This document shows, one piece after another, positions 1 to 64,000 of a stretch of DNA of 64,000 bases. Under the pieces are notes generated by a model. It saw nothing but the letters and a program-made list of their open reading frames with translations, was not told where the DNA came from and searched no databases. Made by a program: the position numbers and the translations under genes. The number at the start of each line of letters is the position of its first letter. Positions within the stretch are counted from its first letter, which is position 1. The stretch lies in the IMG/VR virus record IMGVR_UViG_3300046718_001244; one strand, 5' to 3'. Origin of the DNA: an uncultured virus (IMG/VR IMGVR_UViG_3300046718_001244) (lineage: Duplodnaviria > Heunggongvirae > Uroviricota > Caudoviricetes).

Positions 1-381
1 ATTTGTGACGTTTGTGACCTCAAACCCAACACCGGAGGCGTTGTGGGGGGTGACGACACAACCATCACCGACCGCATGGACGGTGACGTCGCCTGCGTCA
101 CCGGTGACGCCGCCAAGTGATGGCATGGAAAGTGCGCCGACCGCCTTCCGGTTCGCCCGGAGGGCCCGCATCGCCTCCCGCTGCTTGGCTTTCCTGCGCT
201 CGTCGGACGACAGGAGGCGTTGCCCCGAGGCCTCCTCGGCCTGAAAGGCGGGCAGCGCGGCGGGCGCCGGCGCGGAGTGGATCGCTTTTCGGTTGACAAG
301 CGATTCGGCGATGCTTTCGGCAGCGAGGACGAGGCGCTCGAACAGAGCGAGAAATCTCTCGGCGAAGTCGGCGCCGCGCAT
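1..381 (-). CDS. Partial ORF running off the window start, possible replication initiator N-terminus/linker
   Basis: Open frame I translated from ATG at 381 (TGATG overlap): ...DERRKAKQREAMRALRANRK...VTGDAGDVTV...EVTNVTN; a basic helix followed by VT repeats resembles phage initiator linkers. Confidence 0.4.
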   Translation of the reverse strand, partial: MRGADFAERFLALFERLVLAAESIAESLVNRKAIHSAPAPAALPAFQAEEASGQRLLSSDERRKAKQREAMRALRANRKAVGALSMPSLGGVTGDAGDVTVHAVGDGCVVTPHNASGVGFEVTNVTN

Positions 382-827
382 CACTCCCCCACCCCGCGCT
401 GCTCGTGGTAGCGCGTGAATTCGTCGAGGTGCGTAGAGAGCCCGGCGATGTTTCGCCGGAACTCCGCCTTCTTCTGCTCGACCTCGAAGCTGAGAAGTTG
501 GTCGATTGGCACGAGCGTCTGCTCGCCTGCCCGAACGACCGAGTAGAAGCGCTGGAGGCGCTCGTAGCCGGGTATGATCATCTGCGCGTCCGAAGGCTCG
601 CTCTCGATCTCGACGTTGCGTAGCTCGCGGATGTAGGCCCCGACGAGCGCGTCGATCGCGATGCTCTCGCACTCGAGCCAGTACCAGGACTGCTCACCGT
701 CCGGACGGACGATGTGCCGCCGCACGGCCTGGATCGACCAGGATTTGGTGACGGGCTGGCCCGCCGCAAGGATCCGATCGATGGTCGCCTTGATGAGTTG
801 GCGAAGCTCTGCGGAGGACCGGGTCAT
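381..827 (-). CDS. Hypothetical phage protein
   Basis: 148 aa ORF, stop/start coupled to both neighbours. Confidence 0.7.
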   Translation of the reverse strand: MTRSSAELRQLIKATIDRILAAGQPVTKSWSIQAVRRHIVRPDGEQSWYWLECESIAIDALVGAYIRELRNVEIESEPSDAQMIIPGYERLQRFYSVVRAGEQTLVPIDQLLSFEVEQKKAEFRRNIAGLSTHLDEFTRYHEQRGVGE

Positions 828-1537
828 GGCGCGAGCCTCTTGCGGAGATCGGCGACCCAGCGCGCGAGAAACTCGGTCTCGGAGAGGAGCCTGCGCACCT
901 CGGTCGGCGTCGCCGTCTGCGCCACGATGGCTGGCGCCACCTTGCGCGCGACTTCGACCATCCGCCCGATCTCGCCCATCGCGTACGTCGAGCGCGCGAA
1001 TTCGTTCGGGGTGACGCCTTTCAGGTGCGCGGTCTTCGGTGGATGGGCGGGCTTGCGCCCTTGCTGCGCTAGATCGGTCACCGTGGCAGGATCCCGACGC
1101 TCCACCATCGACTCGTAGCGGGCGGGTTCGTTCCGAGCGAAGCGGGCCACGGCCTGAGCTTGGTGAGCTTGGTGTTTTGATAGTCCTGCTTCTTTCGCGG
1201 AGTTGGAAATGGTTCCGACGCCCGAACCATTCTTTGGGCGCCCGAGCCTACCGGCTCGCTCCATGTCCTCGAGCAAGGCCCCGAGGCGCTCGATCGCTCG
1301 GCCCTTGATCCGCATGGCGGTCTTCATGAGCTCGTCGTCGCCGGCTTGCCTCGCGTAGGACCGGATGGCCTCCGCCTTGTCCGCCCACGACTTGCACTCG
1401 TCCACTCGCACGCACTGCGCGAGGCCCTGCTTGGCGTTGACGTAGAGGTCGGGGAGCTTCGCGTTGCCGACCGCGCCGAATTGCTTCTGGAGGCGGATGG
1501 CGAGATCCGCCGCCTTGTCGGCTCGCTCGTCGAGCAT
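824..1537 (-). CDS. Phage protein with ECKSWADKAEAIRSYARQA motif and HTH-like segment
   Basis: Start MLDERA at TGATG overlap; AKEAGLSKHQAHQAQAVA is HTH-like. Confidence 0.65.
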   Translation of the reverse strand: MLDERADKAADLAIRLQKQFGAVGNAKLPDLYVNAKQGLAQCVRVDECKSWADKAEAIRSYARQAGDDELMKTAMRIKGRAIERLGALLEDMERAGRLGRPKNGSGVGTISNSAKEAGLSKHQAHQAQAVARFARNEPARYESMVERRDPATVTDLAQQGRKPAHPPKTAHLKGVTPNEFARSTYAMGEIGRMVEVARKVAPAIVAQTATPTEVRRLLSETEFLARWVADLRKRLAP

Positions 1538-2232
1538 CACGCGCTCCGCCGCGACAGTGCGGACGTCCGCTCGGAATTGTAGAGGCGTCCCTTCCAGCCG
1601 ATGTAGACCCCGGCGACCTTCCCCTCGCGCACCCAGTGCCCAAGCGAGGAGACCGCGCTCTCGTTGGAGCGGTAGTGGTGCTGGATCGCCTGCACGGCTT
1701 CGACCAGGCGGCAGCCGTCGTTCTGCTCGACGTACGCGCGGAGCGCCGCGCACGAGGCCTTGAAGCTCGTGAAGTGTCCGCCGGCAGGAGAGCCAGCCAC
1801 CGCGTGGGTCTTGTGCTCCGGTCGGAGAGCCTCGAGTAGCCTTCGGTCCGTCGGGGGCCGCAGCCTAGCGGGCTCGCACAAGACGATCGCCGCGTCGTCC
1901 ACGACGAAGACGCCGAAACCGTAGAACGATCGCGCGACGCGCAGGGCTTCGGTGCGGCCCACCGACTTCCGATGGAGCTTCGGTACGGCGATCCACACGC
2001 ACCCAAACTCGTGCAGGTCCCAGTAGCGAGCCTGCGCGAGCAGTTCGAAGGAAAGCTCCACTTTGCACTCGACGATGTGGACAAGGTCGCCGGCGACCGC
2101 CACGAGGTCGGTGCGCGTGCTGTCCGCGGGAGCCAATGGCGACGTCACCTCTTGGTACACGTCGGCGTGCTGGGATTCGAAGTGGTCGGCGACCGCAGCC
2201 GCGATCACACGCTCGGAATGCCGAGCTTTCAC
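1537..2232 (-). CDS. PD-(D/E)XK nuclease-fold protein
   Basis: YQEV...RTDLVAV...HIVECK motif spacing; start uncertain. Confidence 0.65.
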   Translation of the reverse strand: MKARHSERVIAAAVADHFESQHADVYQEVTSPLAPADSTRTDLVAVAGDLVHIVECKVELSFELLAQARYWDLHEFGCVWIAVPKLHRKSVGRTEALRVARSFYGFGVFVVDDAAIVLCEPARLRPPTDRRLLEALRPEHKTHAVAGSPAGGHFTSFKASCAALRAYVEQNDGCRLVEAVQAIQHHYRSNESAVSSLGHWVREGKVAGVYIGWKGRLYNSERTSALSRRSA

Positions 2233-2413
2233 TGACCGGACCTCATCGCAGACCCCTCTCGTCTGGACGCACACGCTCCATCGCGCGGCGAAGAAAATCA
2301 CCCTACGCCTGAGCGACGCGCGCAGGCAAGAATCGCGAAGGCAGGACGCGAAGGAAAATGCACGGTGCAGTCAGAAGTGACTCACCAGCCCGCACTCCTT
2401 GCGTACAGCACGC

Positions 2414-2454
2414 AAAAAAAACCCGCGCCGAGGGGAGGGGCCCAAGGCGCGGGT
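2414..2454 (-). terminator. Rho-independent terminator
   Basis: ACCCGCGCC/GGCGCGGGT stem followed by a T-run on the minus strand. Confidence 0.75.
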
Positions 2455-2560
2455 CGCGTGCTCATCGACTCAGAAGACCCGAAGGATCGAAACCGATCGG
2501 ATACGCCAGGCCGGGAAAGCCCCCCCAAGATACGGGTCAGATCCTACCCAGGCAACTGGG

Positions 2561-2761
2561 TCACTTGCGACCCACTACCGTGTGGGGTCGGGTGAGCCGG
2601 CGGAAGTTGCTCCGGTCGATCCCCGCCATCCTGGCGGCCTCGGAGAGGTTGCCATTGCTTCTCCGGAGCAGCTCCGCGGAGTAGGCGGCGTGGAAGGCCG
2701 TGAGGAGCTTGCTCCGGGCCTCTGCGAAGGGAGCGTCGTCGTCGAAGTCGATGCGCTTCAC
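2561..2761 (-). CDS. Stand-alone Fis-family HTH protein
   Basis: PFAEARSKLLTAFHAAYSAELLRRSNGNLSEAARMAGIDRSNFRRL matches NtrC/Fis C-terminal HTH pattern. Confidence 0.8.
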   Translation of the reverse strand: MKRIDFDDDAPFAEARSKLLTAFHAAYSAELLRRSNGNLSEAARMAGIDRSNFRRLTRPHTVVGRK

Positions 2762-2985
2762 GAGGGCTTCTTGTGGCGCGCCGCGACCGCGATCGCCTCG
2801 TCGAGCACCCCCCGGAGCGCGCACGCCTGCGCGAGCGAGAGCACGCACGGCGCCGCGTAGATCTCGACGCCGGCCTCGCTGACGTAGACGTTGATCTGTC
2901 GATCCTGGGCCGACGTCCCTACCGCAGCAGGCGCGTGCTCCGGGATCGCGCTCGTCGGATCGACTGTACCGATCTTGATGGACAT
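2758..2985 (-). CDS. Hypothetical protein
   Basis: Coupled ORF starting MSIKIG. Confidence 0.55.
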   Translation of the reverse strand: MSIKIGTVDPTSAIPEHAPAAVGTSAQDRQINVYVSEAGVEIYAAPCVLSLAQACALRGVLDEAIAVAARHKKPS

Positions 2986-3047
2986 GGTGGAACCTCCACC
3001 CGAGATCCAGAGCAAGGAGGAGGCCGAAGGTCAAGAAGTACCCGCGC

Positions 3048-3347
3048 CTACCGTCCCTCCCGGATCGCCTTCGCGAGCGCCTTCCCATGGGCCGCGCAGA
3101 GCGCCACCCGACTTCCCCCGACGACGTAGGACCTCGCCGGCTCGGCGCACCCGACGCAGAAGCCGCCGTCCACCCCCACGACCTTGGCGCTCTTTCGCTC
3201 GATCGCGGCGTGCAGCCCGCAGAGCGATCCCCCCGCCTTCGCGGCTCTCCTGCACGGCCTCGGAGCGTGCTTTCCGTACGAGTCGTGCACGGTCGTCGCC
3301 GCGCACATGGGAGCGCCCTCTGGCGCGGGGACGCCGCCGGACATCAC
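3048..3347 (-). CDS. Cys-rich (zinc-finger-like) hypothetical protein
   Basis: CxxH/CxxC pairs. Confidence 0.5.
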   Translation of the reverse strand: MMSGGVPAPEGAPMCAATTVHDSYGKHAPRPCRRAAKAGGSLCGLHAAIERKSAKVVGVDGGFCVGCAEPARSYVVGGSRVALCAAHGKALAKAIREGR

Positions 3348-3577
3348 GGCTCGTCGGGGTCGACCCGCTTGAGCGACGAGAACCGGAAGCGCCCGAGGCG
3401 CACCTCATCGCCCTTCGTGAACCACACGCAGTCGGCCTCCCACCGCTGGTCTGAGTCCGGCCCGCGCTCACACACGAAGGTCACCGTCATGGGCGGCCCG
3501 CCGCTCCGCAGGGCCACGGTGTCGCCTACCTCGAAGCGAGCCCGCTCGAGATTGCCTGCAGCCTCCTCGGCGCTCAT
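3344..3577 (-). CDS. YodC/DUF2158 family small protein
   Basis: FEVGDTVALRSGGPPMTV...CVWF signature. Confidence 0.85.
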   Translation of the reverse strand: MSAEEAAGNLERARFEVGDTVALRSGGPPMTVTFVCERGPDSDQRWEADCVWFTKGDEVRLGRFRFSSLKRVDPDEP

Positions 3578-3992
3578 CCGAGCACCACCAGTCGGATGAA
3601 CATCTCGACCGCGCCAGCGACCACGACGAGGACCACGACGAGCCCCATCGTGCAGAGGAACGCATTCTCTGCCAGCCGCCACCGCCGGCAGTTCGGCACC
3701 ATGCAGGCCGTGCCCAGGTACGGGTGTCTGCAGGACTCGAAGACGGGCGGCGGAACAGGAATGGGAGGCCTGGCAGGCGGTTTCATGACCTACCCGTGGC
3801 CGATCGGCTTGAGCAGGTCCTTCTTGAGCGTGACCGTCAGCTTCCGTCCCGGCTCGTGACCTGGGAGCTTCGCGCGGCAATCGCGGCAGAGGGTCTCCCC
3901 GATCGCCTTGGCCATTGCCGCCTCGCCGCTCCGCGCGAGGATTGCGCGCAGCTTCGCGGCGCACGGCTGGCAGAGGTTCAACTTGAAGAGCA

Positions 3993-4643
3993 TCAGATCA
4001 CCCGAAACCCATCCCTGCCGACCTCGTAGAGCCGCAGGGGCTTGTCGTGATGCGCGACCGCGTGCGCCGCGTGGATGTTCCCTCGGTCGAACTGCGCGTG
4101 GTCATGCCCGCAGCAGACGTGGATGTGGGACCGCTTCTGCATGAGCGCCCCGAGGCCTTCTTTCCCCACCGTCCCCTCGAAGAGCCCGAGGGTCCTGCCG
4201 TGGGGTCCGTGGTGCATCGCCACGACGACGGGCCTTCCTGGATCCCGGCTCGCCAGCTCGAGCCCCGCGAGGGTGTCCTTGCCGATCGCGCCGAGCGCCC
4301 GAAAGGCCAGCGCCCTCCGGTGAAAGCGCGTGTCGACGGGCACGAGAAGGGCTCCGTCGAGGTCCACCGGTCCATGCAGCGGAAAGGTCTTGTCGATCGG
4401 CCCACGGCCATCGTGGTTTCCTGGGACCACCGTCTTGCCGAGTCCGAGCGAGGGGCGCCAGTGCTGCGAGAGCACCCCTTCGAGCTCGGCGACCTGAGCT
4501 CCCGTGCCGTAAGCGGTGAGGTCGCCGGTGAGGAGGAGATGGCGGGCCCCCGCGGACTGCGCGGCCTCGAGCGAGCGGATCACTCTTCCGCGGCGATCGG
4601 AGGTGCCGTTCAGGTGAAGGTCGGTGAGGTGGGCGACGATCAT
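3993..4643 (-). CDS. Calcineurin-like metallophosphoesterase
   Basis: DLH, GDLT, PGNHD, MHH, CGHDH motifs. Confidence 0.9.
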   Translation of the reverse strand: MIVAHLTDLHLNGTSDRRGRVIRSLEAAQSAGARHLLLTGDLTAYGTGAQVAELEGVLSQHWRPSLGLGKTVVPGNHDGRGPIDKTFPLHGPVDLDGALLVPVDTRFHRRALAFRALGAIGKDTLAGLELASRDPGRPVVVAMHHGPHGRTLGLFEGTVGKEGLGALMQKRSHIHVCCGHDHAQFDRGNIHAAHAVAHHDKPLRLYEVGRDGFRVI

Positions 4644-5104
4644 GGAGTCTCTAGCAGGAGCATGGCCTCTTCGACCGCCGGGAGATCCTGCGCGAGCACC
4701 TCCCACCCGAAGATCTCCAGGTTGGCCACCGACAGCTCCGTGGCCTTCGGGTCGCGAAGGAGCGCTCGCACGACCGATCCTGGCTTTACGAGACGCAGGC
4801 TCTCCATGCGACGGTGGCCCGGTGGCAGGACGAGCTTGACGTCGTCCACGTGCAGCGCGACGTGATGGATCGTCGGCGGATCCGATGTGAAGTTGGCGCT
4901 GCGCCAGATCTGATGGGTCCCAATGCGCCCTTGGAGCATCGAGGTCTCGCTCGGGTGCGTGCGGAGCATGTCGACGCCGCTGGCGAGCGCCGCGGCCGGG
5001 ATCGCCGCCCTCACGAACTCGAGGAGCGTTCCCTCGCCGCCCTCGCGGATCAGACCCGCGATCAGTCGCGCTCTTCGTTCCAGTTGCAGATGCTCCACGC
5101 TCAC
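4640..5104 (-). CDS. Hypothetical protein
   Basis: Coupled ORF with GTGA overlap. Confidence 0.5.
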   Translation of the reverse strand: MSVEHLQLERRARLIAGLIREGGEGTLLEFVRAAIPAAALASGVDMLRTHPSETSMLQGRIGTHQIWRSANFTSDPPTIHHVALHVDDVKLVLPPGHRRMESLRLVKPGSVVRALLRDPKATELSVANLEIFGWEVLAQDLPAVEEAMLLLETP

Positions 5105-6623
5105 GAGGGCGGCCCTCCGTTGTTCCCGTAGGCCTCGGCGCACTCCTTCTTGCAGAAGGGCTCGATCGTGTGCCCGCACCCGAGCTTGATCGGGATGTAC
5201 CCGAATCGATCCCCTTCGAGGAGCGGAAGCGGACCGCGGCACCAGAGACACGGCGTGTCCTTGGTGACGGGCTGTTGCGCTGGGTGGGTGTGATCCTCGC
5301 TCATCGGCGAAGTTCCGGCAGGCGATCGGGCAGCGGAGGCAACCTCTTGAGGAACGCCTTCGCCGCGCAGTCCGCGCTGCAGGCGTCGATCCGGTAATTG
5401 TCCTCGTTGAGCGAGGGATCGACGTCGGGCGTGACGCTTTGCCCGATCACCCGGAACTGGACCTCCGGAAGGATCGAGTACCACGGCGGATGCTCGTGGC
5501 GCTTGTCCTTGCCCAGCACGAAGGTGCGCGTCTGCCCGCACCCGTCGCACGTGATCTTCCGAATCTCCTCGGTCGACATGGTCTTGCCCTTTCCGGTCTT
5601 GCGCGTGGACTGCTCGATCATGACGGAGGATTCTCCGCGCGGCGGAGCGCCTTGACTCTTGCCATCTCGTCCACGCCTTCGCCAAAGAGAGCGCGGTGGT
5701 CGTCGCAGAGTCCGGCGACGACGCGATCGAATCCGTACTGGTGCACGCACGAGAGGGCCAAGGCGCCGCCGCCGACCACCAGCGCGCGACTGTTGGCCCC
5801 TGCCATCGACACCGCCGTATCCCGGCAGACGCACAAGACGCAGACAGGGTTGTCGCTCACGCCGCCCTCTTCGCCTTGGCCGGCCTTCTCGCCTCGATCA
5901 CCACGATCGCGAGATCCGCGATCCTCTCCGCTCTCCGCACCACCTCACCCGCCGAGAGGGCGGTGTTCTCGGACATGCGGTGGACCATCTGATCGAAGAG
6001 AGTTTGCCACACGCGCGAGGGTCGTCTTCGGTACCGGAGGTGCGCGACGTCGGCGTCATGGGGACGCCGGGCCGAGACGACCTCGCCCATGCGATCGGCC
6101 GCGAGCTCGGCGTCGCGCACGATGGCCGCCGGCGATCGCCCACCCGATCGCACGGCCGCCTTGAGCACCGTCTGAAAGTCGTGCTCGAACACCCGGAACT
6201 TCCGCAGCGCCTGCGAGAAGCGTGGACGGCGACGGTCCACCATGACCACACGGACCCGGGCCCGCCTCTTCGCGATCGCGCGGTGGTGCTCGCGCAGGAC
6301 CTTGCGCGCCGCCCGGACGGCGTCCATGGGCGGACCCGGCTTCGGCTCCTTCTTCACGATGGCGCGACCCCCGCCTTCTTCGCCGCCGCCGCGACGAAGT
6401 CGGTCACGTCCGTGCCGCTGCCCTCGAGAAACGCCATGGCGAGGTCGGTCTTCTCCTCGTGCGTCTCGGCCGCCGCGAAGGCGAGGTCGAAGGCGTGCCT
6501 CCGATCCGCCCGCCTCCTTTCGAGGTAATCGAGGAGGTTCGGCACCATCGTGCGGATGAAGGCGATGACCTCCGGACCGACCGAGGCTTCCAGACCCGCC
6601 GTAAATGCGTCCTTGCCGTCCAT
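5101..6623 (-). other. Run of five small coupled hypothetical genes (5101-5304, 5301-5621, 5618-5860, 5857-6357, 6354-6623), several with CxxC
   Basis: 4-bp stop/start overlaps throughout. Confidence 0.55.
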
Positions 6624-6662
6624 GCCTCAGATCCCTAGCCCCGGATCGATCCGACGCGCAAG

Positions 6663-7742
6663 TCAAGCCCCGAGCGCCTCCGCGAGGGCCGCGAAGAGGG
6701 CCAGATTGCCATCGTGGACGAGCCCCGCGAGCTTCGACCGGTACCCGTCCGAGCGCTCGAGAAAGCCGCCCACGCCCTCCCTCGTGATCCTGTCGGCTCT
6801 CTCCCCGTACCCCGCTGCAGATAGGTAATTGGCGTTCAAAGCCTGCTCGTACTGGCCGTGGTAGGGGATCGCGAGGAGCGGCTTTCCGAGGTAGAGCGCC
6901 TCGGTCATCGTCGTGAAGCCGCCGCCGGCGAGGACGGCACGAGAGGACGCCATGTCTTCCAGAAACCCGACCCCCATCGGCAGGAAGGTGATGTTGCCGC
7001 GGGTCTCCACGACCTTCACTCCCGTCCCATACACGTGGAAGGGCACCCCGCCGATCCCCGAGAGCGCCGCGAGCCGCCCCGGATCCGATTTGTCGTTGAA
7101 GTAGACGACGACGTGATCCCCTGAGGTCCTCGGCCAGGAGAGCGTTTCAGGTCGCAAGATCGGCAGGTGCAGCGAGGTCCTCTCCCTCGCAAGGGAGATC
7201 CCCGCCACGCCCTCCCCCACGAAGGAGGTCACGAGGTACTTCTTGGCTCCGGGCACCATCCGCTCGACGACGGGGAGCATGACGCCTCTCGCCTCGGCAT
7301 CTCCGAGGCCCGCGAGCTCGATCTTCGGGTCGTGTCGGCAGTGACTCGCGAAGTGGATGTTGTCGACGGCGACGAGGGGGAGTCCCGAGACGCCGGCGTA
7401 CCTGGCGCTCCATGGCTCGAAGTCCGAGACCACAGCATCGGGCCGAGCCCACCCCACCCCCGCCGCCGTCAGCGTGTGCGCGAGGGGACCGACAGCGAGT
7501 TGCAGCGCGGCATTGCCGAGAGCGGTGCCGACCGGGTCGACGCGGTTTCGGGAGAGCGCGGTGTGAAGGCCCAGGGTCGGGATCACTCTCCCCCCGCCGT
7601 ACCGCTTCAAGTGATCGAACGCTCTCCCGAACGAGCACACGTAGGTGAGATCATGTCCGAGGCCTCGGAGATGGGATCCGACGACCGCGCTGCGGATCGC
7701 GTGGCCCATGCCCTCGCCGCATACGCCGTAGAGGATCCTCAC
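6663..7742 (-). CDS. GT-B glycosyltransferase, MJ1255/VC2487-like
   Basis: MRILYGVCGEGMGHAIRS, VVSDFEP, GGFTTMTEALYLGKPLLAIPYHGQYEQALNA. Confidence 0.9.
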   Translation of the reverse strand: MRILYGVCGEGMGHAIRSAVVGSHLRGLGHDLTYVCSFGRAFDHLKRYGGGRVIPTLGLHTALSRNRVDPVGTALGNAALQLAVGPLAHTLTAAGVGWARPDAVVSDFEPWSARYAGVSGLPLVAVDNIHFASHCRHDPKIELAGLGDAEARGVMLPVVERMVPGAKKYLVTSFVGEGVAGISLARERTSLHLPILRPETLSWPRTSGDHVVVYFNDKSDPGRLAALSGIGGVPFHVYGTGVKVVETRGNITFLPMGVGFLEDMASSRAVLAGGGFTTMTEALYLGKPLLAIPYHGQYEQALNANYLSAAGYGERADRITREGVGGFLERSDGYRSKLAGLVHDGNLALFAALAEALGA

Positions 7743-7762
7743 GAGCGTGCTACGCTCGGAGC

Positions 7763-7987
7763 ATGCACCTGACCGTGGAGTTCGACAGGGAGGAGGACGG
7801 GCGATCCATCGCCGAGGTCCTCGAGCTTCCTGGGGTCATGGTCTACGGGGCGAGCCGGGACGATGCGCTCGCGCGCGTCCAGACCCTTGCGCTCGATGTC
7901 CTCGCCTGCGACTTGCGTGCGGGTCGCCGGAAAGCGACCGACGTCATGACGGTCGAGTTCGTGACGCAGGACCGCGCCGCCGCCTGA
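7763..7987 (+). CDS. hicB: HicB-family antitoxin (short, no DNA-binding domain)
   Basis: VEFDREEDGRSIAEVLELPGVMVYGASRDDAL. Confidence 0.85.
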   Translation: MHLTVEFDREEDGRSIAEVLELPGVMVYGASRDDALARVQTLALDVLACDLRAGRRKATDVMTVEFVTQDRAAA

Positions 7988-8199
7988 TGGGGCGTTGGGG
8001 GGCCTGCAAGGCGCCGCGTGTGCTCGCGGCGCTTTTGCGCATCGGGTGGCGCGTGACCGAGCAGCACGGCTCTCACCGGACGCTCGAGCGAGAGGGCTAT
8101 CCGGCGACCACCTTTGCGTTTCACGACCGGGAGGAGATCGGACCCCCGATGCTGGCGCGCATCGGAAAGCGCACGGGCCTTCGGCCCGAGGATCTCTGA
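7987..8199 (+). CDS. hicA: HicA-family mRNA interferase toxin
   Basis: VLAALLRIGW...QHGSH...FAFHDREEIGPPMLARI. Confidence 0.85.
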   Translation: MGRWGACKAPRVLAALLRIGWRVTEQHGSHRTLEREGYPATTFAFHDREEIGPPMLARIGKRTGLRPEDL

Positions 8200-8277
8200 G
8201 CGGCAAAGGCTGAGGCTCGCCGCCACCGCCTCCGTGGGTGAGGACAGAGCCCAGGGCGGGCCCCCCGAAGCTCTCTC

Positions 8278-8535
8278 TCACGGATCCCACGCGTACCTCA
8301 CCCCGAGGAGGCCCGCCAAGCCGAGGATCCCGAGCAGCCCCGTCGCCGCAGCCCCGCCGATGATGTAGGCGGGCTTCTTCGCCTCCGGCGCAACCAACCA
8401 TCCGACCCCCGCGCCGATCGCCGCGTCGACCAGGACCGACCCAGAGCTCTGCGTGAGGGTCCCGAGGACGATCCCTCCGGGCGTCGGCGCCCCCAGGCCC
8501 ATCGGCGTCTCGATGGCGGTGCTCACGCCGATCAT
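8278..8535 (-). CDS. Small membrane protein, putative virion membrane
   Basis: Two Gly/Ala-rich hydrophobic segments after PMGLGAP. Confidence 0.6.
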   Translation of the reverse strand: MIGVSTAIETPMGLGAPTPGGIVLGTLTQSSGSVLVDAAIGAGVGWLVAPEAKKPAYIIGGAAATGLLGILGLAGLLGVRYAWDP

Positions 8536-8590
8536 CGTAGCAGAAGAGCTATCCGAGGGGAGTGAGGACGATGGCCGCAGCAACCTGCGC

Positions 8591-8980
8591 TTATGACTTG
8601 GCGATGAGACCCGAAGGGACGGACGCGCCATTCGCCCCGCTCCATGTCCCCATGACACGGCCGCTCGACGCATTGACGCTCGTGAACCCGGAGGAAGTGG
8701 CCAGGGCGGTAGCATCCGTACCCGAAGGCGTCGTCAGCACATAGTCGGTCCCCGTCTGCAGCGTCGTAACCTGCGTCGTCCACGGCAGCGGCGCCGCTTT
8801 TGCTTGGGCGTTCGCGTAGGCAAGGTATCCGAGCGTGACGACACCGCCGATGGCCGCTCCGATGAGGCCCCCACGGACACGGTTTTCGCCATCGACCGTA
8901 GCCCCGATCCCCGCGCCGACGACGGGCGGACCCACAAGGATGAGCGCAACCGCCCCAGCCAGCGACTCCATCCCTGCCAT
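8591..8980 (-). CDS. Membrane protein with Ser/Thr-rich ectodomain
   Basis: Two N-terminal glycine-zipper TM segments. Confidence 0.65.
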   Translation of the reverse strand: MAGMESLAGAVALILVGPPVVGAGIGATVDGENRVRGGLIGAAIGGVVTLGYLAYANAQAKAAPLPWTTQVTTLQTGTDYVLTTPSGTDATALATSSGFTSVNASSGRVMGTWSGANGASVPSGLIAKS

Positions 8981-8983
8981 GGT

Positions 8984-9676
8984 TCAGGCCACTCGCAGGA
9001 GCTTCGGCAGAAACGGAAAGGGCGGCTTCTTGACGACAGCTTTGCCCACGCCGGCGGTGCCGGTGAGGACGACGGTGACCGGGGTCGTCGCTCCGGACGA
9101 CGAAGAGGTCAGGGTGGCGGTCCCCGGCGCGATCGCGACGAAGCCCCCGCTGACGCCCGGCGCCGGCGCGAGGACGGCGCTGTTGCTGGTCGAGGCATCA
9201 GCGGCCACCCCGAGGCGCACGACCATCAAGCTGTCGCCGACCTTCACCGTCGGGCTCGTGCCCTCCGGGATCGGGATGACGCTCGCCTGCGAGTACGTGG
9301 GAGCCACCACCCCCGCCGGCTTCTGCGAGGCCGCCACCGCCACGACGGCGAGCCATCCGACGGTGTTGATCGCCGCCAGGCCCAGAAAAAACGTCATCCA
9401 CGGGTGCTCCTCGACGAAGCCTCCCACCGGATTTTCCATTGCCTTGCCCATGCCGGTCTCTCTTTCCGCTCGCGTGATGGCCCGGTGGGCCTTGACGTAG
9501 TCGCCGTGGGAGATGGTCTTACGCCGGCGCATCATCGAGAGACGTGCTGCGGCGTTGCCGATGTGGTGCGGGTCGAGCCTCCCTCGCGCGTTGGTGAGCG
9601 GAAGCTTTCGCTTTGCTGGCAAAGCGAAGGCGCTATCAGGCAAATTCTGCCGAGCGCGGTACGTCAGGCTAGCCAT
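8984..9676 (-). CDS. Membrane protein: basic DUF6582-like N-terminus, ENP motif, TM, Ig-like C-terminus
   Basis: RQNLPDSAFALPAKRKLPL...HIGNAAAR; MENP; paralog of 9681-10424. Confidence 0.7.
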   Translation of the reverse strand: MASLTYRARQNLPDSAFALPAKRKLPLTNARGRLDPHHIGNAAARLSMMRRRKTISHGDYVKAHRAITRAERETGMGKAMENPVGGFVEEHPWMTFFLGLAAINTVGWLAVVAVAASQKPAGVVAPTYSQASVIPIPEGTSPTVKVGDSLMVVRLGVAADASTSNSAVLAPAPGVSGGFVAIAPGTATLTSSSSGATTPVTVVLTGTAGVGKAVVKKPPFPFLPKLLRVA

Positions 9677-9680
9677 GGTC

Positions 9681-10424
9681 TCAGCCCCCGAGTAGCGCGC
9701 GGAACGGAAAGAACGGCGGAGGCAAAAGCTTGCGCTTCGGGGTCCCTGAAACCCCCGCGGTCCCGGAAGCCTGCGTGACGAGGACGGTCACCGAGCTTTG
9801 CCCCGAGCTCGCGTCCGCGAACATGATCTTCGTCATGCCCGGCGCGATCGCCACGAACTGCCCAGGCCCAGGACCGATCCCGACGATGCCATCGGGCACG
9901 GGATCTCCGGGTACGGGAAGCCCGGTGCGGGTGTCGATGATCTGGAAGCTCGTGCCGACCGGATAGGCCTTGCCGCCGCTCGGAAGGGTGAGTTGCACGG
10001 CCTTGGCCGCGTCGTAGGTCGGGGTCGAGGAGGTCGACGTCGTCGTGGTCGAAGGCGCGGTCGTCGTGGAGGTCGTCGTCGACTTCGGCGCGGAGCTCGA
10101 GTCGGTGCTGGGGATGATCGCCGTCGCCGTCGTCTTCTTCGGCCCGATCGCGAGCGACATCAGGTACGCCCCCGTCCACCCTGCGGCTCCGAGCGCCGCG
10201 GTGCCGATCAAGGCAGAGATCCACGGGTGCTCCCCGACGAAGTGGCCGACTGCGTTGTCGACGCCAGTTGGATTTTCTCGCGCGCACCTGCAGGTACGAC
10301 GCGGCTTGCGAGAGGCCTTGCGAGCCGCCTCGAGCCTCCGAACGTCTCGCATGCACGGAGGAGGCCTGAGACCCTCTTGCTTGAGTTGTCGTGCCGAAGC
10401 CTTGCACCGTGCGACGTCGACCAT
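9681..10424 (-). CDS. Membrane protein: basic N-terminus, ENP motif, TM, Thr stalk, Ig-like C-terminus
   Basis: RARENP...FVGEHPW TM; FVAIAPG shared with 8984-9676. Confidence 0.7.
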   Translation of the reverse strand: MVDVARCKASARQLKQEGLRPPPCMRDVRRLEAARKASRKPRRTCRCARENPTGVDNAVGHFVGEHPWISALIGTAALGAAGWTGAYLMSLAIGPKKTTATAIIPSTDSSSAPKSTTTSTTTAPSTTTTSTSSTPTYDAAKAVQLTLPSGGKAYPVGTSFQIIDTRTGLPVPGDPVPDGIVGIGPGPGQFVAIAPGMTKIMFADASSGQSSVTVLVTQASGTAGVSGTPKRKLLPPPFFPFRALLGG

Positions 10425-10438
10425 TGGGGGATCCTACC

Positions 10439-11014
10439 CTACAGCGCCCACCGCCGGAAGAGGTCCGGCTTGTCGAGCAAGACCCACGTGGCGTAGGCCC
10501 CTACGCCGAGGATCCCGAGAGCCGCGAGGACGACGGGCATGGCGGAGGCAGGCGCCGAGCTCGCGCTGCTCGAGGACGTCGCGACCGAGTACCCGTTCGC
10601 GGCGAGCCAGTTCCCGACCTTCGACCCCGCGAGCGGCGTGCTCACCGTACTGCCGTACCCCGAGTACCCGAAGTCCGGCCCCCACGGCTGCCAGTTACTT
10701 CCATTCTGGCTCATGGCGATGACCGCTCGCGCCTGGGCATCGGGATCGGCCGCGAGCGCATCGGACGACCCAAACCTCGCCGTCTGCGTCGCCTCGAGCC
10801 CCGCGTAGTAATTGATCTGCCAGAGCCCGACCGAGTAGTCGCCGGTCTCCGGGGTGTCGTTCACCAGACCCGCGTTGCCGGCGGGGTTCTCGGCGCCGAA
10901 GACGACGGCCGCCGCGAGGAGAGCCTTCGAAGGATCTCCGCCGTTATTGACCCAGAGCGCCTGCACGTCCGAGGGGGACAGGTGCGTGACGGGACCTACC
11001 TGGACGTCGCCCAC
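10439..11014 (-). CDS. Lysozyme-like lytic transglycosylase with C-terminal TM anchor
   Basis: AAVVFGAE...DYSVGLWQIN...NWQPW; Ser linker then hydrophobic tail. Confidence 0.8.
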   Translation of the reverse strand: MGDVQVGPVTHLSPSDVQALWVNNGGDPSKALLAAAVVFGAENPAGNAGLVNDTPETGDYSVGLWQINYYAGLEATQTARFGSSDALAADPDAQARAVIAMSQNGSNWQPWGPDFGYSGYGSTVSTPLAGSKVGNWLAANGYSVATSSSSASSAPASAMPVVLAALGILGVGAYATWVLLDKPDLFRRWAL

Positions 11015-11062
11015 GCCTTGACTCTACCGCGTCTTGGCGTCGATGGGCTATCCTCCCACTTC

Positions 11063-11497
11063 ATGGCCGACACGACGACCCAGGTGACCACGATCGTCAT
11101 GGGCGTCGGCGGAGGCGTCGCCGGCTACTTCCTCGGGGGCCGAAGCGTCCTCTGGACGGGCATCGGCGCCCTCGCCGCCGCGGTCATCGGCCCTCCCGTT
11201 CTCGGGATCGTCGCCCAGGCGATGGCCGACGGAAGTGCCCCTCCTCCCCCGAAGCCCGTCGCGCTCATCCCTGGCGAGACGATCATCGAGCGCGCGAAGG
11301 TGGGAGACTGGTTTCTCGTCGAGGCCCCTCCTGGCTGGGGCACCCCCGCCGCTGGCTCGAACATCCCCGGCTTTCTCGAGGTCCTCTCGAGCGATCCCTC
11401 TGCGGAGACCACGACGGTGAAGGTGGTGGCGGGGGGTCAAGGCCAGATCCAGATGACCTCCGAAGGCAAGACCGCGGTGCTCTCGGTCACGGCCTGA
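11063..11497 (+). CDS. Membrane protein with Ig-like C-terminal domain
   Basis: Two N-terminal TMs, PPPPKP linker, beta-rich tail. Confidence 0.65.
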   Translation: MADTTTQVTTIVMGVGGGVAGYFLGGRSVLWTGIGALAAAVIGPPVLGIVAQAMADGSAPPPPKPVALIPGETIIERAKVGDWFLVEAPPGWGTPAAGSNIPGFLEVLSSDPSAETTTVKVVAGGQGQIQMTSEGKTAVLSVTA

Positions 11498-11562
11498 GCC
11501 CCCCTCTCGGCTCCTCGGCAGAATTTGCCCCACCGCGCGCCTCTTGCGCTACCATGACCGTC

Positions 11563-11907
11563 ATGAGCAAGGCCCTCGCCCGCCGCCCCAAGCACTCCCG
11601 AGCTGCTACGCGCTACCGCGGAGCGCGCGACAACCCCATGAGCCCCTTGATGACCGGGATCGTCTGGGTGCTCCTCGGCGGGATCGCCGGAGCGATCTAC
11701 GGAGGCCTGCAGACCGGGACGGGCGGGATCTTCGGCGGCGTGGAGCAAGGCGCCGCGCTCGTCGGGATCGGAGGGCTCATCACGGGTCTGCTCTCCCCCG
11801 AGATGCGCGACGGAGCCTTCGCGGTCGGCGGAGTGGGTCTCCTGACGGAACTCGTCCTCGGCATCGGCCAGGGCGTCTACACGTACTTCCAGCCGAAGGC
11901 GGCCTGA
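11563..11907 (+). CDS. Membrane protein with basic N-terminus and DNP motif
   Basis: RYRGARDNP followed by 3 TM segments. Confidence 0.65.
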   Translation: MSKALARRPKHSRAATRYRGARDNPMSPLMTGIVWVLLGGIAGAIYGGLQTGTGGIFGGVEQGAALVGIGGLITGLLSPEMRDGAFAVGGVGLLTELVLGIGQGVYTYFQPKAA

Positions 11908-11924
11908 GAAAAAAGGCCTGCCCG

Positions 11925-12590
11925 GTGCGTGACGCCAGGGTCGTCCCCGTCCCCTCCGGGACGATCCTGCTCGACACCGCCCAGGTCGTCTCCGAGGCCG
12001 CGCTCGATCAGGCATGGGCGCAAGGGATCCGCGGCATCATCCGCTACGTCGGCTTCGGCCTACGGCCCTGGGTAGGCGATCTCACGCTCGGAGAGAGAGA
12101 CCGGATCCTCGCCCGCGGCATGGGCCTGATGGTCGTGCAGCACGTGAGGGACGACCCGTGGATGCCGACCGAGGCGTGGGGCATTTCGGATGGCGATGCG
12201 GCCGTGCGCCACGCGCTCGCCGCGGGGTACCTCCCCGGAGCCACGCTCTGGAGCGACCTCGAAGGCATCGAGCGAGACGCCGTGGACGCCACCGTCGCCT
12301 ACGCAAACGCCAAGCACGCCTCGGTATCCTCCGCCGGCTTCGAGCCGGGCGAGTACATCGGGAGCGGATGTCCTCTCTCGGCAGAGGAGTTGTATCACGC
12401 CTTGCTGAGCGGGATTTACTGGCGAAGCGGGTCGAACGTACCGACGCCCGTGATCCGTGGCTACGCCATGGTGCAATCGATACCGGGGCCCCGCTATGGC
12501 GGCATCGATTTCGATCGCAACGAGCACACGGGAGACCGCCTCGGTGGCGTCGCTCACTGGATTTTGGCTGCCGATACGGACACTGCGTAA
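11925..12590 (+). CDS. DUF1906/Rv2525c-like glycoside hydrolase, putative endolysin
   Basis: LLDT...GIIRY...LTLGERDRILARGMGLMVVQ...GISDG...LWSDLEG...QS...GIDFD. Confidence 0.8.
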   Translation: MRDARVVPVPSGTILLDTAQVVSEAALDQAWAQGIRGIIRYVGFGLRPWVGDLTLGERDRILARGMGLMVVQHVRDDPWMPTEAWGISDGDAAVRHALAAGYLPGATLWSDLEGIERDAVDATVAYANAKHASVSSAGFEPGEYIGSGCPLSAEELYHALLSGIYWRSGSNVPTPVIRGYAMVQSIPGPRYGGIDFDRNEHTGDRLGGVAHWILAADTDTA

Positions 12591-12759
12591 GGCCGCTCTC
12601 TCGCCCAGATGGGCCCTTGGATTGGAGGGGCTAGCATGGCCATACGCGACCCAGCGACGCGATGCCCCGCCGGACCCCGCCACGCCTTGCCGCACCGGTC
12701 CGTGACGCGCCTTGCCGTCGGAGCGGACGCATCGACTCTTGTGACGTAAGATCGAGCGG

Positions 12760-13005
12760 ATGGACGTCGTTGTCGAGACCCTCGCCAGGTTCGGGCTTCC
12801 TGGAGCGATCTGCGGCGTTCTCGTCTGGCTCTACTGGCAGAAGGATCAGGAATTGAAGCGCGAGCGGGACGCACGCATCGCCGATGCCAAAGCCTTCAAT
12901 GAATTGGCACTCAGTCTGCAAGCGAAGGCCCTGGACACGGTCTCGAAGCTGAAAGAACTCTTCGACGAGCTGCGCCGTTCGGGAAGCATGAGGAGGACAC
13001 CATGA
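12760..13005 (+). CDS. Holin-like protein
   Basis: Single N-terminal TM then coiled coil, between two cell-wall hydrolase genes. Confidence 0.6.
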   Translation: MDVVVETLARFGLPGAICGVLVWLYWQKDQELKRERDARIADAKAFNELALSLQAKALDTVSKLKELFDELRRSGSMRRTP

Positions 13006-13184
13006 ACCATAGCCCCACGAAGGGCCGTCGGCCGACGCCGAGCGGACAGCACCCGTCGGTCGTCGGCTTCCGAAAGAAACTCGAGTCGATTCAAACCGGC
13101 GCCGGCGCAGAACTCGAGGACCTCGACAGCGCGATCAAAAAGTACCTCGAAGAGGTGCGTACGCCGATCCCTCCGAAGCCGTAA
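13002..13184 (+). CDS. Small hypothetical protein in lysis cluster
   Basis: ATGA-coupled to holin-like gene. Confidence 0.5.
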   Translation: MNHSPTKGRRPTPSGQHPSVVGFRKKLESIQTGAGAELEDLDSAIKKYLEEVRTPIPPKP

Positions 13185-13338
13185 CGTGCGCCGAGTGGCG
13201 CCATTGGATTGGATTGCGCTGCCTCGCGAGAGCTTGCCCGGCCCGACGTAACCTCGGCCGGCCACGACGCGCCGGGGCTGGCCTTGGCCATCACCGTCAA
13301 GGTTGCTTTTGACGTCCACGGTCAATTACCGTCGGTCG

Positions 13339-13965
13339 ATGCGAATTCTCCTGCTTCTCGCCCTCGGCCTCGTCCTCTCCACGTCGGAAGTGCACACCTC
13401 ACGCGCCGCCGGCGCCGCGGCGCCCGTCGCCACGTCGCTTGCTGGGAGTGGACCTGCCGTACCTGACGGTCCGGCAGATGAGCCCCCCGCCTCGCTCCCC
13501 TTCTCCCCCACGGTCGACGACGTCCTCGCCTGGATGGCGCAGATCCCGGAGAGCGAGTTCCGGACGAAGCCGTACCCGAGGTGGGCGAAGACCGGAGCCG
13601 CCAATCGGATCGCCAAGGCGATCGCCGACCACGCCGAGAGCCGCGAGGACGCCGTCGACCTCGCGATCTACGCGTGCTTCGAGAGCGGGCTCCTCCTCTC
13701 CGCCGCGGGCGACGGAGGAAAGAGCCACGGCCCGTGGCAGATCTCCGAGGACCACGCGACGCCGTCGGTCGCGAGCGATCCCGATCAGGCGGCCGTCCTC
13801 TGGCTCGGCATGGCGAAGAAGTCGCGCATCGACTGCGCGAAGCTCCCCGAGGACGAGCAGCTTGCCGAGCTCGGGAGCGGGAGTTGCGATCGGGGCAGGA
13901 GCCTCGCGCGACGGCGGGCGAGGTTGCGGGACCGGATCTTGGCCGACGTCGTCGCTGAGCCCTAG
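13339..13965 (+). CDS. Secreted lytic transglycosylase-like protein
   Basis: Signal peptide MRILLLLALGLVL; ACFESG...GDGGKSHGPWQI. Confidence 0.7.
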   Translation: MRILLLLALGLVLSTSEVHTSRAAGAAAPVATSLAGSGPAVPDGPADEPPASLPFSPTVDDVLAWMAQIPESEFRTKPYPRWAKTGAANRIAKAIADHAESREDAVDLAIYACFESGLLLSAAGDGGKSHGPWQISEDHATPSVASDPDQAAVLWLGMAKKSRIDCAKLPEDEQLAELGSGSCDRGRSLARRRARLRDRILADVVAEP

Positions 13966-15530
13966 TGCGAAGCGCGCATGCGGGCTCACCAAAAGAACCC
14001 ACGCCGCACGCTGACTCCCTGCATTGCCTCACGAGCGGCGCGAGCCGCCGCCATCCCCTCACGAATTGCCCTCTTGATGGCGCTGCGCGACACCGGCTTC
14101 ACCTCGGCCAGGTGCGGAGCGCATCGCGTCTCCAGTAGGAGCTTCCGCGGATCGGTCTCCCCCCGACAGACGGGGCAATACGACTCAGGCATCTCGACCT
14201 CCCTTGGGCGCATGTCAGCCGCCCTTTTCGATTCGTTCGGCCACATCTAGCAGCACCTCCGCCGCCATCTGCTTCTGTAGTGCGGCGGGCGGGTAATCGG
14301 TGCGGTCGGCGTTCACCTGCTCCGACGTTGCGCGGGCTCTGATGTATCCAACTACGGCGTCCACTGCACTGCGTACGATACGTTCAACGCCAGGGTGGAA
14401 CGCACAATCGGTCCCGTCTCGGTCGCGCAGCACATGACGCACGACCTTGGCGCACGCTGCGCAGTCTCCAGGTCCCTTCGGCTTCTCCACGTTCGTCTCC
14501 TTCTACTCGGGCCGCCTCGGGCGCACGGGCGGGACTGTGGATCCCGATCCGCCGCGTCTCATTCTGCCGCCCGGTCGGCGCTGTGTGCGACCCTCTGCGC
14601 TCGTCGGCGAGCCAGACACGGCTCGCACCGCGAGCGAGTGGCCGGATTCTTCCCACAGAACTTACATAGACCTGCGATGGCGAGCCTGGCATGCCTCGCA
14701 TCCACGATCCCTCTGTTGTAGGCAGCGCACTGCGCGCACCGAGACTTGCCAGGCTCCGCAGGACGATTGCACATCTTGATGCAGAGGCCGTCGGAGCGGT
14801 GCTCCTGCCTCATGATGGCCTGGTACCTTCGGGTGCCAAGTTGGCGCACATTCCGTCCAACTAGGTACCCATGCCTGAATCGACCTGTGGATCTACGAAA
14901 GAAGATGAAGCGGCCATCTGTGCGCTCGAAAGGATTGGCGAGTGTTGCCTTAGTGGAAGCGGCACACTGCGCCTCTACGAACAGTTCGGCGATTTCGATT
15001 TGCCGATCCGATGGGTCCCACCAGTCCGCTGTCGGGTCAGCCCGCGTCTCACCTTCGGCCATGGCGCCACCAGTTCTGGACGTCTCTCCAGGGGGTCCGT
15101 CGGTCGCGCAGAGAAAGCACATCTGCTCTCCGAACGGGGGGAGCGGGCCGAGTTGTCCGCACCCTCGACAGTATCCGAACGGCATGCGTCTCATTTTGAC
15201 CTGCTGGAACATGTGGGGCGCATCGCGTAACCTCGGTCGTACTCGTGGGCCCGCTCGGCATGGTCGACCACCCACTTCGCGGCGAGCCGGGCGCTCTCGA
15301 GGTGCTCCTCCATCTCGGCCCGCTCGGCGGCGGTCATGCGCGACCGTTCGCGATGGCGCGGCGGGTGATGTACCGCGCCTGCTCTACCTCGGTGATCGCA
15401 TCACGGTAGCTCGGAGCGAAGCCTTGGAAGGAGCCTTGCCCCGGCAATGGCGACGGGATCGAGAGAGGACGTCCACGGTGGTGCACGCCGGCCTCGTGCT
15501 TGGTCCGCTGGAGCGACAGCACCGGACGCC

Positions 15531-15647
15531 TCACCGCACCCTCCCCGCGAAGTGAATCCCCGCCCAGAACGCCCCGACGACGAGGAGCGCCGCCCCCGCG
15601 GAGAGCCCGACGAGCCCCTCTCTGTCTCCAACCTTGATCATGGTCAT
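15531..15647 (-). CDS. 38-aa TM peptide built on the duplicated segment
   Basis: MTMIKVGDREGLVGLSAGAALLVVGAFWAGIHFAGRVR; overlap-coupled to both neighbours. Confidence 0.5.
   Translation of the reverse strand: MTMIKVGDREGLVGLSAGAALLVVGAFWAGIHFAGRVR
15544..15618. repeat. 75-bp direct repeat copy 1
   Basis: Matches 16176-16250 with one mismatch. Confidence 0.9.
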
Positions 15648-16150
15648 CGCCGGCCCCCTTTCGGCGCGATGCAGGCCTCGACGACCTCATGCCCTGCCTT
15701 GGTGGCCACGTGCGGCATGTAGAAGGCATGCCCGCGATGGCACTCGGGGCACTGGAGCGCGACGAACGCGTCGGGCTGGATGTGATCCTCGAGCTCGCCG
15801 TCGACGCGTCCCGCCGTCGCGCCAGATAGGCGCACCGGAACGACCGCGACGGGGAGCGCCCAGCCGCACGAGCACTTCGGATCGAAGCCGACCGTGCGGG
15901 TGCTCACGTGGCCGACCACGGGCGGGTCTTGCTCATGAGCGCCTCGCAATGGTCTTGAACGCCCCGACCTTCTCCAGATGCGAGACGATGATCGTCAACA
16001 TCCGTGAAGCGTAGAAGTCCGCCGGAGACAGGTCATCACCGGGGTTATGCGCGTTGATGCCTTTGGTCTGTCCGTCCAGGTAGACGTTGAAGCCTGCGCC
16101 ACCCGTCTCCTCGAACACGATCGAGACCCGTCGACCGATCACACCCTCTT

Positions 16151-16645
16151 TCATCGTCGCGTCCTTTCCGGTTTTCCCGCGAAGTGAATCCCCGCCCAGA
16201 AGGCCCCGACGACGAGGAGCGCCGCCCCCGCGGAGAGCCCGACGAGCCCCCAGTCGGTCCCGGGGTCGTTCGTGTAGGCGGCGACGGTCGGGTCGGGCGT
16301 CGTCAGAGAATCGCCGACCCCCTTCGCGAGATCCTTCCCCGGAGGCCCCGCGAGCGACGGCGTCAAGAGCGGCTTGTAGAGGGTGATCCCCGGGATGCAG
16401 ATCCCCGAGAGGAGCTTGCCGTTCTTGTAGGTCCACGTGTGGTGGTCCTTTCGCGCGACGACGAAGCCGGAGAAGCCGCCCTCTTCCTCGGCGGCGTAGT
16501 CGATCCCCGTCGTCTCGCCGTAGTTCACCTTGGCCATCCAGTGGTCTCTCTGATCGATCGCCCACTGCGAGAGCGGACGAGGGACCGGACCGCGCCAGAT
16601 CGCGTAGCCGTCGGGGGGAGGGGGATTGGGAGGGCAGGTGCTCAT
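16151..16645 (-). CDS. C-terminally anchored membrane protein
   Basis: KGVGD linker, C-terminal TM, TAGACT-N6-ATG start. Confidence 0.7.
   Translation of the reverse strand: MSTCPPNPPPPDGYAIWRGPVPRPLSQWAIDQRDHWMAKVNYGETTGIDYAAEEEGGFSGFVVARKDHHTWTYKNGKLLSGICIPGITLYKPLLTPSLAGPPGKDLAKGVGDSLTTPDPTVAAYTNDPGTDWGLVGLSAGAALLVVGAFWAGIHFAGKPERTRR
16176..16250. repeat. 75-bp direct repeat copy 2
   Basis: Encodes the TM of 16151-16645. Confidence 0.9.
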
Positions 16646-17394
16646 GGGGGAAGTCTACGACGGGTCGTCAATCCTTGCAGAAGGACGTCTCGATCGTGAG
16701 CGCGTCGAGTTCGGCGTCGGTCATCCCGATCTCCTTCTGCTTGGCCAGGATCGCCTCGGTCATCGCCTCTTGTGCTCCGCACATGCCATACGCCGATCCG
16801 CTCAGGTTGAACCGAGGATCCGTTGGGCACGTCGTGCTCCAGCGCCCACCACCACCACCGAAAAGACTCATGCGGCTTACCAAGGCTAGGGTTCGCAGTT
16901 GCAGCGTACGGGCACGATGCGGTGCCCTCTGGGGCCATTGAGGAGAACCCAGAGAGCGCAGCGGCACCGGGGACACTTCTCGGCAATTCGCGGATCTACT
17001 GGGGCGGCGGTCGGTTCGACTGGCGGCGCGTTCTTGAAGCCAGGCAGAAACTGCACGCCCACGGTGGGCACCACCGCCGGCCGCCACGTGAGCCCGCAGT
17101 GCTGGCAGGAGTGCGTGTGGTGTAGTTTGGTCGCGAATTCCCCCTCGTCGATGTGCAGCTTGCCGCAGCCCTCGCAGACGAGGCGCATGGGGATCGCCTC
17201 GGGAGGGAGGATGGCAAGGTGGGCCTCCTTTCGACCCGCGTCCCGCGCGACGCGCGCTGCCTCAGTGAACGCCTGCGCCTGAAAGAGCGTGAGCGCAGGG
17301 GTATCGGTCAGGTGGTAGACGTAGTCTCCGTGGCCATCGGGCAGAGCGCACGCGCCCTTCTCGTCCCTGAACGGGCATCGTCGGGTCGGATCCA

Positions 17395-17823
17395 TCACTG
17401 TGTGACTCCTTTGCAAATGAGGCTCTGCCACACGGGCTTTCCCGAGAGGTGCGATCGCACCGAGGGCCGCAGAAGCGAGGTCTTGCGGATCCACCCCTTC
17501 CGGATCCCGTCCCGGAAGATCGGACCGAGAGCGCGATCGTCCCGGGTCTTTGGGAGGGCGCCCACCGTCCACACGTCGTCCGAGATGAAGTCGACCCGCG
17601 CCTCGGCGGTCCGCCGGAGGGCATCGAGCGCGAGGACCTGCCACTCGGGGGCGGCGTTCGCCTCGACGGCGGCCATGGCTCTGTCCCTCGCCTTGCCGGC
17701 CCGGAAGGCTTCCGGGTGAAGCGGGACGGGCGGAGGGGGCGGCGGAGGCGCGCGCAGCGCCTGGGCGTCGACCGGGCGGCCGAAGAGGAGCGTCTGCTCG
17801 GGGGCGGCGCGCCGGCGCCTCAC
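17395..17823 (-). CDS. Hypothetical phage protein
   Basis: ARDRAMAAVEANAAPEW...FISDDVW...RALGPIF...SH...VWQS pattern. Confidence 0.6.
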   Translation of the reverse strand: MRRRRAAPEQTLLFGRPVDAQALRAPPPPPPPVPLHPEAFRAGKARDRAMAAVEANAAPEWQVLALDALRRTAEARVDFISDDVWTVGALPKTRDDRALGPIFRDGIRKGWIRKTSLLRPSVRSHLSGKPVWQSLICKGVTQ

Positions 17824-18593
17824 GGCTGCACCCGCCGAAAGGAGACGACCCAGACCCACGGATTGCTCGTCCACGGCGCACGGTCGGAATTGATCTCGTC
17901 CCAGAGCAAAGCGAAGCCGCGCCGGTAGCGGTGCGTCGTCTCCATCTCCGCAGGCGCCGCCCCCTCCGCCTTCGCGTCCTCCTCCGAGAGCTCGTGCAGG
18001 CGCTCGACGCGCACCTCGGCGACCTCGAGCGTGATGCGCGAGAACAACCTCGGCATGTAGATGGATGGCTTGCAACGCTGCGTGAGCCCCACGTCGTCGT
18101 CGTGCCACTCCTGGATCCCGTCGGTCGCGACGTAGCCGATCTTCCAGCCATCGAGCGACTTGTACCCGTGGGGCGGACGCTCCGTAGACGCCCAGATCGG
18201 TTGCCACGTCTCCTTGACCCAGAGCCGGAGTCCAGGCCAGAAGGGCAGCGGTCCCCAGGAGACCGGGTGACGACCGTCGTAGGGCCCGGGCCATCCGTCT
18301 ACGGGGCCTCGCCAGTCGACGTGTCCGGTCGGCGGGTAGACGCCTTTGGGGGAAGGTTCGCAAGCGGGCCCGCAGAGGCGCTCGACCTGCCACGCGGCGC
18401 GATCGCCAAGGATCGCTTCGGAGCCGTTCCGGAGCTTGGACCCCGGGTACCAGAACTGCAGCAGGCACCCCTCGGGTACCTCGGGTGTGCGTACCGCGCG
18501 GCGAAGATCCACGAGGCGACGCGTCTGCGTCTTACGACCTTCGAGGATCGCTCGGACCATCGGGGCGGAGAAGAGGATCGGGCGCTCCTTCAC
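17820..18593 (-). CDS. ASCH/PUA-like phage protein
   Basis: KERPILFSAPMVRAILEGRKTQTRR, LWVKETW, PSIYMPR..SRITLEV, W..NPWVWVVSF. Confidence 0.8.
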   Translation of the reverse strand: MKERPILFSAPMVRAILEGRKTQTRRLVDLRRAVRTPEVPEGCLLQFWYPGSKLRNGSEAILGDRAAWQVERLCGPACEPSPKGVYPPTGHVDWRGPVDGWPGPYDGRHPVSWGPLPFWPGLRLWVKETWQPIWASTERPPHGYKSLDGWKIGYVATDGIQEWHDDDVGLTQRCKPSIYMPRLFSRITLEVAEVRVERLHELSEEDAKAEGAAPAEMETTHRYRRGFALLWDEINSDRAPWTSNPWVWVVSFRRVQP

Positions 18594-19040
18594 GAGCGCC
18601 GCCTCTTCGGAAAGTCGGCCCGCGTAGCGACGAGCGTGTCCGCCCACGCCAGCGCCTGGGCCGCCCTGACGTAGTCGCCGTGCTTGAGGTACCACTTGAC
18701 GGCACGCACGTGCTCGCGCTCCTGGCGCTTCGCGCGAGCGATGAGCGACCGGATGGCGCGGGTCATCGGGGCCCCCCTGCGCTCCGGAGCGCCGCGTTGG
18801 CGTGGCGAAGCGTGGCGGCGTAGCGGGGATCGGCCCAGGTCTCGACGATGACCGCGTCATCCCAGGGCTCTCTATCGACGCGGACGAGCGACGCGCTCTT
18901 CTCCTCGATGGCGCCGCGCGCCTCCTCGAGCGAGCCCACGACGGCCAGGGGCACGAGGTGCGGGGTGAGCCCGCGGTGCTCTCGGACGACGTACTTTGCG
19001 CCGTAATCCGTGGTGCCGTGGGTGATGACGAAGAATGCGC

Positions 19041-19679
19041 TCACGGGCACACCTCGACCGTCCCATTGCAATCGGAGTTGGTGCAGGAAGATCCCACCCC
19101 CGAGGTCCCCGTGTACGGCTCGACGACGTAGGCGGTCGGGCAAGCGCCGTTCGTGAAGACCTGGGTGTGACCGATGCAGCAGAGGGAGGGGGGAGCGTCG
19201 GGCGCGACGTCGGGCGCGGCATCGGGCGGCGAGGCCTGGCTGTCCGGAGCCGCATCGATCCTCGGCCCCGCGTCCGGCGTAGCGGCCTCGCCTGAATCCT
19301 CATGCGGAGGCCCATCCGCTCGGGCATCCGGCGCCGGCGGCGAGCCTGCGTCGAGGTTCGTGGTAGGATCCGAATCGCCTCCGCCGTCCCATCGCGATCC
19401 CCCCCCATCGTCGGGATGCGCGGAGGTCCTTTGATCCGCGGAGAGGCCTGCGTCGTCGCCGGAGGCGATCGCTGCGGCCTCGAGCGTCGTGAAGGGTGAA
19501 CCGCCGCAGGCGAGCGCCAGGGTGACGATGGCGAGCGCGACGATCTTCCCCGCGAACCTCCGGAACGCCGGCAGGTGCGCATCGCAGAAGGGGATCGAGG
19601 CTTTGACCACGGTGATCTCGTAGCGGTGCGTGGCCGGGACGATCTTCTTCTCGGCGAGAAAGCAGGGGAGGCAGTTCAT
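19041..19679 (-). CDS. Lipoprotein-like protein with Asp-Ala-Gly/Pro low-complexity stalk
   Basis: IVALAIVTLALAC hydrophobic+Cys; DAG/PDA repeats; Cys-rich tail. Confidence 0.6.
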   Translation of the reverse strand: MNCLPCFLAEKKIVPATHRYEITVVKASIPFCDAHLPAFRRFAGKIVALAIVTLALACGGSPFTTLEAAAIASGDDAGLSADQRTSAHPDDGGGSRWDGGGDSDPTTNLDAGSPPAPDARADGPPHEDSGEAATPDAGPRIDAAPDSQASPPDAAPDVAPDAPPSLCCIGHTQVFTNGACPTAYVVEPYTGTSGVGSSCTNSDCNGTVEVCP

Positions 19680-21566
19680 GGGGAAGGGTCCTCCTCCATG
19701 ATGAGGCCATTCTTTACGCCGACCTCCGCGAGAGTCTTCACCATCGACTCACGCATCTCCTTCGTCCAGGCAGGTCGCGTCTGGCGTACGGCTGCCGCAA
19801 TGTTGAAGACGACCTCGGTCATCAGACAGGCCAAGGACGCCTCCACGAGTTCTGGCGACGGCTTGGTGGCCGGATTCTGCTCCTTTATCTCACGAAGGAT
19901 GGACGCGCTCCGTCGCACGAGAGCGGCGCACAAGAGATCAAACTCCTGCTCTCGGGGCGTCACGACGACCGCTCCTTCTGCGCCGCATCCATCTCCTGCC
20001 TCGCCGCGACGGCCTTGGCCAAGGCCTGCGCTACGAGCGGGCCAAACTTCTCATCTCCCTCGCCCTGCCCGAACACCTCCCGCAGCGCCATCGAGACGTT
20101 GCAGAAGACCTCGGTGACGAGCATGGTCAGGGCCTGCTCGTAGAGGGCGGCGGCCTCGGGGACCGCGATCGCGAGTCCCTTCGGGGCGTTCTCGATCCGT
20201 CGCGCGATCGCGCTATCGGTCTCCTGCAGGAGCTGGGTCACCCTCAGCTTGAGGGCGCGGTAGAACTTTGGGTCAAAGCGAAGCGTCATCATGGTGTGGG
20301 CCCCTTCCTCGGCCCGAAGTCGCCCCGTCTCCCGTCTGCGCTCCGAATCCCGCAAGGACCCCGGGGCACCACGACCCGTTGACCGCGAGTAACGCTAGGG
20401 AGACAGGGCGGCTTCGATACGAGAAGCCTCCTCGGTAAGAATCGAACGTGCAAGAGAGACCGCCTGCGTGCCGAGATCCGCCGGCGCGACCACATCGAAG
20501 AGCTCCCGCATGGCGTCCGCCCAGTAGGAGGCGCCTCGCGGAGGGAGAGGCTTCGCGAGCTCGCGGGCGAGGACCTCGGCGGGGACGTTCTGTCCGTCGA
20601 AGAGAAGGCGGTCGATGGGGTGCATGATCGGAGCGGGGCGGGAGGTTGGACGAGCGGGGCGGGGTGGGTATTCATGGTAGCGCGTCTCCCGGCGATGCCA
20701 CGGTGGCCATCTGCTGCATGGCCATGAACCGCTCGACGTCCGCCGGCTCCAGTTCGAAGCCCTTGAGGAGGACGCTGAGGCGAAAGAGATCCATGTGGGG
20801 CCGTACGCCCATCGCCCAGAGCCTACGAAACGCCCGCCAGCCCTTCCGGCCCCCGTAGGTGACGCGAGGCATCAGACGAGCCGCGAGGGACCGATCGGAC
20901 GGCGAAAGCGCCGAGCTCACGTCCCATTCGTTGCCGCCGCCGGTGCGACGCAGGTGTACGAGGCGCACAAACTTATCCCGCCGACGGGGTCGCCCAGGGT
21001 ACATGATGCGCCTCATCGCAGCGCCCCCTCTCTCCGCGCGCTCTCGCGTCCGGATGCGTGCAAGATTTGCCCATGCACTAGCAGGAGCAAAACGAGCCCG
21101 AGTTGCTGCCAGAGCGGGCGACCGTGGATGAGCAGGTATCCAAGGGGAATGTAGGTGGCCCAGTCGGCGAGCCTCAGTGTGGTGGAACGCCTCATGTGAG
21201 CCGACCTTGGCGCGCGATGCGCTCACCGATGAGGGCCGCCGCGCTCTCGCAGAGGGCGCCGGCGGACGCGAGGTAGTCTCCGGCGGCGTGGAGCGGGATG
21301 GCCTCGACGGCCGTGACCTCCAGGCCCGCCCCGGTGAGGCGATCGAGGGTATCCGCCATTTCGACGATGAGGCGGGCGGCCTCGCGCATCGTCGCGACGC
21401 ACTGCTTCGCGTCGAACGCCGGCGTCCCACGTACCCGGCCCCACGTGCACGGCGAGAGGAGATGCGCAGCGACGGAACTGCACGTACATCCGTGCACGGG
21501 GCATCCGGGGTCGTCGTCTCCGGCACTGTCGGTCGGTCCGCACGTACACGTCCTTGCTTCGCTCAT
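19676..21566 (-). other. Run of small hypothetical genes
   Basis: Mostly overlap-coupled ORFs, no recognised motifs. Confidence 0.5.
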
Positions 21567-22234
21567 CGCAGCGCCCCCCGCTTCTGCCGGCTGTACGCCC
21601 CGGCGATGCTCTGCCCCGCCCCAAACCCCGCCTCGAGCGCCCTCTCATCGCCTCTCGGCCTCTCGGTCTCCGCCGCCCGGAGCTTGCCGTGCTTCTCCCG
21701 GAGCGCCTTGTGCGCCGCCTGGAGCCTCGCATCGAGGATCGTGAGCGCCGTCGAGGGCGCGGCCTTGCGCGCCTCCTTGTGCGCTTCCTTCAAAGCATCC
21801 CGGATCCCCTCCGAGGCGCCGAGGAGAAAGCTCTTGCGCCACCGGGGGGACTTCGGTCCGGCTTCCGCCTGGCGCATCATCTCTCCCGTGAGCCAGTCGT
21901 ACATGGCCTTCAAGGTTTCGAGATCATCGGGGGTCCCGTAGGCGACCGCTTCGTAGCCTCGCCCTCTTGTCCGGAGGTAGACGACGTCGCAGCCGTGCAT
22001 CGTGGCCAAGTCGGTCAGGAGGTAGCTCTTCCAGGGTTCGATCTTCTGGAAGGCGTCGATCTCCCCCTCGACGGGGCCCTGGACGCCGACGTCGGCGTCG
22101 AGCATGGCTTCCGAGATCCGGTGCTCCTGGCAGAGCTTCTCGGCGAGGGCGGCCGCCGTCGCGGCCTCGTGGGGATTGCTGTTACGGCGCGCGAGCTCGC
22201 GGAGCTTGCGGATCTTGTCGACGACGGGGGTCAC
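21563..22234 (-). CDS. DUF2786 family protein
   Basis: VDKIRKLRELA..SNPHEAATAAALAEKL; SFLLG. Confidence 0.8.
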   Translation of the reverse strand: MTPVVDKIRKLRELARRNSNPHEAATAAALAEKLCQEHRISEAMLDADVGVQGPVEGEIDAFQKIEPWKSYLLTDLATMHGCDVVYLRTRGRGYEAVAYGTPDDLETLKAMYDWLTGEMMRQAEAGPKSPRWRKSFLLGASEGIRDALKEAHKEARKAAPSTALTILDARLQAAHKALREKHGKLRAAETERPRGDERALEAGFGAGQSIAGAYSRQKRGALR

Positions 22235-23331
22235 GACACCACCTCGAAGGCTTCCCGGGTCGCAAAGGTGGCCTCGCCGTTGCCCTCGGGATCGCGACTG
22301 AGCTTGTAGTCGTCCGGCGCGTCGATGTCTTTCATACGGCGCGGCGTCCAGCTCGTGAACCACACGCCGCTATGGTCTTTGAAGCCGCATCCGGGCCCGC
22401 AGACGAGCCGCACGCGGGTCCCGTCCGGCAAAGCGCGGCGCTCGAGCCGGGCGTACTCCCCGAAGCGGCGAGACCATCCTTCGCGAAGGGCCGCACGCCG
22501 ACGAGCCCACCCTCGCCGGATGGCCCCCCATCCGCCCGACAGGCGGCCCGTGACGAAGGCGCCCGTCGAGAAGCCGAGCATGAAGAACACGAAAGCGGCG
22601 TAAAGGTGGGGACTCATGCTCGCCTCCCCCTGCACGTCACCCGCGTGCCCTGCACCGCCCGCACGAGCGCCCTATCGATCGCCCGGACGACGTTGGCGTG
22701 GGCCTGGAAGACCGGCACGAAGTGCTTCTTCGCGCACCTAGGACAGTAGAGCTTGAAGCAGTCGAGGCACCGGATGGCGACCTTGCCCTCCTCGCGCTTC
22801 ATCGCCTTCCGAGCCGACCGGAACGTCTGCCCCTTCTTCCGTACGGGGTAGCGGAACCCCTGGCTCGAAGAGCCCCAGGTGAGCGACTTGGCGCAGGAGA
22901 AGCACCAGAGGCGGCCCTTGGCGCTCTTGGGGCGACGTCGGCGGACGGGCCAGCGGCAGCAGCGGCAGCGGACGTGGGGCGCGCTCATCGGTCGATCTCC
23001 CCGTGCGTGTCCACCGTGAGCGCGGGCGTATCGTCAAGGCACTGGACGGTGACGGTGACGCGCGAGGCGCCGGCGGCGAGCACGCGCCTGCGCGTCTGGT
23101 TGGCGACCGCGAAGGCGAGCCGACTCCCCGGACCAGGGGAGACCCAGTCCTTGTGGACCGAGTCGCCAAGGCCGACGACGCGGATCGAGCCGAGGTTCAG
23201 CTCGCCGATGTTCTGGTAGCGCTTCTCCCACACCTCGTGGAATTCCGGTCCGGTGCCGCGGACGGCGCGCTTGATCGCCGACCACTTCTCCGCTGGAGCG
23301 TTGGCGAGGATGGTCAAGAGGAATTCCTGGC

Positions 23332-23592
23332 TCATGTGGCGCTCCCGTCTTCGTAGTGGCCATGAGTCTCAAGTCGGGCCCGCGTCTCCGCCAGCTCCGT
23401 CGTGACCATCTCGACCGCCGCCGCGAGGCTCTTGCAGCAGCCTGCGCACTCCCGCAGCGCGTCGGCGACGCGATCGTCGTGCTCGCCGCGACCCAGTTGC
23501 TCGACGTCGTGCGCAAGGCCTTCGGCAGCACCCGCCCTCTCCCTCACCCGCTTGAGGAGCACGGCGACCGTCTCGACTTCCTTGGCGGTCAT
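23332..23592 (-). CDS. Helical protein, tandem paralog B
   Basis: Ends nearly identical to 23690-23953. Confidence 0.7.
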   Translation of the reverse strand: MTAKEVETVAVLLKRVRERAGAAEGLAHDVEQLGRGEHDDRVADALRECAGCCKSLAAAVEMVTTELAETRARLETHGHYEDGSAT

Positions 23593-23689
23593 CGCGCACC
23601 TCTGACGCAATCGACCGATCCGGCGGCGTGCTTACGCGCATCGGTGAGCGACGCCGCGCGGATGGGCCCCGGGACGGACTTGTTGGCGG

Positions 23690-23953
23690 TCATGTGGCGC
23701 TCCCATCCTCGTAGTGGCCGTGTGTTTCAAGTCGGGCCCGCGTCTCCGCCAGGTCCGTCGTGACCATCTCGACCGCCGCCGCAAGGCTCTGCATGCCCCT
23801 CGCTACGTCCGTGGCAATCTGCTGGACGGTCCTCCCGTCCACCGAGTCGCCATCGTCGATGGCCATCTCGTGTGCTGCGTCAAGGACATCGTCCGCCCTC
23901 TCCCGCACCCGCTTGAGCAGCACGGCGACCGTCTCGACTTCCTTGGCGGTCAT
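23690..23953 (-). CDS. Helical protein, tandem paralog A
   Basis: MTAKEVETVAVLLKRVRERA...RARLETHGHYEDGSAT. Confidence 0.7.
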   Translation of the reverse strand: MTAKEVETVAVLLKRVRERADDVLDAAHEMAIDDGDSVDGRTVQQIATDVARGMQSLAAAVEMVTTDLAETRARLETHGHYEDGSAT

Positions 23954-24209
23954 CGCGCCCTCCTCAGGATCGCCCTTGCCGTCGCCACGTAGATGTCCCT
24001 CGCCTCTTTCCCCGTAGGCGAGAGCCAGTAGCCCCCGCGCGCGAAGAAGACCATGGCCTTGCCCTCAAGCGTCGTGAGGCGCTCGACGACAAACCTCTCT
24101 TGCCGGAGGCCGGGCTTGCCTTGGGAGAGAAGCGCGCAGGCGCGCATGAGATCCTGCTCGTCGTCCGCCGCCTGCACGAAGGCGCGGATCCTCGTCTCGT
24201 CGGGGGCGT

Positions 24210-24713
24210 TCACGGAAGCACCTCCGTGGCCGCGTCACTCCGTAGGAACGTCCACTCGCAATCGGGATCGATACCCTGCTGGATCGTGCCGTCGTCGAGC
24301 AATCCGTTCACGCGGTCGGAGAGGCTCTCCTCGTCCACGCCGACGACGTCGAAGGTCAGGACGAGCCGCGTCACCGGAGCGGCTTCCCACGTCCACGAGT
24401 CGGTTCCGATCCTCCAGTGTGGAGCGAGCTCGCATACCTCCGCCATGGAGGCAGGGTGGAACACGTCCGTCTCACCCGAATGCGGCGTGTGGAAGTGATA
24501 GGCCTTCGTAACCTCGTCGTACCACGCGTAGGCGCCGTCGGGCCCGGGGCCCGCGTCCTCTTTCTCAGCCTCCCCTTCGTAATACTCGTTGTGCGCCTCG
24601 ACGATCGCGTCCGCGCTCGCCTTTGGGAATGACGGCCTACGCGCGCCGTTCCAGCGTCCGCCGAGATCCACGCCTTCGACGGGCGGACAGAAGTCTGCGA
24701 TCTGGAAGTACAT
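24210..24713 (-). CDS. Acidic hypothetical early protein
   Basis: RWNG..RPSF and WRIGTDSWTW motifs. Confidence 0.6.
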   Translation of the reverse strand: MYFQIADFCPPVEGVDLGGRWNGARRPSFPKASADAIVEAHNEYYEGEAEKEDAGPGPDGAYAWYDEVTKAYHFHTPHSGETDVFHPASMAEVCELAPHWRIGTDSWTWEAAPVTRLVLTFDVVGVDEESLSDRVNGLLDDGTIQQGIDPDCEWTFLRSDAATEVLP

Positions 24714-24716
24714 GGC

Positions 24717-25148
24717 CTAGATCTCCCTTCCCACGAACGGCGTCCGCTGCAAGCGCCAGCAAGGCTGCGATCCGCCGCCCCCCGTGAACGAGCCGTCACG
24801 CTGGATCGTCTGGACGACGCCCTCGGCAAGGGTCGGGTTGTCGCGCAAGAACGCGCCGAGCGTGGTGATGCTCACTTCCGTGTCCCGCGGCTTGTCGTCC
24901 TTGCCCCACACGTGGAGCGTGTAGAGGCGCTCGCCACCCTTGCGCGCTGCGCGGATCTGCGCCCGGGCGTCCTCCGCCCCGTGGTAGGCGGCGAGGAGCA
25001 CGATGTAGTCGTGCGCGAAGGGATCGGCCGCGTCCCATTCGACGTCGACGACGCGGTGCTCCCGCTTGGGGTTTCCGTATCCGTCGCAGATCATGCGATC
25101 GGAAAACTCTTTCGCCTTCTCGGGCGTGGGGAATTCGAACGTGAGCAT
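24717..25148 (-). CDS. Hypothetical early protein
   Basis: GGAG-N7-ATG start after conserved leader. Confidence 0.6.
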   Translation of the reverse strand: MLTFEFPTPEKAKEFSDRMICDGYGNPKREHRVVDVEWDAADPFAHDYIVLLAAYHGAEDARAQIRAARKGGERLYTLHVWGKDDKPRDTEVSITTLGAFLRDNPTLAEGVVQTIQRDGSFTGGGGSQPCWRLQRTPFVGREI

Positions 25149-25176
25149 GGTGCAGTCTCCGGGTGGGAAGTGTGGC

Positions 25177-25245
25177 GCGCGGATTCGGTTCGCGCTGGCG
25201 TGGGCCCTCCCCTCAAAGAGGGCCCACGGGAAGCGGGACACGAAA
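25177..25245 (-). promoter_or_regulatory. Conserved two-hairpin leader element, copy D
   Basis: TTCGTGTCCCGC - hairpin - GCGCG AACCGAATC CGCGC. Confidence 0.7.
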
Positions 25246-25260
25246 CGGGGTAGGGAAGAC

Positions 25261-26412
25261 TCAGATCCGCATGGGCATCACCACGATGACCCCTCCCTCC
25301 GTTGGACGGATGACGATCGGATCGAGTGCAGTGGAAAAGCCGATCGCGACCGTCTTTTCCGTGCACTCGGCCAGTGCGTCCGTGAGGTAGGTCGCGTTGA
25401 CCCCGATCGAGAAGGGCCCCGCATTCTCACCACGCTTGCCGAGGGCATGCGCGGGACCCGCGATCGTGACGGCCATGGTCTCGCTCGCCTCGCCCTTGTC
25501 GGGGTCTTGCGCGTGGACGCGAAGGGTCCCCTCGCCGGTGAGCGACAGCGTGATCCCGCTCGTCCGGTCGGAGGCGCATCCGCCGATGGCGCCGATCACT
25601 TCGGCGAGCAGGGCCCGGTCGCACGTGACGGTGCGCTCGGAGGACGCAGGGATCACTTGCGCGTAGGGCGGAAACTGGGCGTCGACCTTGCGAAGAGCCA
25701 AGGTCACGCCGCGCACCCTCGCGAACACGGTCTTGACGTCATGCGTCAGCACCACGGGGTCGGGCTTCCGGCCTTTCTTCGGAGCGCAAAGCGCCCGCAA
25801 GGCCTCGCATCCGTCGAGCGAGACGAGAAAGTGGCAGGCGCTCAGGCCTTGCGGCACGTGGGTGTCGACGTCGAGATCCCACATGGCGAGGCGATGCCCG
25901 TCCGTCGACACGAGGCGGATCGACTTCGGATGGATCTCGACGCGCACGGAATTGAGGTGCTCCCGCGTCTGGTCGCGGCTCACGGCATAGAGCACCCGAT
26001 CGAGCGCGGCGCAAAGCGCGGCGTCTCCGACCGTCGCGAGCGCCTTCGCGTCCGCTTCACTGGGCATGGGAGGGCACTGCTCGGGATCCATGCCCGGCAC
26101 CCGGAACGCCCGGGGCCCTTCGGTGAGGGACAGCACGGTCGCGCCCTCGGCGGAAAGCTCGCAATGACCGTTGCGGAAGCGCTTGGCGCGATCGAGCGCG
26201 GTCCGGAGATCCACGGACCGGGCCCACTGGCCCGAACCGTCTCCCGGGATCGTGACCCATGCCGCGCGGTAGAGATCCGTGGCGGCAAGCTTGAGGGATC
26301 CGCCCTCGGCGGCAAGCTGGACGTGGGAGAGAGCGGGTATCGTGCTCCCCTTGGGAGTGATCGTTTTCAGGGTTTCGAGCGCCGCGAGGAGCGCCTTTCT
26401 GTCGACTTGCAT
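25261..26412 (-). CDS. dnaN: DNA polymerase III beta sliding clamp homolog
   Basis: 383 aa; STIPALSHV, LAATDL, YAVSRDQTREHLNSV, LVSTDGHRLA, FPPYAQVIP, IGVNATYL.DAL, VVMPMRI. Confidence 0.92.
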   Translation of the reverse strand: MQVDRKALLAALETLKTITPKGSTIPALSHVQLAAEGGSLKLAATDLYRAAWVTIPGDGSGQWARSVDLRTALDRAKRFRNGHCELSAEGATVLSLTEGPRAFRVPGMDPEQCPPMPSEADAKALATVGDAALCAALDRVLYAVSRDQTREHLNSVRVEIHPKSIRLVSTDGHRLAMWDLDVDTHVPQGLSACHFLVSLDGCEALRALCAPKKGRKPDPVVLTHDVKTVFARVRGVTLALRKVDAQFPPYAQVIPASSERTVTCDRALLAEVIGAIGGCASDRTSGITLSLTGEGTLRVHAQDPDKGEASETMAVTIAGPAHALGKRGENAGPFSIGVNATYLTDALAECTEKTVAIGFSTALDPIVIRPTEGGVIVVMPMRI

Positions 26413-26436
26413 GGTGCGTGGTCCTGTCGGGTTACT

Positions 26437-26505
26437 GCGCGGAATTCGGTTCGCGCGGTCGTGGTCTCTCCCTCCGAGAGAGGCCACGGGACGCGGGACA
26501 CGAAA
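26437..26505 (-). promoter_or_regulatory. Conserved two-hairpin leader element, copy C
   Basis: TTCGTGTCCCGC - hairpin - GCGCG AACCGAATTC CGCGC. Confidence 0.7.
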
Positions 26506-26508
26506 AGG

Positions 26509-26706
26509 TCAGCCGTCGACGGACACGCGCGGCATCGCGACCGCGACGTTCCGTTCCCCTCCGATCATGTCCACCTTGTAGTGCGGAAAGGCGTAGGACG
26601 TGGAGCCTTGCGGAAACGCGGCCCGCACGATCGCGAGGTACCAACCGTCACCCACGAGCACTCGCACGTGCGCTCCGGGCCGGAAGGTCGGGGTATGGGT
26701 CGCCAC
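26509..26706 (-). CDS. Small SH3-like hypothetical protein
   Basis: FRPGAHVRV...WYLAIV...HYKVD. Confidence 0.5.
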   Translation of the reverse strand: MATHTPTFRPGAHVRVLVGDGWYLAIVRAAFPQGSTSYAFPHYKVDMIGGERNVAVAMPRVSVDG

Positions 26707-26708
26707 GG

Positions 26709-26900
26709 CTAGTACCCTCCCCCCTCGTCGCGATCGGCGCACGCGTCGCACTGGTACCCATGGGCCCGGTCTTTCGGCGTGAGCATGTTAGGGCGCTTGC
26801 ACGAGGGGCAAGGCAGGTTCCGAGGGTTGCGCTTGGAAGCGGCCCGGAGCGCCGAGCGGCCCCCGGGATCGGCAAAGTCGGAGCGATCGTCGTCGTACAC
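26709..26900 (-). CDS. Small zinc-ribbon protein
   Basis: CPSC...YQCDAC. Confidence 0.65.
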   Translation of the reverse strand: MYDDDRSDFADPGGRSALRAASKRNPRNLPCPSCKRPNMLTPKDRAHGYQCDACADRDEGGGY

Positions 26901-26919
26901 GGTGTGGTCCTTTCTGGCT

Positions 26920-26985
26920 GCGCGGATTCGGTTCGCGCTCGCGGGCCCCGGGATTCGGTTCCGGGCCCCGCAAGCGAGAGACGAA
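26920..26985 (-). promoter_or_regulatory. Conserved two-hairpin leader element, copy B
   Basis: Both hairpin loops carry AACCGAAT. Confidence 0.7.
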
Positions 26986-27002
26986 CGTCTCTCTCTCCCT
27001 AT

Positions 27003-27425
27003 TCACGCCGCTTTCGCGGCTCCCTCCTTTCGCGCCCAGTAGTCGGATACCCACGCGATGACGGGCGCGCAAAGGGCCGTGTACGCCTCGATCGCGCCGT
27101 GTCGATTGCCGTGGCACTGGCCCGGTTCGGCGTCTCGCTTGAACGCCTCCCACGACGTCATGGGAGCAAAGGAGCACTGCGCCCACACTCCCCACGGGCC
27201 CCCGTGCTCAGGCATGGCAGACGGGGCAGGAGCGATCGTCACGTTGACGTGGGCGCGAGGGCACCCTTCCCCGTAGCTTCCTAGGCCTAGCCCGAAACGG
27301 ACGCGGCTCGCCTTGATCTCCGGGCCCCCCTGAGGCGCCCACGTGGCGAGGCAATGCACGTGGTACGCGAAGGTAGAGAGCACGTGCGCCACGGTCGGAA
27401 CCTCGATCGGGGTCGGCGCTTTCAC
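27003..27425 (-). CDS. Hypothetical early protein
   Basis: Coupled ORF. Confidence 0.55.
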   Translation of the reverse strand: MKAPTPIEVPTVAHVLSTFAYHVHCLATWAPQGGPEIKASRVRFGLGLGSYGEGCPRAHVNVTIAPAPSAMPEHGGPWGVWAQCSFAPMTSWEAFKRDAEPGQCHGNRHGAIEAYTALCAPVIAWVSDYWARKEGAAKAA

Positions 27426-27919
27426 GAGGCCACCTTGAATTCGCAGGCGAGCCGATGGCACTCCGTTTCCGAGTGTCCCTCCGCTCGGAACCTCGCATAG
27501 GCACGCTGGAACACGATCCAGCCCTGCGTTTCGTTGCGAAGGCTAGGCGGAAGGGACGCCACGAATTCGGCGTCGTCCGTGTCGTGCGACCAGAGAACTT
27601 GTGCAAGGTGGCCGATCGCGTTGTCGATCGTTGCCTCACGGCCCGCGATTGCGAGGCACGAGACCGAGTAACCGCCCGTGAACGTGTCCAGCCAGTAACT
27701 CCAGCCGTACGCGTCCGGGAACACGATGAAAGCGTGTCCGCGCCACGTTCCGAGGTAGGTACCGCGGTCGAGACGCACGAGAGCATCAGCGCACGCCTTC
27801 TCGCACGCGTCGCTTGCCTCTTTCGCCGTGGCGCCTTGAACGCGGATCGGACCGAGACTCGCGGCATGCGCCACGATGCGCCCGCGCGCGTTCTTGAGTG
27901 TCGACAGTGACGGTTTCAT
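27422..27919 (-). CDS. Hypothetical early protein
   Basis: AAGGA-CACC-ATG start after conserved leader. Confidence 0.6.
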   Translation of the reverse strand: MKPSLSTLKNARGRIVAHAASLGPIRVQGATAKEASDACEKACADALVRLDRGTYLGTWRGHAFIVFPDAYGWSYWLDTFTGGYSVSCLAIAGREATIDNAIGHLAQVLWSHDTDDAEFVASLPPSLRNETQGWIVFQRAYARFRAEGHSETECHRLACEFKVAS

Positions 27920-27935
27920 GGTGGGATCCTTCGCT

Positions 27936-28010
27936 GCGCGGGATTCGATTCGCGCCCGCGGGGTCTCTCTCCCGTGTTTCGTTCGGAGAGACCCCGCAAG
28001 CGGGACGCGA
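27936..28010 (-). promoter_or_regulatory. Conserved two-hairpin leader element, copy A
   Basis: TCGCGTCCCGC - hairpin - GCGCG AATCGAATCC CGCGC. Confidence 0.65.
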
Positions 28011-28013
28011 TCC

Positions 28014-28460
28014 CTAGCCTTCCGCGCTTGCCTCCCCTTCCACGTGCTCGTCGCACGCATACCGCATGGTGTCGGCAATGTGGCGGATCGCAGCGTATTG
28101 GATGACCGCGATCCTTCGTTCGGTCTCGTCTGGCATGCCCATGTCGCTTGCCTCGGCTTCCGCTGAGGACCACGTGTCGGTCAGACAGAAATCCGCCGCC
28201 CACTGGTAGAGATCCTTCGTGTAGACGTCGACACGACCGTCCGCATGGGAGTGGACGTCATCTTCATCGGAGAGGGATCCCTCGTCGAAAGCCTCGACAG
28301 CGGCACGGCACTCGCTGTAGATCCAGTCTGTAGGTAGCGTGCCGTTGTGAGCCTCGCGGATCGCTTCCTTGAGCCAGTCCGGGGCCGTGTCGTTCAGCGT
28401 GACGAAAGACTCGCCACTGTCGCGGGTCTTGGTCTCGAAGTGAGACGCGAGCGTAGCCAT
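28014..28460 (-). CDS. Ocr-like acidic DNA-mimic anti-restriction protein
   Basis: Highly acidic; DEDDVHSHADGRVDVYTKDL resembles T7 gp0.3 HMAADNAVPHYYAD; first gene of the leftward operon. Confidence 0.6.
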   Translation of the reverse strand: MATLASHFETKTRDSGESFVTLNDTAPDWLKEAIREAHNGTLPTDWIYSECRAAVEAFDEGSLSDEDDVHSHADGRVDVYTKDLYQWAADFCLTDTWSSAEAEASDMGMPDETERRIAVIQYAAIRHIADTMRYACDEHVEGEASAEG

Positions 28461-28574
28461 GGTGCGGGATCCTTTCCTGAGGTAGGGCGAGGAGGCGATT
28501 CGGGCGCCTCACTCGTCTCACAATGATAGACGGCCACTTTCGAGAAAGATTCACCTACCGAGAGGTTTTTTGAG

Positions 28575-28627
28575 CGGGTCAAAAGTGACTCACTACAGCG
28601 TCACTGGATCGGGTCAAAAGTGACTCA
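28575..28627. repeat. Two exact 18-bp repeats CGGGTCAAAAGTGACTCA (28575-28592, 28610-28627), operator-like
   Basis: Seen directly in the AT-richer divergent intergenic region. Confidence 0.8.
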
Positions 28628-28792
28628 GTTCGCCTCCCTCAGGTCAGAAAAACGGGCCCTCAGGGCTCCCCCTCAGAGCCTCAGGCGAGGGCCCTAGAAT
28701 CCCTCTACCGGGGTAGGCTTTTGGACACCGCCTGTCCAACGGCGTTTGCGATGGGCCTATCGAGGCCTTATGTTGGGGCTAAGCGCGCCTCG

Positions 28793-29206
28793 ATGCTCCG
28801 AACGATCCCGACAAACGACGGTTACGCGTACCGGGCGCTTCGCGTCGTCGAGCAATTCGGGCCGGCTGGATGCTCGGTCGCCCAGTTTTCTGCGGCGTTT
28901 TTCCGGCGCAAGCCGCCGAGCGCCAAGGCCAAGCGACGCAGCCCGCTCTACCAGAATCCCATCGGGTCTCAGGTGCTTGGCTGGCTCGCCGGGCGCGGCT
29001 TTCTCTTGGCCCTGGACAGCCGCGCGCTGACGCGCGATCGCGTGTACGTGCTCGCGCCGGCGGGCCGGACGTTCATTGCGGGCATGCTCGAGGCGGCCGC
29101 CGAGCGTGCGAACGAGCTCGCGGCCGCCCACGGGATGCCCCCGCCCTCCGCCGAGGAGCCGCCCCAAGAGCCCACCACGGACGGCGTCGGGAGCTGGGAA
29201 CCATGA
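28793..29206 (+). CDS. Winged-helix-like hypothetical protein
   Basis: LGWLAGRGFL...YVLAPAGR wing pattern. Confidence 0.5.
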   Translation: MLRTIPTNDGYAYRALRVVEQFGPAGCSVAQFSAAFFRRKPPSAKAKRRSPLYQNPIGSQVLGWLAGRGFLLALDSRALTRDRVYVLAPAGRTFIAGMLEAAAERANELAAAHGMPPPSAEEPPQEPTTDGVGSWEP

Positions 29207-30330
29207 GCGCAAAGCGCGCCCAGAAGCCCGCCAAGGCGTCTCCTGCAGCCAAGAGGCGATCGGCTGCAGGAAGGCGCAGGCCTGTCCGTCGCCGACGGGA
29301 TCGCTGGTTTGCGTACGGGTCGCTCATGCAGGGCCCGATCTACGGGCCGACCGGGAGCGCAGGGGGCGTAATGATCTTGACGCTCGGGCGCACATTCACC
29401 GTGGCGGGCGTCGCCTTTCCGGACGCGTCCGACGCGAGGAGCGGCGGCATGGGCGCCTTCTTCGACAACCACGCCCACGCGATCATCGCCGAGGGCGTCC
29501 GCTCGCTCGCCGAAGCGAAGAAGCTCGGGGACGCCTGGGCGAGGAAGTTCCGGAAGGGGCTCGTGCTCGCGCCGTGCGCGTGCGAGGACATGGTCGAGGC
29601 GGGGAAGCCGTCCAAAGGTCCCGTCACGTTCGAGCTGGGCTCGATGCGCGCGGTCCACTCGCTCGGGTGCAACTGCGAGGAGTGCACGCGGGGGCCCATA
29701 GGGCTCTTGCCTGCGGCCCCGCCATCGGCGCCGGCGGTCCTGCACCTGGGCCATCCGTTCGGGCGCACGATCGATGACCTCGAGAGCGGTCGCATCGAGG
29801 TCTCCTGGCGCGACCCCTGCCCCATCTGCCGCAAGGCGTACGCGGAGCACGGACGTCAGCCGTGCACGGACGCGACGGAGTGGTTCGCGGGAATGAAGGC
29901 GCAGACGCGTCAGGTCCGCATGCGAACAGCCTGGCTCGCGCGGGAGCGGGCGATTCACTCCGGTACGCCGCGCAAGGAGCCGCCGCCGATCGAGGGAACG
30001 CTGTCGAGCCGCATCGTCGCGTCGCCCAACTTCTCGCCGGAGGAGAAAGCGATCTGCGCGCTCTGCGGCCACACCCGGATCGAGCATCTCACCGTCGGGC
30101 CCTCGACGTGCCAGTCGTGCCACGGGTGCCTCGAATTTCAGACTACGAGCGACGCTCGGGGACCGCTGGCGGACGCCGCGCATGGCGCCTGCCCTCCTTC
30201 GCCGTCGGGTGAGCCCGAGCAGACGGCGACTCTCACGGGAGCGGAGTTCCTCGACGCGATCCACGAGGCCCTCCCCGATGCGTTCTCCGACCTGGACGAC
30301 GTCCTGGTCGGACCGGAAGGGTCCCCATGA
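29203..30330 (+). CDS. Multi zinc-finger hypothetical protein
   Basis: HSLGCNCEEC, CPIC...EH, CALCGH...EH...CQSC. Confidence 0.55.
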   Translation: MSAKRAQKPAKASPAAKRRSAAGRRRPVRRRRDRWFAYGSLMQGPIYGPTGSAGGVMILTLGRTFTVAGVAFPDASDARSGGMGAFFDNHAHAIIAEGVRSLAEAKKLGDAWARKFRKGLVLAPCACEDMVEAGKPSKGPVTFELGSMRAVHSLGCNCEECTRGPIGLLPAAPPSAPAVLHLGHPFGRTIDDLESGRIEVSWRDPCPICRKAYAEHGRQPCTDATEWFAGMKAQTRQVRMRTAWLARERAIHSGTPRKEPPPIEGTLSSRIVASPNFSPEEKAICALCGHTRIEHLTVGPSTCQSCHGCLEFQTTSDARGPLADAAHGACPPSPSGEPEQTATLTGAEFLDAIHEALPDAFSDLDDVLVGPEGSP

Positions 30331-30830
30331 ACCGTCGCGGCTTTCTCGGTGGTCTTGCTGCAGCCTTCGCGTGGCTCTTCGGCGGCCGCTGGCTGCGGCG
30401 CGCGCCGCTACCTCCCCACCCCAACGGCTTCCGTCGTCTCTCGGAGCCGTACTGGATCGAGCCGGGCGAGCCGATCGGCCTCATGCTGCTCGAGCCGGAC
30501 CCCGCGCCATGGACGGGCCGCATCGTGCGCCAGCCGGCGCCAGCCCCGGGCCAGATCGAGAAGGTCGTCGCCGACTGCGGCGATCCGTGCACGGTGCGAT
30601 CGGCGACGCCCGGGACGCCAGAGCGGGCCTACATCGACAAACGCCGCTGTTGCGACGGGACGTGCGAGGCCGGTTTCAGCTTTTGCCAGACGGCCAACCG
30701 CCTCGCGAGCGGCGAACTTCGCCACGACGAGGTCTTCGTCTACCTCCTCAGCGCCGACGAGCTCGCGACGGATCCGTCCTGGGGAGGCAAGTGGGACGAC
30801 GGCGCGCCGTTCGTGCAGGTCGAAGCATGA
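30327..30830 (+). CDS. Protein with twin-arginine-like N-terminus
   Basis: MNRRGFLGGLAAAFAWL. Confidence 0.6.
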   Translation: MNRRGFLGGLAAAFAWLFGGRWLRRAPLPPHPNGFRRLSEPYWIEPGEPIGLMLLEPDPAPWTGRIVRQPAPAPGQIEKVVADCGDPCTVRSATPGTPERAYIDKRRCCDGTCEAGFSFCQTANRLASGELRHDEVFVYLLSADELATDPSWGGKWDDGAPFVQVEA

Positions 30831-31186
30831 ACCGACGCGCCTTCCTCCAGACGTCGCTCGCAAGCCTCGCGGTCGCGGCCAGGGTGAAGCCGGCGCCCGC
30901 GACGACGGTGAGCGCCACGCCTCCGGCCGCGTCCGCGCCGCTGCCGCCGACCTGGCCCGCGTCGCCCGACGTCTTCACCTTCGCGGACTCCGCCATGCAA
31001 GCGGTCACGCCCGCTCGGGAAGGCGACATCTTTCTCCCGCTCCGGTACATGCCCGGAAGCCAGGCCGAGGAGTGGGCCGCCGCGCGCTCGTACGAGCGCG
31101 GCAACGTGCTCCGTGAAGACTCGATGCTGCCGGCGATGCGGGTCGCGGACGGATCGGTGTTCGTGGTGGAGTGCGACGTCTCGTGA
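30827..31186 (+). CDS. Protein with twin-arginine-like N-terminus
   Basis: MNRRAFLQTSLASLAVAA. Confidence 0.6.
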   Translation: MNRRAFLQTSLASLAVAARVKPAPATTVSATPPAASAPLPPTWPASPDVFTFADSAMQAVTPAREGDIFLPLRYMPGSQAEEWAAARSYERGNVLREDSMLPAMRVADGSVFVVECDVS

Positions 31187-31433
31187 ACCGCCACGATCGC
31201 CGCGCGGCGGCCTCCAGCACCGAGGGCTTCTGCCAGGACTACAAGAACGAGGGAGGGGGCCTCGGCTGCCCGAACTGCAAGCGCTTCGAGGTCCGAAGCC
31301 ACCCCGTCGACTGCGCGATGCACGGGCCGCACCTCGATCTCGCCTGCTGCTTCTGCGGGACGCACTTCTACTCGTTCGTCGAGGTGGAGCACGACCACGA
31401 GCACCGGCCGGCTCCGACGCGAGCGGCGCTCTC

Positions 31434-32054
31434 GTGACCCGCGCCGCCCTCTACCTCCGCGTCTCCCGCGACGACCTCTCGCTCGACAACCAGCGCCTCG
31501 AGCTCGAAGCGATGTGCCGCCGCAGAGACCTCACGATCGTCACGACCTATGAGGAGCAGGAGAGCGCCGCGGCGCGCGATCGCCCCGTGCACGACAAGAT
31601 GCTAGCCGACGCCCACGCTGGCGCCTTCGAAGTCGTCGTCGTCTGGGCGCTCGATCGCCTCGGGCGCTCGATGTACGGCAACATCCAGGACGTCCTCAAA
31701 CTCGACGCGTGCGGCGTGCACATCGCGAGCGCCCAGGAGCAGTGGCTCGACACCGTGGGCCCCGTCCGCCAGCTCCTCGTGGCGATCTTCTCGTGGGTCG
31801 CCCAGCAGGAGCGCGATCGTCTCATCGAGCGCACCAAGGCCGGCCAGGCAAGAGCTCGCGCGCAGGGAAAGACCATCGGCCGGCCGAAGCGGGTCACCCC
31901 CGAGATCCAGGCGAAGATCGACCGGCTCGTCGCCGACGACCTCACGATCCGCGAGATCTCCATGGCGGTGCACCTGCCGAAGGACACCGTGCACCGGGCG
32001 GTCCGGGATGCGAAGCGGCGTCGCGAAAGCCCCGTCGAGAAAGGTGCCGCGTAA
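31434..32054 (+). CDS. Small serine recombinase (resolvase/invertase)
   Basis: ALYLRVS...Q; VVVWALDRLGRS; ERDRLIERTKAG; GRP; C-terminal HTH. Confidence 0.92.
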   Translation: MTRAALYLRVSRDDLSLDNQRLELEAMCRRRDLTIVTTYEEQESAAARDRPVHDKMLADAHAGAFEVVVVWALDRLGRSMYGNIQDVLKLDACGVHIASAQEQWLDTVGPVRQLLVAIFSWVAQQERDRLIERTKAGQARARAQGKTIGRPKRVTPEIQAKIDRLVADDLTIREISMAVHLPKDTVHRAVRDAKRRRESPVEKGAA

Positions 32055-32908
32055 CTATGCGGAATCACGCCGGCAGCCCATCCCCCTGCCGGACCGGGCG
32101 TTTGTGAGACGATGAAAGCGTCGGCGGAGGTCGCATGAGAAGGCTCACCGACGAGGAGCGGATGGCGCTCGTCGAGGTCGGAACGGCCGGCGAGGGCCCG
32201 GTATCCGATGCGACCTTCACCGAGCTCGCGCGTCTCGGGTACGGCTACTGGGCGGTCGGAGAGAGCTTCTGGGACCGGCTGACGCGGCAGACGTACTGGC
32301 GCGTGACGGCCAAGGGCCGCGAGGCGCTCGCGCTCGACACGATCGCGAAGGCGGCCGGCGGATGAACCTTCCCCTCTGGCTCGACACCCACCTCGGCCCG
32401 CCGTGGAGCGGGCTCGCCCTTCTTGCTCTGCTCGGCGCGCTCTCGGCCCTCTCGGGGTACGTGGGCATCCGCACCGTGCGCTGGATGTTCCCATTGCCAG
32501 AAGACGAGCGCCGATGAGCCTCGTCTGGGCCGTCATCAAGGGCGACCTCGCCACCTCGGTCTTCTGGGCGGTCGTCTGGGCCGTCGGGACGATCGCCGTC
32601 CAGCGCTGGCAGGCGCGCCGCGCGCCGGCGTTGCCACGAGACCGGGCGCCCGCGTGGGCACGTGGCGTGAAGACCCCCGAGGACCGCTTCCGGATCGCCC
32701 TCATGCGCCGCCGGCGCTGGAGCCTGCGACGAGCGCCTTGATCAAGCTCGAGCGGCTCCCCCGCTTCCCGAACGAGCTTCCCCGCTGGCGCTGCCAGTGC
32801 GAGGCCTGCAAGTCCGTCGTCATCCTCTCGGACTGGGGCAACCGATCCTGCGCGCTCCGGGGCAACCTGCGGGGTGCGGCGCGCGTGTCGTTCCGAAGAG
32901 GGTCCGCC

Positions 32909-33460
32909 CTACGCGAAGAGGATCGCCTGGCGCGTACCGTAGGCCTCGGAGCGATCGATTCGTTCTGTACGCAAGACGAGCGCCCGTAGTCCCCCGCGCG
33001 TGTCCCCGGCGTCCTCGAAGCCGGCGCGGAGAAAGCACCGGCCCGGGTCCCGCTTGGAGCGGACCTCGCCCCTGTCGACGAACGTGACCATCGAGACGGG
33101 TGCCCGCTCGAGGAGCGTTCGATCGGGCAGCCGCTTGACGACGATCCAGCTTTGCACCTCCGGCAAGATGGGCCATCGGTACGCGGTCGCCCGGATGGCG
33201 GCCGCCACGAGCTCGCTCGAACGTGCTGGACCTTCGTTCCGGAAGGCGCTGCAGACCCACGCTCCCCGCCACCGGTGCTTGACGTGCTCGGCGTACGGGT
33301 AGGATGTCACCCAGAAGGCGTCGCCGAGGAGCGTCGTCAGGACGAGGCACCGCCCCGGCGGCACGAACTGCTTTGCCCCCACCTTCTGCCGGTTGTAGTG
33401 GCGGTCGGCGAGGACGCGCGCGACCGGGTCGGCGCGGTCCGAGAGGTACCAGGGGCTCAC
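32909..33460 (-). CDS. Phage protein, possibly Mom-like GNAT DNA modifier
   Basis: ADRHY.RQ..G..QF.PPG; CSAFRNE..SS.L; VTFVD...PGRCF..AGF; same operon as the MTase. Confidence 0.45.
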   Translation of the reverse strand: MSPWYLSDRADPVARVLADRHYNRQKVGAKQFVPPGRCLVLTTLLGDAFWVTSYPYAEHVKHRWRGAWVCSAFRNEGPARSSELVAAAIRATAYRWPILPEVQSWIVVKRLPDRTLLERAPVSMVTFVDRGEVRSKRDPGRCFLRAGFEDAGDTRGGLRALVLRTERIDRSEAYGTRQAILFA

Positions 33461-33716
33461 GGGCGTCCGGTGAGCGCCATCCGCCTGTCCGACTCCGAGA
33501 GCCGATCGAAGAGCCACCGCGTCGCCCCGTCGGAGTCGCGCAGGCACTCGACGAGCTGGCGCGCGGCGCTCGCGTACGACGCCCCCTTCATGGTCATCGC
33601 GGGCAGGCGGATCTCGTAGAGAAGGTCGTGCGTCGGGCAGGCCTCGGAGTAGATGCCGACCTCGGTAGGTCCTCCGGTGCGCGTGTCGATCGTGACGATG
33701 CAGTAGGCGGTGTGGG

Positions 33717-35237
33717 TCATGGGGAACCTCCGTTGAGCAGCTTGACCGCCTCGCGCGATCGCCCTTCCTGCTTGTCGAACCACGCCTTGATCGACCGGGC
33801 CACCGCCTCGGCGAGCGGCGGCGGCATGGCCATGCCGATCTGCGCCCAGCGCGCCTTCTTCGTGTCGCCCGCGAAGAGCCAGCCCTCGGGGAAGCCCTGC
33901 AGGATGGCGGCCGCCTTCTCGGAGAGCTTCACGGCGTTCGGGTGGCTTCTGGCCCTGTCGCCATCGGCGCCCAGCCAGTTTTCGTCATGGTGACACGGCG
34001 GCGGTAGGCGGTCGTCACTCTGCAACGTCGTGGACGGCCGGTCCCACGGCCACGTCAGGCACCGCGCCCCCTTGCTCCCCCCGCCATCCGACGCCGAGAT
34101 CGTGAACGCGGGCTCTTCGCTCTCGCTCACCGGATGCCGCTCGTGCACGACGAGCACCTGCGCGCCCTGGCCTCCGCGGTCTCGGGCGCCCAAGGTCGGC
34201 GCCGGCGCGTCGAGCTCGGCGCCGGGGTGACGGTCGTTCGGGACGAGGGACACGATCTGCAGGAGCGCCCCGTCGCTATGCGAGTTCTTGGTCAAGGTCC
34301 GCGCCGGCGCGTCGGGATGCGACGGCCGGTGGTCCGGGCCGTCGAAGACCACGTTGCCTCCGCCATTCGACCTCGTCGTCACGACGTCGGCCGGCGCGTC
34401 CACGTGCGACGCCCGGGGTTTCTTACCCGGTTCTTTCCGGGAGCGCTTCCCCTCCCTCACCGCCTCGGTCGGATGGGCGAGGACGTTGCCGTCCGAGAGA
34501 TTCGAGGTACCAACGACGCGCGCCGGCGAGTCGGGAACCGAGGCGACCTGCTTGCCGTTCGCGCCGCGCCACCGCAGACGCACGGGCACGCCGAGATCCT
34601 CGGCGGAGAGATGCTGCAAGGCCTGCCGGCAGGTGACCCACGGGGCGAGCTCGCGGACCCCCGGGAGCGCCCCCGTCCGAAGGCTCTTCGGGTCCGCGTG
34701 CGTCGGCTCGGGCCAGGCGATGTGGGGAGCCCGCATCGGGTGCCCGAACCAAAACGGCCGCACCCGGTGCTGCGGTACCCCGTAGGCCGAGGCGTTCAGG
34801 CGCTGGAAGTCGATGCAGTAGCCCTCGGCCGTGAGGCTCCCGATGGTCTTCTGCACGATGGGCCAGTTCGGGCCATCGTCGAGGCCTGGGACGTTCGCGA
34901 TGAGCCACGCGGTCGGACGGAGCAGCCGAACGAGCCTCACCGTCTCGCCGATGAGGTCTCTGGCGTCCTCCTGCCCCTTGCGCTTGCCGGCGCGTGACCA
35001 GGGTGTGCACGGGGGATCCGCGACGAAGAGGTCGATCTTGCTCCCGGGGCTCCACCCGCTCTCGACCATTCGCAGGAGATCCCGGACGTCCATGCGCACC
35101 GGCGCGTGGCCGAGGTTCTTCGTGTAGGAGGCGACGGCGTCGGGGTCGTAGTCGAAGGCCATGTCGACGTCGATGCCGCCCCGGCGAAGGCCCTCGGCCA
35201 TGCCGCCGGAGCAGGGGAAGAGTTCGACGACGTTCAC
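33717..35237 (-). CDS. C5 cytosine DNA methyltransferase, atypical motifs
   Basis: ELFPCSGG, PPCTPWSRAG, ANV, YGVPQHRVR, LQGFP, QIGMAMPP. Confidence 0.88.
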   Translation of the reverse strand: MNVVELFPCSGGMAEGLRRGGIDVDMAFDYDPDAVASYTKNLGHAPVRMDVRDLLRMVESGWSPGSKIDLFVADPPCTPWSRAGKRKGQEDARDLIGETVRLVRLLRPTAWLIANVPGLDDGPNWPIVQKTIGSLTAEGYCIDFQRLNASAYGVPQHRVRPFWFGHPMRAPHIAWPEPTHADPKSLRTGALPGVRELAPWVTCRQALQHLSAEDLGVPVRLRWRGANGKQVASVPDSPARVVGTSNLSDGNVLAHPTEAVREGKRSRKEPGKKPRASHVDAPADVVTTRSNGGGNVVFDGPDHRPSHPDAPARTLTKNSHSDGALLQIVSLVPNDRHPGAELDAPAPTLGARDRGGQGAQVLVVHERHPVSESEEPAFTISASDGGGSKGARCLTWPWDRPSTTLQSDDRLPPPCHHDENWLGADGDRARSHPNAVKLSEKAAAILQGFPEGWLFAGDTKKARWAQIGMAMPPPLAEAVARSIKAWFDKQEGRSREAVKLLNGGSP

Positions 35238-35970
35238 GCGACGCGCGTCTCAGCGCGAAGTGTGTCAAGCATCGCGCCGGCGATCTTTGCATGCAGGCGT
35301 CTCGCGGTAGCAAGGGCAGCCTCGACATCCGTGAGACCGTGCTGCGCGCAGCACTCGTCGTCGATCAGGCGCTCGGCGTCCTCAAGCCGGCGGACCGTCT
35401 GCGCAGCCTCCTTCTCAAGATGCACCAGGTCCTCGTAAGTCACTTCTTCGCCCCGCCAGCGGCCACCTTCCCCATCGTCGCCTCCCCGAACCGCTTCATC
35501 GTGAGGCACGACTGGCATAGGTGGGTTTCTCTGACGGCGGGGATGCCCGGGTGCTTCTTGCACATCGCCTGCGGGCGAAGTCTCGGCATGGGGGTGCGCT
35601 TGCTCATCGTGGGGGTCCTCTCCTCGCCGACGCGATCTTTTCCTTGATGCGGTCGAGGATGGCGTCGGCCCCCTCGAGCACGCGGTCTCCGTCTTCGACG
35701 GCGCTCTCGACGGCCGCGCCGGCGCCGCGGGCGAGCGCCTTCACGCCCGACCGAAGGAGCGCTCTCCCCGCCTGCTTCGCGAAGGCCTCGAAGGGCGACT
35801 CGGGACGCGGACCGGGCGGCGGGCGCTCGGTCGGCTCGTGATCGGCGTCCGGATCGTTGGGGCTGCGAGGAAAGCTACTCATCCGGGTCCGCCTCCGTAG
35901 GTGCCGCTGCCCCACCGGATGTCGGCCACGGCGAGAAGGAGGCTTGCGACGACCGTTGCCACGAAGGCGG

Positions 35971-36864
35971 TCATGATCCGCTTGCCGCGAACCGCAGGCC
36001 CCTCCGGTACGGACGGCTCGACGGGTGCGCCTTCTTCTCCACTCGCCGGGTGAGCCGTCCCATGACCACGAGGTGGCCGCCGTGCGCGCCCTTGCCCATG
36101 ATCGCGAACGGCTTCCCCTCGGCTTCGTGCGCCGCCGCCATGCCCGTCACCTGCGTCTCGTCGCCGGGGTCGGTCTCGACGATCTGGTAGTCCCCTCCGC
36201 CCGACGGCACGATCTCGAAGGGCGCCGCAGGTCCTCCCTGGCTCTTGCCTTGCGCCGTCAGAAAGTCGTAGGGGCCAGCGTGGTTCGGGGTGAAGTAGGC
36301 GTCGAGCACGAAGTTCGCGCAGTAGGCGGTGAAGCTTCCGTCCGACGCGAGACCCGGGGTGGTGCTGGGGACGTCGGCGACGGTGCCATCCGCCTTGATC
36401 GTGATCGGGTAGGTCTGCACCTCGAGCGGATCGGATGCCTCCTGCGCGAAGAGCTTGCCCTTGCCGTCCGCGCGAAGCGTGTTGGTGGCGGGGTCCACCA
36501 CGGTCTCCGCGCCTTCGTGCGTCTGGGCGGCAAACCAGCCGTTCGGGCCGAAGAGGTCCTCGGAGAGCGTGACCCCGTCGTACATGGCCGGGATCCCGTA
36601 CCCGTCGACCGTGTGGTACGCGATCGCTCCGGGCGCCTCGGTGAGCGTCGGGGTCGTGTAGGACGGCACCTCGCCGGGCTGCACGTCGGTGGGCGAGCTG
36701 CCCGCTCTCACGATGTGCTGGCCGCCCCAGTAGCGGGCGACGTCGCGGTTCAAGTAGACGGTGAAGACCTGGGCGGCGAGCGCGAGGAGCTCGGGCGTGA
36801 GCTTCTCGCCGCTCGTCGGAGTGGCGCCGTTCGTTTCGTCGATGAGTACGACCTTGAGATCCAT
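35971..36864 (-). CDS. Putative zincin-like metalloprotein
   Basis: AIAYH...THEGAETVVDP...EASDPLE...NFVL. Confidence 0.55.
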   Translation of the reverse strand: MDLKVVLIDETNGATPTSGEKLTPELLALAAQVFTVYLNRDVARYWGGQHIVRAGSSPTDVQPGEVPSYTTPTLTEAPGAIAYHTVDGYGIPAMYDGVTLSEDLFGPNGWFAAQTHEGAETVVDPATNTLRADGKGKLFAQEASDPLEVQTYPITIKADGTVADVPSTTPGLASDGSFTAYCANFVLDAYFTPNHAGPYDFLTAQGKSQGGPAAPFEIVPSGGGDYQIVETDPGDETQVTGMAAAHEAEGKPFAIMGKGAHGGHLVVMGRLTRRVEKKAHPSSRPYRRGLRFAASGS

Positions 36865-37695
36865 GGCTTACCTCTTGGGTTGGATGGTGGCGCCGGCGGA
36901 TGCGAGGGCGCGGTGACGGAGTTTCCGCTCGACGAGCGCTCGCATGCCGCCGCCGACCCGGATCGCCTTGTCCTTCTGGACGTCAAGCAGCGAGGGCGGA
37001 GCGGGTGGGGGAACGGCCCTCGTGTGGCCGAAGACGCAGGCGCACGGCGAGAAGTCGTCCAAGGGCTCACTGCAAGCGGGGCAGAGGTTCATGTCTTCTC
37101 CTCGCCGCGGTGGCCAGCGTTCGGTCCGTCGCTCGGGTGACCCTTGGGCCTAGAGCACGTCGTCGTGCGCGTGCCTGGGCCCGCCGGTAGGCCTAGGATG
37201 CCGCCACCATGGTACGCGTAGGTCTCGCCGCAGGCGGGCTGCGCTGCGGCGACCGCGCGCAGGGCCACCTCCGCCGCCGCGTCGGCCGCCTCGTACGCGT
37301 GCATGTAGTCGGCGAGGATCTTGGCGATCGCGGCCCGCTCGGGGTCCTCCGATGCGATCGCGTCCCACGTGCGCGCGGCCTTGCCGTGCTTGTAGCGCGA
37401 TTCGTGCGCGTCGCCGGCGCGCCGGGCGGCCTCGTCGCTCATCGGAGCCCCACCGCGACTTCCTCGGGTGCCGCGAGAAGCTCGCCGGTGGAAAAGTCGA
37501 TGCAGATCATGCCCGCGCCGCACTTCGCGCACAAGTCGACGCGCACGGGATCCCGAGAGGGGCCAACCTCCGGGGTCACGTAGGTCATCTTGCGCTTGCA
37601 ATCGCACTGGCCGTCCGAGCCGCTGCAAAGGCACTGGCCCGTCGTCGAGCAGATCCACGTCGGCTGTCGCGAGGGCCGCCTCATCGCGGGAGCGC

Positions 37696-38016
37696 TCACG
37701 GCTTGATCCCCCCGTCCACCCCGATCGCCCTCGGCACAAACCCCTCGATCACCTCGGCCTGGACGTGCGACGCCCAGAGGGAAGAGGCCGTGGCCCTCGA
37801 GACGCCGCAGGCATTGGCGGCCGACGTGAGCGCCGCATTCCAGTCCCCGGAGATCCCCTTGGCGAGGATCGGCAGCACGCACCCCGAGTCGCCGGCGGTC
37901 GGGGAAGAGCAGCCCCCCGCGTCGGGCGAGGAGAGCGAGGTGCACGAGAAGATCGCGAGGGCGACGGCGATCGCCGAGAGCGTCCCCAGGACGAACGGCA
38001 CGGGTCCGTCCCTCAC
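37696..38016 (-). CDS. Lipoprotein-like protein
   Basis: Hydrophobic stretch ending AIFSC; PDAGG. Confidence 0.55.
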   Translation of the reverse strand: MRDGPVPFVLGTLSAIAVALAIFSCTSLSSPDAGGCSSPTAGDSGCVLPILAKGISGDWNAALTSAANACGVSRATASSLWASHVQAEVIEGFVPRAIGVDGGIKP

Positions 38017-38381
38017 GACTCGTAGCTCCCTTCCTCGAGACCGCCCAAGATGAAGTCATCGCGGAGCGAGACGTACTCGCCCTCCTCGAGCTTCACGGGA
38101 ACGGCGCCATGGTTGTAGTAGAGGATCCTCTCGCCGATCTTCACGTCGGGCATCGGCCAGCGCGATCCGTCCTGGCAGAGCATGCCGGGCCCCATCGCGA
38201 CGACGCGGCCCGTCGCGCACTCCTTCTGACGAGCCGCCTGCGTCGCCTTCGGAAGGTGGATGCGGCCAATCATCTCGCCGACCTTGTCGGGCTGCACGAG
38301 GAGACGGTCGCCCTGCATCCGGAACTTTGGGATCCGGAGGTCGTCGGTCGGCTCGCAATCGATCATCACGGCGTGGGTCAT
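38013..38381 (-). CDS. groES: GroES-like co-chaperonin
   Basis: GDRLLV...IHLP...GRVVAMGPG...DVKIGERI...EEGEY..LRDDFILG. Confidence 0.88.
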   Translation of the reverse strand: MTHAVMIDCEPTDDLRIPKFRMQGDRLLVQPDKVGEMIGRIHLPKATQAARQKECATGRVVAMGPGMLCQDGSRWPMPDVKIGERILYYNHGAVPVKLEEGEYVSLRDDFILGGLEEGSYES

Positions 38382-38539
38382 GCGTTTTTCTTTCGCTTGG
38401 GAGTCCAGCGGACGAGAGCCCCTCGTTTTCCCGCTTCGCGCGCTTCTTCCTTCGTGAACCGATGCCTCTTGACGCTCTTTTTCCCCCCCTTCGAGGACAC
38501 CCTCTTCAAGGCTTCGGCGTCGAGGTGCTGAAAGCCCAT
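38378..38539 (-). CDS. KGG-motif small stress protein
   Basis: GFQHLD...SSKGGK...HRFTKEEAREAGKRG. Confidence 0.75.
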   Translation of the reverse strand: MGFQHLDAEALKRVSSKGGKKSVKRHRFTKEEAREAGKRGALVRWTPKRKKNA

Positions 38540-38671
38540 GGGGAGAGGGAGAGAAGGAAAGAAGGCCCCGGCGCTCGCCGGCACCACCATGGTGCGAGGC
38601 GAGCGCCGGGCGGAACCCCGTGCCTTCCGCGAACGCCTTACGGAATAACTCTACCGTGTCCGAGGCGCAAG

Positions 38672-38709
38672 AAAAAACGGCGCGCCCCGGTTGGAAAGGG
38701 ACGCGCCGT
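38672..38709 (-). terminator. Rho-independent terminator closing the structural operon
   Basis: ACGGCGCGTCCC/GGGGCGCGCCGT stem plus T-run on the minus strand. Confidence 0.75.
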
Positions 38710-38736
38710 CTCGCGCGTGTCGCGGGAGAGCGAAGC

Positions 38737-39990
38737 TTACGCCGCGAGCGATCCGGCGTTCGAGAGGGCCCAGTCGTTCGAGATGCCGCCGATGGCCGTG
38801 GCTCCCGCCCTCACCATCACGATCGAGCCTCTTCCGCCCGAGGGGATGACGCCGATGGTCGTGCCGGCGTTGTTCTTGACGGTGAGGGTGTGGGCTGCGA
38901 GGTCGGTCTTGGTGATGCAGACCGTGTCGCCCACGCTCTCTCCACCCCCCGTCAGGACAGTGACGGCGCTGTCGGCCGTCAGGCCCGAGGAGACGTAGAC
39001 GTTGCCGGAGTTACTCCCCGTGTAGCCCGCCGTCGCGCCGTTGCCGTTGATCGCGACGCTCGTAGGGCCCGCGCCGGTCGGCAGCGCCGCGCCGTAGACG
39101 GGTCCCGCGTAGAAGCCGCCGGTGACGACGACGATGACGCCCGCGGCTCTCGTGCCCCCGGAGGCGAGAAAGCTCCGCCAGGAATGGCCGTCGAACGTGT
39201 TGGCGTTCGCGGTGCCGGTTCCGGTCGTGAGCACGCAGTTCTGACCGACCCCAAACCCCGTGGACGTGAACTCGCAGGAGGCGTGGACGGTGATCGCCGT
39301 GCTCTGGATGACGCAGAGCTCGAAGATGGCGGAGAGCGCGGTGATCGTCCCCGGGAAGAACGTCGTCAGCACCGACTCGACGAAGCCGCTCGTCGCCGCC
39401 GATCCGAGGTCGACGGTCGTCATCGACGCGTTCTCGGTTGCGAGCGCGGCGAAGTTGGCGGTGGTGTTCGCCGTGAAGGTCCCGGTCACGCCCGCGGGGA
39501 GGGCGAAGTCGTCGGACGCGAGCGCGACGATGCCAGGCGAGCCCGCTCCGTCGTCGGTGACCGTGAAGTTTCCGGTGACGAGGAGGTTGTGCAGGGCGAC
39601 GAAGGCGATGGTGGCCTGATGGGCGACCGCGGTGTTCGCCCAGGAGGCGTTGCCCGTGACGTTGATCTCGCTGGCGGCCGCGAGGGTCGTGTTGCGACCC
39701 GCCGGAAACGCCATCGCTTCGGTGTACCCCGCGAGAGCGGGGGTGACGTACCCCACGAAGGGCTGGGTCGCGTCGTTACTGCTCGCGGGCGCGGGGAGAC
39801 TCGCGAGGAACGCGCCGATCGTCAGGTACGGCTCGGCGATCGATCCGGCGTTGCCCGGCTGCGTCGATCCGCCGTTGATGTACTTGAAGCGCGTCAGCGC
39901 CGCGAGGGATCCCCCTCCACCGCCCGCTCCGGCGATGAGGGCTTCGAGGCGCTTCAAGCGCCGCTTCGTGCTCAGGCTCTGCTCGTCCAT
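38737..39990 (-). CDS. Spike/fibre-like virion protein
   Basis: 417 aa Gly/Thr/Ala beta-rich; N-terminus shared with 52653-53087. Confidence 0.65.
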   Translation of the reverse strand: MDEQSLSTKRRLKRLEALIAGAGGGGGSLAALTRFKYINGGSTQPGNAGSIAEPYLTIGAFLASLPAPASSNDATQPFVGYVTPALAGYTEAMAFPAGRNTTLAAASEINVTGNASWANTAVAHQATIAFVALHNLLVTGNFTVTDDGAGSPGIVALASDDFALPAGVTGTFTANTTANFAALATENASMTTVDLGSAATSGFVESVLTTFFPGTITALSAIFELCVIQSTAITVHASCEFTSTGFGVGQNCVLTTGTGTANANTFDGHSWRSFLASGGTRAAGVIVVVTGGFYAGPVYGAALPTGAGPTSVAINGNGATAGYTGSNSGNVYVSSGLTADSAVTVLTGGGESVGDTVCITKTDLAAHTLTVKNNAGTTIGVIPSGGRGSIVMVRAGATAIGGISNDWALSNAGSLAA

Positions 39991-40037
39991 GGGATTCTCC
40001 TCGCGGCGCTACGGAGAAGCGCGCGCGCTTTCGGCTC

Positions 40038-40481
40038 TCAGAGCTCTTCGACGATGATCTGCGCGCTCTTCGCGGCGCAGGTGATGTTGCCCGCGCTCGC
40101 GTTCACGCTGAGCTCGTAGGTGTGCGACGCTCCATCCGGAGCGGTGTCCACGAACATCGGCGCGAGCGCGAAGGCGTCGTTCGCGGAGAGGGCCGTGACG
40201 GCCTGGGTCTGGCCGATGGGGGTGGCGTCCCGCAGAAGCGTCGCGGTCATCGTGCCCGGACCCGTGCTCTCGCCGGCGATGGAGGCGGTGACCTTCATCT
40301 TGCCGCTGCCCTTCTTCTTGATGCCGGCGGTCGTCACCGTGACGGTGGCGGTGCCTGTCCCCGCGTTGTCCTGGTTCTGGACGAAGTTCGGGTTGAGGAG
40401 AGCGGCGTTGTTCGCCTCGGCCTCTTCGAGGGCTCGAAGGGCAACTCTCCATGCGCGGTTCTGATCGCTGTTGTTGTGCAT
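40038..40481 (-). CDS. Small beta-sandwich virion protein
   Basis: N-terminal helix then alternating beta strands. Confidence 0.6.
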   Translation of the reverse strand: MHNNSDQNRAWRVALRALEEAEANNAALLNPNFVQNQDNAGTGTATVTVTTAGIKKKGSGKMKVTASIAGESTGPGTMTATLLRDATPIGQTQAVTALSANDAFALAPMFVDTAPDGASHTYELSVNASAGNITCAAKSAQIIVEEL

Positions 40482-40853
40482 GGCTTCTTCCTATCGTGAG
40501 GTCCTACGAGGACCAAGTACCCTGATCCTCGGCGACGTAGATCGGCGCCGAGCGGGCATGGAGGCCGGGTGGGCCTCGATGGGGGGAAGCGCGGGGCGGG
40601 CGCGCGGAGGATCTACGCCGCGTCGCCTCCTTGGGCCTTTCGGGCCAGCGCAGTGCGGAGCGTCCGGGGAGAGATCCTCGGGCCGTCCTTGTGGGAGAGC
40701 CCGCGCATCAGGCTGAGGGCCTCGTCGGACATCTCGGCCTCGGTGGCGGCCGCGGGCGGCGCCGGCGGCTCCTCGGCAGGCGCCGGAGGCAGCGTGTCCT
40801 CGGTCTCGGGCTTGTCGCTCTCTTCGCTCATGGCAGTCGTCTCCTCGGGCCGC

Positions 40854-41459
40854 TCAGGTGTACGCCGGGCGGTGCCCTTGCGGCATCGTCGGACGGTGGG
40901 TCATGCGGTGGGTGTCGCGCCGCGCCTTGCGCTTCTTGCTGACGTGGACCACCGCCGCGGCGGTCACTCCTGCAGCGGCCACGAGGGCGACGCCGATGAG
41001 GACCGGGCCCGTCCAGTCGGCCGCAGCCGTGGTGCTCGTGGTCGTCGTCGTGTTGTTCACGACGGTCGTCGGCACCGTCGTCAGAGCCGGTCCCGTGTTG
41101 ACCGCCGGAGCCGATCCCCCGTTGACGACCGCCACGGCGTCGTGGGTGTTCGGGCCGTAGGATTTGTCCGGGTCGAGCCGCGCCGTCGCGCCGGCGGAGG
41201 CGACGATGGGGTCGGCGTTCCAGGCCTCTTGCACCGCGAGCGCCTCGGGGCTCGCCGTGTGCTCGCTCGGGACGCCGCTCGCGGTGTACGCGGTGAGAAG
41301 CGCGTTGACCGCGTTCTGGAGATCCGCGCTCGCGGCGGTCGGAGTCATCGCCGAGGGGATCGTGAAGTTCGGGTTGACGGCGCCGAGGCCGACTTCCGCT
41401 CTCCTGCGGTTGACCTGGGCGAGGACGATCGCGCGGGCGTCTTTCGTTCGGGTCTTCAT
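40854..41459 (-). CDS. Membrane-anchored protein with peptidoglycan-binding-like motif
   Basis: ALAVQEAWN...LDPDKSYGPNTHDAV; Thr stalk; C-terminal TM. Confidence 0.6.
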   Translation of the reverse strand: MKTRTKDARAIVLAQVNRRRAEVGLGAVNPNFTIPSAMTPTAASADLQNAVNALLTAYTASGVPSEHTASPEALAVQEAWNADPIVASAGATARLDPDKSYGPNTHDAVAVVNGGSAPAVNTGPALTTVPTTVVNNTTTTTSTTAAADWTGPVLIGVALVAAAGVTAAAVVHVSKKRKARRDTHRMTHRPTMPQGHRPAYT

Positions 41460-41830
41460 GCTTCCGCCTCTTCCTCGTCCGGTTTGGGGCCCATCATCTT
41501 GGCCGCCGCAAATCCAAGGATACCACCGACCCCCGCGCTTCCAAGCCCTATCACGGTGGCCGTCATGGGCGAGACCCCGGGAGTACTTCCAGGCTGTCCC
41601 ACGCCCTTGACGATCGCGGTGCACTTGCTCTGAAACGCCGCCACTTCCTTGTCGTACGCGATGAGCTGCTCGTTCAGGGAGATCAGGTTTCCGAGGATCG
41701 TCATCAGCGGAGAGAGAAAGCTCTCCGGAGCCCCTTCCCTCTGGGCGGATCGGTAGAGCGCCTGCATCTCGCCGATCTGGGTCCCCAAGACGGTGCCCGA
41801 GGCGTAGGAGAGCGCTTCGGACGGGGTCAT
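41456..41830 (-). CDS. Helical protein with C-terminal TM
   Basis: KGVGQ linker then hydrophobic segment. Confidence 0.6.
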   Translation of the reverse strand: MTPSEALSYASGTVLGTQIGEMQALYRSAQREGAPESFLSPLMTILGNLISLNEQLIAYDKEVAAFQSKCTAIVKGVGQPGSTPGVSPMTATVIGLGSAGVGGILGFAAAKMMGPKPDEEEAEA

Positions 41831-42726
41831 CCGACGACTCTCTCGTTTCCGACGATCGTCCGCACTTCGCTCTCCAAGCTGTCGGTCTCGACGATCATCG
41901 AGACTCCCACGCGCCACTGGATCGCGGCTCCACTTGCCGCGAGCGCATTGGCGAGGAAAGCGTCCTCGGGAGTGATCCCTACGCCCGCGTTCGCGGGGGT
42001 GAAGGGCAGGGCAGGGTAGGAGGAGGGATCGGTCTGCGCGACCGAGATGAATGCCGCTACCGTCTCGGGACCTCGCACCTCGACGTCGAGACTGCCCCAC
42101 GCATCGGGCGTCCTCCAGTCCGTCGCGAGTCCCAGGATCGTCGAAGACTGCGGGTGATCGGTCAAGGGCCGTCCGAAGGGCTGGCCTCCATTGGGAGGGG
42201 TGTAGGCCGTGAGATCCACGTAGTAGGGATCTCCGGCGGGGAGCGTGATCGTCTGGTAGAGAAGAGCCGGGCCCATCTTGAAGCCCTTGGCGAGGTTCTG
42301 GCCGTTCTGGGGGGCGGGGGTGAAGAGGGGGAGGCCTTGGGCATTCGGATCACCGAGGACCCGGAAGTGCCAGGAGACCGTGGCATCGGGGAAGGCCCAT
42401 CCCGGAGTGGTCACGGGAAGCGTGATCGCGCGGACGCCTCCCGCGATCCGATCGCGGGGATCCACCGGCACGAGAAAGCCGATCTCGTGGTACTGCCGGT
42501 AGCCGATGATTCGAGCTCTTGATCCTGCTCCGACGGAGAAGGCGGCGCCGTTGAAGAGGTAGCGGAAGTTGCCTCTCGCTCTTCCCGGTGGCGTCAGCGA
42601 GGCGGTGCTCAGGGTCGGCACCCTCAGACCAAGCCACGCACTGCCTCCGTAGGGCGACGTCCCGGAGAGCTGCCGGGTCTCGTCGACCCCGTAGCTACTG
42701 ACTTCGAAGCGGCGGCGGGCGGTCAT
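41827..42726 (-). CDS. Putative minor capsid/vertex protein
   Basis: 299 aa beta-rich, directly after the capsid candidates. Confidence 0.45.
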   Translation of the reverse strand: MTARRRFEVSSYGVDETRQLSGTSPYGGSAWLGLRVPTLSTASLTPPGRARGNFRYLFNGAAFSVGAGSRARIIGYRQYHEIGFLVPVDPRDRIAGGVRAITLPVTTPGWAFPDATVSWHFRVLGDPNAQGLPLFTPAPQNGQNLAKGFKMGPALLYQTITLPAGDPYYVDLTAYTPPNGGQPFGRPLTDHPQSSTILGLATDWRTPDAWGSLDVEVRGPETVAAFISVAQTDPSSYPALPFTPANAGVGITPEDAFLANALAASGAAIQWRVGVSMIVETDSLESEVRTIVGNERVVG

Positions 42727-42756
42727 GGGGAGGACGCCTTACGGGCTTCCCCCGTT

Positions 42757-43578
42757 TCAGCCGCCACCCACGATGCGGATCCGGTAGGCGTCGGAGACGA
42801 CGATGCCGCAGAGGTCGGCGAGTTGCTCGATCGCGGTGACGTTCGACATGTCGGTGGCGTAGTCGCCCTGGGGCACCCAGGCCCGCCAGGAGACGGTCAC
42901 GTCGATCGGCGCGAAGGGGAGGGTCACCGACGCGTGGAAGTCCATGAAGAACTGCTGCTGGTAGGTGAGGATGAACCCTTCCGGCCACAACCCCGAGCCG
43001 TTCGCGGAGTCGAAGAGGGTGGAGAGAGGCGTAAACTTCTCCGCGATCGTGTACCGGGGAGCCCCCTGAACGGAGAGCGTCGCCTCGATGCCGCTCTGGA
43101 CGTTGTAGAAGTAGTCCGATTGGGGCTGAAAGACGTTGGAGTTGGCGGTGTTCGACTGGTTGGTGATCCGGACCAACGCCTCGTCGATGAAGGTGTCCTG
43201 CACGATCTTGACGTCGGATCCCACGTCCGGGATGTCGGTCGTGTCGGTCGAGGTGAAAGAGGCTCGCACGTTGATGAGAAACGGCACGAGCTTGATGCCG
43301 AGGGCTTTGCAGAGCGCCAGCCGGGGAGATCCGAGCACCAGCATCTCGTAGGCGTCGTCGTAGAACGCGGAGGAGGCGTCGCTCACGTCGCCGAGCCCGG
43401 CGATCCGTTCCGCACGCTTCTCGTCGCGCTTCGCCCAGTTCGGGACCTCGCCGACCCCGCACACGAAGCCGCCGAGGCGCCCACGTCGGGCTGCGGGAGA
43501 CCCCACACCCGTCGAGCCGCGCTTCGCGAGCTCGGCCTCGAGCCGGTCCATGCGGGCGATGAGGGTGTCTTGTTCCAT
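42757..43578 (-). CDS. Putative second jelly-roll capsid protein
   Basis: Alternating beta strands (PFLINVRASF, IEATLSV, WPEGFIL, IDVTVSWRAW) after a GxG-rich leader. Confidence 0.45.
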   Translation of the reverse strand: MEQDTLIARMDRLEAELAKRGSTGVGSPAARRGRLGGFVCGVGEVPNWAKRDEKRAERIAGLGDVSDASSAFYDDAYEMLVLGSPRLALCKALGIKLVPFLINVRASFTSTDTTDIPDVGSDVKIVQDTFIDEALVRITNQSNTANSNVFQPQSDYFYNVQSGIEATLSVQGAPRYTIAEKFTPLSTLFDSANGSGLWPEGFILTYQQQFFMDFHASVTLPFAPIDVTVSWRAWVPQGDYATDMSNVTAIEQLADLCGIVVSDAYRIRIVGGG

Positions 43579-43688
43579 GGGCGATTTCCTCGAACGAAGA
43601 GAGAGGAAGAGGGTTGGGGGAGGAGGACTCGCGCGCGCAGCCTGCACCAGGCAGACCGCGCGCGCTCGCCCTCACGTGAAAGAGTCGC

Positions 43689-45101
43689 TCAGGTCGCGCC
43701 CTGCGTCGCGAACCGGATGCCGCAGGCGGCCATGACGACCTCGCGGATGTCCGCGGAGCCGTTCATGAGGTTGTACCAGTCCTCGGTCACCTCGAACCCC
43801 TTGATCATGAGCGACAGCTTGAAGTCGCCGCTCTTGAAGATGGTCCGCGCGTTGAGGACGTTCTGGCCCGAGGTCGGGTAGACGCCGTCGAGCGAGCGCT
43901 CGGGGAGAAACGAGGTGGCGGTGTTCGGGATGGTCGTGTACTCGGTCTCGATCGGGGGGATCGTGCCGCCCTGGCCGACCGTGATGTCCATCGCCCGGCG
44001 CATCTGGTCGCCCTGGTCTTGATCATTCTCCTGGAGGAAAAGCCCGATCGGCACTCCGGGCTTGATGACGTACGGCAGCGCGAGCTTCCGGAACTCGCTG
44101 TTGCCGCGGAGCATCGATCGGAGGTCCATGCCGCCGAAGGTCGCGCCGACGCGATCGAAGTCGCGGGTGGGCAAAAACGCTCCGGGAAAGGGCGCCACGC
44201 CCGCGGTGGAAACACTTCCGAGCCGGAGGTAGTTCGCGATGAGGAAGATGAGGCCCGATCCCAGAGAGGCGTACCGGAGGTTCATCTGGTTGACGAAGTC
44301 GACGACGTCGACCTCGCTCGAGGAGGCAGACCCGTCCTGCGCATTCGGGGGCATGTACGCGGTGTGCCGGAGCACCTCGTCCATGATGTTGGTGTGCTGG
44401 CCGATCTTCCACCGGAGGTTGTACCCGCGGACGAGGTGCCACGCGGCGTAGTTCGACCACCAGCCGTGCTGCAGGACCGCGGGCACGAAGGCATCGCCCG
44501 CGAAAGCTCCTCCCTCGGCGAAGCCGAGCGCCGTGGCGTCGGCACTGGTGAAGACGTCGGGCGATCCGGGGACCGTGGCGGGGGCCGTATCGGGAACGGT
44601 CCAGCCGTTGCCGATCGTGTCCCACTGCATCGGCTCGGTCTCGACGTGGAAGCCGATGTAGCAGGCGACGAAGTACGTCTGGGTCTGGCCCGTCTGGGCC
44701 ATCGTCGTCTCGACGTAGTCGATGCCGGGGACCGAAGTTCCTCCTCCGAAGAGGTCGATCTTCGCGCCGAAGTTCGAGCGGAGCGAAGCCGGGGTCTGCG
44801 GGCCGAGCATGCCCCAGCGGACCTGCTCGATGACGTCCATGTTCCAGACGGGGTTGCCGACGCTGTTCGAGATGAGGTCGATGATCGAGCCCAATCCCGC
44901 GGCGCCGACGCCGGCGGGCCAGTTCTTCGTGCGATCGCCGTGCACCCACTCGTCGGGGTTGCCGAGGCCGCAGGCCTTGAGCTTCTCGACGTTCACCCGC
45001 TGGCCGATGCCGACCTGGAAGCGCGGCGCGCTGTCGATCTTCTTGGTCTTCTGCTGGAAGTTGGCCGCGCGCTGCTTGCTGGGAAGGATCTGCATGGACA
45101 T
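43689..45101 (-). CDS. Putative major capsid protein, jelly-roll-like
   Basis: 470 aa; IDLF..., ETTMAQTGQ..YFVACYIGF, KLALPYVIKPGVPIGLFL, KLSLMIKGFEV recall vertical jelly-roll capsid strands; no HK97 signatures seen. Confidence 0.55.
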   Translation of the reverse strand: MSMQILPSKQRAANFQQKTKKIDSAPRFQVGIGQRVNVEKLKACGLGNPDEWVHGDRTKNWPAGVGAAGLGSIIDLISNSVGNPVWNMDVIEQVRWGMLGPQTPASLRSNFGAKIDLFGGGTSVPGIDYVETTMAQTGQTQTYFVACYIGFHVETEPMQWDTIGNGWTVPDTAPATVPGSPDVFTSADATALGFAEGGAFAGDAFVPAVLQHGWWSNYAAWHLVRGYNLRWKIGQHTNIMDEVLRHTAYMPPNAQDGSASSSEVDVVDFVNQMNLRYASLGSGLIFLIANYLRLGSVSTAGVAPFPGAFLPTRDFDRVGATFGGMDLRSMLRGNSEFRKLALPYVIKPGVPIGLFLQENDQDQGDQMRRAMDITVGQGGTIPPIETEYTTIPNTATSFLPERSLDGVYPTSGQNVLNARTIFKSGDFKLSLMIKGFEVTEDWYNLMNGSADIREVVMAACGIRFATQGAT

Positions 45102-45319
45102 GGGAACGTCTCTCTTCGGCGGGGATCGAAGCACCCCAAGGGCTGAACCCCGATGTGCCGCCGTGTGGGTTGGGTCGACTTTCGTCGCCTACCCGGTCCG
45201 AGAGATCCGCTCGATGTCCGCTGCCTCAGAGTCCGTCCGCTTCGACTCGCACGCTCGTCGCTCACCGTATCAGGGGTCCCACGCTGTCCCACTCTCGGGG
45301 GACCCCACCGCTTGCCGGC

Positions 45320-46987
45320 TTACGCCGCGACTTCTTCCTGCTCCTGCTCCTTGTGACCCCAGAGGAAGGGGTTCGGGCGCTTCGGGGGGAGCCCCGCGAG
45401 GTAGCCGGGTTGACCGGCCTGCGGCTGGCCCCGGTCGACCGGCTGGACCGCCGGGGGAAGAGCCCCGCCTTCGCCGCCGGTCGATCCCGCGTTCGCGGTC
45501 TCTCGCGGCATGCTCGGCCAGCCCGTGCCGTTCTTCTTCTCGGCCTTGTCGCCCTCGGCGGCGGGAGCGCCCGTGCCGGTCTGCTTCGCGCCGAGGCCCG
45601 TCGAGGGCAGCGAGGTGAGCGGGTCGGTGTTGCCCGAGGCGTACACCTGCGCGCGCATCTCGCCGTCGTAGAGTTGCTGGCCGAGCGGGGTCCACATCGT
45701 GACGTAGGCCACGAGATCGATGAGCGCCTTGCCGACGATGCGGATGGCCGCTCCGCCGGAGGCCGCCTGCAGCGCCGCGCGTCCGACGTCGTTCGAGACG
45801 GCGAAGGAGAGCGCGAACGGGACGCCCGTCATACCGAGAAGGCCGACGAGCCAGCGCGTGACGTTCATGGGGGCGCAGATCGCCGTCGCGTTGAAGAGCC
45901 CCGCGTAGTCGCCCGTCGTCGGGGGAGTATCGGCGTAGAGCTCGTTGCCGGCGGCGTCCTTCGCGCCCTTGTCGGTGAGGGCGTGGGTCGCGAGAAGCCG
46001 ATCCACGAAGTCGGTCACCATGAACCAGACGGTCATGGAGAGTCCGCCGATGACGATCTCGACGCCCGTGAGCGCGTTGACCATCGCCTCCATGTAGCCC
46101 TCGTGGGCGCGTCCGCTCTTGCGATGGCCGCCATGGCGAAGGGCCGCACGCGCCTTCTTGAGGTTGCGGATCGAGGCAGCGCGCGCCTTGCGGCTCTGCT
46201 TGTGGTGGCGCTCGTAGGAGCGGTGCGCCGGCACCTTCACCCGCTTCGGCTTCGAGTGGTACGAGTAGGACCGCACCGCGTGCTTGCGGCCCGCGGCCTT
46301 CGCGCGCTTGCGCGCCGCGCGGGCCTTGCCGAGGTTTCGCATGGCGGCGGCACGCGCCTTCTGGGTGAAGCGACGCTTGCCCTTGCCTTGCCCGCCGCGG
46401 CGCACGGCGCGCTTCGGGGTCGGCGGGCGGACCGCGTGAGAGGCCCTGCGCGTGGCGAGCGTCTTCTTCTTCGTGCTCTTGCCCGAGCGCTTGCCCTTGC
46501 TCCGGCGAGCGGCTTGCGCCTTCTTGATGTTTTTGCGCGCCGCGGCGAGCTGCTTGCGCGACATCTTCCGCTTGCCCTTGCTCCGCTTGCCCTTTTTCAT
46601 CGACGTTGCCTCGCTCTTCCTTGCAGTAGAACGCGCTGCCGCCCTCGTCGTCAAGCGCTTGGTCTTCGACTTCGCCCGGACCGCTGCTTGGGCCTTCTTG
46701 ATGTTCTTCTTCGCCGCAGCGATCTGCTTCGGGCTCGCCTTGCGCGACGCCCTCTTGGCGACGGACTTCTTCGCGGCCGCGAGCTTCTTCGGCAGCGCCT
46801 TGAGCGCCTTGTGCCGCTTGCCGCGCGCTCGCGCGCTCTTCGCGTGGGCCTTCTTGAGATTCTTCATCGCCGCCGCCTTCTGCTTCGGCGACATCTTGCG
46901 CTTCTTCTTCGAGGCCTGCGCCGCGAGCTCGGGTTCGGTGGACGGTTGGGAGAGCACGTCCAGGTAGTCCGTGGCTTGCTCGCTCAT
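45320..46987 (-). CDS. Histone-like basic DNA-condensing protein with membrane domain
   Basis: About 290 aa K/R/A-rich region with five repeats, then hydrophobic helices. Confidence 0.75.
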   Translation of the reverse strand: MSEQATDYLDVLSQPSTEPELAAQASKKKRKMSPKQKAAAMKNLKKAHAKSARARGKRHKALKALPKKLAAAKKSVAKRASRKASPKQIAAAKKNIKKAQAAVRAKSKTKRLTTRAAARSTARKSEATSMKKGKRSKGKRKMSRKQLAAARKNIKKAQAARRSKGKRSGKSTKKKTLATRRASHAVRPPTPKRAVRRGGQGKGKRRFTQKARAAAMRNLGKARAARKRAKAAGRKHAVRSYSYHSKPKRVKVPAHRSYERHHKQSRKARAASIRNLKKARAALRHGGHRKSGRAHEGYMEAMVNALTGVEIVIGGLSMTVWFMVTDFVDRLLATHALTDKGAKDAAGNELYADTPPTTGDYAGLFNATAICAPMNVTRWLVGLLGMTGVPFALSFAVSNDVGRAALQAASGGAAIRIVGKALIDLVAYVTMWTPLGQQLYDGEMRAQVYASGNTDPLTSLPSTGLGAKQTGTGAPAAEGDKAEKKNGTGWPSMPRETANAGSTGGEGGALPPAVQPVDRGQPQAGQPGYLAGLPPKRPNPFLWGHKEQEQEEVAA

Positions 46988-47016
46988 TGGGGTCCCCAAA
47001 CCCTACCAGAGAAATC

Positions 47017-47493
47017 TCACGGGTGCACAAATCCTCTTGCATCCGCGATCACGCCGTCGGGGAAGTCGAGGAGGTAGGCGCCTCGTCGGCGGTAGAGGAT
47101 CGCCCTTCGCTTGCCGAGGATCCACGTGAACCACCCATCGTTCAGCTTGTGCTTGAAGGGCCCCGGGTGGGAAGTGCCCGGACGCGTGTACCAGAGGGAC
47201 GGCTCTCCGTCTTTTCTTCCCACGTGGCCTACTCTCTTCCATGCGCGGAGGTCCTTGGGAGGGAGCGATCCCGATGGTTCTCCGCTCTCGACGTCGTAGC
47301 CGGGACCGAAGTAGGTACGCGCCGGGCCGTAGTCGACCGACTGTCCCGTCCTTCGGTACGGGAGGATGAGGACCGAGTCCTTCGGCCAGTCCTTTCCGTC
47401 GGGATCGTGGCACATGCCCCAGGAAGGAGGGCACCGGACGGTCTTTCCGCTCCGGAGATCGAGGACGACCCGCGTGCCCTTGCAGATGAGCAT
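47017..47493 (-). CDS. Hypothetical structural-module protein
   Basis: YTRPG..HPGPFKH; ARGFVHP. Confidence 0.6.
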   Translation of the reverse strand: MLICKGTRVVLDLRSGKTVRCPPSWGMCHDPDGKDWPKDSVLILPYRRTGQSVDYGPARTYFGPGYDVESGEPSGSLPPKDLRAWKRVGHVGRKDGEPSLWYTRPGTSHPGPFKHKLNDGWFTWILGKRRAILYRRRGAYLLDFPDGVIADARGFVHP

Positions 47494-47499
47494 CGCGGA

Positions 47500-47976
47500 T
47501 CACTCCGCGAGCGCGTGGTGCTCGGGCTCTCGCTCGGGAAGGGCGGGCCTCGGGATCAGGCTCACGACCTGTCCCACGGCGTAGGCTCCAGCTACGATGG
47601 CGACGCCGACCACCGTCCACTCGAGCGCCGACTTCCACCAGTCCTGGGAGGCTGGGATCTGGGTCGGGTCGACGACGGGCGAGATCACGTTGTCGCAGTA
47701 GCCGTTCAGGGTCTTCTGCCAGCGGAGAAGCTCCTGCGTGTACGTCTCGATCTGGTCCATGAGAGACCCGAGGCCGAACCACCCCGGATCGGCGATCTTC
47801 GCAGTGAGCCACGTCTGCACGTCCGCGGACCAGGACGCCCACGTCGAGGCGACCGAGGCGTCGAGCGTCGTGCAGGATTTCACGCTGACGTCGGTGCCCT
47901 TCACCGCGGTCAGGAGATCGCTCGCGGCGTCCTGGATGGTGCCAGGGTAGACGATGCGCGGGAGGATGCCGCTCAC
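47500..47976 (-). CDS. Helical protein with C-terminal TM
   Basis: WTVVGVAIVAGAYAVG. Confidence 0.65.
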   Translation of the reverse strand: MSGILPRIVYPGTIQDAASDLLTAVKGTDVSVKSCTTLDASVASTWASWSADVQTWLTAKIADPGWFGLGSLMDQIETYTQELLRWQKTLNGYCDNVISPVVDPTQIPASQDWWKSALEWTVVGVAIVAGAYAVGQVVSLIPRPALPEREPEHHALAE

Positions 47977-49127
47977 GCTGCTCTCCTTCGGCCTCTCGGT
48001 CCCTGGCTGCACGCACTGTCCCGGCCGAGGCTCCATGCGACGCCGCCGATCGCGGCGAGGCCGAGAGCGACGACGGCCACCGCTCCTACGCCGACGCTCC
48101 CGGAGGTCGGCTGGATGGGGAGCGGATTCGCGAGGACCGTCGTGCCTGGGACATCGGCGCCGAGGCCGAGCCTTCCATCCCGGAGCCGCGCGAGCAGCGA
48201 CAGCTTCGGGCCGATCGCCTTGCTCGAAGAGGCGCCGCTCACGCCCATCGCCGCGATCTCGGCCTCATGCCTCTTCGCCCACGCCTCGCACGCCGAGCAG
48301 CCTTCGCCGCCCTCGTCCTCGGAGCCGGTCCCGCTCTTCGGCGCCGGCGGCGCCGCGAGCGCGGCCTTCGCCGCGTCCTTCGCCGCACACTCCGCGCAGC
48401 ACGCTTCGCCGGTTCCCACGGGGACCCATCCTACGCCCGATTGGTCCCGCCACCACTGGCCATGCTTTCGAACCGTCCAGACCCCGTCGATCTTGCGCGG
48501 CCACTCCCTTGCGGGGACCGCTCCGAGGGTCACGATCTCGGGGCCGGAGGTCCCCGACGATCCGACCGTGTCCATCGGGTCGATGCGCTCCTCGGAAACG
48601 GCGGGCACCTTGTCGCCGGCGGCGAGGTTGGTGGAAGGGTCGGCGGGGAGCCAGGTCCCATCTTCCATCAGCGCTTCGACGAGGACGTGCTCTTGCTTTC
48701 CCGGTCCGAAGTTCTGCTTGATGACGACGACGGGAATCCCCGCCGCCATGATCGCCGAACCTACAGCAACGCACCCGTCGTCACAGTCGCGCGCTCGCAC
48801 GCAGAGCCCCGGACGAAGGCACATCGTCGTGCCCGCCGCCACGATGTACTCGGCTCCTACCGGATCGGAGACGTAGATCGTCGCCTGCCGGAAGGCGTCG
48901 AGGATCGCCTGGACCTTGCCCGCGCGGCTCTTGGGATCTCCCGCGGCCTTGAGGACGTCGCCGACCCATCCGCGGACGTCCGGATCGAGGCGGCCGTCCC
49001 GGATCTTCTTGGCGATGACGTCAAGGCTCTCTGCCACTTGCTCCTCCCCCGTCCCCTCGTAGGGCCTCACCTCGATCGCGTAGCCGGCTTTCTTGGCGCG
49101 CTCGACGCCGGGGGTGAAGTCGCCCAC
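47973..49127 (-). CDS. Transglutaminase-like cysteine protease with C-terminal TM
   Basis: YVSDP..EY; DCDD (Cys), EHV (His), W..ADPS (Asp) triad. Confidence 0.85.
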   Translation of the reverse strand: MGDFTPGVERAKKAGYAIEVRPYEGTGEEQVAESLDVIAKKIRDGRLDPDVRGWVGDVLKAAGDPKSRAGKVQAILDAFRQATIYVSDPVGAEYIVAAGTTMCLRPGLCVRARDCDDGCVAVGSAIMAAGIPVVVIKQNFGPGKQEHVLVEALMEDGTWLPADPSTNLAAGDKVPAVSEERIDPMDTVGSSGTSGPEIVTLGAVPAREWPRKIDGVWTVRKHGQWWRDQSGVGWVPVGTGEACCAECAAKDAAKAALAAPPAPKSGTGSEDEGGEGCSACEAWAKRHEAEIAAMGVSGASSSKAIGPKLSLLARLRDGRLGLGADVPGTTVLANPLPIQPTSGSVGVGAVAVVALGLAAIGGVAWSLGRDSACSQGPRGRRRAA

Positions 49128-49145
49128 ACGAGGAAGGCTACCACA

Positions 49146-49895
49146 TCAGGGCGAGGGCGAGGCTCGGAGGAGGTGCGTCGGGATGGAGATTCCCTTCCGG
49201 GCGCGGATCTCGTCTCGCATGCCCTCCGCATGGGGGACCTTGTCGGCGGGGAGGATGCCGAGGTCGATGACGAACGCGATGCCGTCCATGATGATCGTCT
49301 CGAGGTCGATGACGGGCTTGCCGAGGATCGCGTTGACGTCCGCTTCGATTTCGGGGAGGGACTTACCGGCGGTGAGGTCATTCGCGATCGTCTGGTCCAC
49401 CTTCGAGATCGTGGCCTGCGTCGCCGGGGTGCACGCGGTCGCCTGGAGCATCGCGGCCGTGGCCATGAGCATCACCGCCGGGATGACGCCCTTTCGCATC
49501 ATGCGCATCGCCTTGGGCAAGGTGACATGCCCGTGGATCGCGAAGGCGGGGAGGGATCCTCCGAAGAGACCGAAGAGGCCGAAGGCGAGCGCGTAGAACG
49601 CGGTCGATCCCGTGTACGGCTGGGCGGCGGTGGCGAGGAAGGAGCCGACTCCCGTGAGGAACGTCGCTGCGATGGTCGCGGGGCCCGCCCAGGGCTTGGG
49701 GACGGGGACGAGGTTGAGGATCGAGCCTTGGGCCACCATGTTGAGCAGGCCGAGTAGCAAGCTCACGATCGTCGTCACGGCGATGGGGAGGGAGACCGGC
49801 GGCAACGCCGTAGGCGAGGTCTGCGCGTAGGCGGCCGCGGGGAGCAGCAGGACGGGCAGGCAGAGTGCGACGAGGAGGACGGGCTTCGGTCTCAT
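49146..49895 (-). CDS. Multi-pass membrane protein with signal peptide
   Basis: Signal peptide, 3-4 TM, internal LQATAC lipobox-like. Confidence 0.65.
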   Translation of the reverse strand: MRPKPVLLVALCLPVLLLPAAAYAQTSPTALPPVSLPIAVTTIVSLLLGLLNMVAQGSILNLVPVPKPWAGPATIAATFLTGVGSFLATAAQPYTGSTAFYALAFGLFGLFGGSLPAFAIHGHVTLPKAMRMMRKGVIPAVMLMATAAMLQATACTPATQATISKVDQTIANDLTAGKSLPEIEADVNAILGKPVIDLETIIMDGIAFVIDLGILPADKVPHAEGMRDEIRARKGISIPTHLLRASPSP

Positions 49896-49929
49896 ACGTC
49901 CAACCGTAGCACGCACGGCTCGGCTCGGA

Positions 49930-52635
49930 TTACAGGACGACGTAGTTCACGACCGAGGTATCGGCGACGTTGGTGCCTGCCAGCGAGAATCCGGTCGCGG
50001 GCGTCTTGGTCACAGTCACCGGAGACGGTGTGCCTCCTGGCGTCGTCAGTTCCACCAGAATGTCATCGCTGCTCTGCAGGTCGGGCCACGCCACCGCTTG
50101 TGCGGCCAGTCCGTTGAGCGTCACGGCGAGCGTGCCCGAGACCGAGCTCCGGTTCCAGTGAGCCCCTGCGTTGACGTTCCAGGTCGGCCCCGTCATCGCA
50201 TCCATGTGCACGTTCTTGCCGATGCGCACGGTGCACCCAGCCCCCGCATTGGCCCCGATGCTCCCGGCCACGCTCGCTCCGTCGACCGTGACGTTGTCGA
50301 ACGAGACGGTGCTTGTCCCGAGCGCGAGGAAGCCTTCGCACGCCGTCGTGGCAGTGACGTGCACGCCCACGCAAGAGACCCTCGCCGTGTTCGAGCTCGA
50401 CACGGCCGGCACGAAGCCCGCCGAGTTGACGGTGATGCGCAGGTTCTTGGCGAAGACGCGCGATGTGCCCGTCCCGGCCACGCCCGCGGTGCCGCCGGCG
50501 TTGCCGTTGACGATGAGTTGCGCCCCATTGAGCGTGACGACCCCCGCCGAGGCGATGACCGTGCCGTTCGGGCAGCCGCCGCTCGAGACGATGTTCGAGA
50601 GGGTCGCATCGTCGGCCGCGGCCACGCCGGTCGTGCCGTTGCCGCTCACGTCGAGGCCGCTCACCACGGTGCGCTTGCTGCCCGCAGAGATGACAAGCCC
50701 TGCGTTGGTGTTGTTTCCCGCAAAGCACGAGGTGATCCGTACCCCCGTGGGGGCTCCGAGCGGGAGCGTGTTGTCGAGAAGGATCCCGTTTCCGTTGTAC
50801 GGGAAGAACGAGTCGGTCACCGAGACGTTGCTCGCTCCGTCTCCGATGACGAGGCCGTCGCCGCACCCGTAGCAGAAGCACGATTCGATGACGTTGCCCT
50901 CGGTCGTGGCGGCGCCGTTCACGCCGCCATCGCTCGACACGAGGATGCCGGCGCCGGTGCACGCGTACCCGGTGAAGTCGCGGAGCACGTTGCCTGCGGC
51001 GTCGTTGTAGGCCACGCCGTTGCCGGTCGAATTGAAGCCTTGGCACGAGAGGATCTCGTTCTCTTCGCCGATGAGCCAGAAGATCGGAGCGAGGTTATTG
51101 CCCCCGTCGGCCGTCACACGCTCGGCCACGTTGCGCAGGCTGAACGTGTCCATGATGAGACCCGAGCCGCCGGCCGGCATCGTGGTCCCGTCGAGCACGA
51201 GGTCCTCGACCGTGCATCGGTAGCACCCCTGCATCTCCACGAACTGCGAGCACGAGCCCGTCAGCTTCATGCCGCCGCCGAGGATCTTGACGTTCTGGAT
51301 GAGCGTCGTCACCAGGTTGAGGTTCGCGGTCGCCACGTGGCCCTGGTAGAGGACGGGCCGATCCACCGTGAGCGTGAAGGGTCCGAGGCCCGCGACGTTC
51401 TTGATCGTGTACGTGTTGCCGTGCAGGTGAGCGGCGCCCACCTCGAACTGAAACTGCTGGCCGATGGCCCAGCCCCCGCCTGGCGCGGTCGCGGCCGATA
51501 GAGTCTTGGTCCCAAGGACATTGTCGACCGAGAGCGCGATCGTCGTCCCCGCCGTGGCGCTCACCATCTGAAAGACGGAGTCGGTGATGCCGCCGTTCGG
51601 CAGGTTCGCCGTCACCGTCACGTTCTGGCTTCCGTAGATCGTGAGGTTACTCGGCATCGCCAGCGCGGACTGGCAGGACCAGGCTCCGCCGGCCATCACG
51701 AGCGCGGTGCCCGTCAGAGCGCACGCAGGCGCGATGTTCGAGAGCAGGCGCGGCCAGTCGTCCGCTCCGCCACCGAGCGGGTCGACGATGACCGATCCGC
51801 CTACGGTGCCGCCGAGCCGACGGATGACTTCACCGCTCGTCGCCAGCGCGTGGCCGCCATCGAGGCCGGAGTTGCTGTCGAGTCCTCCGCCGGCGACGAC
51901 CCACGTGACCTGCTTCTGCGCGGAGAGGCTTGTCCCGCTGGTGACGACGCTGACCTTCCACTGCGTCGTCGACTTGTCGTACTTGTACCGGACGACGAGC
52001 GCCTCATAAGGCAGGTACGAGGAGGCGCCGAAGTTGCCCGGCCCAAGGGCACCCCCCACGAACTCCACCGTCGTGCCCGCGCCGGCGTTGACGAGGATCG
52101 GAGAGACCATGGTGCCCGTCGCGCGGATGAGGATCTCGAAGCCGTCCGCGTTCGCCATCGCGGCGGCGGTCGGCAGGTTGAGGACCGTCTGACCGCCCGA
52201 CGCGTCGCAGGAGAGGTTGGGTCGTGCGAAGGCCACGGCCAGGGTCGTCCCGGCGGCGACGTCGGTCCACGGGAGAAGCGACTGCGGCGAGCCCGCGGTC
52301 GCGATCGATCCGAAGTACGTCGTCCCGTCGAAGTAAAAGTTGACGAGCGTCACCTGCCCCGGGCCCGAGAGAAGGATCGGGGGTGTGCCGCCGATCCACG
52401 AGACGGAACCCGGCCAGACGACGCTTCGGCCGCCCGTGCCATCCTGGGTGAGCACGAGCGCGAGGTTGCAGCCGCCGGGCGGATTGACGAAGGTCGGCGT
52501 CACCGTCGCCGCGTTGAGCGTCATGGCCTGGACCGACCCCTTGGTCCAGTCGACCGCCGGCGCCGCGCCCGAGTTTCCTTTGACGAACTCCGGGAAGAAC
52601 GAGAGAAGCCTCTGCCAGACGACGTTCGCGCTCAT
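49930..52635 (-). CDS. Large spike with right-handed beta-helix (receptor-binding/depolymerase-like)
   Basis: About 900 aa; GILV/GLVI/NVSV beta-helix repeats; QDGTGGR.V.WP domain at N-terminus. Confidence 0.75.
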   Translation of the reverse strand: MSANVVWQRLLSFFPEFVKGNSGAAPAVDWTKGSVQAMTLNAATVTPTFVNPPGGCNLALVLTQDGTGGRSVVWPGSVSWIGGTPPILLSGPGQVTLVNFYFDGTTYFGSIATAGSPQSLLPWTDVAAGTTLAVAFARPNLSCDASGGQTVLNLPTAAAMANADGFEILIRATGTMVSPILVNAGAGTTVEFVGGALGPGNFGASSYLPYEALVVRYKYDKSTTQWKVSVVTSGTSLSAQKQVTWVVAGGGLDSNSGLDGGHALATSGEVIRRLGGTVGGSVIVDPLGGGADDWPRLLSNIAPACALTGTALVMAGGAWSCQSALAMPSNLTIYGSQNVTVTANLPNGGITDSVFQMVSATAGTTIALSVDNVLGTKTLSAATAPGGGWAIGQQFQFEVGAAHLHGNTYTIKNVAGLGPFTLTVDRPVLYQGHVATANLNLVTTLIQNVKILGGGMKLTGSCSQFVEMQGCYRCTVEDLVLDGTTMPAGGSGLIMDTFSLRNVAERVTADGGNNLAPIFWLIGEENEILSCQGFNSTGNGVAYNDAAGNVLRDFTGYACTGAGILVSSDGGVNGAATTEGNVIESCFCYGCGDGLVIGDGASNVSVTDSFFPYNGNGILLDNTLPLGAPTGVRITSCFAGNNTNAGLVISAGSKRTVVSGLDVSGNGTTGVAAADDATLSNIVSSGGCPNGTVIASAGVVTLNGAQLIVNGNAGGTAGVAGTGTSRVFAKNLRITVNSAGFVPAVSSSNTARVSCVGVHVTATTACEGFLALGTSTVSFDNVTVDGASVAGSIGANAGAGCTVRIGKNVHMDAMTGPTWNVNAGAHWNRSSVSGTLAVTLNGLAAQAVAWPDLQSSDDILVELTTPGGTPSPVTVTKTPATGFSLAGTNVADTSVVNYVVL

Positions 52636-52652
52636 GGTGTTCTTCTCTCGCC

Positions 52653-53087
52653 TTACGGCTGCGGGGTTTCGACGTAGCGCACGATGCAGAAACCGGCACC
52701 GGCGACCGGTCCTCCGAACACCGTGACCGTCACCTTCGAGCCCACGACGCCCCACCCCGTGCTCTGGGGAGCAGCATAGAGGCCTGCGGAGGTCGGGACG
52801 CTGTCGGTCGTCGCCATCAGAAGCGCAAGGGACGTCGCGCTGCCGACCTCGATCGTCGTGCCGGGGCTGTAGGGCGTCGTCCCGGGGCTCTGGGTGTCGA
52901 TCGCGGCGTAGACGACGTCGGCGTTCGCGGGGATCGCCGTGGCCGACGTCTGGGTGGCGCCGGTGCCAATCGCGAACCGGACCTCGGTGACCGCGGCCTC
53001 CCCTCCGCCGCTCGGGGAGGCTCCGCCGCCGACGAGGTTCTCGAGACGCTTGAGACGGCGTTTCGTGCTGAGGCTCTGCTCATCCAT
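52653..53087 (-). CDS. Small virion beta protein
   Basis: MDEQSLSTKRRLKRLE shared with 38737-39990. Confidence 0.65.
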   Translation of the reverse strand: MDEQSLSTKRRLKRLENLVGGGASPSGGGEAAVTEVRFAIGTGATQTSATAIPANADVVYAAIDTQSPGTTPYSPGTTIEVGSATSLALLMATTDSVPTSAGLYAAPQSTGWGVVGSKVTVTVFGGPVAGAGFCIVRYVETPQP

Positions 53088-53598
53088 GGCTCACCCGCGC
53101 TCCCATCGATCGGATCGCGTCCGCGATCCTCTCCCTCTGAACGTACCCCACAACCCCCGCCGTTACGACAAGCGCCGTGCCAAGGACCCAGGGCCAGGTG
53201 CTCGGAGGGCGGCGGATGGGAATGGCTCCGGCCCACGGAGCTTCGGGAAGAGCGCTCTCGCCTGCGCTTCCTTGGAGCACCCACGCTCCGGAGAGCGTGT
53301 AGATGTTCGGGGCGACGATGACGATGCTCTTCGACCAGGAGAGCGTTCCCGTGAAGGAGGCGTCTTTCACGACCGCCGCGATCTGCTTGCGATCGGTGTC
53401 CGGGTCCTTCGGAGGACCTCCGCTCTCGCCTTGCTCGAAGTAGCTGAGGATCGAGAGGCCCGGGAAGTACTTCGCGAGCGCGCCGTCGATCTTCGCTCGT
53501 GTCGTGGAAGAAGAGACGCTCGCGACGACCGCGTAGGTTGATCCAGGAGAGAGGGGGACGTCCTCTCCGCCCGGGAGCGCCTTCCACGAGGCGGTCAC
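53080..53598 (-). CDS. Membrane protein
   Basis: C-terminal TM WPWVLGTALVVTAGVVGY. Confidence 0.65.
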   Translation of the reverse strand: MTASWKALPGGEDVPLSPGSTYAVVASVSSSTTRAKIDGALAKYFPGLSILSYFEQGESGGPPKDPDTDRKQIAAVVKDASFTGTLSWSKSIVIVAPNIYTLSGAWVLQGSAGESALPEAPWAGAIPIRRPPSTWPWVLGTALVVTAGVVGYVQRERIADAIRSMGARVSHG

Positions 53599-54809
53599 TT
53601 GCCGATGAGGCCCTTGGCCCCCTCGAGAGCGCCGTCGAAGATCTTGCCCCAGAAGTAGCCGATGCCCTGCTGCGTCAGAAACGCGTAGAGCGATCCGCCG
53701 GCGGCCGCCGCGAGAACGGCGCTCCCTCCGACGACGACGGCCTTGCCTCCGATGGGAAGGGCGTTGAAGTTGGCGGTGAGTGCGGCGAGGGCAGTCGGGG
53801 GTGGGGCGGGGGGGCCGAGGTGGAAGTCGAGGTGCTTTTTTCCCGGGGGCGGCGGAGGTACGAAGGCGCCGGAGTTGACGAGGACGATCCGCGGCGAGGT
53901 GAAGTCCATGCCGGCGGGCGCGGGCGGCACGGTGAAGGCCGCCCAGTCCTGCGCCTCGTTGAGGTTCGAGGGGGGGTTACTCTGGTAGTACCCATCGCTC
54001 ACGATCTTCTGGACGGGTCCGAAGCCGTAATAGACGTTGGGGTCCTTGCCCGCCTTGGCCGCGGGCGTCGTGCCGCTCTCTTGACCCCAGAGGCCGAGGA
54101 CGTCCGGCGTGACCGATCCGTCGAGCTCCGCGATCGGCGGGATGAAGTAGCCGATGGGAGGTCCTGCGTGGACGGCGTTCCAGACGGCGACGACCGCATC
54201 GACGATGGATCCAGGGGGCATGCCGCCCTTGCAGTTGCCCGCCTGGGCGGCGTACGTCGCGATCGCGGGGACCGCGAGCGACGCGAACGACCCCGTCGGC
54301 ATAGAAGGGAGCTGCGACGCATTGCTCGTGAGCAGTTGCGCCGTGGTGAACGGCCCGCCGGTCGTCTTGCACGGCGGGGCCCCGCAGGGGGTGCCCATGC
54401 CTATGGACGCGAAGGCGTTGGTGACCGGGCACGCGATCTGGTTCCCCACGAGCCAGAGGGCCTCGATCGCCCCCGCGAGGATCGGCCCCGCGCCGGGGAT
54501 GAGAGCCGCTCCGCCCGCGATGGCGTGGATGAGGTTCGCGCTGTCGGCGGCGCTGTTGGGGTCGTAGCCGTGCTGGATCAGCGTCGCGGCCGACTGGGCG
54601 CCCTGGGAAACTCTGGCGTTGTTCGTGTCGACGCCGGTCTCGGAGGCGATCGTCTGCTGCACGCTCGCGCTCTGCGCGGAGAGCCGAGCCTGCAAATCCG
54701 CCGAGAACTGCGACGTCGTCAGCGGTCCGCCAAGACCCGTGCCGAGCCCGAGAGGACGGTGGATCCTCGGCGGAGCGCGCAGGGCGCGGCGAATCGGCGA
54801 GGCGTACAT
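53595..54809 (-). CDS. Membrane-anchored virion-type protein
   Basis: Basic leader, GLGTGLGG, C-terminal TM. Confidence 0.65.
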   Translation of the reverse strand: MYASPIRRALRAPPRIHRPLGLGTGLGGPLTTSQFSADLQARLSAQSASVQQTIASETGVDTNNARVSQGAQSAATLIQHGYDPNSAADSANLIHAIAGGAALIPGAGPILAGAIEALWLVGNQIACPVTNAFASIGMGTPCGAPPCKTTGGPFTTAQLLTSNASQLPSMPTGSFASLAVPAIATYAAQAGNCKGGMPPGSIVDAVVAVWNAVHAGPPIGYFIPPIAELDGSVTPDVLGLWGQESGTTPAAKAGKDPNVYYGFGPVQKIVSDGYYQSNPPSNLNEAQDWAAFTVPPAPAGMDFTSPRIVLVNSGAFVPPPPPGKKHLDFHLGPPAPPPTALAALTANFNALPIGGKAVVVGGSAVLAAAAGGSLYAFLTQQGIGYFWGKIFDGALEGAKGLIGK

Positions 54810-54831
54810 CCACCTCGTATCCTACCCGAGA

Positions 54832-56340
54832 CTAGCCGGCGGGGAAGCCTCGCTTGGGCGGAGGGGGAGGGGAGGGATCCGGACGCGGCTGGTTCGGGCT
54901 CTGGGGCGCTTCGCCGACGCCTTGGGCGCCTGGCCTCGGGGTGCCGTCGACCGCGCTTCGCGGGGTCTTTCCGACGACCTGGGTGCCGTTCGGGAGGGTA
55001 ATTTTCGAGAGGAAGTCCTTCGCGCCGTCGCCGAGCTTGTCGACGACCTTCAAGCCCGCCTCCATGACGATCGGGTTTCCGAGGAGGATCCCCTTGAGGC
55101 TCATCTCGCCCTCGTCGTCGGTCGCGTACATCACCGGTCGTCCATCCGGCCAGCGCGATCCCACGTCGGTCATGCGGAAGGGCGGCGGAGGGATCGGCTC
55201 GGCGACCTCGGGCTCGGGAGGCTCGATGGGCTCAGGGGGCTCCGGCGGAGGCGCGCCGACGCCGGCGATGGCCGTGCGCATCTGATCCCTGACCACCTTG
55301 CCCACGGCTCCCGCGGCTTCTCTCAGGACCCCCGTCAGCATCGACTCCATCTCGGTGACGAGAGGATTCGGGGGGGCGGTGTTGGGGGAGGCAGGAGCGG
55401 GCGGGGGAACACCGGGGACGGCGCCGAGTTCCTTGAAGGCCCGGACGATTCCCTTGGCGACCATGTCCTCGACGCTGCCGAGGCCGGGGGAGGTCGAAGC
55501 TGCGGTGGGCGCGGGCGCGGCGGCGGTGGGGAGAGGGGCCGGGGGAAGTCCCGCGGCCGCTCGTCGCTCCTGGCGCTCTTCGCGGAAGATGGCGAGCACC
55601 TCGGCGAGCGCACCTTCGGTCTGCGCCATCCGACCCATCAGCGCGTCGACATCGGGGTTGCGGGAGCCCTGGGGCAAGGGGGCGGCCTGCGGGTAGGCGG
55701 GCTGCGCGTAGCCGAGGCCCGAGGGCACCGGGCGATACGCGGGCGGAGGACCTTCCTGCCTCACCTCTCCCACACCGGAGAGTCGATCGATCTCGGCGGG
55801 GGATCCCAAGTAGAGCTTGCGGTTCTTGGACATCCAGGAGCCGTTCAAGCGATGTACGAAGTTGACTTCGTAGGTCTTGTCGGTCGTCGCGTACCGTCGG
55901 TGGATCCGATCGGTGATGAGCGCCTGGAGCATGTCGCCGGGGCTCGCGTCGGGCGCGAGCAGCTCGGAGAAGCTCACCTTGCCGAGCATGCGGTAGGGTG
56001 ATCCATCGAGAGGGAAGACCTGCGCGTCGATGCCGTGGATGTCTCCGAGCCCCTGAAACTTCCGAAACCTCCGCGCGATCTCGTTCGCGGTCTCCGCGGC
56101 GAGGTTGCTCGGCCAGGGCGCATTCGGGTTGTCCTCGTCGGGAGGAGGAGCGGCGCCGATGCCGACGTTCTTGCGGGTCTTCGGGCGCTCGATCGGGGGC
56201 TGCCGATTGGGGCTCGGGCCGGGCGCAGGGGGCGCCTCCGGCTCTTCGGCCGCGTCGTCTCCCCCGCTCGACTCCTCGAGCGATCCGATCGCCTTGCCCA
56301 CGTCGTCGTCGCTCTTGTCAGCCATGCTGGATTTGCTCAT
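54832..56340 (-). CDS. Proline-rich polyprotein-like structural-module protein
   Basis: About 500 aa, segments separated by seven G[LVI]G motifs. Confidence 0.65.
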   Translation of the reverse strand: MSKSSMADKSDDDVGKAIGSLEESSGGDDAAEEPEAPPAPGPSPNRQPPIERPKTRKNVGIGAAPPPDEDNPNAPWPSNLAAETANEIARRFRKFQGLGDIHGIDAQVFPLDGSPYRMLGKVSFSELLAPDASPGDMLQALITDRIHRRYATTDKTYEVNFVHRLNGSWMSKNRKLYLGSPAEIDRLSGVGEVRQEGPPPAYRPVPSGLGYAQPAYPQAAPLPQGSRNPDVDALMGRMAQTEGALAEVLAIFREERQERRAAAGLPPAPLPTAAAPAPTAASTSPGLGSVEDMVAKGIVRAFKELGAVPGVPPPAPASPNTAPPNPLVTEMESMLTGVLREAAGAVGKVVRDQMRTAIAGVGAPPPEPPEPIEPPEPEVAEPIPPPPFRMTDVGSRWPDGRPVMYATDDEGEMSLKGILLGNPIVMEAGLKVVDKLGDGAKDFLSKITLPNGTQVVGKTPRSAVDGTPRPGAQGVGEAPQSPNQPRPDPSPPPPPKRGFPAG

Positions 56341-57617
56341 GCCACCGTCTCGGAGACTTCGGTGAGAACGACGTTCTGGATGGCGGTCTTCATCAGGTTG
56401 CCGAAGCAGTCGAGGACCGCGGCGAGAAGGGCCGGACCTCCGCGGTTTTCGGCCACGAGAAAGAGGTTCTCGAAGTAGGACCTCTCGGAGAGGACGGGAT
56501 CGGTGTAGGCCGACCCTCGGTTGAGGAGGTCGACGCGCGAGAGGCCGAAGCGGCTCGTGGCGCCCCCGATGACAGGTCCCACCGTCGCGGAGGCTCCTGA
56601 CCCGCCTCCGGTCGGATCGAAGATGACGAGGGATCCATCTCCGGGGATCTCCGTGTAACCGTCTCCTCCATCGACGAGGGTCACCGTCAAGGCGCCTTCC
56701 TCGCCAATCGAGATCCCGAAGGTCGCGGGCTTCCCGCGGAGCATGTTGGCGCCGAGCTTCGCGCCAAACTTCTTCGTGTCCCGTGAGGGATCCCTCGCCA
56801 CGACCTTCGGCGTCACGATGTACTGACCGGGATCGGTGAGGATCACCTTCGTAATCCGGCCCATCGCGTCGAAGGTCGCGTGCGCCTTGGCCACTCGTCC
56901 CCCGACGGGCTCGGCGTCGAGGAAGGCGATGACCGTCGTCGACGGGTTGTAGCCGATGCCCGGATCGAGGATCGCGACGTCGCCGAAGGTCGCGAGCTCG
57001 TTTGCGACGTTGGTCGGAGGATCGGAGATCCTCGTACCCACACCATCCGATCCGCGAAAGACGAGCGGGGCCCCCGGTTGCATCAGGGGATTCAGGGGAT
57101 CGGGGAGCTGCACGTCGGTGGCGGTTCCCTTCGGGAATCCGCCGATGAGGTTCACGGTGGTCTCGCTCGAATAGCCGCCTCCGTGCGCCGTGGTGGTGAC
57201 GCCGATGATCTCCATGTAGGAGGCGAGCTTCGCGCCTCGTCCCGGAGGGCTGACGACGTCCGGAGGGCCATTGAGCCACTCGGCGAGGGTCTGACCGGAG
57301 GGATCGAAGACGAGGAAGGAAGGAGGCTTGATGAGGCCCGACCCTGCATGGGTCACCGTGGTGCTGAGGATCGGGCTCGCGTCTTGCCCGGGGGCCAAGG
57401 CGGCCGTTGCTGTAGGAGGATCGGGCGAGTTGATGCGGAGCACGATCGTCCGGGTCGCAGGAGGACCCGCTGCAGGGGTGTCCGAGACGACGTAGACCCC
57501 GAGGTCGAAGAGGGTCCGGAGCGGCAGAGGGACCGCCGCGAGCGCCGCGGCGATGTTGGCCGGGGTCTGCCCCTTGACAGGGACGGTGTAGGTGACGGTG
57601 ACGAGAGGCAGCGCCAT
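56337..57617 (-). CDS. Beta-repeat structural protein
   Basis: Six I..xGxGY..P-type repeats. Confidence 0.65.
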   Translation of the reverse strand: MALPLVTVTYTVPVKGQTPANIAAALAAVPLPLRTLFDLGVYVVSDTPAAGPPATRTIVLRINSPDPPTATAALAPGQDASPILSTTVTHAGSGLIKPPSFLVFDPSGQTLAEWLNGPPDVVSPPGRGAKLASYMEIIGVTTTAHGGGYSSETTVNLIGGFPKGTATDVQLPDPLNPLMQPGAPLVFRGSDGVGTRISDPPTNVANELATFGDVAILDPGIGYNPSTTVIAFLDAEPVGGRVAKAHATFDAMGRITKVILTDPGQYIVTPKVVARDPSRDTKKFGAKLGANMLRGKPATFGISIGEEGALTVTLVDGGDGYTEIPGDGSLVIFDPTGGGSGASATVGPVIGGATSRFGLSRVDLLNRGSAYTDPVLSERSYFENLFLVAENRGGPALLAAVLDCFGNLMKTAIQNVVLTEVSETVA

Positions 57618-57627
57618 GAGACCGAGT

Positions 57628-58242
57628 CTACTGCACTCCGGGGGTCGGTGCTCCGGTGGGTGACGGAGGGGTCTCGGGCTCGTCGGGCTCCTCCTCCTCC
57701 TCCTCTTCGTCTTCGTCGGCGTACTCGCCGCTCTCGATCGACTCGGCCAGTTGCTCAGGGGTGAGCCGGTCGGCCTCGAGCACCGAGTCGGCCGTCTTCT
57801 CGCGGAGGTATTCCGCGATGAGGATCCTCTCTCGGTCGATGGGGCGCATGTCGTAGGCGAGCAGGCTCCAGTCGGCCGCCATCGCGGTGATGAAGGCCTC
57901 GGCGTTCATCATCTCGACGAAGTAGACCGGGCCCTTCTTCGAGAGGTGCACGCACCGGGGCATCGCCTCGGCGGGGGTCTTCGGGGTGCTGCCGGGCAGC
58001 GTGTACACCCGGAACTCCTCCTCGTCGTGGAAGATCCCGCGGACCTTGTGGGCCGGAAAGAGGACGTCGTCCTCGCCGAGCCGGACGACGAGGGCGTTCG
58101 AGGGATCGCTCGGCCGTCCGTCGGCGGCGGGCGGGCCGTACCAGACGACCTGGTAGCCGACGGGCAGGGTCTCCGGATCGGCCCCGCTCTCCTTGAAGAT
58201 GCGGCGGATGACTTCCTCGGAAGTGAGCGTCTTCGTTGTCAT
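57628..58242 (-). CDS. Hypothetical protein with acidic tail
   Basis: 204 aa, poly-Glu C-terminus. Confidence 0.65.
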   Translation of the reverse strand: MTTKTLTSEEVIRRIFKESGADPETLPVGYQVVWYGPPAADGRPSDPSNALVVRLGEDDVLFPAHKVRGIFHDEEEFRVYTLPGSTPKTPAEAMPRCVHLSKKGPVYFVEMMNAEAFITAMAADWSLLAYDMRPIDRERILIAEYLREKTADSVLEADRLTPEQLAESIESGEYADEDEEEEEEEPDEPETPPSPTGAPTPGVQ

Positions 58243-58291
58243 GGGTGATCCCCTAGTGCGGGATCGATCGCGCTGTCAAAGGATGCGCGGA

Positions 58292-59299
58292 TCAGCCGTG
58301 CGGTGCGTGCGCCACCTTGTGGACCGTGAGCGCCTTGGCGGTTTTGCTCACCCAGGTACATCGGTGGGTGATGTGGCCGTTCTCGCGGAAGCTGTAGTAC
58401 TCGCCCTTCTTCGCGGAAGAAGCGACGATGACGTGGTCCACAAACTTCACCTCGCTATCGAGCGCGCCTTCCTGCACGGCCTTGCAGATCGAGGCGGTGA
58501 GGCGCTTGTCCTCGGGGGAGGGTCGACAGTGACCGCTCGGGTGGACGTGCACGACGAGAAAGCCCATGGCGTTGGTGTGGATCACCGGGCGAAAGATGTC
58601 GCTCTTATTGACAGTGACGCGGTTCATCTGGCCGCGCGCGACTTCGACGGGCTTGCACTGGAGCTGGCCTCGGAGATCGATGGGCAGGACCAGGAAGACC
58701 TCCTGGCTCTCTTTCGATAGGGAAGGTCCGACGATGCGGTAGACGTCGGCGGCCGAGGCGCAGGGTCCCAAGGCTCGGCCTTCCTCGATCTCCTTCGGAT
58801 CTCGGGTGTTTCGGGCGTAAGGGGACACTTCCTTCGCCGCGGCGCTCGCGGGGATCGGCTTCTCGCAGGCGATGATGACCTTGCGGCCTCCGCCTTCGGA
58901 CGCGCGTAGCCTCGTGCGCTCGGCCGTCACCTTGGTGATTCTGGTCGACTCGATCTCGGTCGTGGGCGCATGCGCCGAGGGATCCGGGCAGGGGGACGTG
59001 GGCACGCCCTCGGGGTGAGAATGGCTGCACGGATCTTCCGCGGCGCGTGACGGGTACATGACGTCCGAGAGGTGCTTGCGTGCCGAAGCCATGCCGCCGC
59101 CGAGTGTCGAGCGCGTCGAGACGTGCTCCGGTATGACGTTTCGGCCCATGTACCAGACCTGGACTTCGCCATCCTTCGGAATGAGCTCGTAGTGGCCTCC
59201 GGAAGGAGAGGTCGCGAGCCAGTGGCCGTCGCTCCGCTCGTGCCAGTGGAGCGATCCCGGAACGTCCTGCGCGATCCCTTCTTCGTACGCGTGCAGCAT
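58292..59299 (-). CDS. RadC-like JAB/MPN domain protein with N-terminal extension
   Basis: QEVFLVL...HVHPSG..RPSPED...FVDHVI...YYSFRE. Confidence 0.88.
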   Translation of the reverse strand: MLHAYEEGIAQDVPGSLHWHERSDGHWLATSPSGGHYELIPKDGEVQVWYMGRNVIPEHVSTRSTLGGGMASARKHLSDVMYPSRAAEDPCSHSHPEGVPTSPCPDPSAHAPTTEIESTRITKVTAERTRLRASEGGGRKVIIACEKPIPASAAAKEVSPYARNTRDPKEIEEGRALGPCASAADVYRIVGPSLSKESQEVFLVLPIDLRGQLQCKPVEVARGQMNRVTVNKSDIFRPVIHTNAMGFLVVHVHPSGHCRPSPEDKRLTASICKAVQEGALDSEVKFVDHVIVASSAKKGEYYSFRENGHITHRCTWVSKTAKALTVHKVAHAPHG

Positions 59300-59768
59300 G
59301 CGCAACAGCCTACCACGTGCTTGGCTTAGGCGAGGATGACCCTGCCCGAGGGACCCGAGAGCGACACGTGCGTGTGCGGAAGCACCCACTGGCACGCGAT
59401 GAAGGGGCCGAAGATCCTCTGGTGCCGACGATGCGGGTGCATCCGGGCCCTCTTCGAGGACAAGTGGAGCGTGCCGCTCGACCGGGTCGGCGACATTGCG
59501 CGATCCGTCTCGGTCCCCGACGAGGAGCCGACGAAGCCCGGGACGCCGAAGGCGAAGAGGGAACCCTAGCGATTGCTCTTCGGCTTGACGACAGCCGTGA
59601 GGGCGAGGCACCGGTTGCATCGCAAGTCCGTGGTCCCCGGCACCTCGTGGGACGCCTCGTGCTTGCAGTTCGCACGGAGCGCGTCGCACTCCTTGCACCT
59701 GCCATTGTGCCAGTCGCAGTGCCCATGCTGTACGGCGGGCTGCCCGCACGCGCAGACACGTCGCCCGC

Positions 59769-60176
59769 TCACGGGGCGCTCGCGTGCACACTCTGCCGCG
59801 CGTACCGCGCGCGGGTGAGGTGCGTCTGCGCCATCGACTGGCTCATCCCGAGGCGCTCGGCGATGAGCGCGAGCGTCAGCGCGTCCTTTTCGTAGAGACG
59901 CAGCACCTTGTCGCTCGTCTCGTTCGGGGGAGAGGGAGGGGACTTGCGCGCCGGCTTGGGCTTCACCTTGCGCGGCTTCTCGGGTGAGGGCAACGGGGAG
60001 AGAAGGCGCGCCCCCCGGAGCCCTCGCTCGATCGTCGCGCGACGCAAGATGAGCGTCACGCCGGTCCTCGCCGTCACCGCCTTGACGACCGGTCCCCGCA
60101 CCATCTGGATGCGGATCTCCATCCGGCCCCCGCCGCTCCGCACGATCGTCCACACCTGCCCTCGCTTCACCCTCAT
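59769..60176 (-). CDS. Protein with sigma70-region-4-like HTH
   Basis: VLRLYEKDALTLALIAERLGMSQSMAQTHLTRA. Confidence 0.65.
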   Translation of the reverse strand: MRVKRGQVWTIVRSGGGRMEIRIQMVRGPVVKAVTARTGVTLILRRATIERGLRGARLLSPLPSPEKPRKVKPKPARKSPPSPPNETSDKVLRLYEKDALTLALIAERLGMSQSMAQTHLTRARYARQSVHASAP

Positions 60177-60217
60177 GGCGCGTCCTCCGATTTCTTTGTC
60201 ACTACTACGATCTCTTA

Positions 60218-60247
60218 TTGACACTGTCAACATCCAGTGCGCATAGT
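60218..60247 (+). promoter_or_regulatory. Sigma70-type promoter with palindromic back-to-back -35 boxes
   Basis: TTGACA-C-TGTCAA; CATAGT 18 nt after the plus-strand -35. Confidence 0.65.
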
Positions 60248-60254
60248 GCGCCTG

Positions 60255-60470
60255 ATGACGGAGGCCAACGATTCGGGCGACACGGTTCCCATCACGGTGC
60301 GCGTTCCTCGCCACCTCGTCGACTGGCTCAAAGAGAAGCAGGCGGCGCACGCGAAGGATGGGCTTCGCGTGTCCTTGCCCACCTTGATCAACCAGAGCGT
60401 CGAGCGCGACAAGCGCGGCGATACCCACATGCGTCCTTCGGGACCGAAGAAAGCGAGACCCCACACGTGA
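60255..60470 (+). CDS. Ribbon-helix-helix DNA-binding protein
   Basis: VPITVRVPRHLVDWLKE...SLPTLINQSV. Confidence 0.65.
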   Translation: MTEANDSGDTVPITVRVPRHLVDWLKEKQAAHAKDGLRVSLPTLINQSVERDKRGDTHMRPSGPKKARPHT

Positions 60471-60841
60471 CCGACCACGAACGACCGAGCGCCTTCACCG
60501 ACAGCCCCGAGGACATGATGGCGAAGGCCAGGGTCCTCATCGACGGGGGGACACTACCTCCCGCGGCCGCGCTTCTTCTCTCGGACCTCGCGCGCGAGCT
60601 CGGGAAATCGCGCCAGAGCCACGCGAGCCGGATCTCGATGGCGACCGCGGCGTACGCGGAGCGCCAGTCGATGGAGACCGAACTCCGGAGTCTCCGCGAG
60701 GAGAACAAGGCCATGAAGAGCCACGCACTTCGCCTGGCGCTCTACGCGAACCGCATGACGAAGGCGACGGCGATTCTCGTCTTTTTCTATGTGCTGCTGC
60801 TCGCGGCGGCCCTCGTTCTTCGCCACCGGTGCGCAGGATGA
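60467..60841 (+). CDS. Coiled-coil protein with C-terminal TM
   Basis: ELRSLREENKAM; AILVFFYVLLLAAALVL. Confidence 0.55.
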   Translation: MTDHERPSAFTDSPEDMMAKARVLIDGGTLPPAAALLLSDLARELGKSRQSHASRISMATAAYAERQSMETELRSLREENKAMKSHALRLALYANRMTKATAILVFFYVLLLAAALVLRHRCAG

Positions 60842-61043
60842 GGACCGATCGCCCCTGCCTCGTGTGCGGTCTCGTGGAGCAACTCGCCCAAGGCGTGACG
60901 ACCGAGGTCGTCTTGGTCGCCGCGATCCTGCACGGCGTCGCCGCCGGCGCGATCCCCGGCGCTCGGCCGTCGCTCTGCCCCGAGCACGATCTCGTCCGCA
61001 CGATCCTCGCGCAGACGGTCCAGTCCTCGGAGACCCTCCGCGC

Positions 61044-62537
61044 ATGAACGCCTTCGAAGAGTACCTGAAAGGCAAGGGCTCGTTGACGCCAGAGGAACGG
61101 GAAGCGTCGCTCGTCGGCGCGGTCCGGATGCTCAAGGCCGAGAACGACAACCTCAAGACCCTCTTCGACGGCGCGAAGAAGCAGGTCCTGGCGCAAGGCG
61201 CCATCGTGGGGGTGCGGGACGGCGTGACTCTCCTCGCGACCGAGCAGGGCATCCTGAGCGTGCGGAGCCCTACGCACTTCATCAAGCCTCCGAGGGAAGG
61301 CGACATCGTCTGGGCGGTTCCCGACTCGGGACAGATCCTCTCGATCGAGACCCAGCCGCCGGCGGTGGGTCCCACCGTGAAGGTGGCGCGGATCGTCAGC
61401 CCCGGACTTCTCGCAATCCACGGGAGCGACATCGCCGACCGGCTCGTCTACTGCCGCGCTTCGCTCGCCTGCAAGCCGGGCGACGAGGTCGTCCTCGACG
61501 GAACGCGCACCGTCGTCGCCGTCAACCTGGGTCAAGAGCAGAGGGTGAGCGAGCTCGCCTTCACCGAGGAGACGGGGATCACCTGGGACGACATCGCGGG
61601 GATGGCGGAAGCGAAGCGGGCCCTCCGGGAAGCGATCGAGGGTCCCGTCTTGAACGCCGAGGTGTACCGGGAATTCGGGAAGGCCCCCTGCAAGGGGATC
61701 CTGCTCTACGGCGCCCCCGGGAATGGAAAGACCCTCTTCGCCAAGGCCATCGCGACGGCGATCGGAGAGAGGGGAGGCGGAAAGAAGTCCGGCTTCATCT
61801 ACGTGAAGGGCCCGGAAGTGCTGCAGGGGATCGTCGGCCAGAGCGAAGGGAAAGTCCGAAAGCTCTTCGAGGCCGCGAGGGATCACCACGAGGCGCATGG
61901 CTACCCGGCGGTCGTCTGCATCGACGAGGCCGACGCGATCCTCGGCAAGCGCACCGACTCGAAAATCTCGATGGAGAAGACCATCGTGCCGCAGTTCCTG
62001 GCGGAGATGGACGGGATCGATCCGTCGGGGGCTCTCGTCATCCTCCTCACCAACCGCCCCGACACCCTGGACCCCGCGGTGACGAGGGAGGGCAGGATCG
62101 ACCTCAAGATCGCGATCCCACGACCCGACAAGGACGACGCCGCGAAGATCGTCCAGTACCACCTCGCCAAGCGCTTGCTCGCGCCGGAGTCTGATCTGCT
62201 CACGCTCGCGAAGGGGGCGGCCGACGCGCTCTTTAGCCCTCGGCACATGATGTACATGGTCCGCATGCACCCGAACCGCGGCATGGACTCGCGGATCGGC
62301 TTGGACCGATTCGTGAGCGGGTCGATGTGCGCGGGGGTCGTCGACCGGGCGACGATCCGTGCCATCCGCCGGCACTTGGAGGGCGGAGCGCCGAAGGGCG
62401 TCACCGCCGAGGACCTCGAGGCGGCCGTGAAGGAGACGCCGGCGCAGATCAAGGGCCTCGCGCACGGCGAGGAGATTTCGGCGGTCGTCGGTGAATTCGG
62501 CGGCCCGAGCCACGTCAAAAGCGTGGACCCGATATGA
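61044..62537 (+). CDS. AAA+ ATPase, ARC/Mpa proteasomal ATPase-like
   Basis: N-terminal coiled coil and OB-like region; GILLYGAPGNGKT, CIDEAD, TIVPQFLAEMDG, NRPDTLDPAVTREGRIDLKI, SGSMCAGVVDRA. Confidence 0.85.
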   Translation: MNAFEEYLKGKGSLTPEEREASLVGAVRMLKAENDNLKTLFDGAKKQVLAQGAIVGVRDGVTLLATEQGILSVRSPTHFIKPPREGDIVWAVPDSGQILSIETQPPAVGPTVKVARIVSPGLLAIHGSDIADRLVYCRASLACKPGDEVVLDGTRTVVAVNLGQEQRVSELAFTEETGITWDDIAGMAEAKRALREAIEGPVLNAEVYREFGKAPCKGILLYGAPGNGKTLFAKAIATAIGERGGGKKSGFIYVKGPEVLQGIVGQSEGKVRKLFEAARDHHEAHGYPAVVCIDEADAILGKRTDSKISMEKTIVPQFLAEMDGIDPSGALVILLTNRPDTLDPAVTREGRIDLKIAIPRPDKDDAAKIVQYHLAKRLLAPESDLLTLAKGAADALFSPRHMMYMVRMHPNRGMDSRIGLDRFVSGSMCAGVVDRATIRAIRRHLEGGAPKGVTAEDLEAAVKETPAQIKGLAHGEEISAVVGEFGGPSHVKSVDPI

Positions 62538-62731
62538 AACTTCTCACCTGGACCCTCGTCTACCTGGCGGTCGCCGCTTTGACGCTCGGCATCGCATGGT
62601 CGATCCACGAGCGCCACGAGCGCACGAGCGAGGTCGCGGTGGCAGCCTGCGTGATGGGCCTCTTTTGGCCGTTCTCGATTGTGGTCATACTGGGCGTCAA
62701 GATCGGCAACAGGTTGCGGAGCAAGAAGTGA
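62534..62731 (+). CDS. Small two-TM protein
   Basis: Two hydrophobic segments, GLFWP. Confidence 0.6.
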   Translation: MKLLTWTLVYLAVAALTLGIAWSIHERHERTSEVAVAACVMGLFWPFSIVVILGVKIGNRLRSKK

Positions 62732-63570
62732 TGGCCGACGACTTCGGCGACCGGATGAAGGCCTACGAGCGGCGAGAAAGCCTCTCGCTCATGCCGCGCG
62801 TGCCCGCGATGGCGCGCCTCGACGGGAGAGCGTTTCATGCGTTCACGAAGCACTGCAAGCGGCCGTTCAGCCTCCTCTTGCACCGGATGATGGTGGCGGT
62901 GACGACGCACCTCGTCGTCCACTCGTGCGCCGACGTCGGCTACACGCAGAGTGACGAGATCACGCTCTGCTGGTTGGGCCAGCCTTTCTTCGACGGGCAC
63001 GTGCAGAAGATGGTCTCGTCGCTCGCGGCGATGGCGAGCGTGCACCTCCAGACCTTCGCGTGGGCGCCCGAGGGCGGACCCACGATGGGCGACGTCGTCT
63101 TGAAGCGCGAGACGGTCTCGGGCCTCGCGTGGAACAAATCACCCACCTTCGACTGCCGGGTGTGGTCGGTGCCGGATCGAGTCGAGGCCGCCAACGTCTT
63201 TCTCTGGCGCCAGATGGACGCGAGCCGGAACAGCGTCCAGATGGCCGCCAGGCACTACCTCGGCCACGCCGCGTGCGACAAGCTCAACGGCAAGGAGCTT
63301 CAAGAGGAACTGTACCGCGTCCACGGCATCAACTGGAGCGACTACGACCCGTGGTGCAAGCGGGGGACGTTCGTGAGGCATGGCAAGACCCTGCGAGCGT
63401 TCACGTCGGAGGAGATCGCGGCTCTTCCGGAGAGGCACCACGCGCGGAACGATCCCTCTCTCGTCGTCGAGCGGAGGGTCCTCGTCGAGGGCGACATCGA
63501 TCTCCGATCCTATGACGACCGGGTGACCGTCCTCTTCGAGGACGACCCCGCGAACCACGTGCGACGATGA
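62731..63570 (+). CDS. Thg1-like tRNA(His) guanylyltransferase / 3'-5' polymerase
   Basis: GDRMKAYE, RLDGRAFHAFT, YTQSDEI, FDCRV, WRQMDA.RNS. Confidence 0.92.
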   Translation: MADDFGDRMKAYERRESLSLMPRVPAMARLDGRAFHAFTKHCKRPFSLLLHRMMVAVTTHLVVHSCADVGYTQSDEITLCWLGQPFFDGHVQKMVSSLAAMASVHLQTFAWAPEGGPTMGDVVLKRETVSGLAWNKSPTFDCRVWSVPDRVEAANVFLWRQMDASRNSVQMAARHYLGHAACDKLNGKELQEELYRVHGINWSDYDPWCKRGTFVRHGKTLRAFTSEEIAALPERHHARNDPSLVVERRVLVEGDIDLRSYDDRVTVLFEDDPANHVRR

Positions 63571-64000
63571 GCGGCAAAACTTCCATCGAATGGACGCGCT
63601 CCGAGGACGGCACCGCCGGGTACACTTGGAACCCCGTTCGTGGATGCCGCGAGGTCTCTCCTGGGTGCGACCACTGCTACGCCCGCACCTTCGCCGAGCG
63701 GTGGCGAGGAGTGCCCGGTCACCCCTACGAGGCGGGCTTCGATCCCCGGTTCGTTCCAGGGCACCTGACCGATCCCCTGCGGTGGAGAACTCCGCGCACG
63801 GTCTTCGTCAACTCGATGAGCGACCTCTTTCAGGGTGCGTTCTCCGACGAGCAGATCGCAGCGGTCTTCGGCGTCATGGGCGCCTGCCCGCGGCACATCT
63901 TTCAGGTGCTCACCAAGCGCGAACTGCGCCTTGGCAAGTGGCACGCGCACGCGCTGACGGCCATCGGCCCTTCGGGTCGCCCGCTCGGGCCTGCCGGTTG
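63567..64000 (+). CDS. DUF5131 (phage gp37/gp68) protein, partial
   Basis: My translation: TSIEWT...TWNPVRGC.EVSPGCDHCYA...VFVNSMSDLF...HIFQVLTKR. Confidence 0.9.
   Translation, partial: MSGKTSIEWTRSEDGTAGYTWNPVRGCREVSPGCDHCYARTFAERWRGVPGHPYEAGFDPRFVPGHLTDPLRWRTPRTVFVNSMSDLFQGAFSDEQIAAVFGVMGACPRHIFQVLTKRELRLGKWHAHALTAIGPSGRPLGPAG

Follow-up and report, generated by a model that had tools for sequence, protein, structure and literature searches.

A repeated intergenic element with two predicted folds in the putative early gene cluster of an uncultured soil virus

The early precursor RNA of phage T7 carries five RNase III signals (PMC3867540). In the cited accounts such signals receive a single-strand cut at irregular helices, typically of two turns though 12 bp suffices (PMC1540722; PMC8708148). 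G-C pairs at some positions are described as inhibiting E. coli RNase III (PMC1540722), these rules on the proximal and distal boxes being those of E. coli, while the host considered here differs. In B. subtilis, downstream hairpins were described as stabilising cleavage products (PMC11780869). Small ribozymes also occur near phage genes, where processing of polycistronic RNA has been suggested for them (PMC6765202), and the RNA anti-CRISPRs termed Racrs are reported to be intergenic and adjacent to anti-CRISPR genes (PMC10651486).

The element described here is found as four copies, A to D, in the predicted early gene cluster (a predicted operon) of a 71-kb uncultured soil virus. Positions are those of the window, the whole stretch of 64,000 nt that was analysed, and all genes, copies and sites placed below are on its minus strand. 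The first early gene (28014..28460) encodes an acidic protein of 148 aa with a predicted Ocr-like fold. When its AlphaFold2 model (pLDDT 94.7) was compared with 48,161 chains, the top match was T7 Ocr (1s7z, Z 7.5, rmsd 3.2, 96 aligned) and the second-ranked chain had Z 4.6; Foldseek and sequence searches with the same protein gave no match. The name 'Ocr-like' used in the preliminary description is thus moderately supported by the structural match. Copy A (28010-27936; TCG 28010-28008, 5-nt spacer, long stem 28002-27953, small hairpin 27955-27936) is followed by a 165-aa gene of no family (27422..27919) and then a 140-aa gene (27003..27425) whose start overlaps the preceding gene and which has no element in front. 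Copy B (26984-26920; long stem 26976-26936, small hairpin 26938-26920) precedes a 63-aa Cys-rich gene (26709..26900), after which a 65-aa gene (26509..26706) follows at a 2-nt gap, likewise with no element in front. Copy C (26503-26437; long stem 26495-26454, small hairpin 26456-26437) precedes a DNA polymerase III beta-clamp homologue (25261..26412; three Pfam beta-subunit domains, phrog_947) and copy D (25243-25177; long stem 25235-25193, small hairpin 25195-25177) a 143-aa gene of no family (24717..25148). The copies lie 3' of a stop codon and 15-28 nt 5' of a start with a purine-rich ribosome site. Between 28460 and 24717 they occupy 4/4 spacers longer than 10 nt, the remaining junctions being overlaps or gaps of 2-3 nt.

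The 13-mer GCGCGAAYCGAAT occurs four times in the 71,365-nt contig, always within copies A-D, against a mean of 0.025 and a maximum of 1 in 200 dinucleotide shuffles. Box and 13-mer together, a pattern chosen after the copies had been seen, occur four times against 0 in 200 shuffles. Folding z was -3.7 for A, -3.0 for B and -1.9 for both C and D; a longest-helix measure over 23 spacers, which breaks at inner loops, failed to separate copies from shuffles, and folding z was used alone. The conserved intergenic element is real. Its coordinates and strand in the preliminary description were correct on recheck, as was the loop said to be on both stems of copy B, where the inner hairpin (26971-26941) has the loop AACCGAATC. 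Other details were altered. The long stem varies as described but the stem of the small hairpin is invariant among A-D; CGAAT is present in the small hairpin but the actual loop is of 9-10 nt, AAYCGAAT plus 1-2 pyrimidines; and the supposedly common box reads TCGTCTCTCGC in copy B, where it carries the -10 of a promoter-like site. The fifth hairpin, E (28515-28488; 10 bp, one bulge), is present with its loop CCCGAAT at a predicted transcript start but lacks the box and the long stem.

The idea of two separate hairpins had to be abandoned, as the GCG at the opening of the small hairpin is also the partner of the CGC in the box, which makes the two hairpins overlap and compete. Fold 1 is predicted to be a single long interrupted hairpin made up of TCG:CGA, a 5x5 loop, CGC:GCG and a variable upper stem. 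Fold 2 is predicted to combine the upper stem with a 5-bp hairpin having an AAYCGA loop. The folds are mutually exclusive because both hairpins use the one GCG. The frame TCG-N5-CGC...GCG-SS-AAYCGA is kept in 7/7 distinct copies, these being the four in the window and three in distant viruses, and the invariant TCG..CGC / GCG..CGA parts enclose an upper stem of unrelated sequence. The long form predicted for all seven has an upper stem of 13-19 bp (from CGC:GCG), the 5x5 loop and a lower stem of 3-7 bp, which is about two helical turns; the stems hold 12-14 G-C among 15-19 pairs. A wobble, mismatch or small loop is predicted at upper-stem position 5 in 7/7, 1-3 nt 5' of the shared GCG. Within the 5x5 loop the Y.Y apposition n1:m5 swaps C.U and U.C in step in 7/7 copies, and positions n2 and n3 vary. 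Among the window copies the folds are separated by 0.1-2.1 kcal/mol, and among the distant ones the long form is the more stable by 3.6-7.3 kcal/mol. The folding probability of the small hairpin was 0.82-0.99 in 3' pieces versus 0.17-0.91 in the full spacer, pieces beginning 0-8 nt 5' of the GCG being predicted to fold it. A G-U strand test of RNA versus single-stranded DNA gave 7 versus 5.

The three distant copies are orthologues before a single gene family, different from those in the window and with at least 253 members, and a stretch of 16 nt is invariant across them. Small-hairpin pairs 4-5 are C-G,G-C in the four window copies and G-C,C-G in the three distant ones, and the long-form pair n4:m2 flips from C-G to G-C along with them. 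Given these compensating flips, which represent one evolutionary event between two clades and not a significance test, both folds appear to be conserved. Two doubtful candidates were excluded, namely L120, which has a strong stem but no ribosome site, and L169, with E 0.019. The Rfam check proposed in the preliminary description was run with Rfam 15 (ribozymes, riboswitches, CRISPR repeats) on window positions 23000-30000 and on L128, L104 and L129, and no family scored a hit overlapping any of the copies, with E values of up to 10 allowed. The absence of a match and the compensatory changes in the distant homologues support the earlier view of an unclassified structured cis element. Full-text literature searches, which leave supplementary motif tables outside their reach, found no description under the promoter motif, repeated phage RNA motifs or this virus family. 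The element represents a putative RNA motif family, so far undescribed, whose core is small and sharply delimited.

Model R1 found the element in 1/10 related-virus records, and model R2 gave a match in 2/5, both of them training records. The element is dispensable within the virus family, as most of the related viruses searched are without it. A search of 10 other records for the gene family that follows the distant copies gave none; a strict pattern in viral_contigs gave 14 loci and a second pattern 10 loci, none with the element's architecture; scans with a single protein, either the Ocr-like one or the clamp, gave no match; the element was not found beside the Ocr-like gene in 36 loci of that family; and cultured phages and plasmids gave no relevant match. 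A comparison with host REP elements over 201 genomes of the order of G009, a set outside which the probable host group lies, gave 19 matches versus a similar number reversed. With at least 253 members in the downstream family, many more copies are probably within reach. Long tail-less hairpins of other sequence were seen by eye, without a control, in early spacers of L017, L026, L028, L034, L042 and L050.

In a near relative, copy D departs from the window copy at 3 nt out of 69 (the difference listed is in the terminal loop), and the adjoining clamp gene has about 88 differences in 512. The copy 5' of the clamp gene in contigs of X3 and X6 is identical to window copy D over 33 nt, which points to sequence exchange between copies in near relatives. 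The swappable cassettes of the preliminary description remain conjectural despite this exchange, since the one gene clearly missing, the 65-aa gene that X3 and X7 contigs of near relatives lack, is not bordered by a copy on both sides. The genes after E and A gave no alignment at 80% in one relative, the intervening letters not being known.

Two promoter-like sites are present, P1 (TGAAT-N17-CGTC, 28529..28553) and P2 (TGAAT-N18-CGTC, 26980..27005), the -10 of P2 being the copy B box, overlapped by a small stem-loop. By its consensus the P1 motif is of the ECF type. The pattern occurred 23 times in five related viruses versus 0 times reversed. The distance from the -10 to the beginning of the hairpin is at most about 15 nt for P1 and hairpin E, and at most about 10 nt for P2 and the inner hairpin of B; a third promoter-like site at 20674 is without such a hairpin. 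An ECF-like site is found in 1/4 window copies (B), and the box of the three distant copies is without a promoter. Relatives repeat promoter cassettes (7 in L016, 10 in L050), and three sigma70-like cassettes adjoin the distant copy of G007. Between 23500 and 29500 there were 0 sigma70-like sites and no terminator-like site was called on the gene strand; no U-tract follows the long stems on either strand. The loop CGAAT was rejected as a -35, since none of the copies has CGTC 16-17 nt further downstream, and copy D as a decayed promoter (TGAGT-N16-CGTG), the spacing not being kept in a relative.

The reading that we favour, though tentatively and at less than an even chance, is that the element works as a T7-like mRNA processing signal of the RNase III type in which the small hairpin caps the new 5' end. 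A host double-strand RNase would cleave the long hairpin, after which the released 3' piece would adopt the small hairpin with its AAYCGA loop at the new 5' end, and this hairpin may stabilise the piece or recruit a protein. Hairpin E and the inner hairpin of B would give primary transcripts similar 5' ends without a cut, and the long early message would be divided into single-gene pieces. We infer that the element acts as RNA, and likewise the enzyme and the cut site. Processing is favoured because all four spacers are occupied, the frame is kept in 7/7 copies, position 5 is predicted to be irregular and the flips compensate; because the 3' pieces refold better, E and the inner hairpin of B lie at predicted starts and the Ocr-like gene comes first; and because copy D is conserved more than the adjoining clamp gene in the near relative. 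Against it count the 16-nt invariant stretch and the kept loop, which exceed the needs of a nuclease that reads structure; the G-C-rich stems, given the inhibition of E. coli RNase III by G-C pairs at certain positions; the single-event flips, the orthology of the distant copies and their preference for the long form; the lack of a hairpin at site 20674; and the absence of the element from most relatives. Among the functions listed in the preliminary description a processing site fits best, and one copy per spacer is hard to reconcile with boxB-like antitermination.

The near equality of the folds within the window, the recurrence of the kept loop sequence in E and the inner hairpin of B, and a 5' competitor strand beginning 1-18 nt past the stop codon would also be explained by a translational switch without a cut. 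A host or viral protein bound to the loop would set translation of the next gene, and the ribosome finishing the upstream gene would cover the TCG-N5-CGC strand and so favour the small hairpin. This is unlikely, since accessibility of the ribosome site is nearly equal between the states, the loop length ranges from 6 to 10 nt and no RNA-binding candidate was found. Occlusion of the Shine-Dalgarno sequence by an anti-SD after the stop, by which the earlier proposal of a translational operator could work, was seen in single folds of A, C and D and was ruled out by the shuffle control (177, 97, 71 and 47 of 200 shuffles were as closed or more). The short conserved core, the freely variable peripheral stem and the in-step n1:m5 swap would suit an undescribed class of self-cleaving ribozyme acting to separate cistrons, with the frame around the 5x5 loop as its core. 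We consider it improbable, as there is no matching Rfam family, n2 and n3 vary and small ribozymes do not usually conserve an alternative fold. An HDV-like ribozyme needs room for P3-L3-P3 and the 3' strand of P1 before P4, and only 5 nt lie between TCG and the long stem in 7/7. The hairpin ribozyme has an invariant G+1 in loop A plus a loop B; GTC is missing in copy B and the three distant copies, and no loop-B motif was seen by eye. The broader proposal of a new self-cleaving or two-fold-switching class of viral RNA with a compact core, splitting an anti-defence operon into single-gene messages that would all be capped by the AAYCGA-loop hairpin, in a large family of uncultured, probably tailless myxobacterial viruses is rather unlikely.

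Copy B, with promoter, overlapping stem-loop and ribosome site, together with the repeated cassettes of the relatives and the exchange in X3 and X6, could be taken for a PeSL-like DNA cassette, a duplicated and mostly decayed unit of these three parts which would dampen read-through and offer a recombination site at which genes are shuffled. That is decidedly improbable given that three of the four window copies and the three distant ones have no promoter at the box, that there is no U-tract, that single-copy compensated homologues have no need of a recombination partner and that copies do not border the missing 65-aa gene on both sides; whatever the function, recombination may come as a by-product. 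A pair of adjoining stem-loops, about 70 nt in all, and CGAAU-loop hairpins directly 3' of P1 and P2 much as putL follows PL (PMC9378689), would fit an antitermination or anti-pause RNA in the manner of HK022 put or of boxB, by which host RNA polymerase would be modified. A put site comes once per early promoter, and the element is in every spacer, three of four without a promoter, with no terminator-like site on the gene strand in 23500-29500, all of which makes this reading very improbable. The anti-defence neighbourhood, and the ends of copy A, which we take to resemble type I-C repeats, raise the thought of a CRISPR-repeat mimic (an RNA anti-CRISPR) or of a single-stranded-DNA signal, for which there is hardly any likelihood: Rfam has no CRISPR-repeat match, the distant copies lose the resemblance and a variable insert of 30-44 nt interrupts it. 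A tRNA-like cloverleaf (no ARAGORN call, no conserved acceptor pairing) and a palindromic DNA operator (spacer of 6-10 nt) were rejected.

If the processing model is true, then the T7 strategy, with Ocr first and nuclease punctuation of the early message, has a counterpart in an unrelated G-C rich virus family, and its added refolding step, by which each new 5' end is protected, would offer a transferable module for adjusting operons in G-C rich bacteria. If the element cleaves itself, it would be a new ribozyme class.

In comparison with known systems, the element shares with the small ribozymes near phage genes, as the cited account presents them, a conserved core, a variable peripheral stem and a viral intergenic position (PMC6765202); unlike them, it has no Rfam family match and the known layouts misfit. 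The PeSL of the T4-type phages RB49 and phi1 are described as repeated stop-to-ribosome-site units with a stem-loop in a variable early region (PMC2839356), and the stem-loop with a 3' Shine-Dalgarno sequence between stop and start is found here too, as are a promoter with overlapping stem-loop (copy B) and exchange between copies. The strong sigma70-like promoter of each PeSL cassette is not; the element differs from that description in having a promoter of another kind in 1/4 copies, a conserved two-fold core and single-copy homologues. HK022 put RNA, compared by layout and not by sequence, is alike in its size of about 70 nt, its two stem-loops and its early region (PMC9378689), but the element comes once per spacer and not per promoter, and its stems overlap. 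The T7 early signals, R1.1 and four others, are likewise irregular long hairpins between early cistrons with Ocr first, without a U-tract and, in the accounts cited, with structure kept while sequence varies (PMC3867540; PMC8708148). Unlike these, the element combines an invariant frame with stems very rich in G-C, it has on the 3' side a second hairpin, overlapping and compensated, whose loop is repeated at predicted transcript starts, and its cleavage is putative.

The element repeated in the predicted early gene run is a real viral cis element with two predicted folds that appear conserved, and it is apparently undescribed. Its four minus-strand intergenic copies (A, B, C and D) and hairpin E, the CGAAT-loop hairpin before the Ocr-like gene, lie where the preliminary description had placed them. 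An acidic protein of 148 aa is encoded first in the leftward gene run, which starts at 28460 and also contains a beta-clamp homologue; we infer that the run is early from its gene content and the promoter-like sites. The 148-aa protein gave a confident structure model with T7 Ocr as top match (Z 7.5, rmsd 3.2, 96 aligned, next Z 4.6), although a Z below 8 may, by the search tool's own warning, reflect a common arrangement. Between 28460 and 24717 the element occupies every spacer longer than 10 nt (4/4). Its four occurrences far exceed chance: 200 dinucleotide shuffles gave a mean of 0.025 for a shared 13-mer and 0 for the box plus 13-mer, a pattern picked once the copies were known. Searching the window with a model built from the four copies gave no fifth full copy.

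Each copy runs from a stop codon through 3–18 nt, TCG, 5 nt, CGC, a variable stem and GCG, and then through CG, AAYCGAAT with 1–2 pyrimidines, CGCGC and 16–28 nt containing AGGA or GGAG and CACC to a start codon. In the predicted long form TCG pairs with CGA of the loop, followed by a 5x5 internal loop and CGC:GCG, while in the predicted short form, a small hairpin, GCGCG is paired with CGCGC; GCG is common to both. The computed energy gap between the folds is 0.1–2.1 kcal/mol in the window copies, and RNA pieces starting 0–8 nt 5' of GCG have a predicted small-hairpin probability of 0.82–0.99. Upper-stem position 5 is a wobble, mismatch or small loop in 7/7 copies. No U-tract was found on either strand at the copies and the intrinsic-terminator test failed. 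The window small hairpins resemble the reverse complement of a tRNA T-arm, and several chance matches of the relaxed pattern described below look like antisense tRNA ends (L099, L105, L115, L130, L182, L188).

The motif model made from the window copies (R1) gave a single match, in one of ten records (G007, 29.8 bits, E-value 3e-5). A relaxed pattern matched at least 120 viral loci; among those listed, 31 had a complementary small hairpin, five of these also had a strong long stem, and four of the five had in addition a ribosome site and a start 15 nt downstream, all being features outside the requirements of the pattern. These four distant loci represent three distinct sequences, L129 (twin L187), L128 and L104, and all are followed by one protein family, 41–57% identical and unrelated to the window genes. 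In the distant small hairpin, GCGGC-AATCGA-GCCGC, pairs 4 and 5 are flipped relative to the window copies. Position 4 of the 5-nt spacer is flipped as well, which preserves its pair in the long form; these compensatory flips are a single event between two clades. Beside TCG:CGA lies a pyrimidine pair, C.U in copy A and all three distant sequences, U.C in the remaining window copies (B, C and D). Among the three distant orthologues, double changes occur in 2/22 consensus pairs, 16 nt across the small hairpin are invariant, and the long form is preferred by a computed 3.6–7.3 kcal/mol. The island of G007 that holds a distant copy (L085 15484–15631, 15630–15777, 16724–16871; 17669–18703) has a sigma70-like promoter/hairpin/ribosome-site cassette three times, as well as an ISXO2 transposase and a pentapeptide-repeat gene; G013 has the same cassette type upstream of homologous genes.

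Near-relative contigs from four sequencing runs (X3, X5, X6, X7) align across the elements while adjacent genes drop below 80%. One near relative has 3 differences in the 69 nt of copy D versus about 88/512 in the adjoining clamp gene. The copy before the clamp gene in X3 and X6 matches window copy D, not C, identically over 33 nt, and being D-type points to exchange between copies. Inspection of loose ends by eye revealed a relative of B-inner, the hairpin inside copy B's long stem, that has the loop of E (CCCGAAT) on an altered yet paired stem, and a small hairpin with a base pair changed to G-U. A 65-aa gene is absent from the X3 and X7 contigs, and two copies do not flank it. The genes following E and A, which do not align at 80% in one relative, may have been replaced or may simply have diverged.

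All Rfam models fail on the copies, in keeping with the earlier view of the element as unclassified. No description of it was found in the literature searched, a listing in a supplementary motif table being possible. Other intergenic repeats occur in relatives. L024 (123–8539) contains a AAACTCCC-n5-GGAGTTTTCC hairpin in at least 7 intergenic copies and a second repeat containing CTATTGTCAA in 6. A parallel element of different sequence occurs three times in L036 (219–238, 718–772, 1165–1219): a long variable hairpin and, behind it, a conserved TTGGGGYGTTGGAGG leader upstream of start codons. Early spacers near the Ocr-like gene in L017, L026, L028, L034, L038, L042 and L050 have long hairpins without a U-tract, unrelated in sequence to the window element.

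The motif TGAAT-N16/17-CGTC has four sites in the record, two in the element region: P1 (28529–28553, minus) upstream of E and P2 (26980–27005, minus) with its -10 within copy B's box. The others are at 20649–20674 (minus), without a CGAAU-loop hairpin at the start, and at 62492 (plus). In five related viruses it was counted 23 times and its reversed form 0 times; relatives have it repeatedly on the gene strand ahead of short genes (7 in L016, 10 in L050). This family-wide motif, which is not sigma70-like and was not found named in the literature searched, recurs before early genes, also in L035 and L061–L063, and several sites have a small, PeSL-like stem-loop that overlaps the -10 or lies in the spacer. 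The motif resembles the consensus of ECF-sigma promoters, which suggests that an ECF-type sigma drives early transcription; P1 and P2 transcripts are predicted to start with E and B-inner, each with a CGAAU loop. Upstream of P1 (28572–28627, 28636–28679) a 21-nt direct repeat occurs twice, 35 nt apart, and CCCTCAG three times; these are likely operators or an origin and adjoin a divergent gene (28793–29206, plus) with a predicted winged-helix fold.

The window covers the leading 64,000 nt of a record that totals 71,365 nt, at about 68% G+C. The runs in which the region occurs come from soil or rhizosphere DNA; 3 of 15 contain at least half of its words, one perhaps being the source. Of 120 listed homologues of a gene linked with the distant copies, 2 carry names from Polyangiaceae/Polyangiales bins, which hints weakly at a myxobacterial host. 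No terminase or portal was found in the scanned window proteins (about 40 of some 130), possibly indicating a large family of tailless viruses. A conserved 470-aa protein (43689–45101, minus) has 224 homologues and no family; its predicted structure, of low confidence (pLDDT 62.6), is similar to jelly-roll capsid proteins, with an SPV1 chain as top match (Z 6.9). This putative capsid protein has no match among cultured phages and has relatives in G007 and G014 (33% and 40%). The spacer after its gene (43578–43689, minus) folds strongly (z -4.3) and is unrelated to the element. Also encoded are a Thg1-like guanylyltransferase (62731–63570, plus), a RadC-like JAB protein (58292–59299, minus), a C5 methylase (33717–35237, minus) and a resolvase (31434–32054, plus). 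A gene is duplicated in tandem (23332–23592, 23690–23953; 101-nt ends 93% identical), and a 75-nt repeat (99%) lies at 15544–15618 and 16176–16250, 632 nt apart.

Position, frame, variable stem and two compensated folds would together be most simply accounted for by RNase III-type processing with refolding of the 3' piece, a reading that we favour tentatively and by analogy. The long form would be an irregular hairpin of roughly two turns, the type cut by RNase III in the T7 early precursor. Cleavage close to the weak spot would give a message starting a few bases 5' of GCG, which would fold the small hairpin at its new 5' end; E and B-inner would give primary transcripts a similar 5' end. Passages in the sources cited describe five RNase III signals in the T7 early precursor (PMC3867540), cutting of one strand at irregular helices (PMC1540722; PMC8708148) and stabilisation of cleavage products by downstream hairpins in B. 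subtilis (PMC11780869). However, the stems are G-C rich and E. coli RNase III has antideterminants (as a passage of PMC1540722 relates), the sequence is conserved beyond the needs of a structure-reading enzyme, a strand test on G-U pairs gave 7 versus 5, and most relatives searched lack the element.

Two alternating folds might instead form a protein- or ribosome-coupled switch, but the ribosome-site occlusion test was negative and we consider this unlikely; a new ribozyme class would be more doubtful still. A DNA cassette like the PeSL outlined in PMC2839356 is improbable, as the element fails the PeSL promoter test, and an antiterminator like HK022 put, as sketched in PMC9378689, is distinctly improbable given failure of the put placement test. 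A CRISPR mimic or single-stranded DNA signal, following a passage in PMC10651486, seems very improbable indeed. A small residual probability is assigned to none of these readings. In its proposed working the element is most like the T7 early processing signals, and it is a putative signal of that type.
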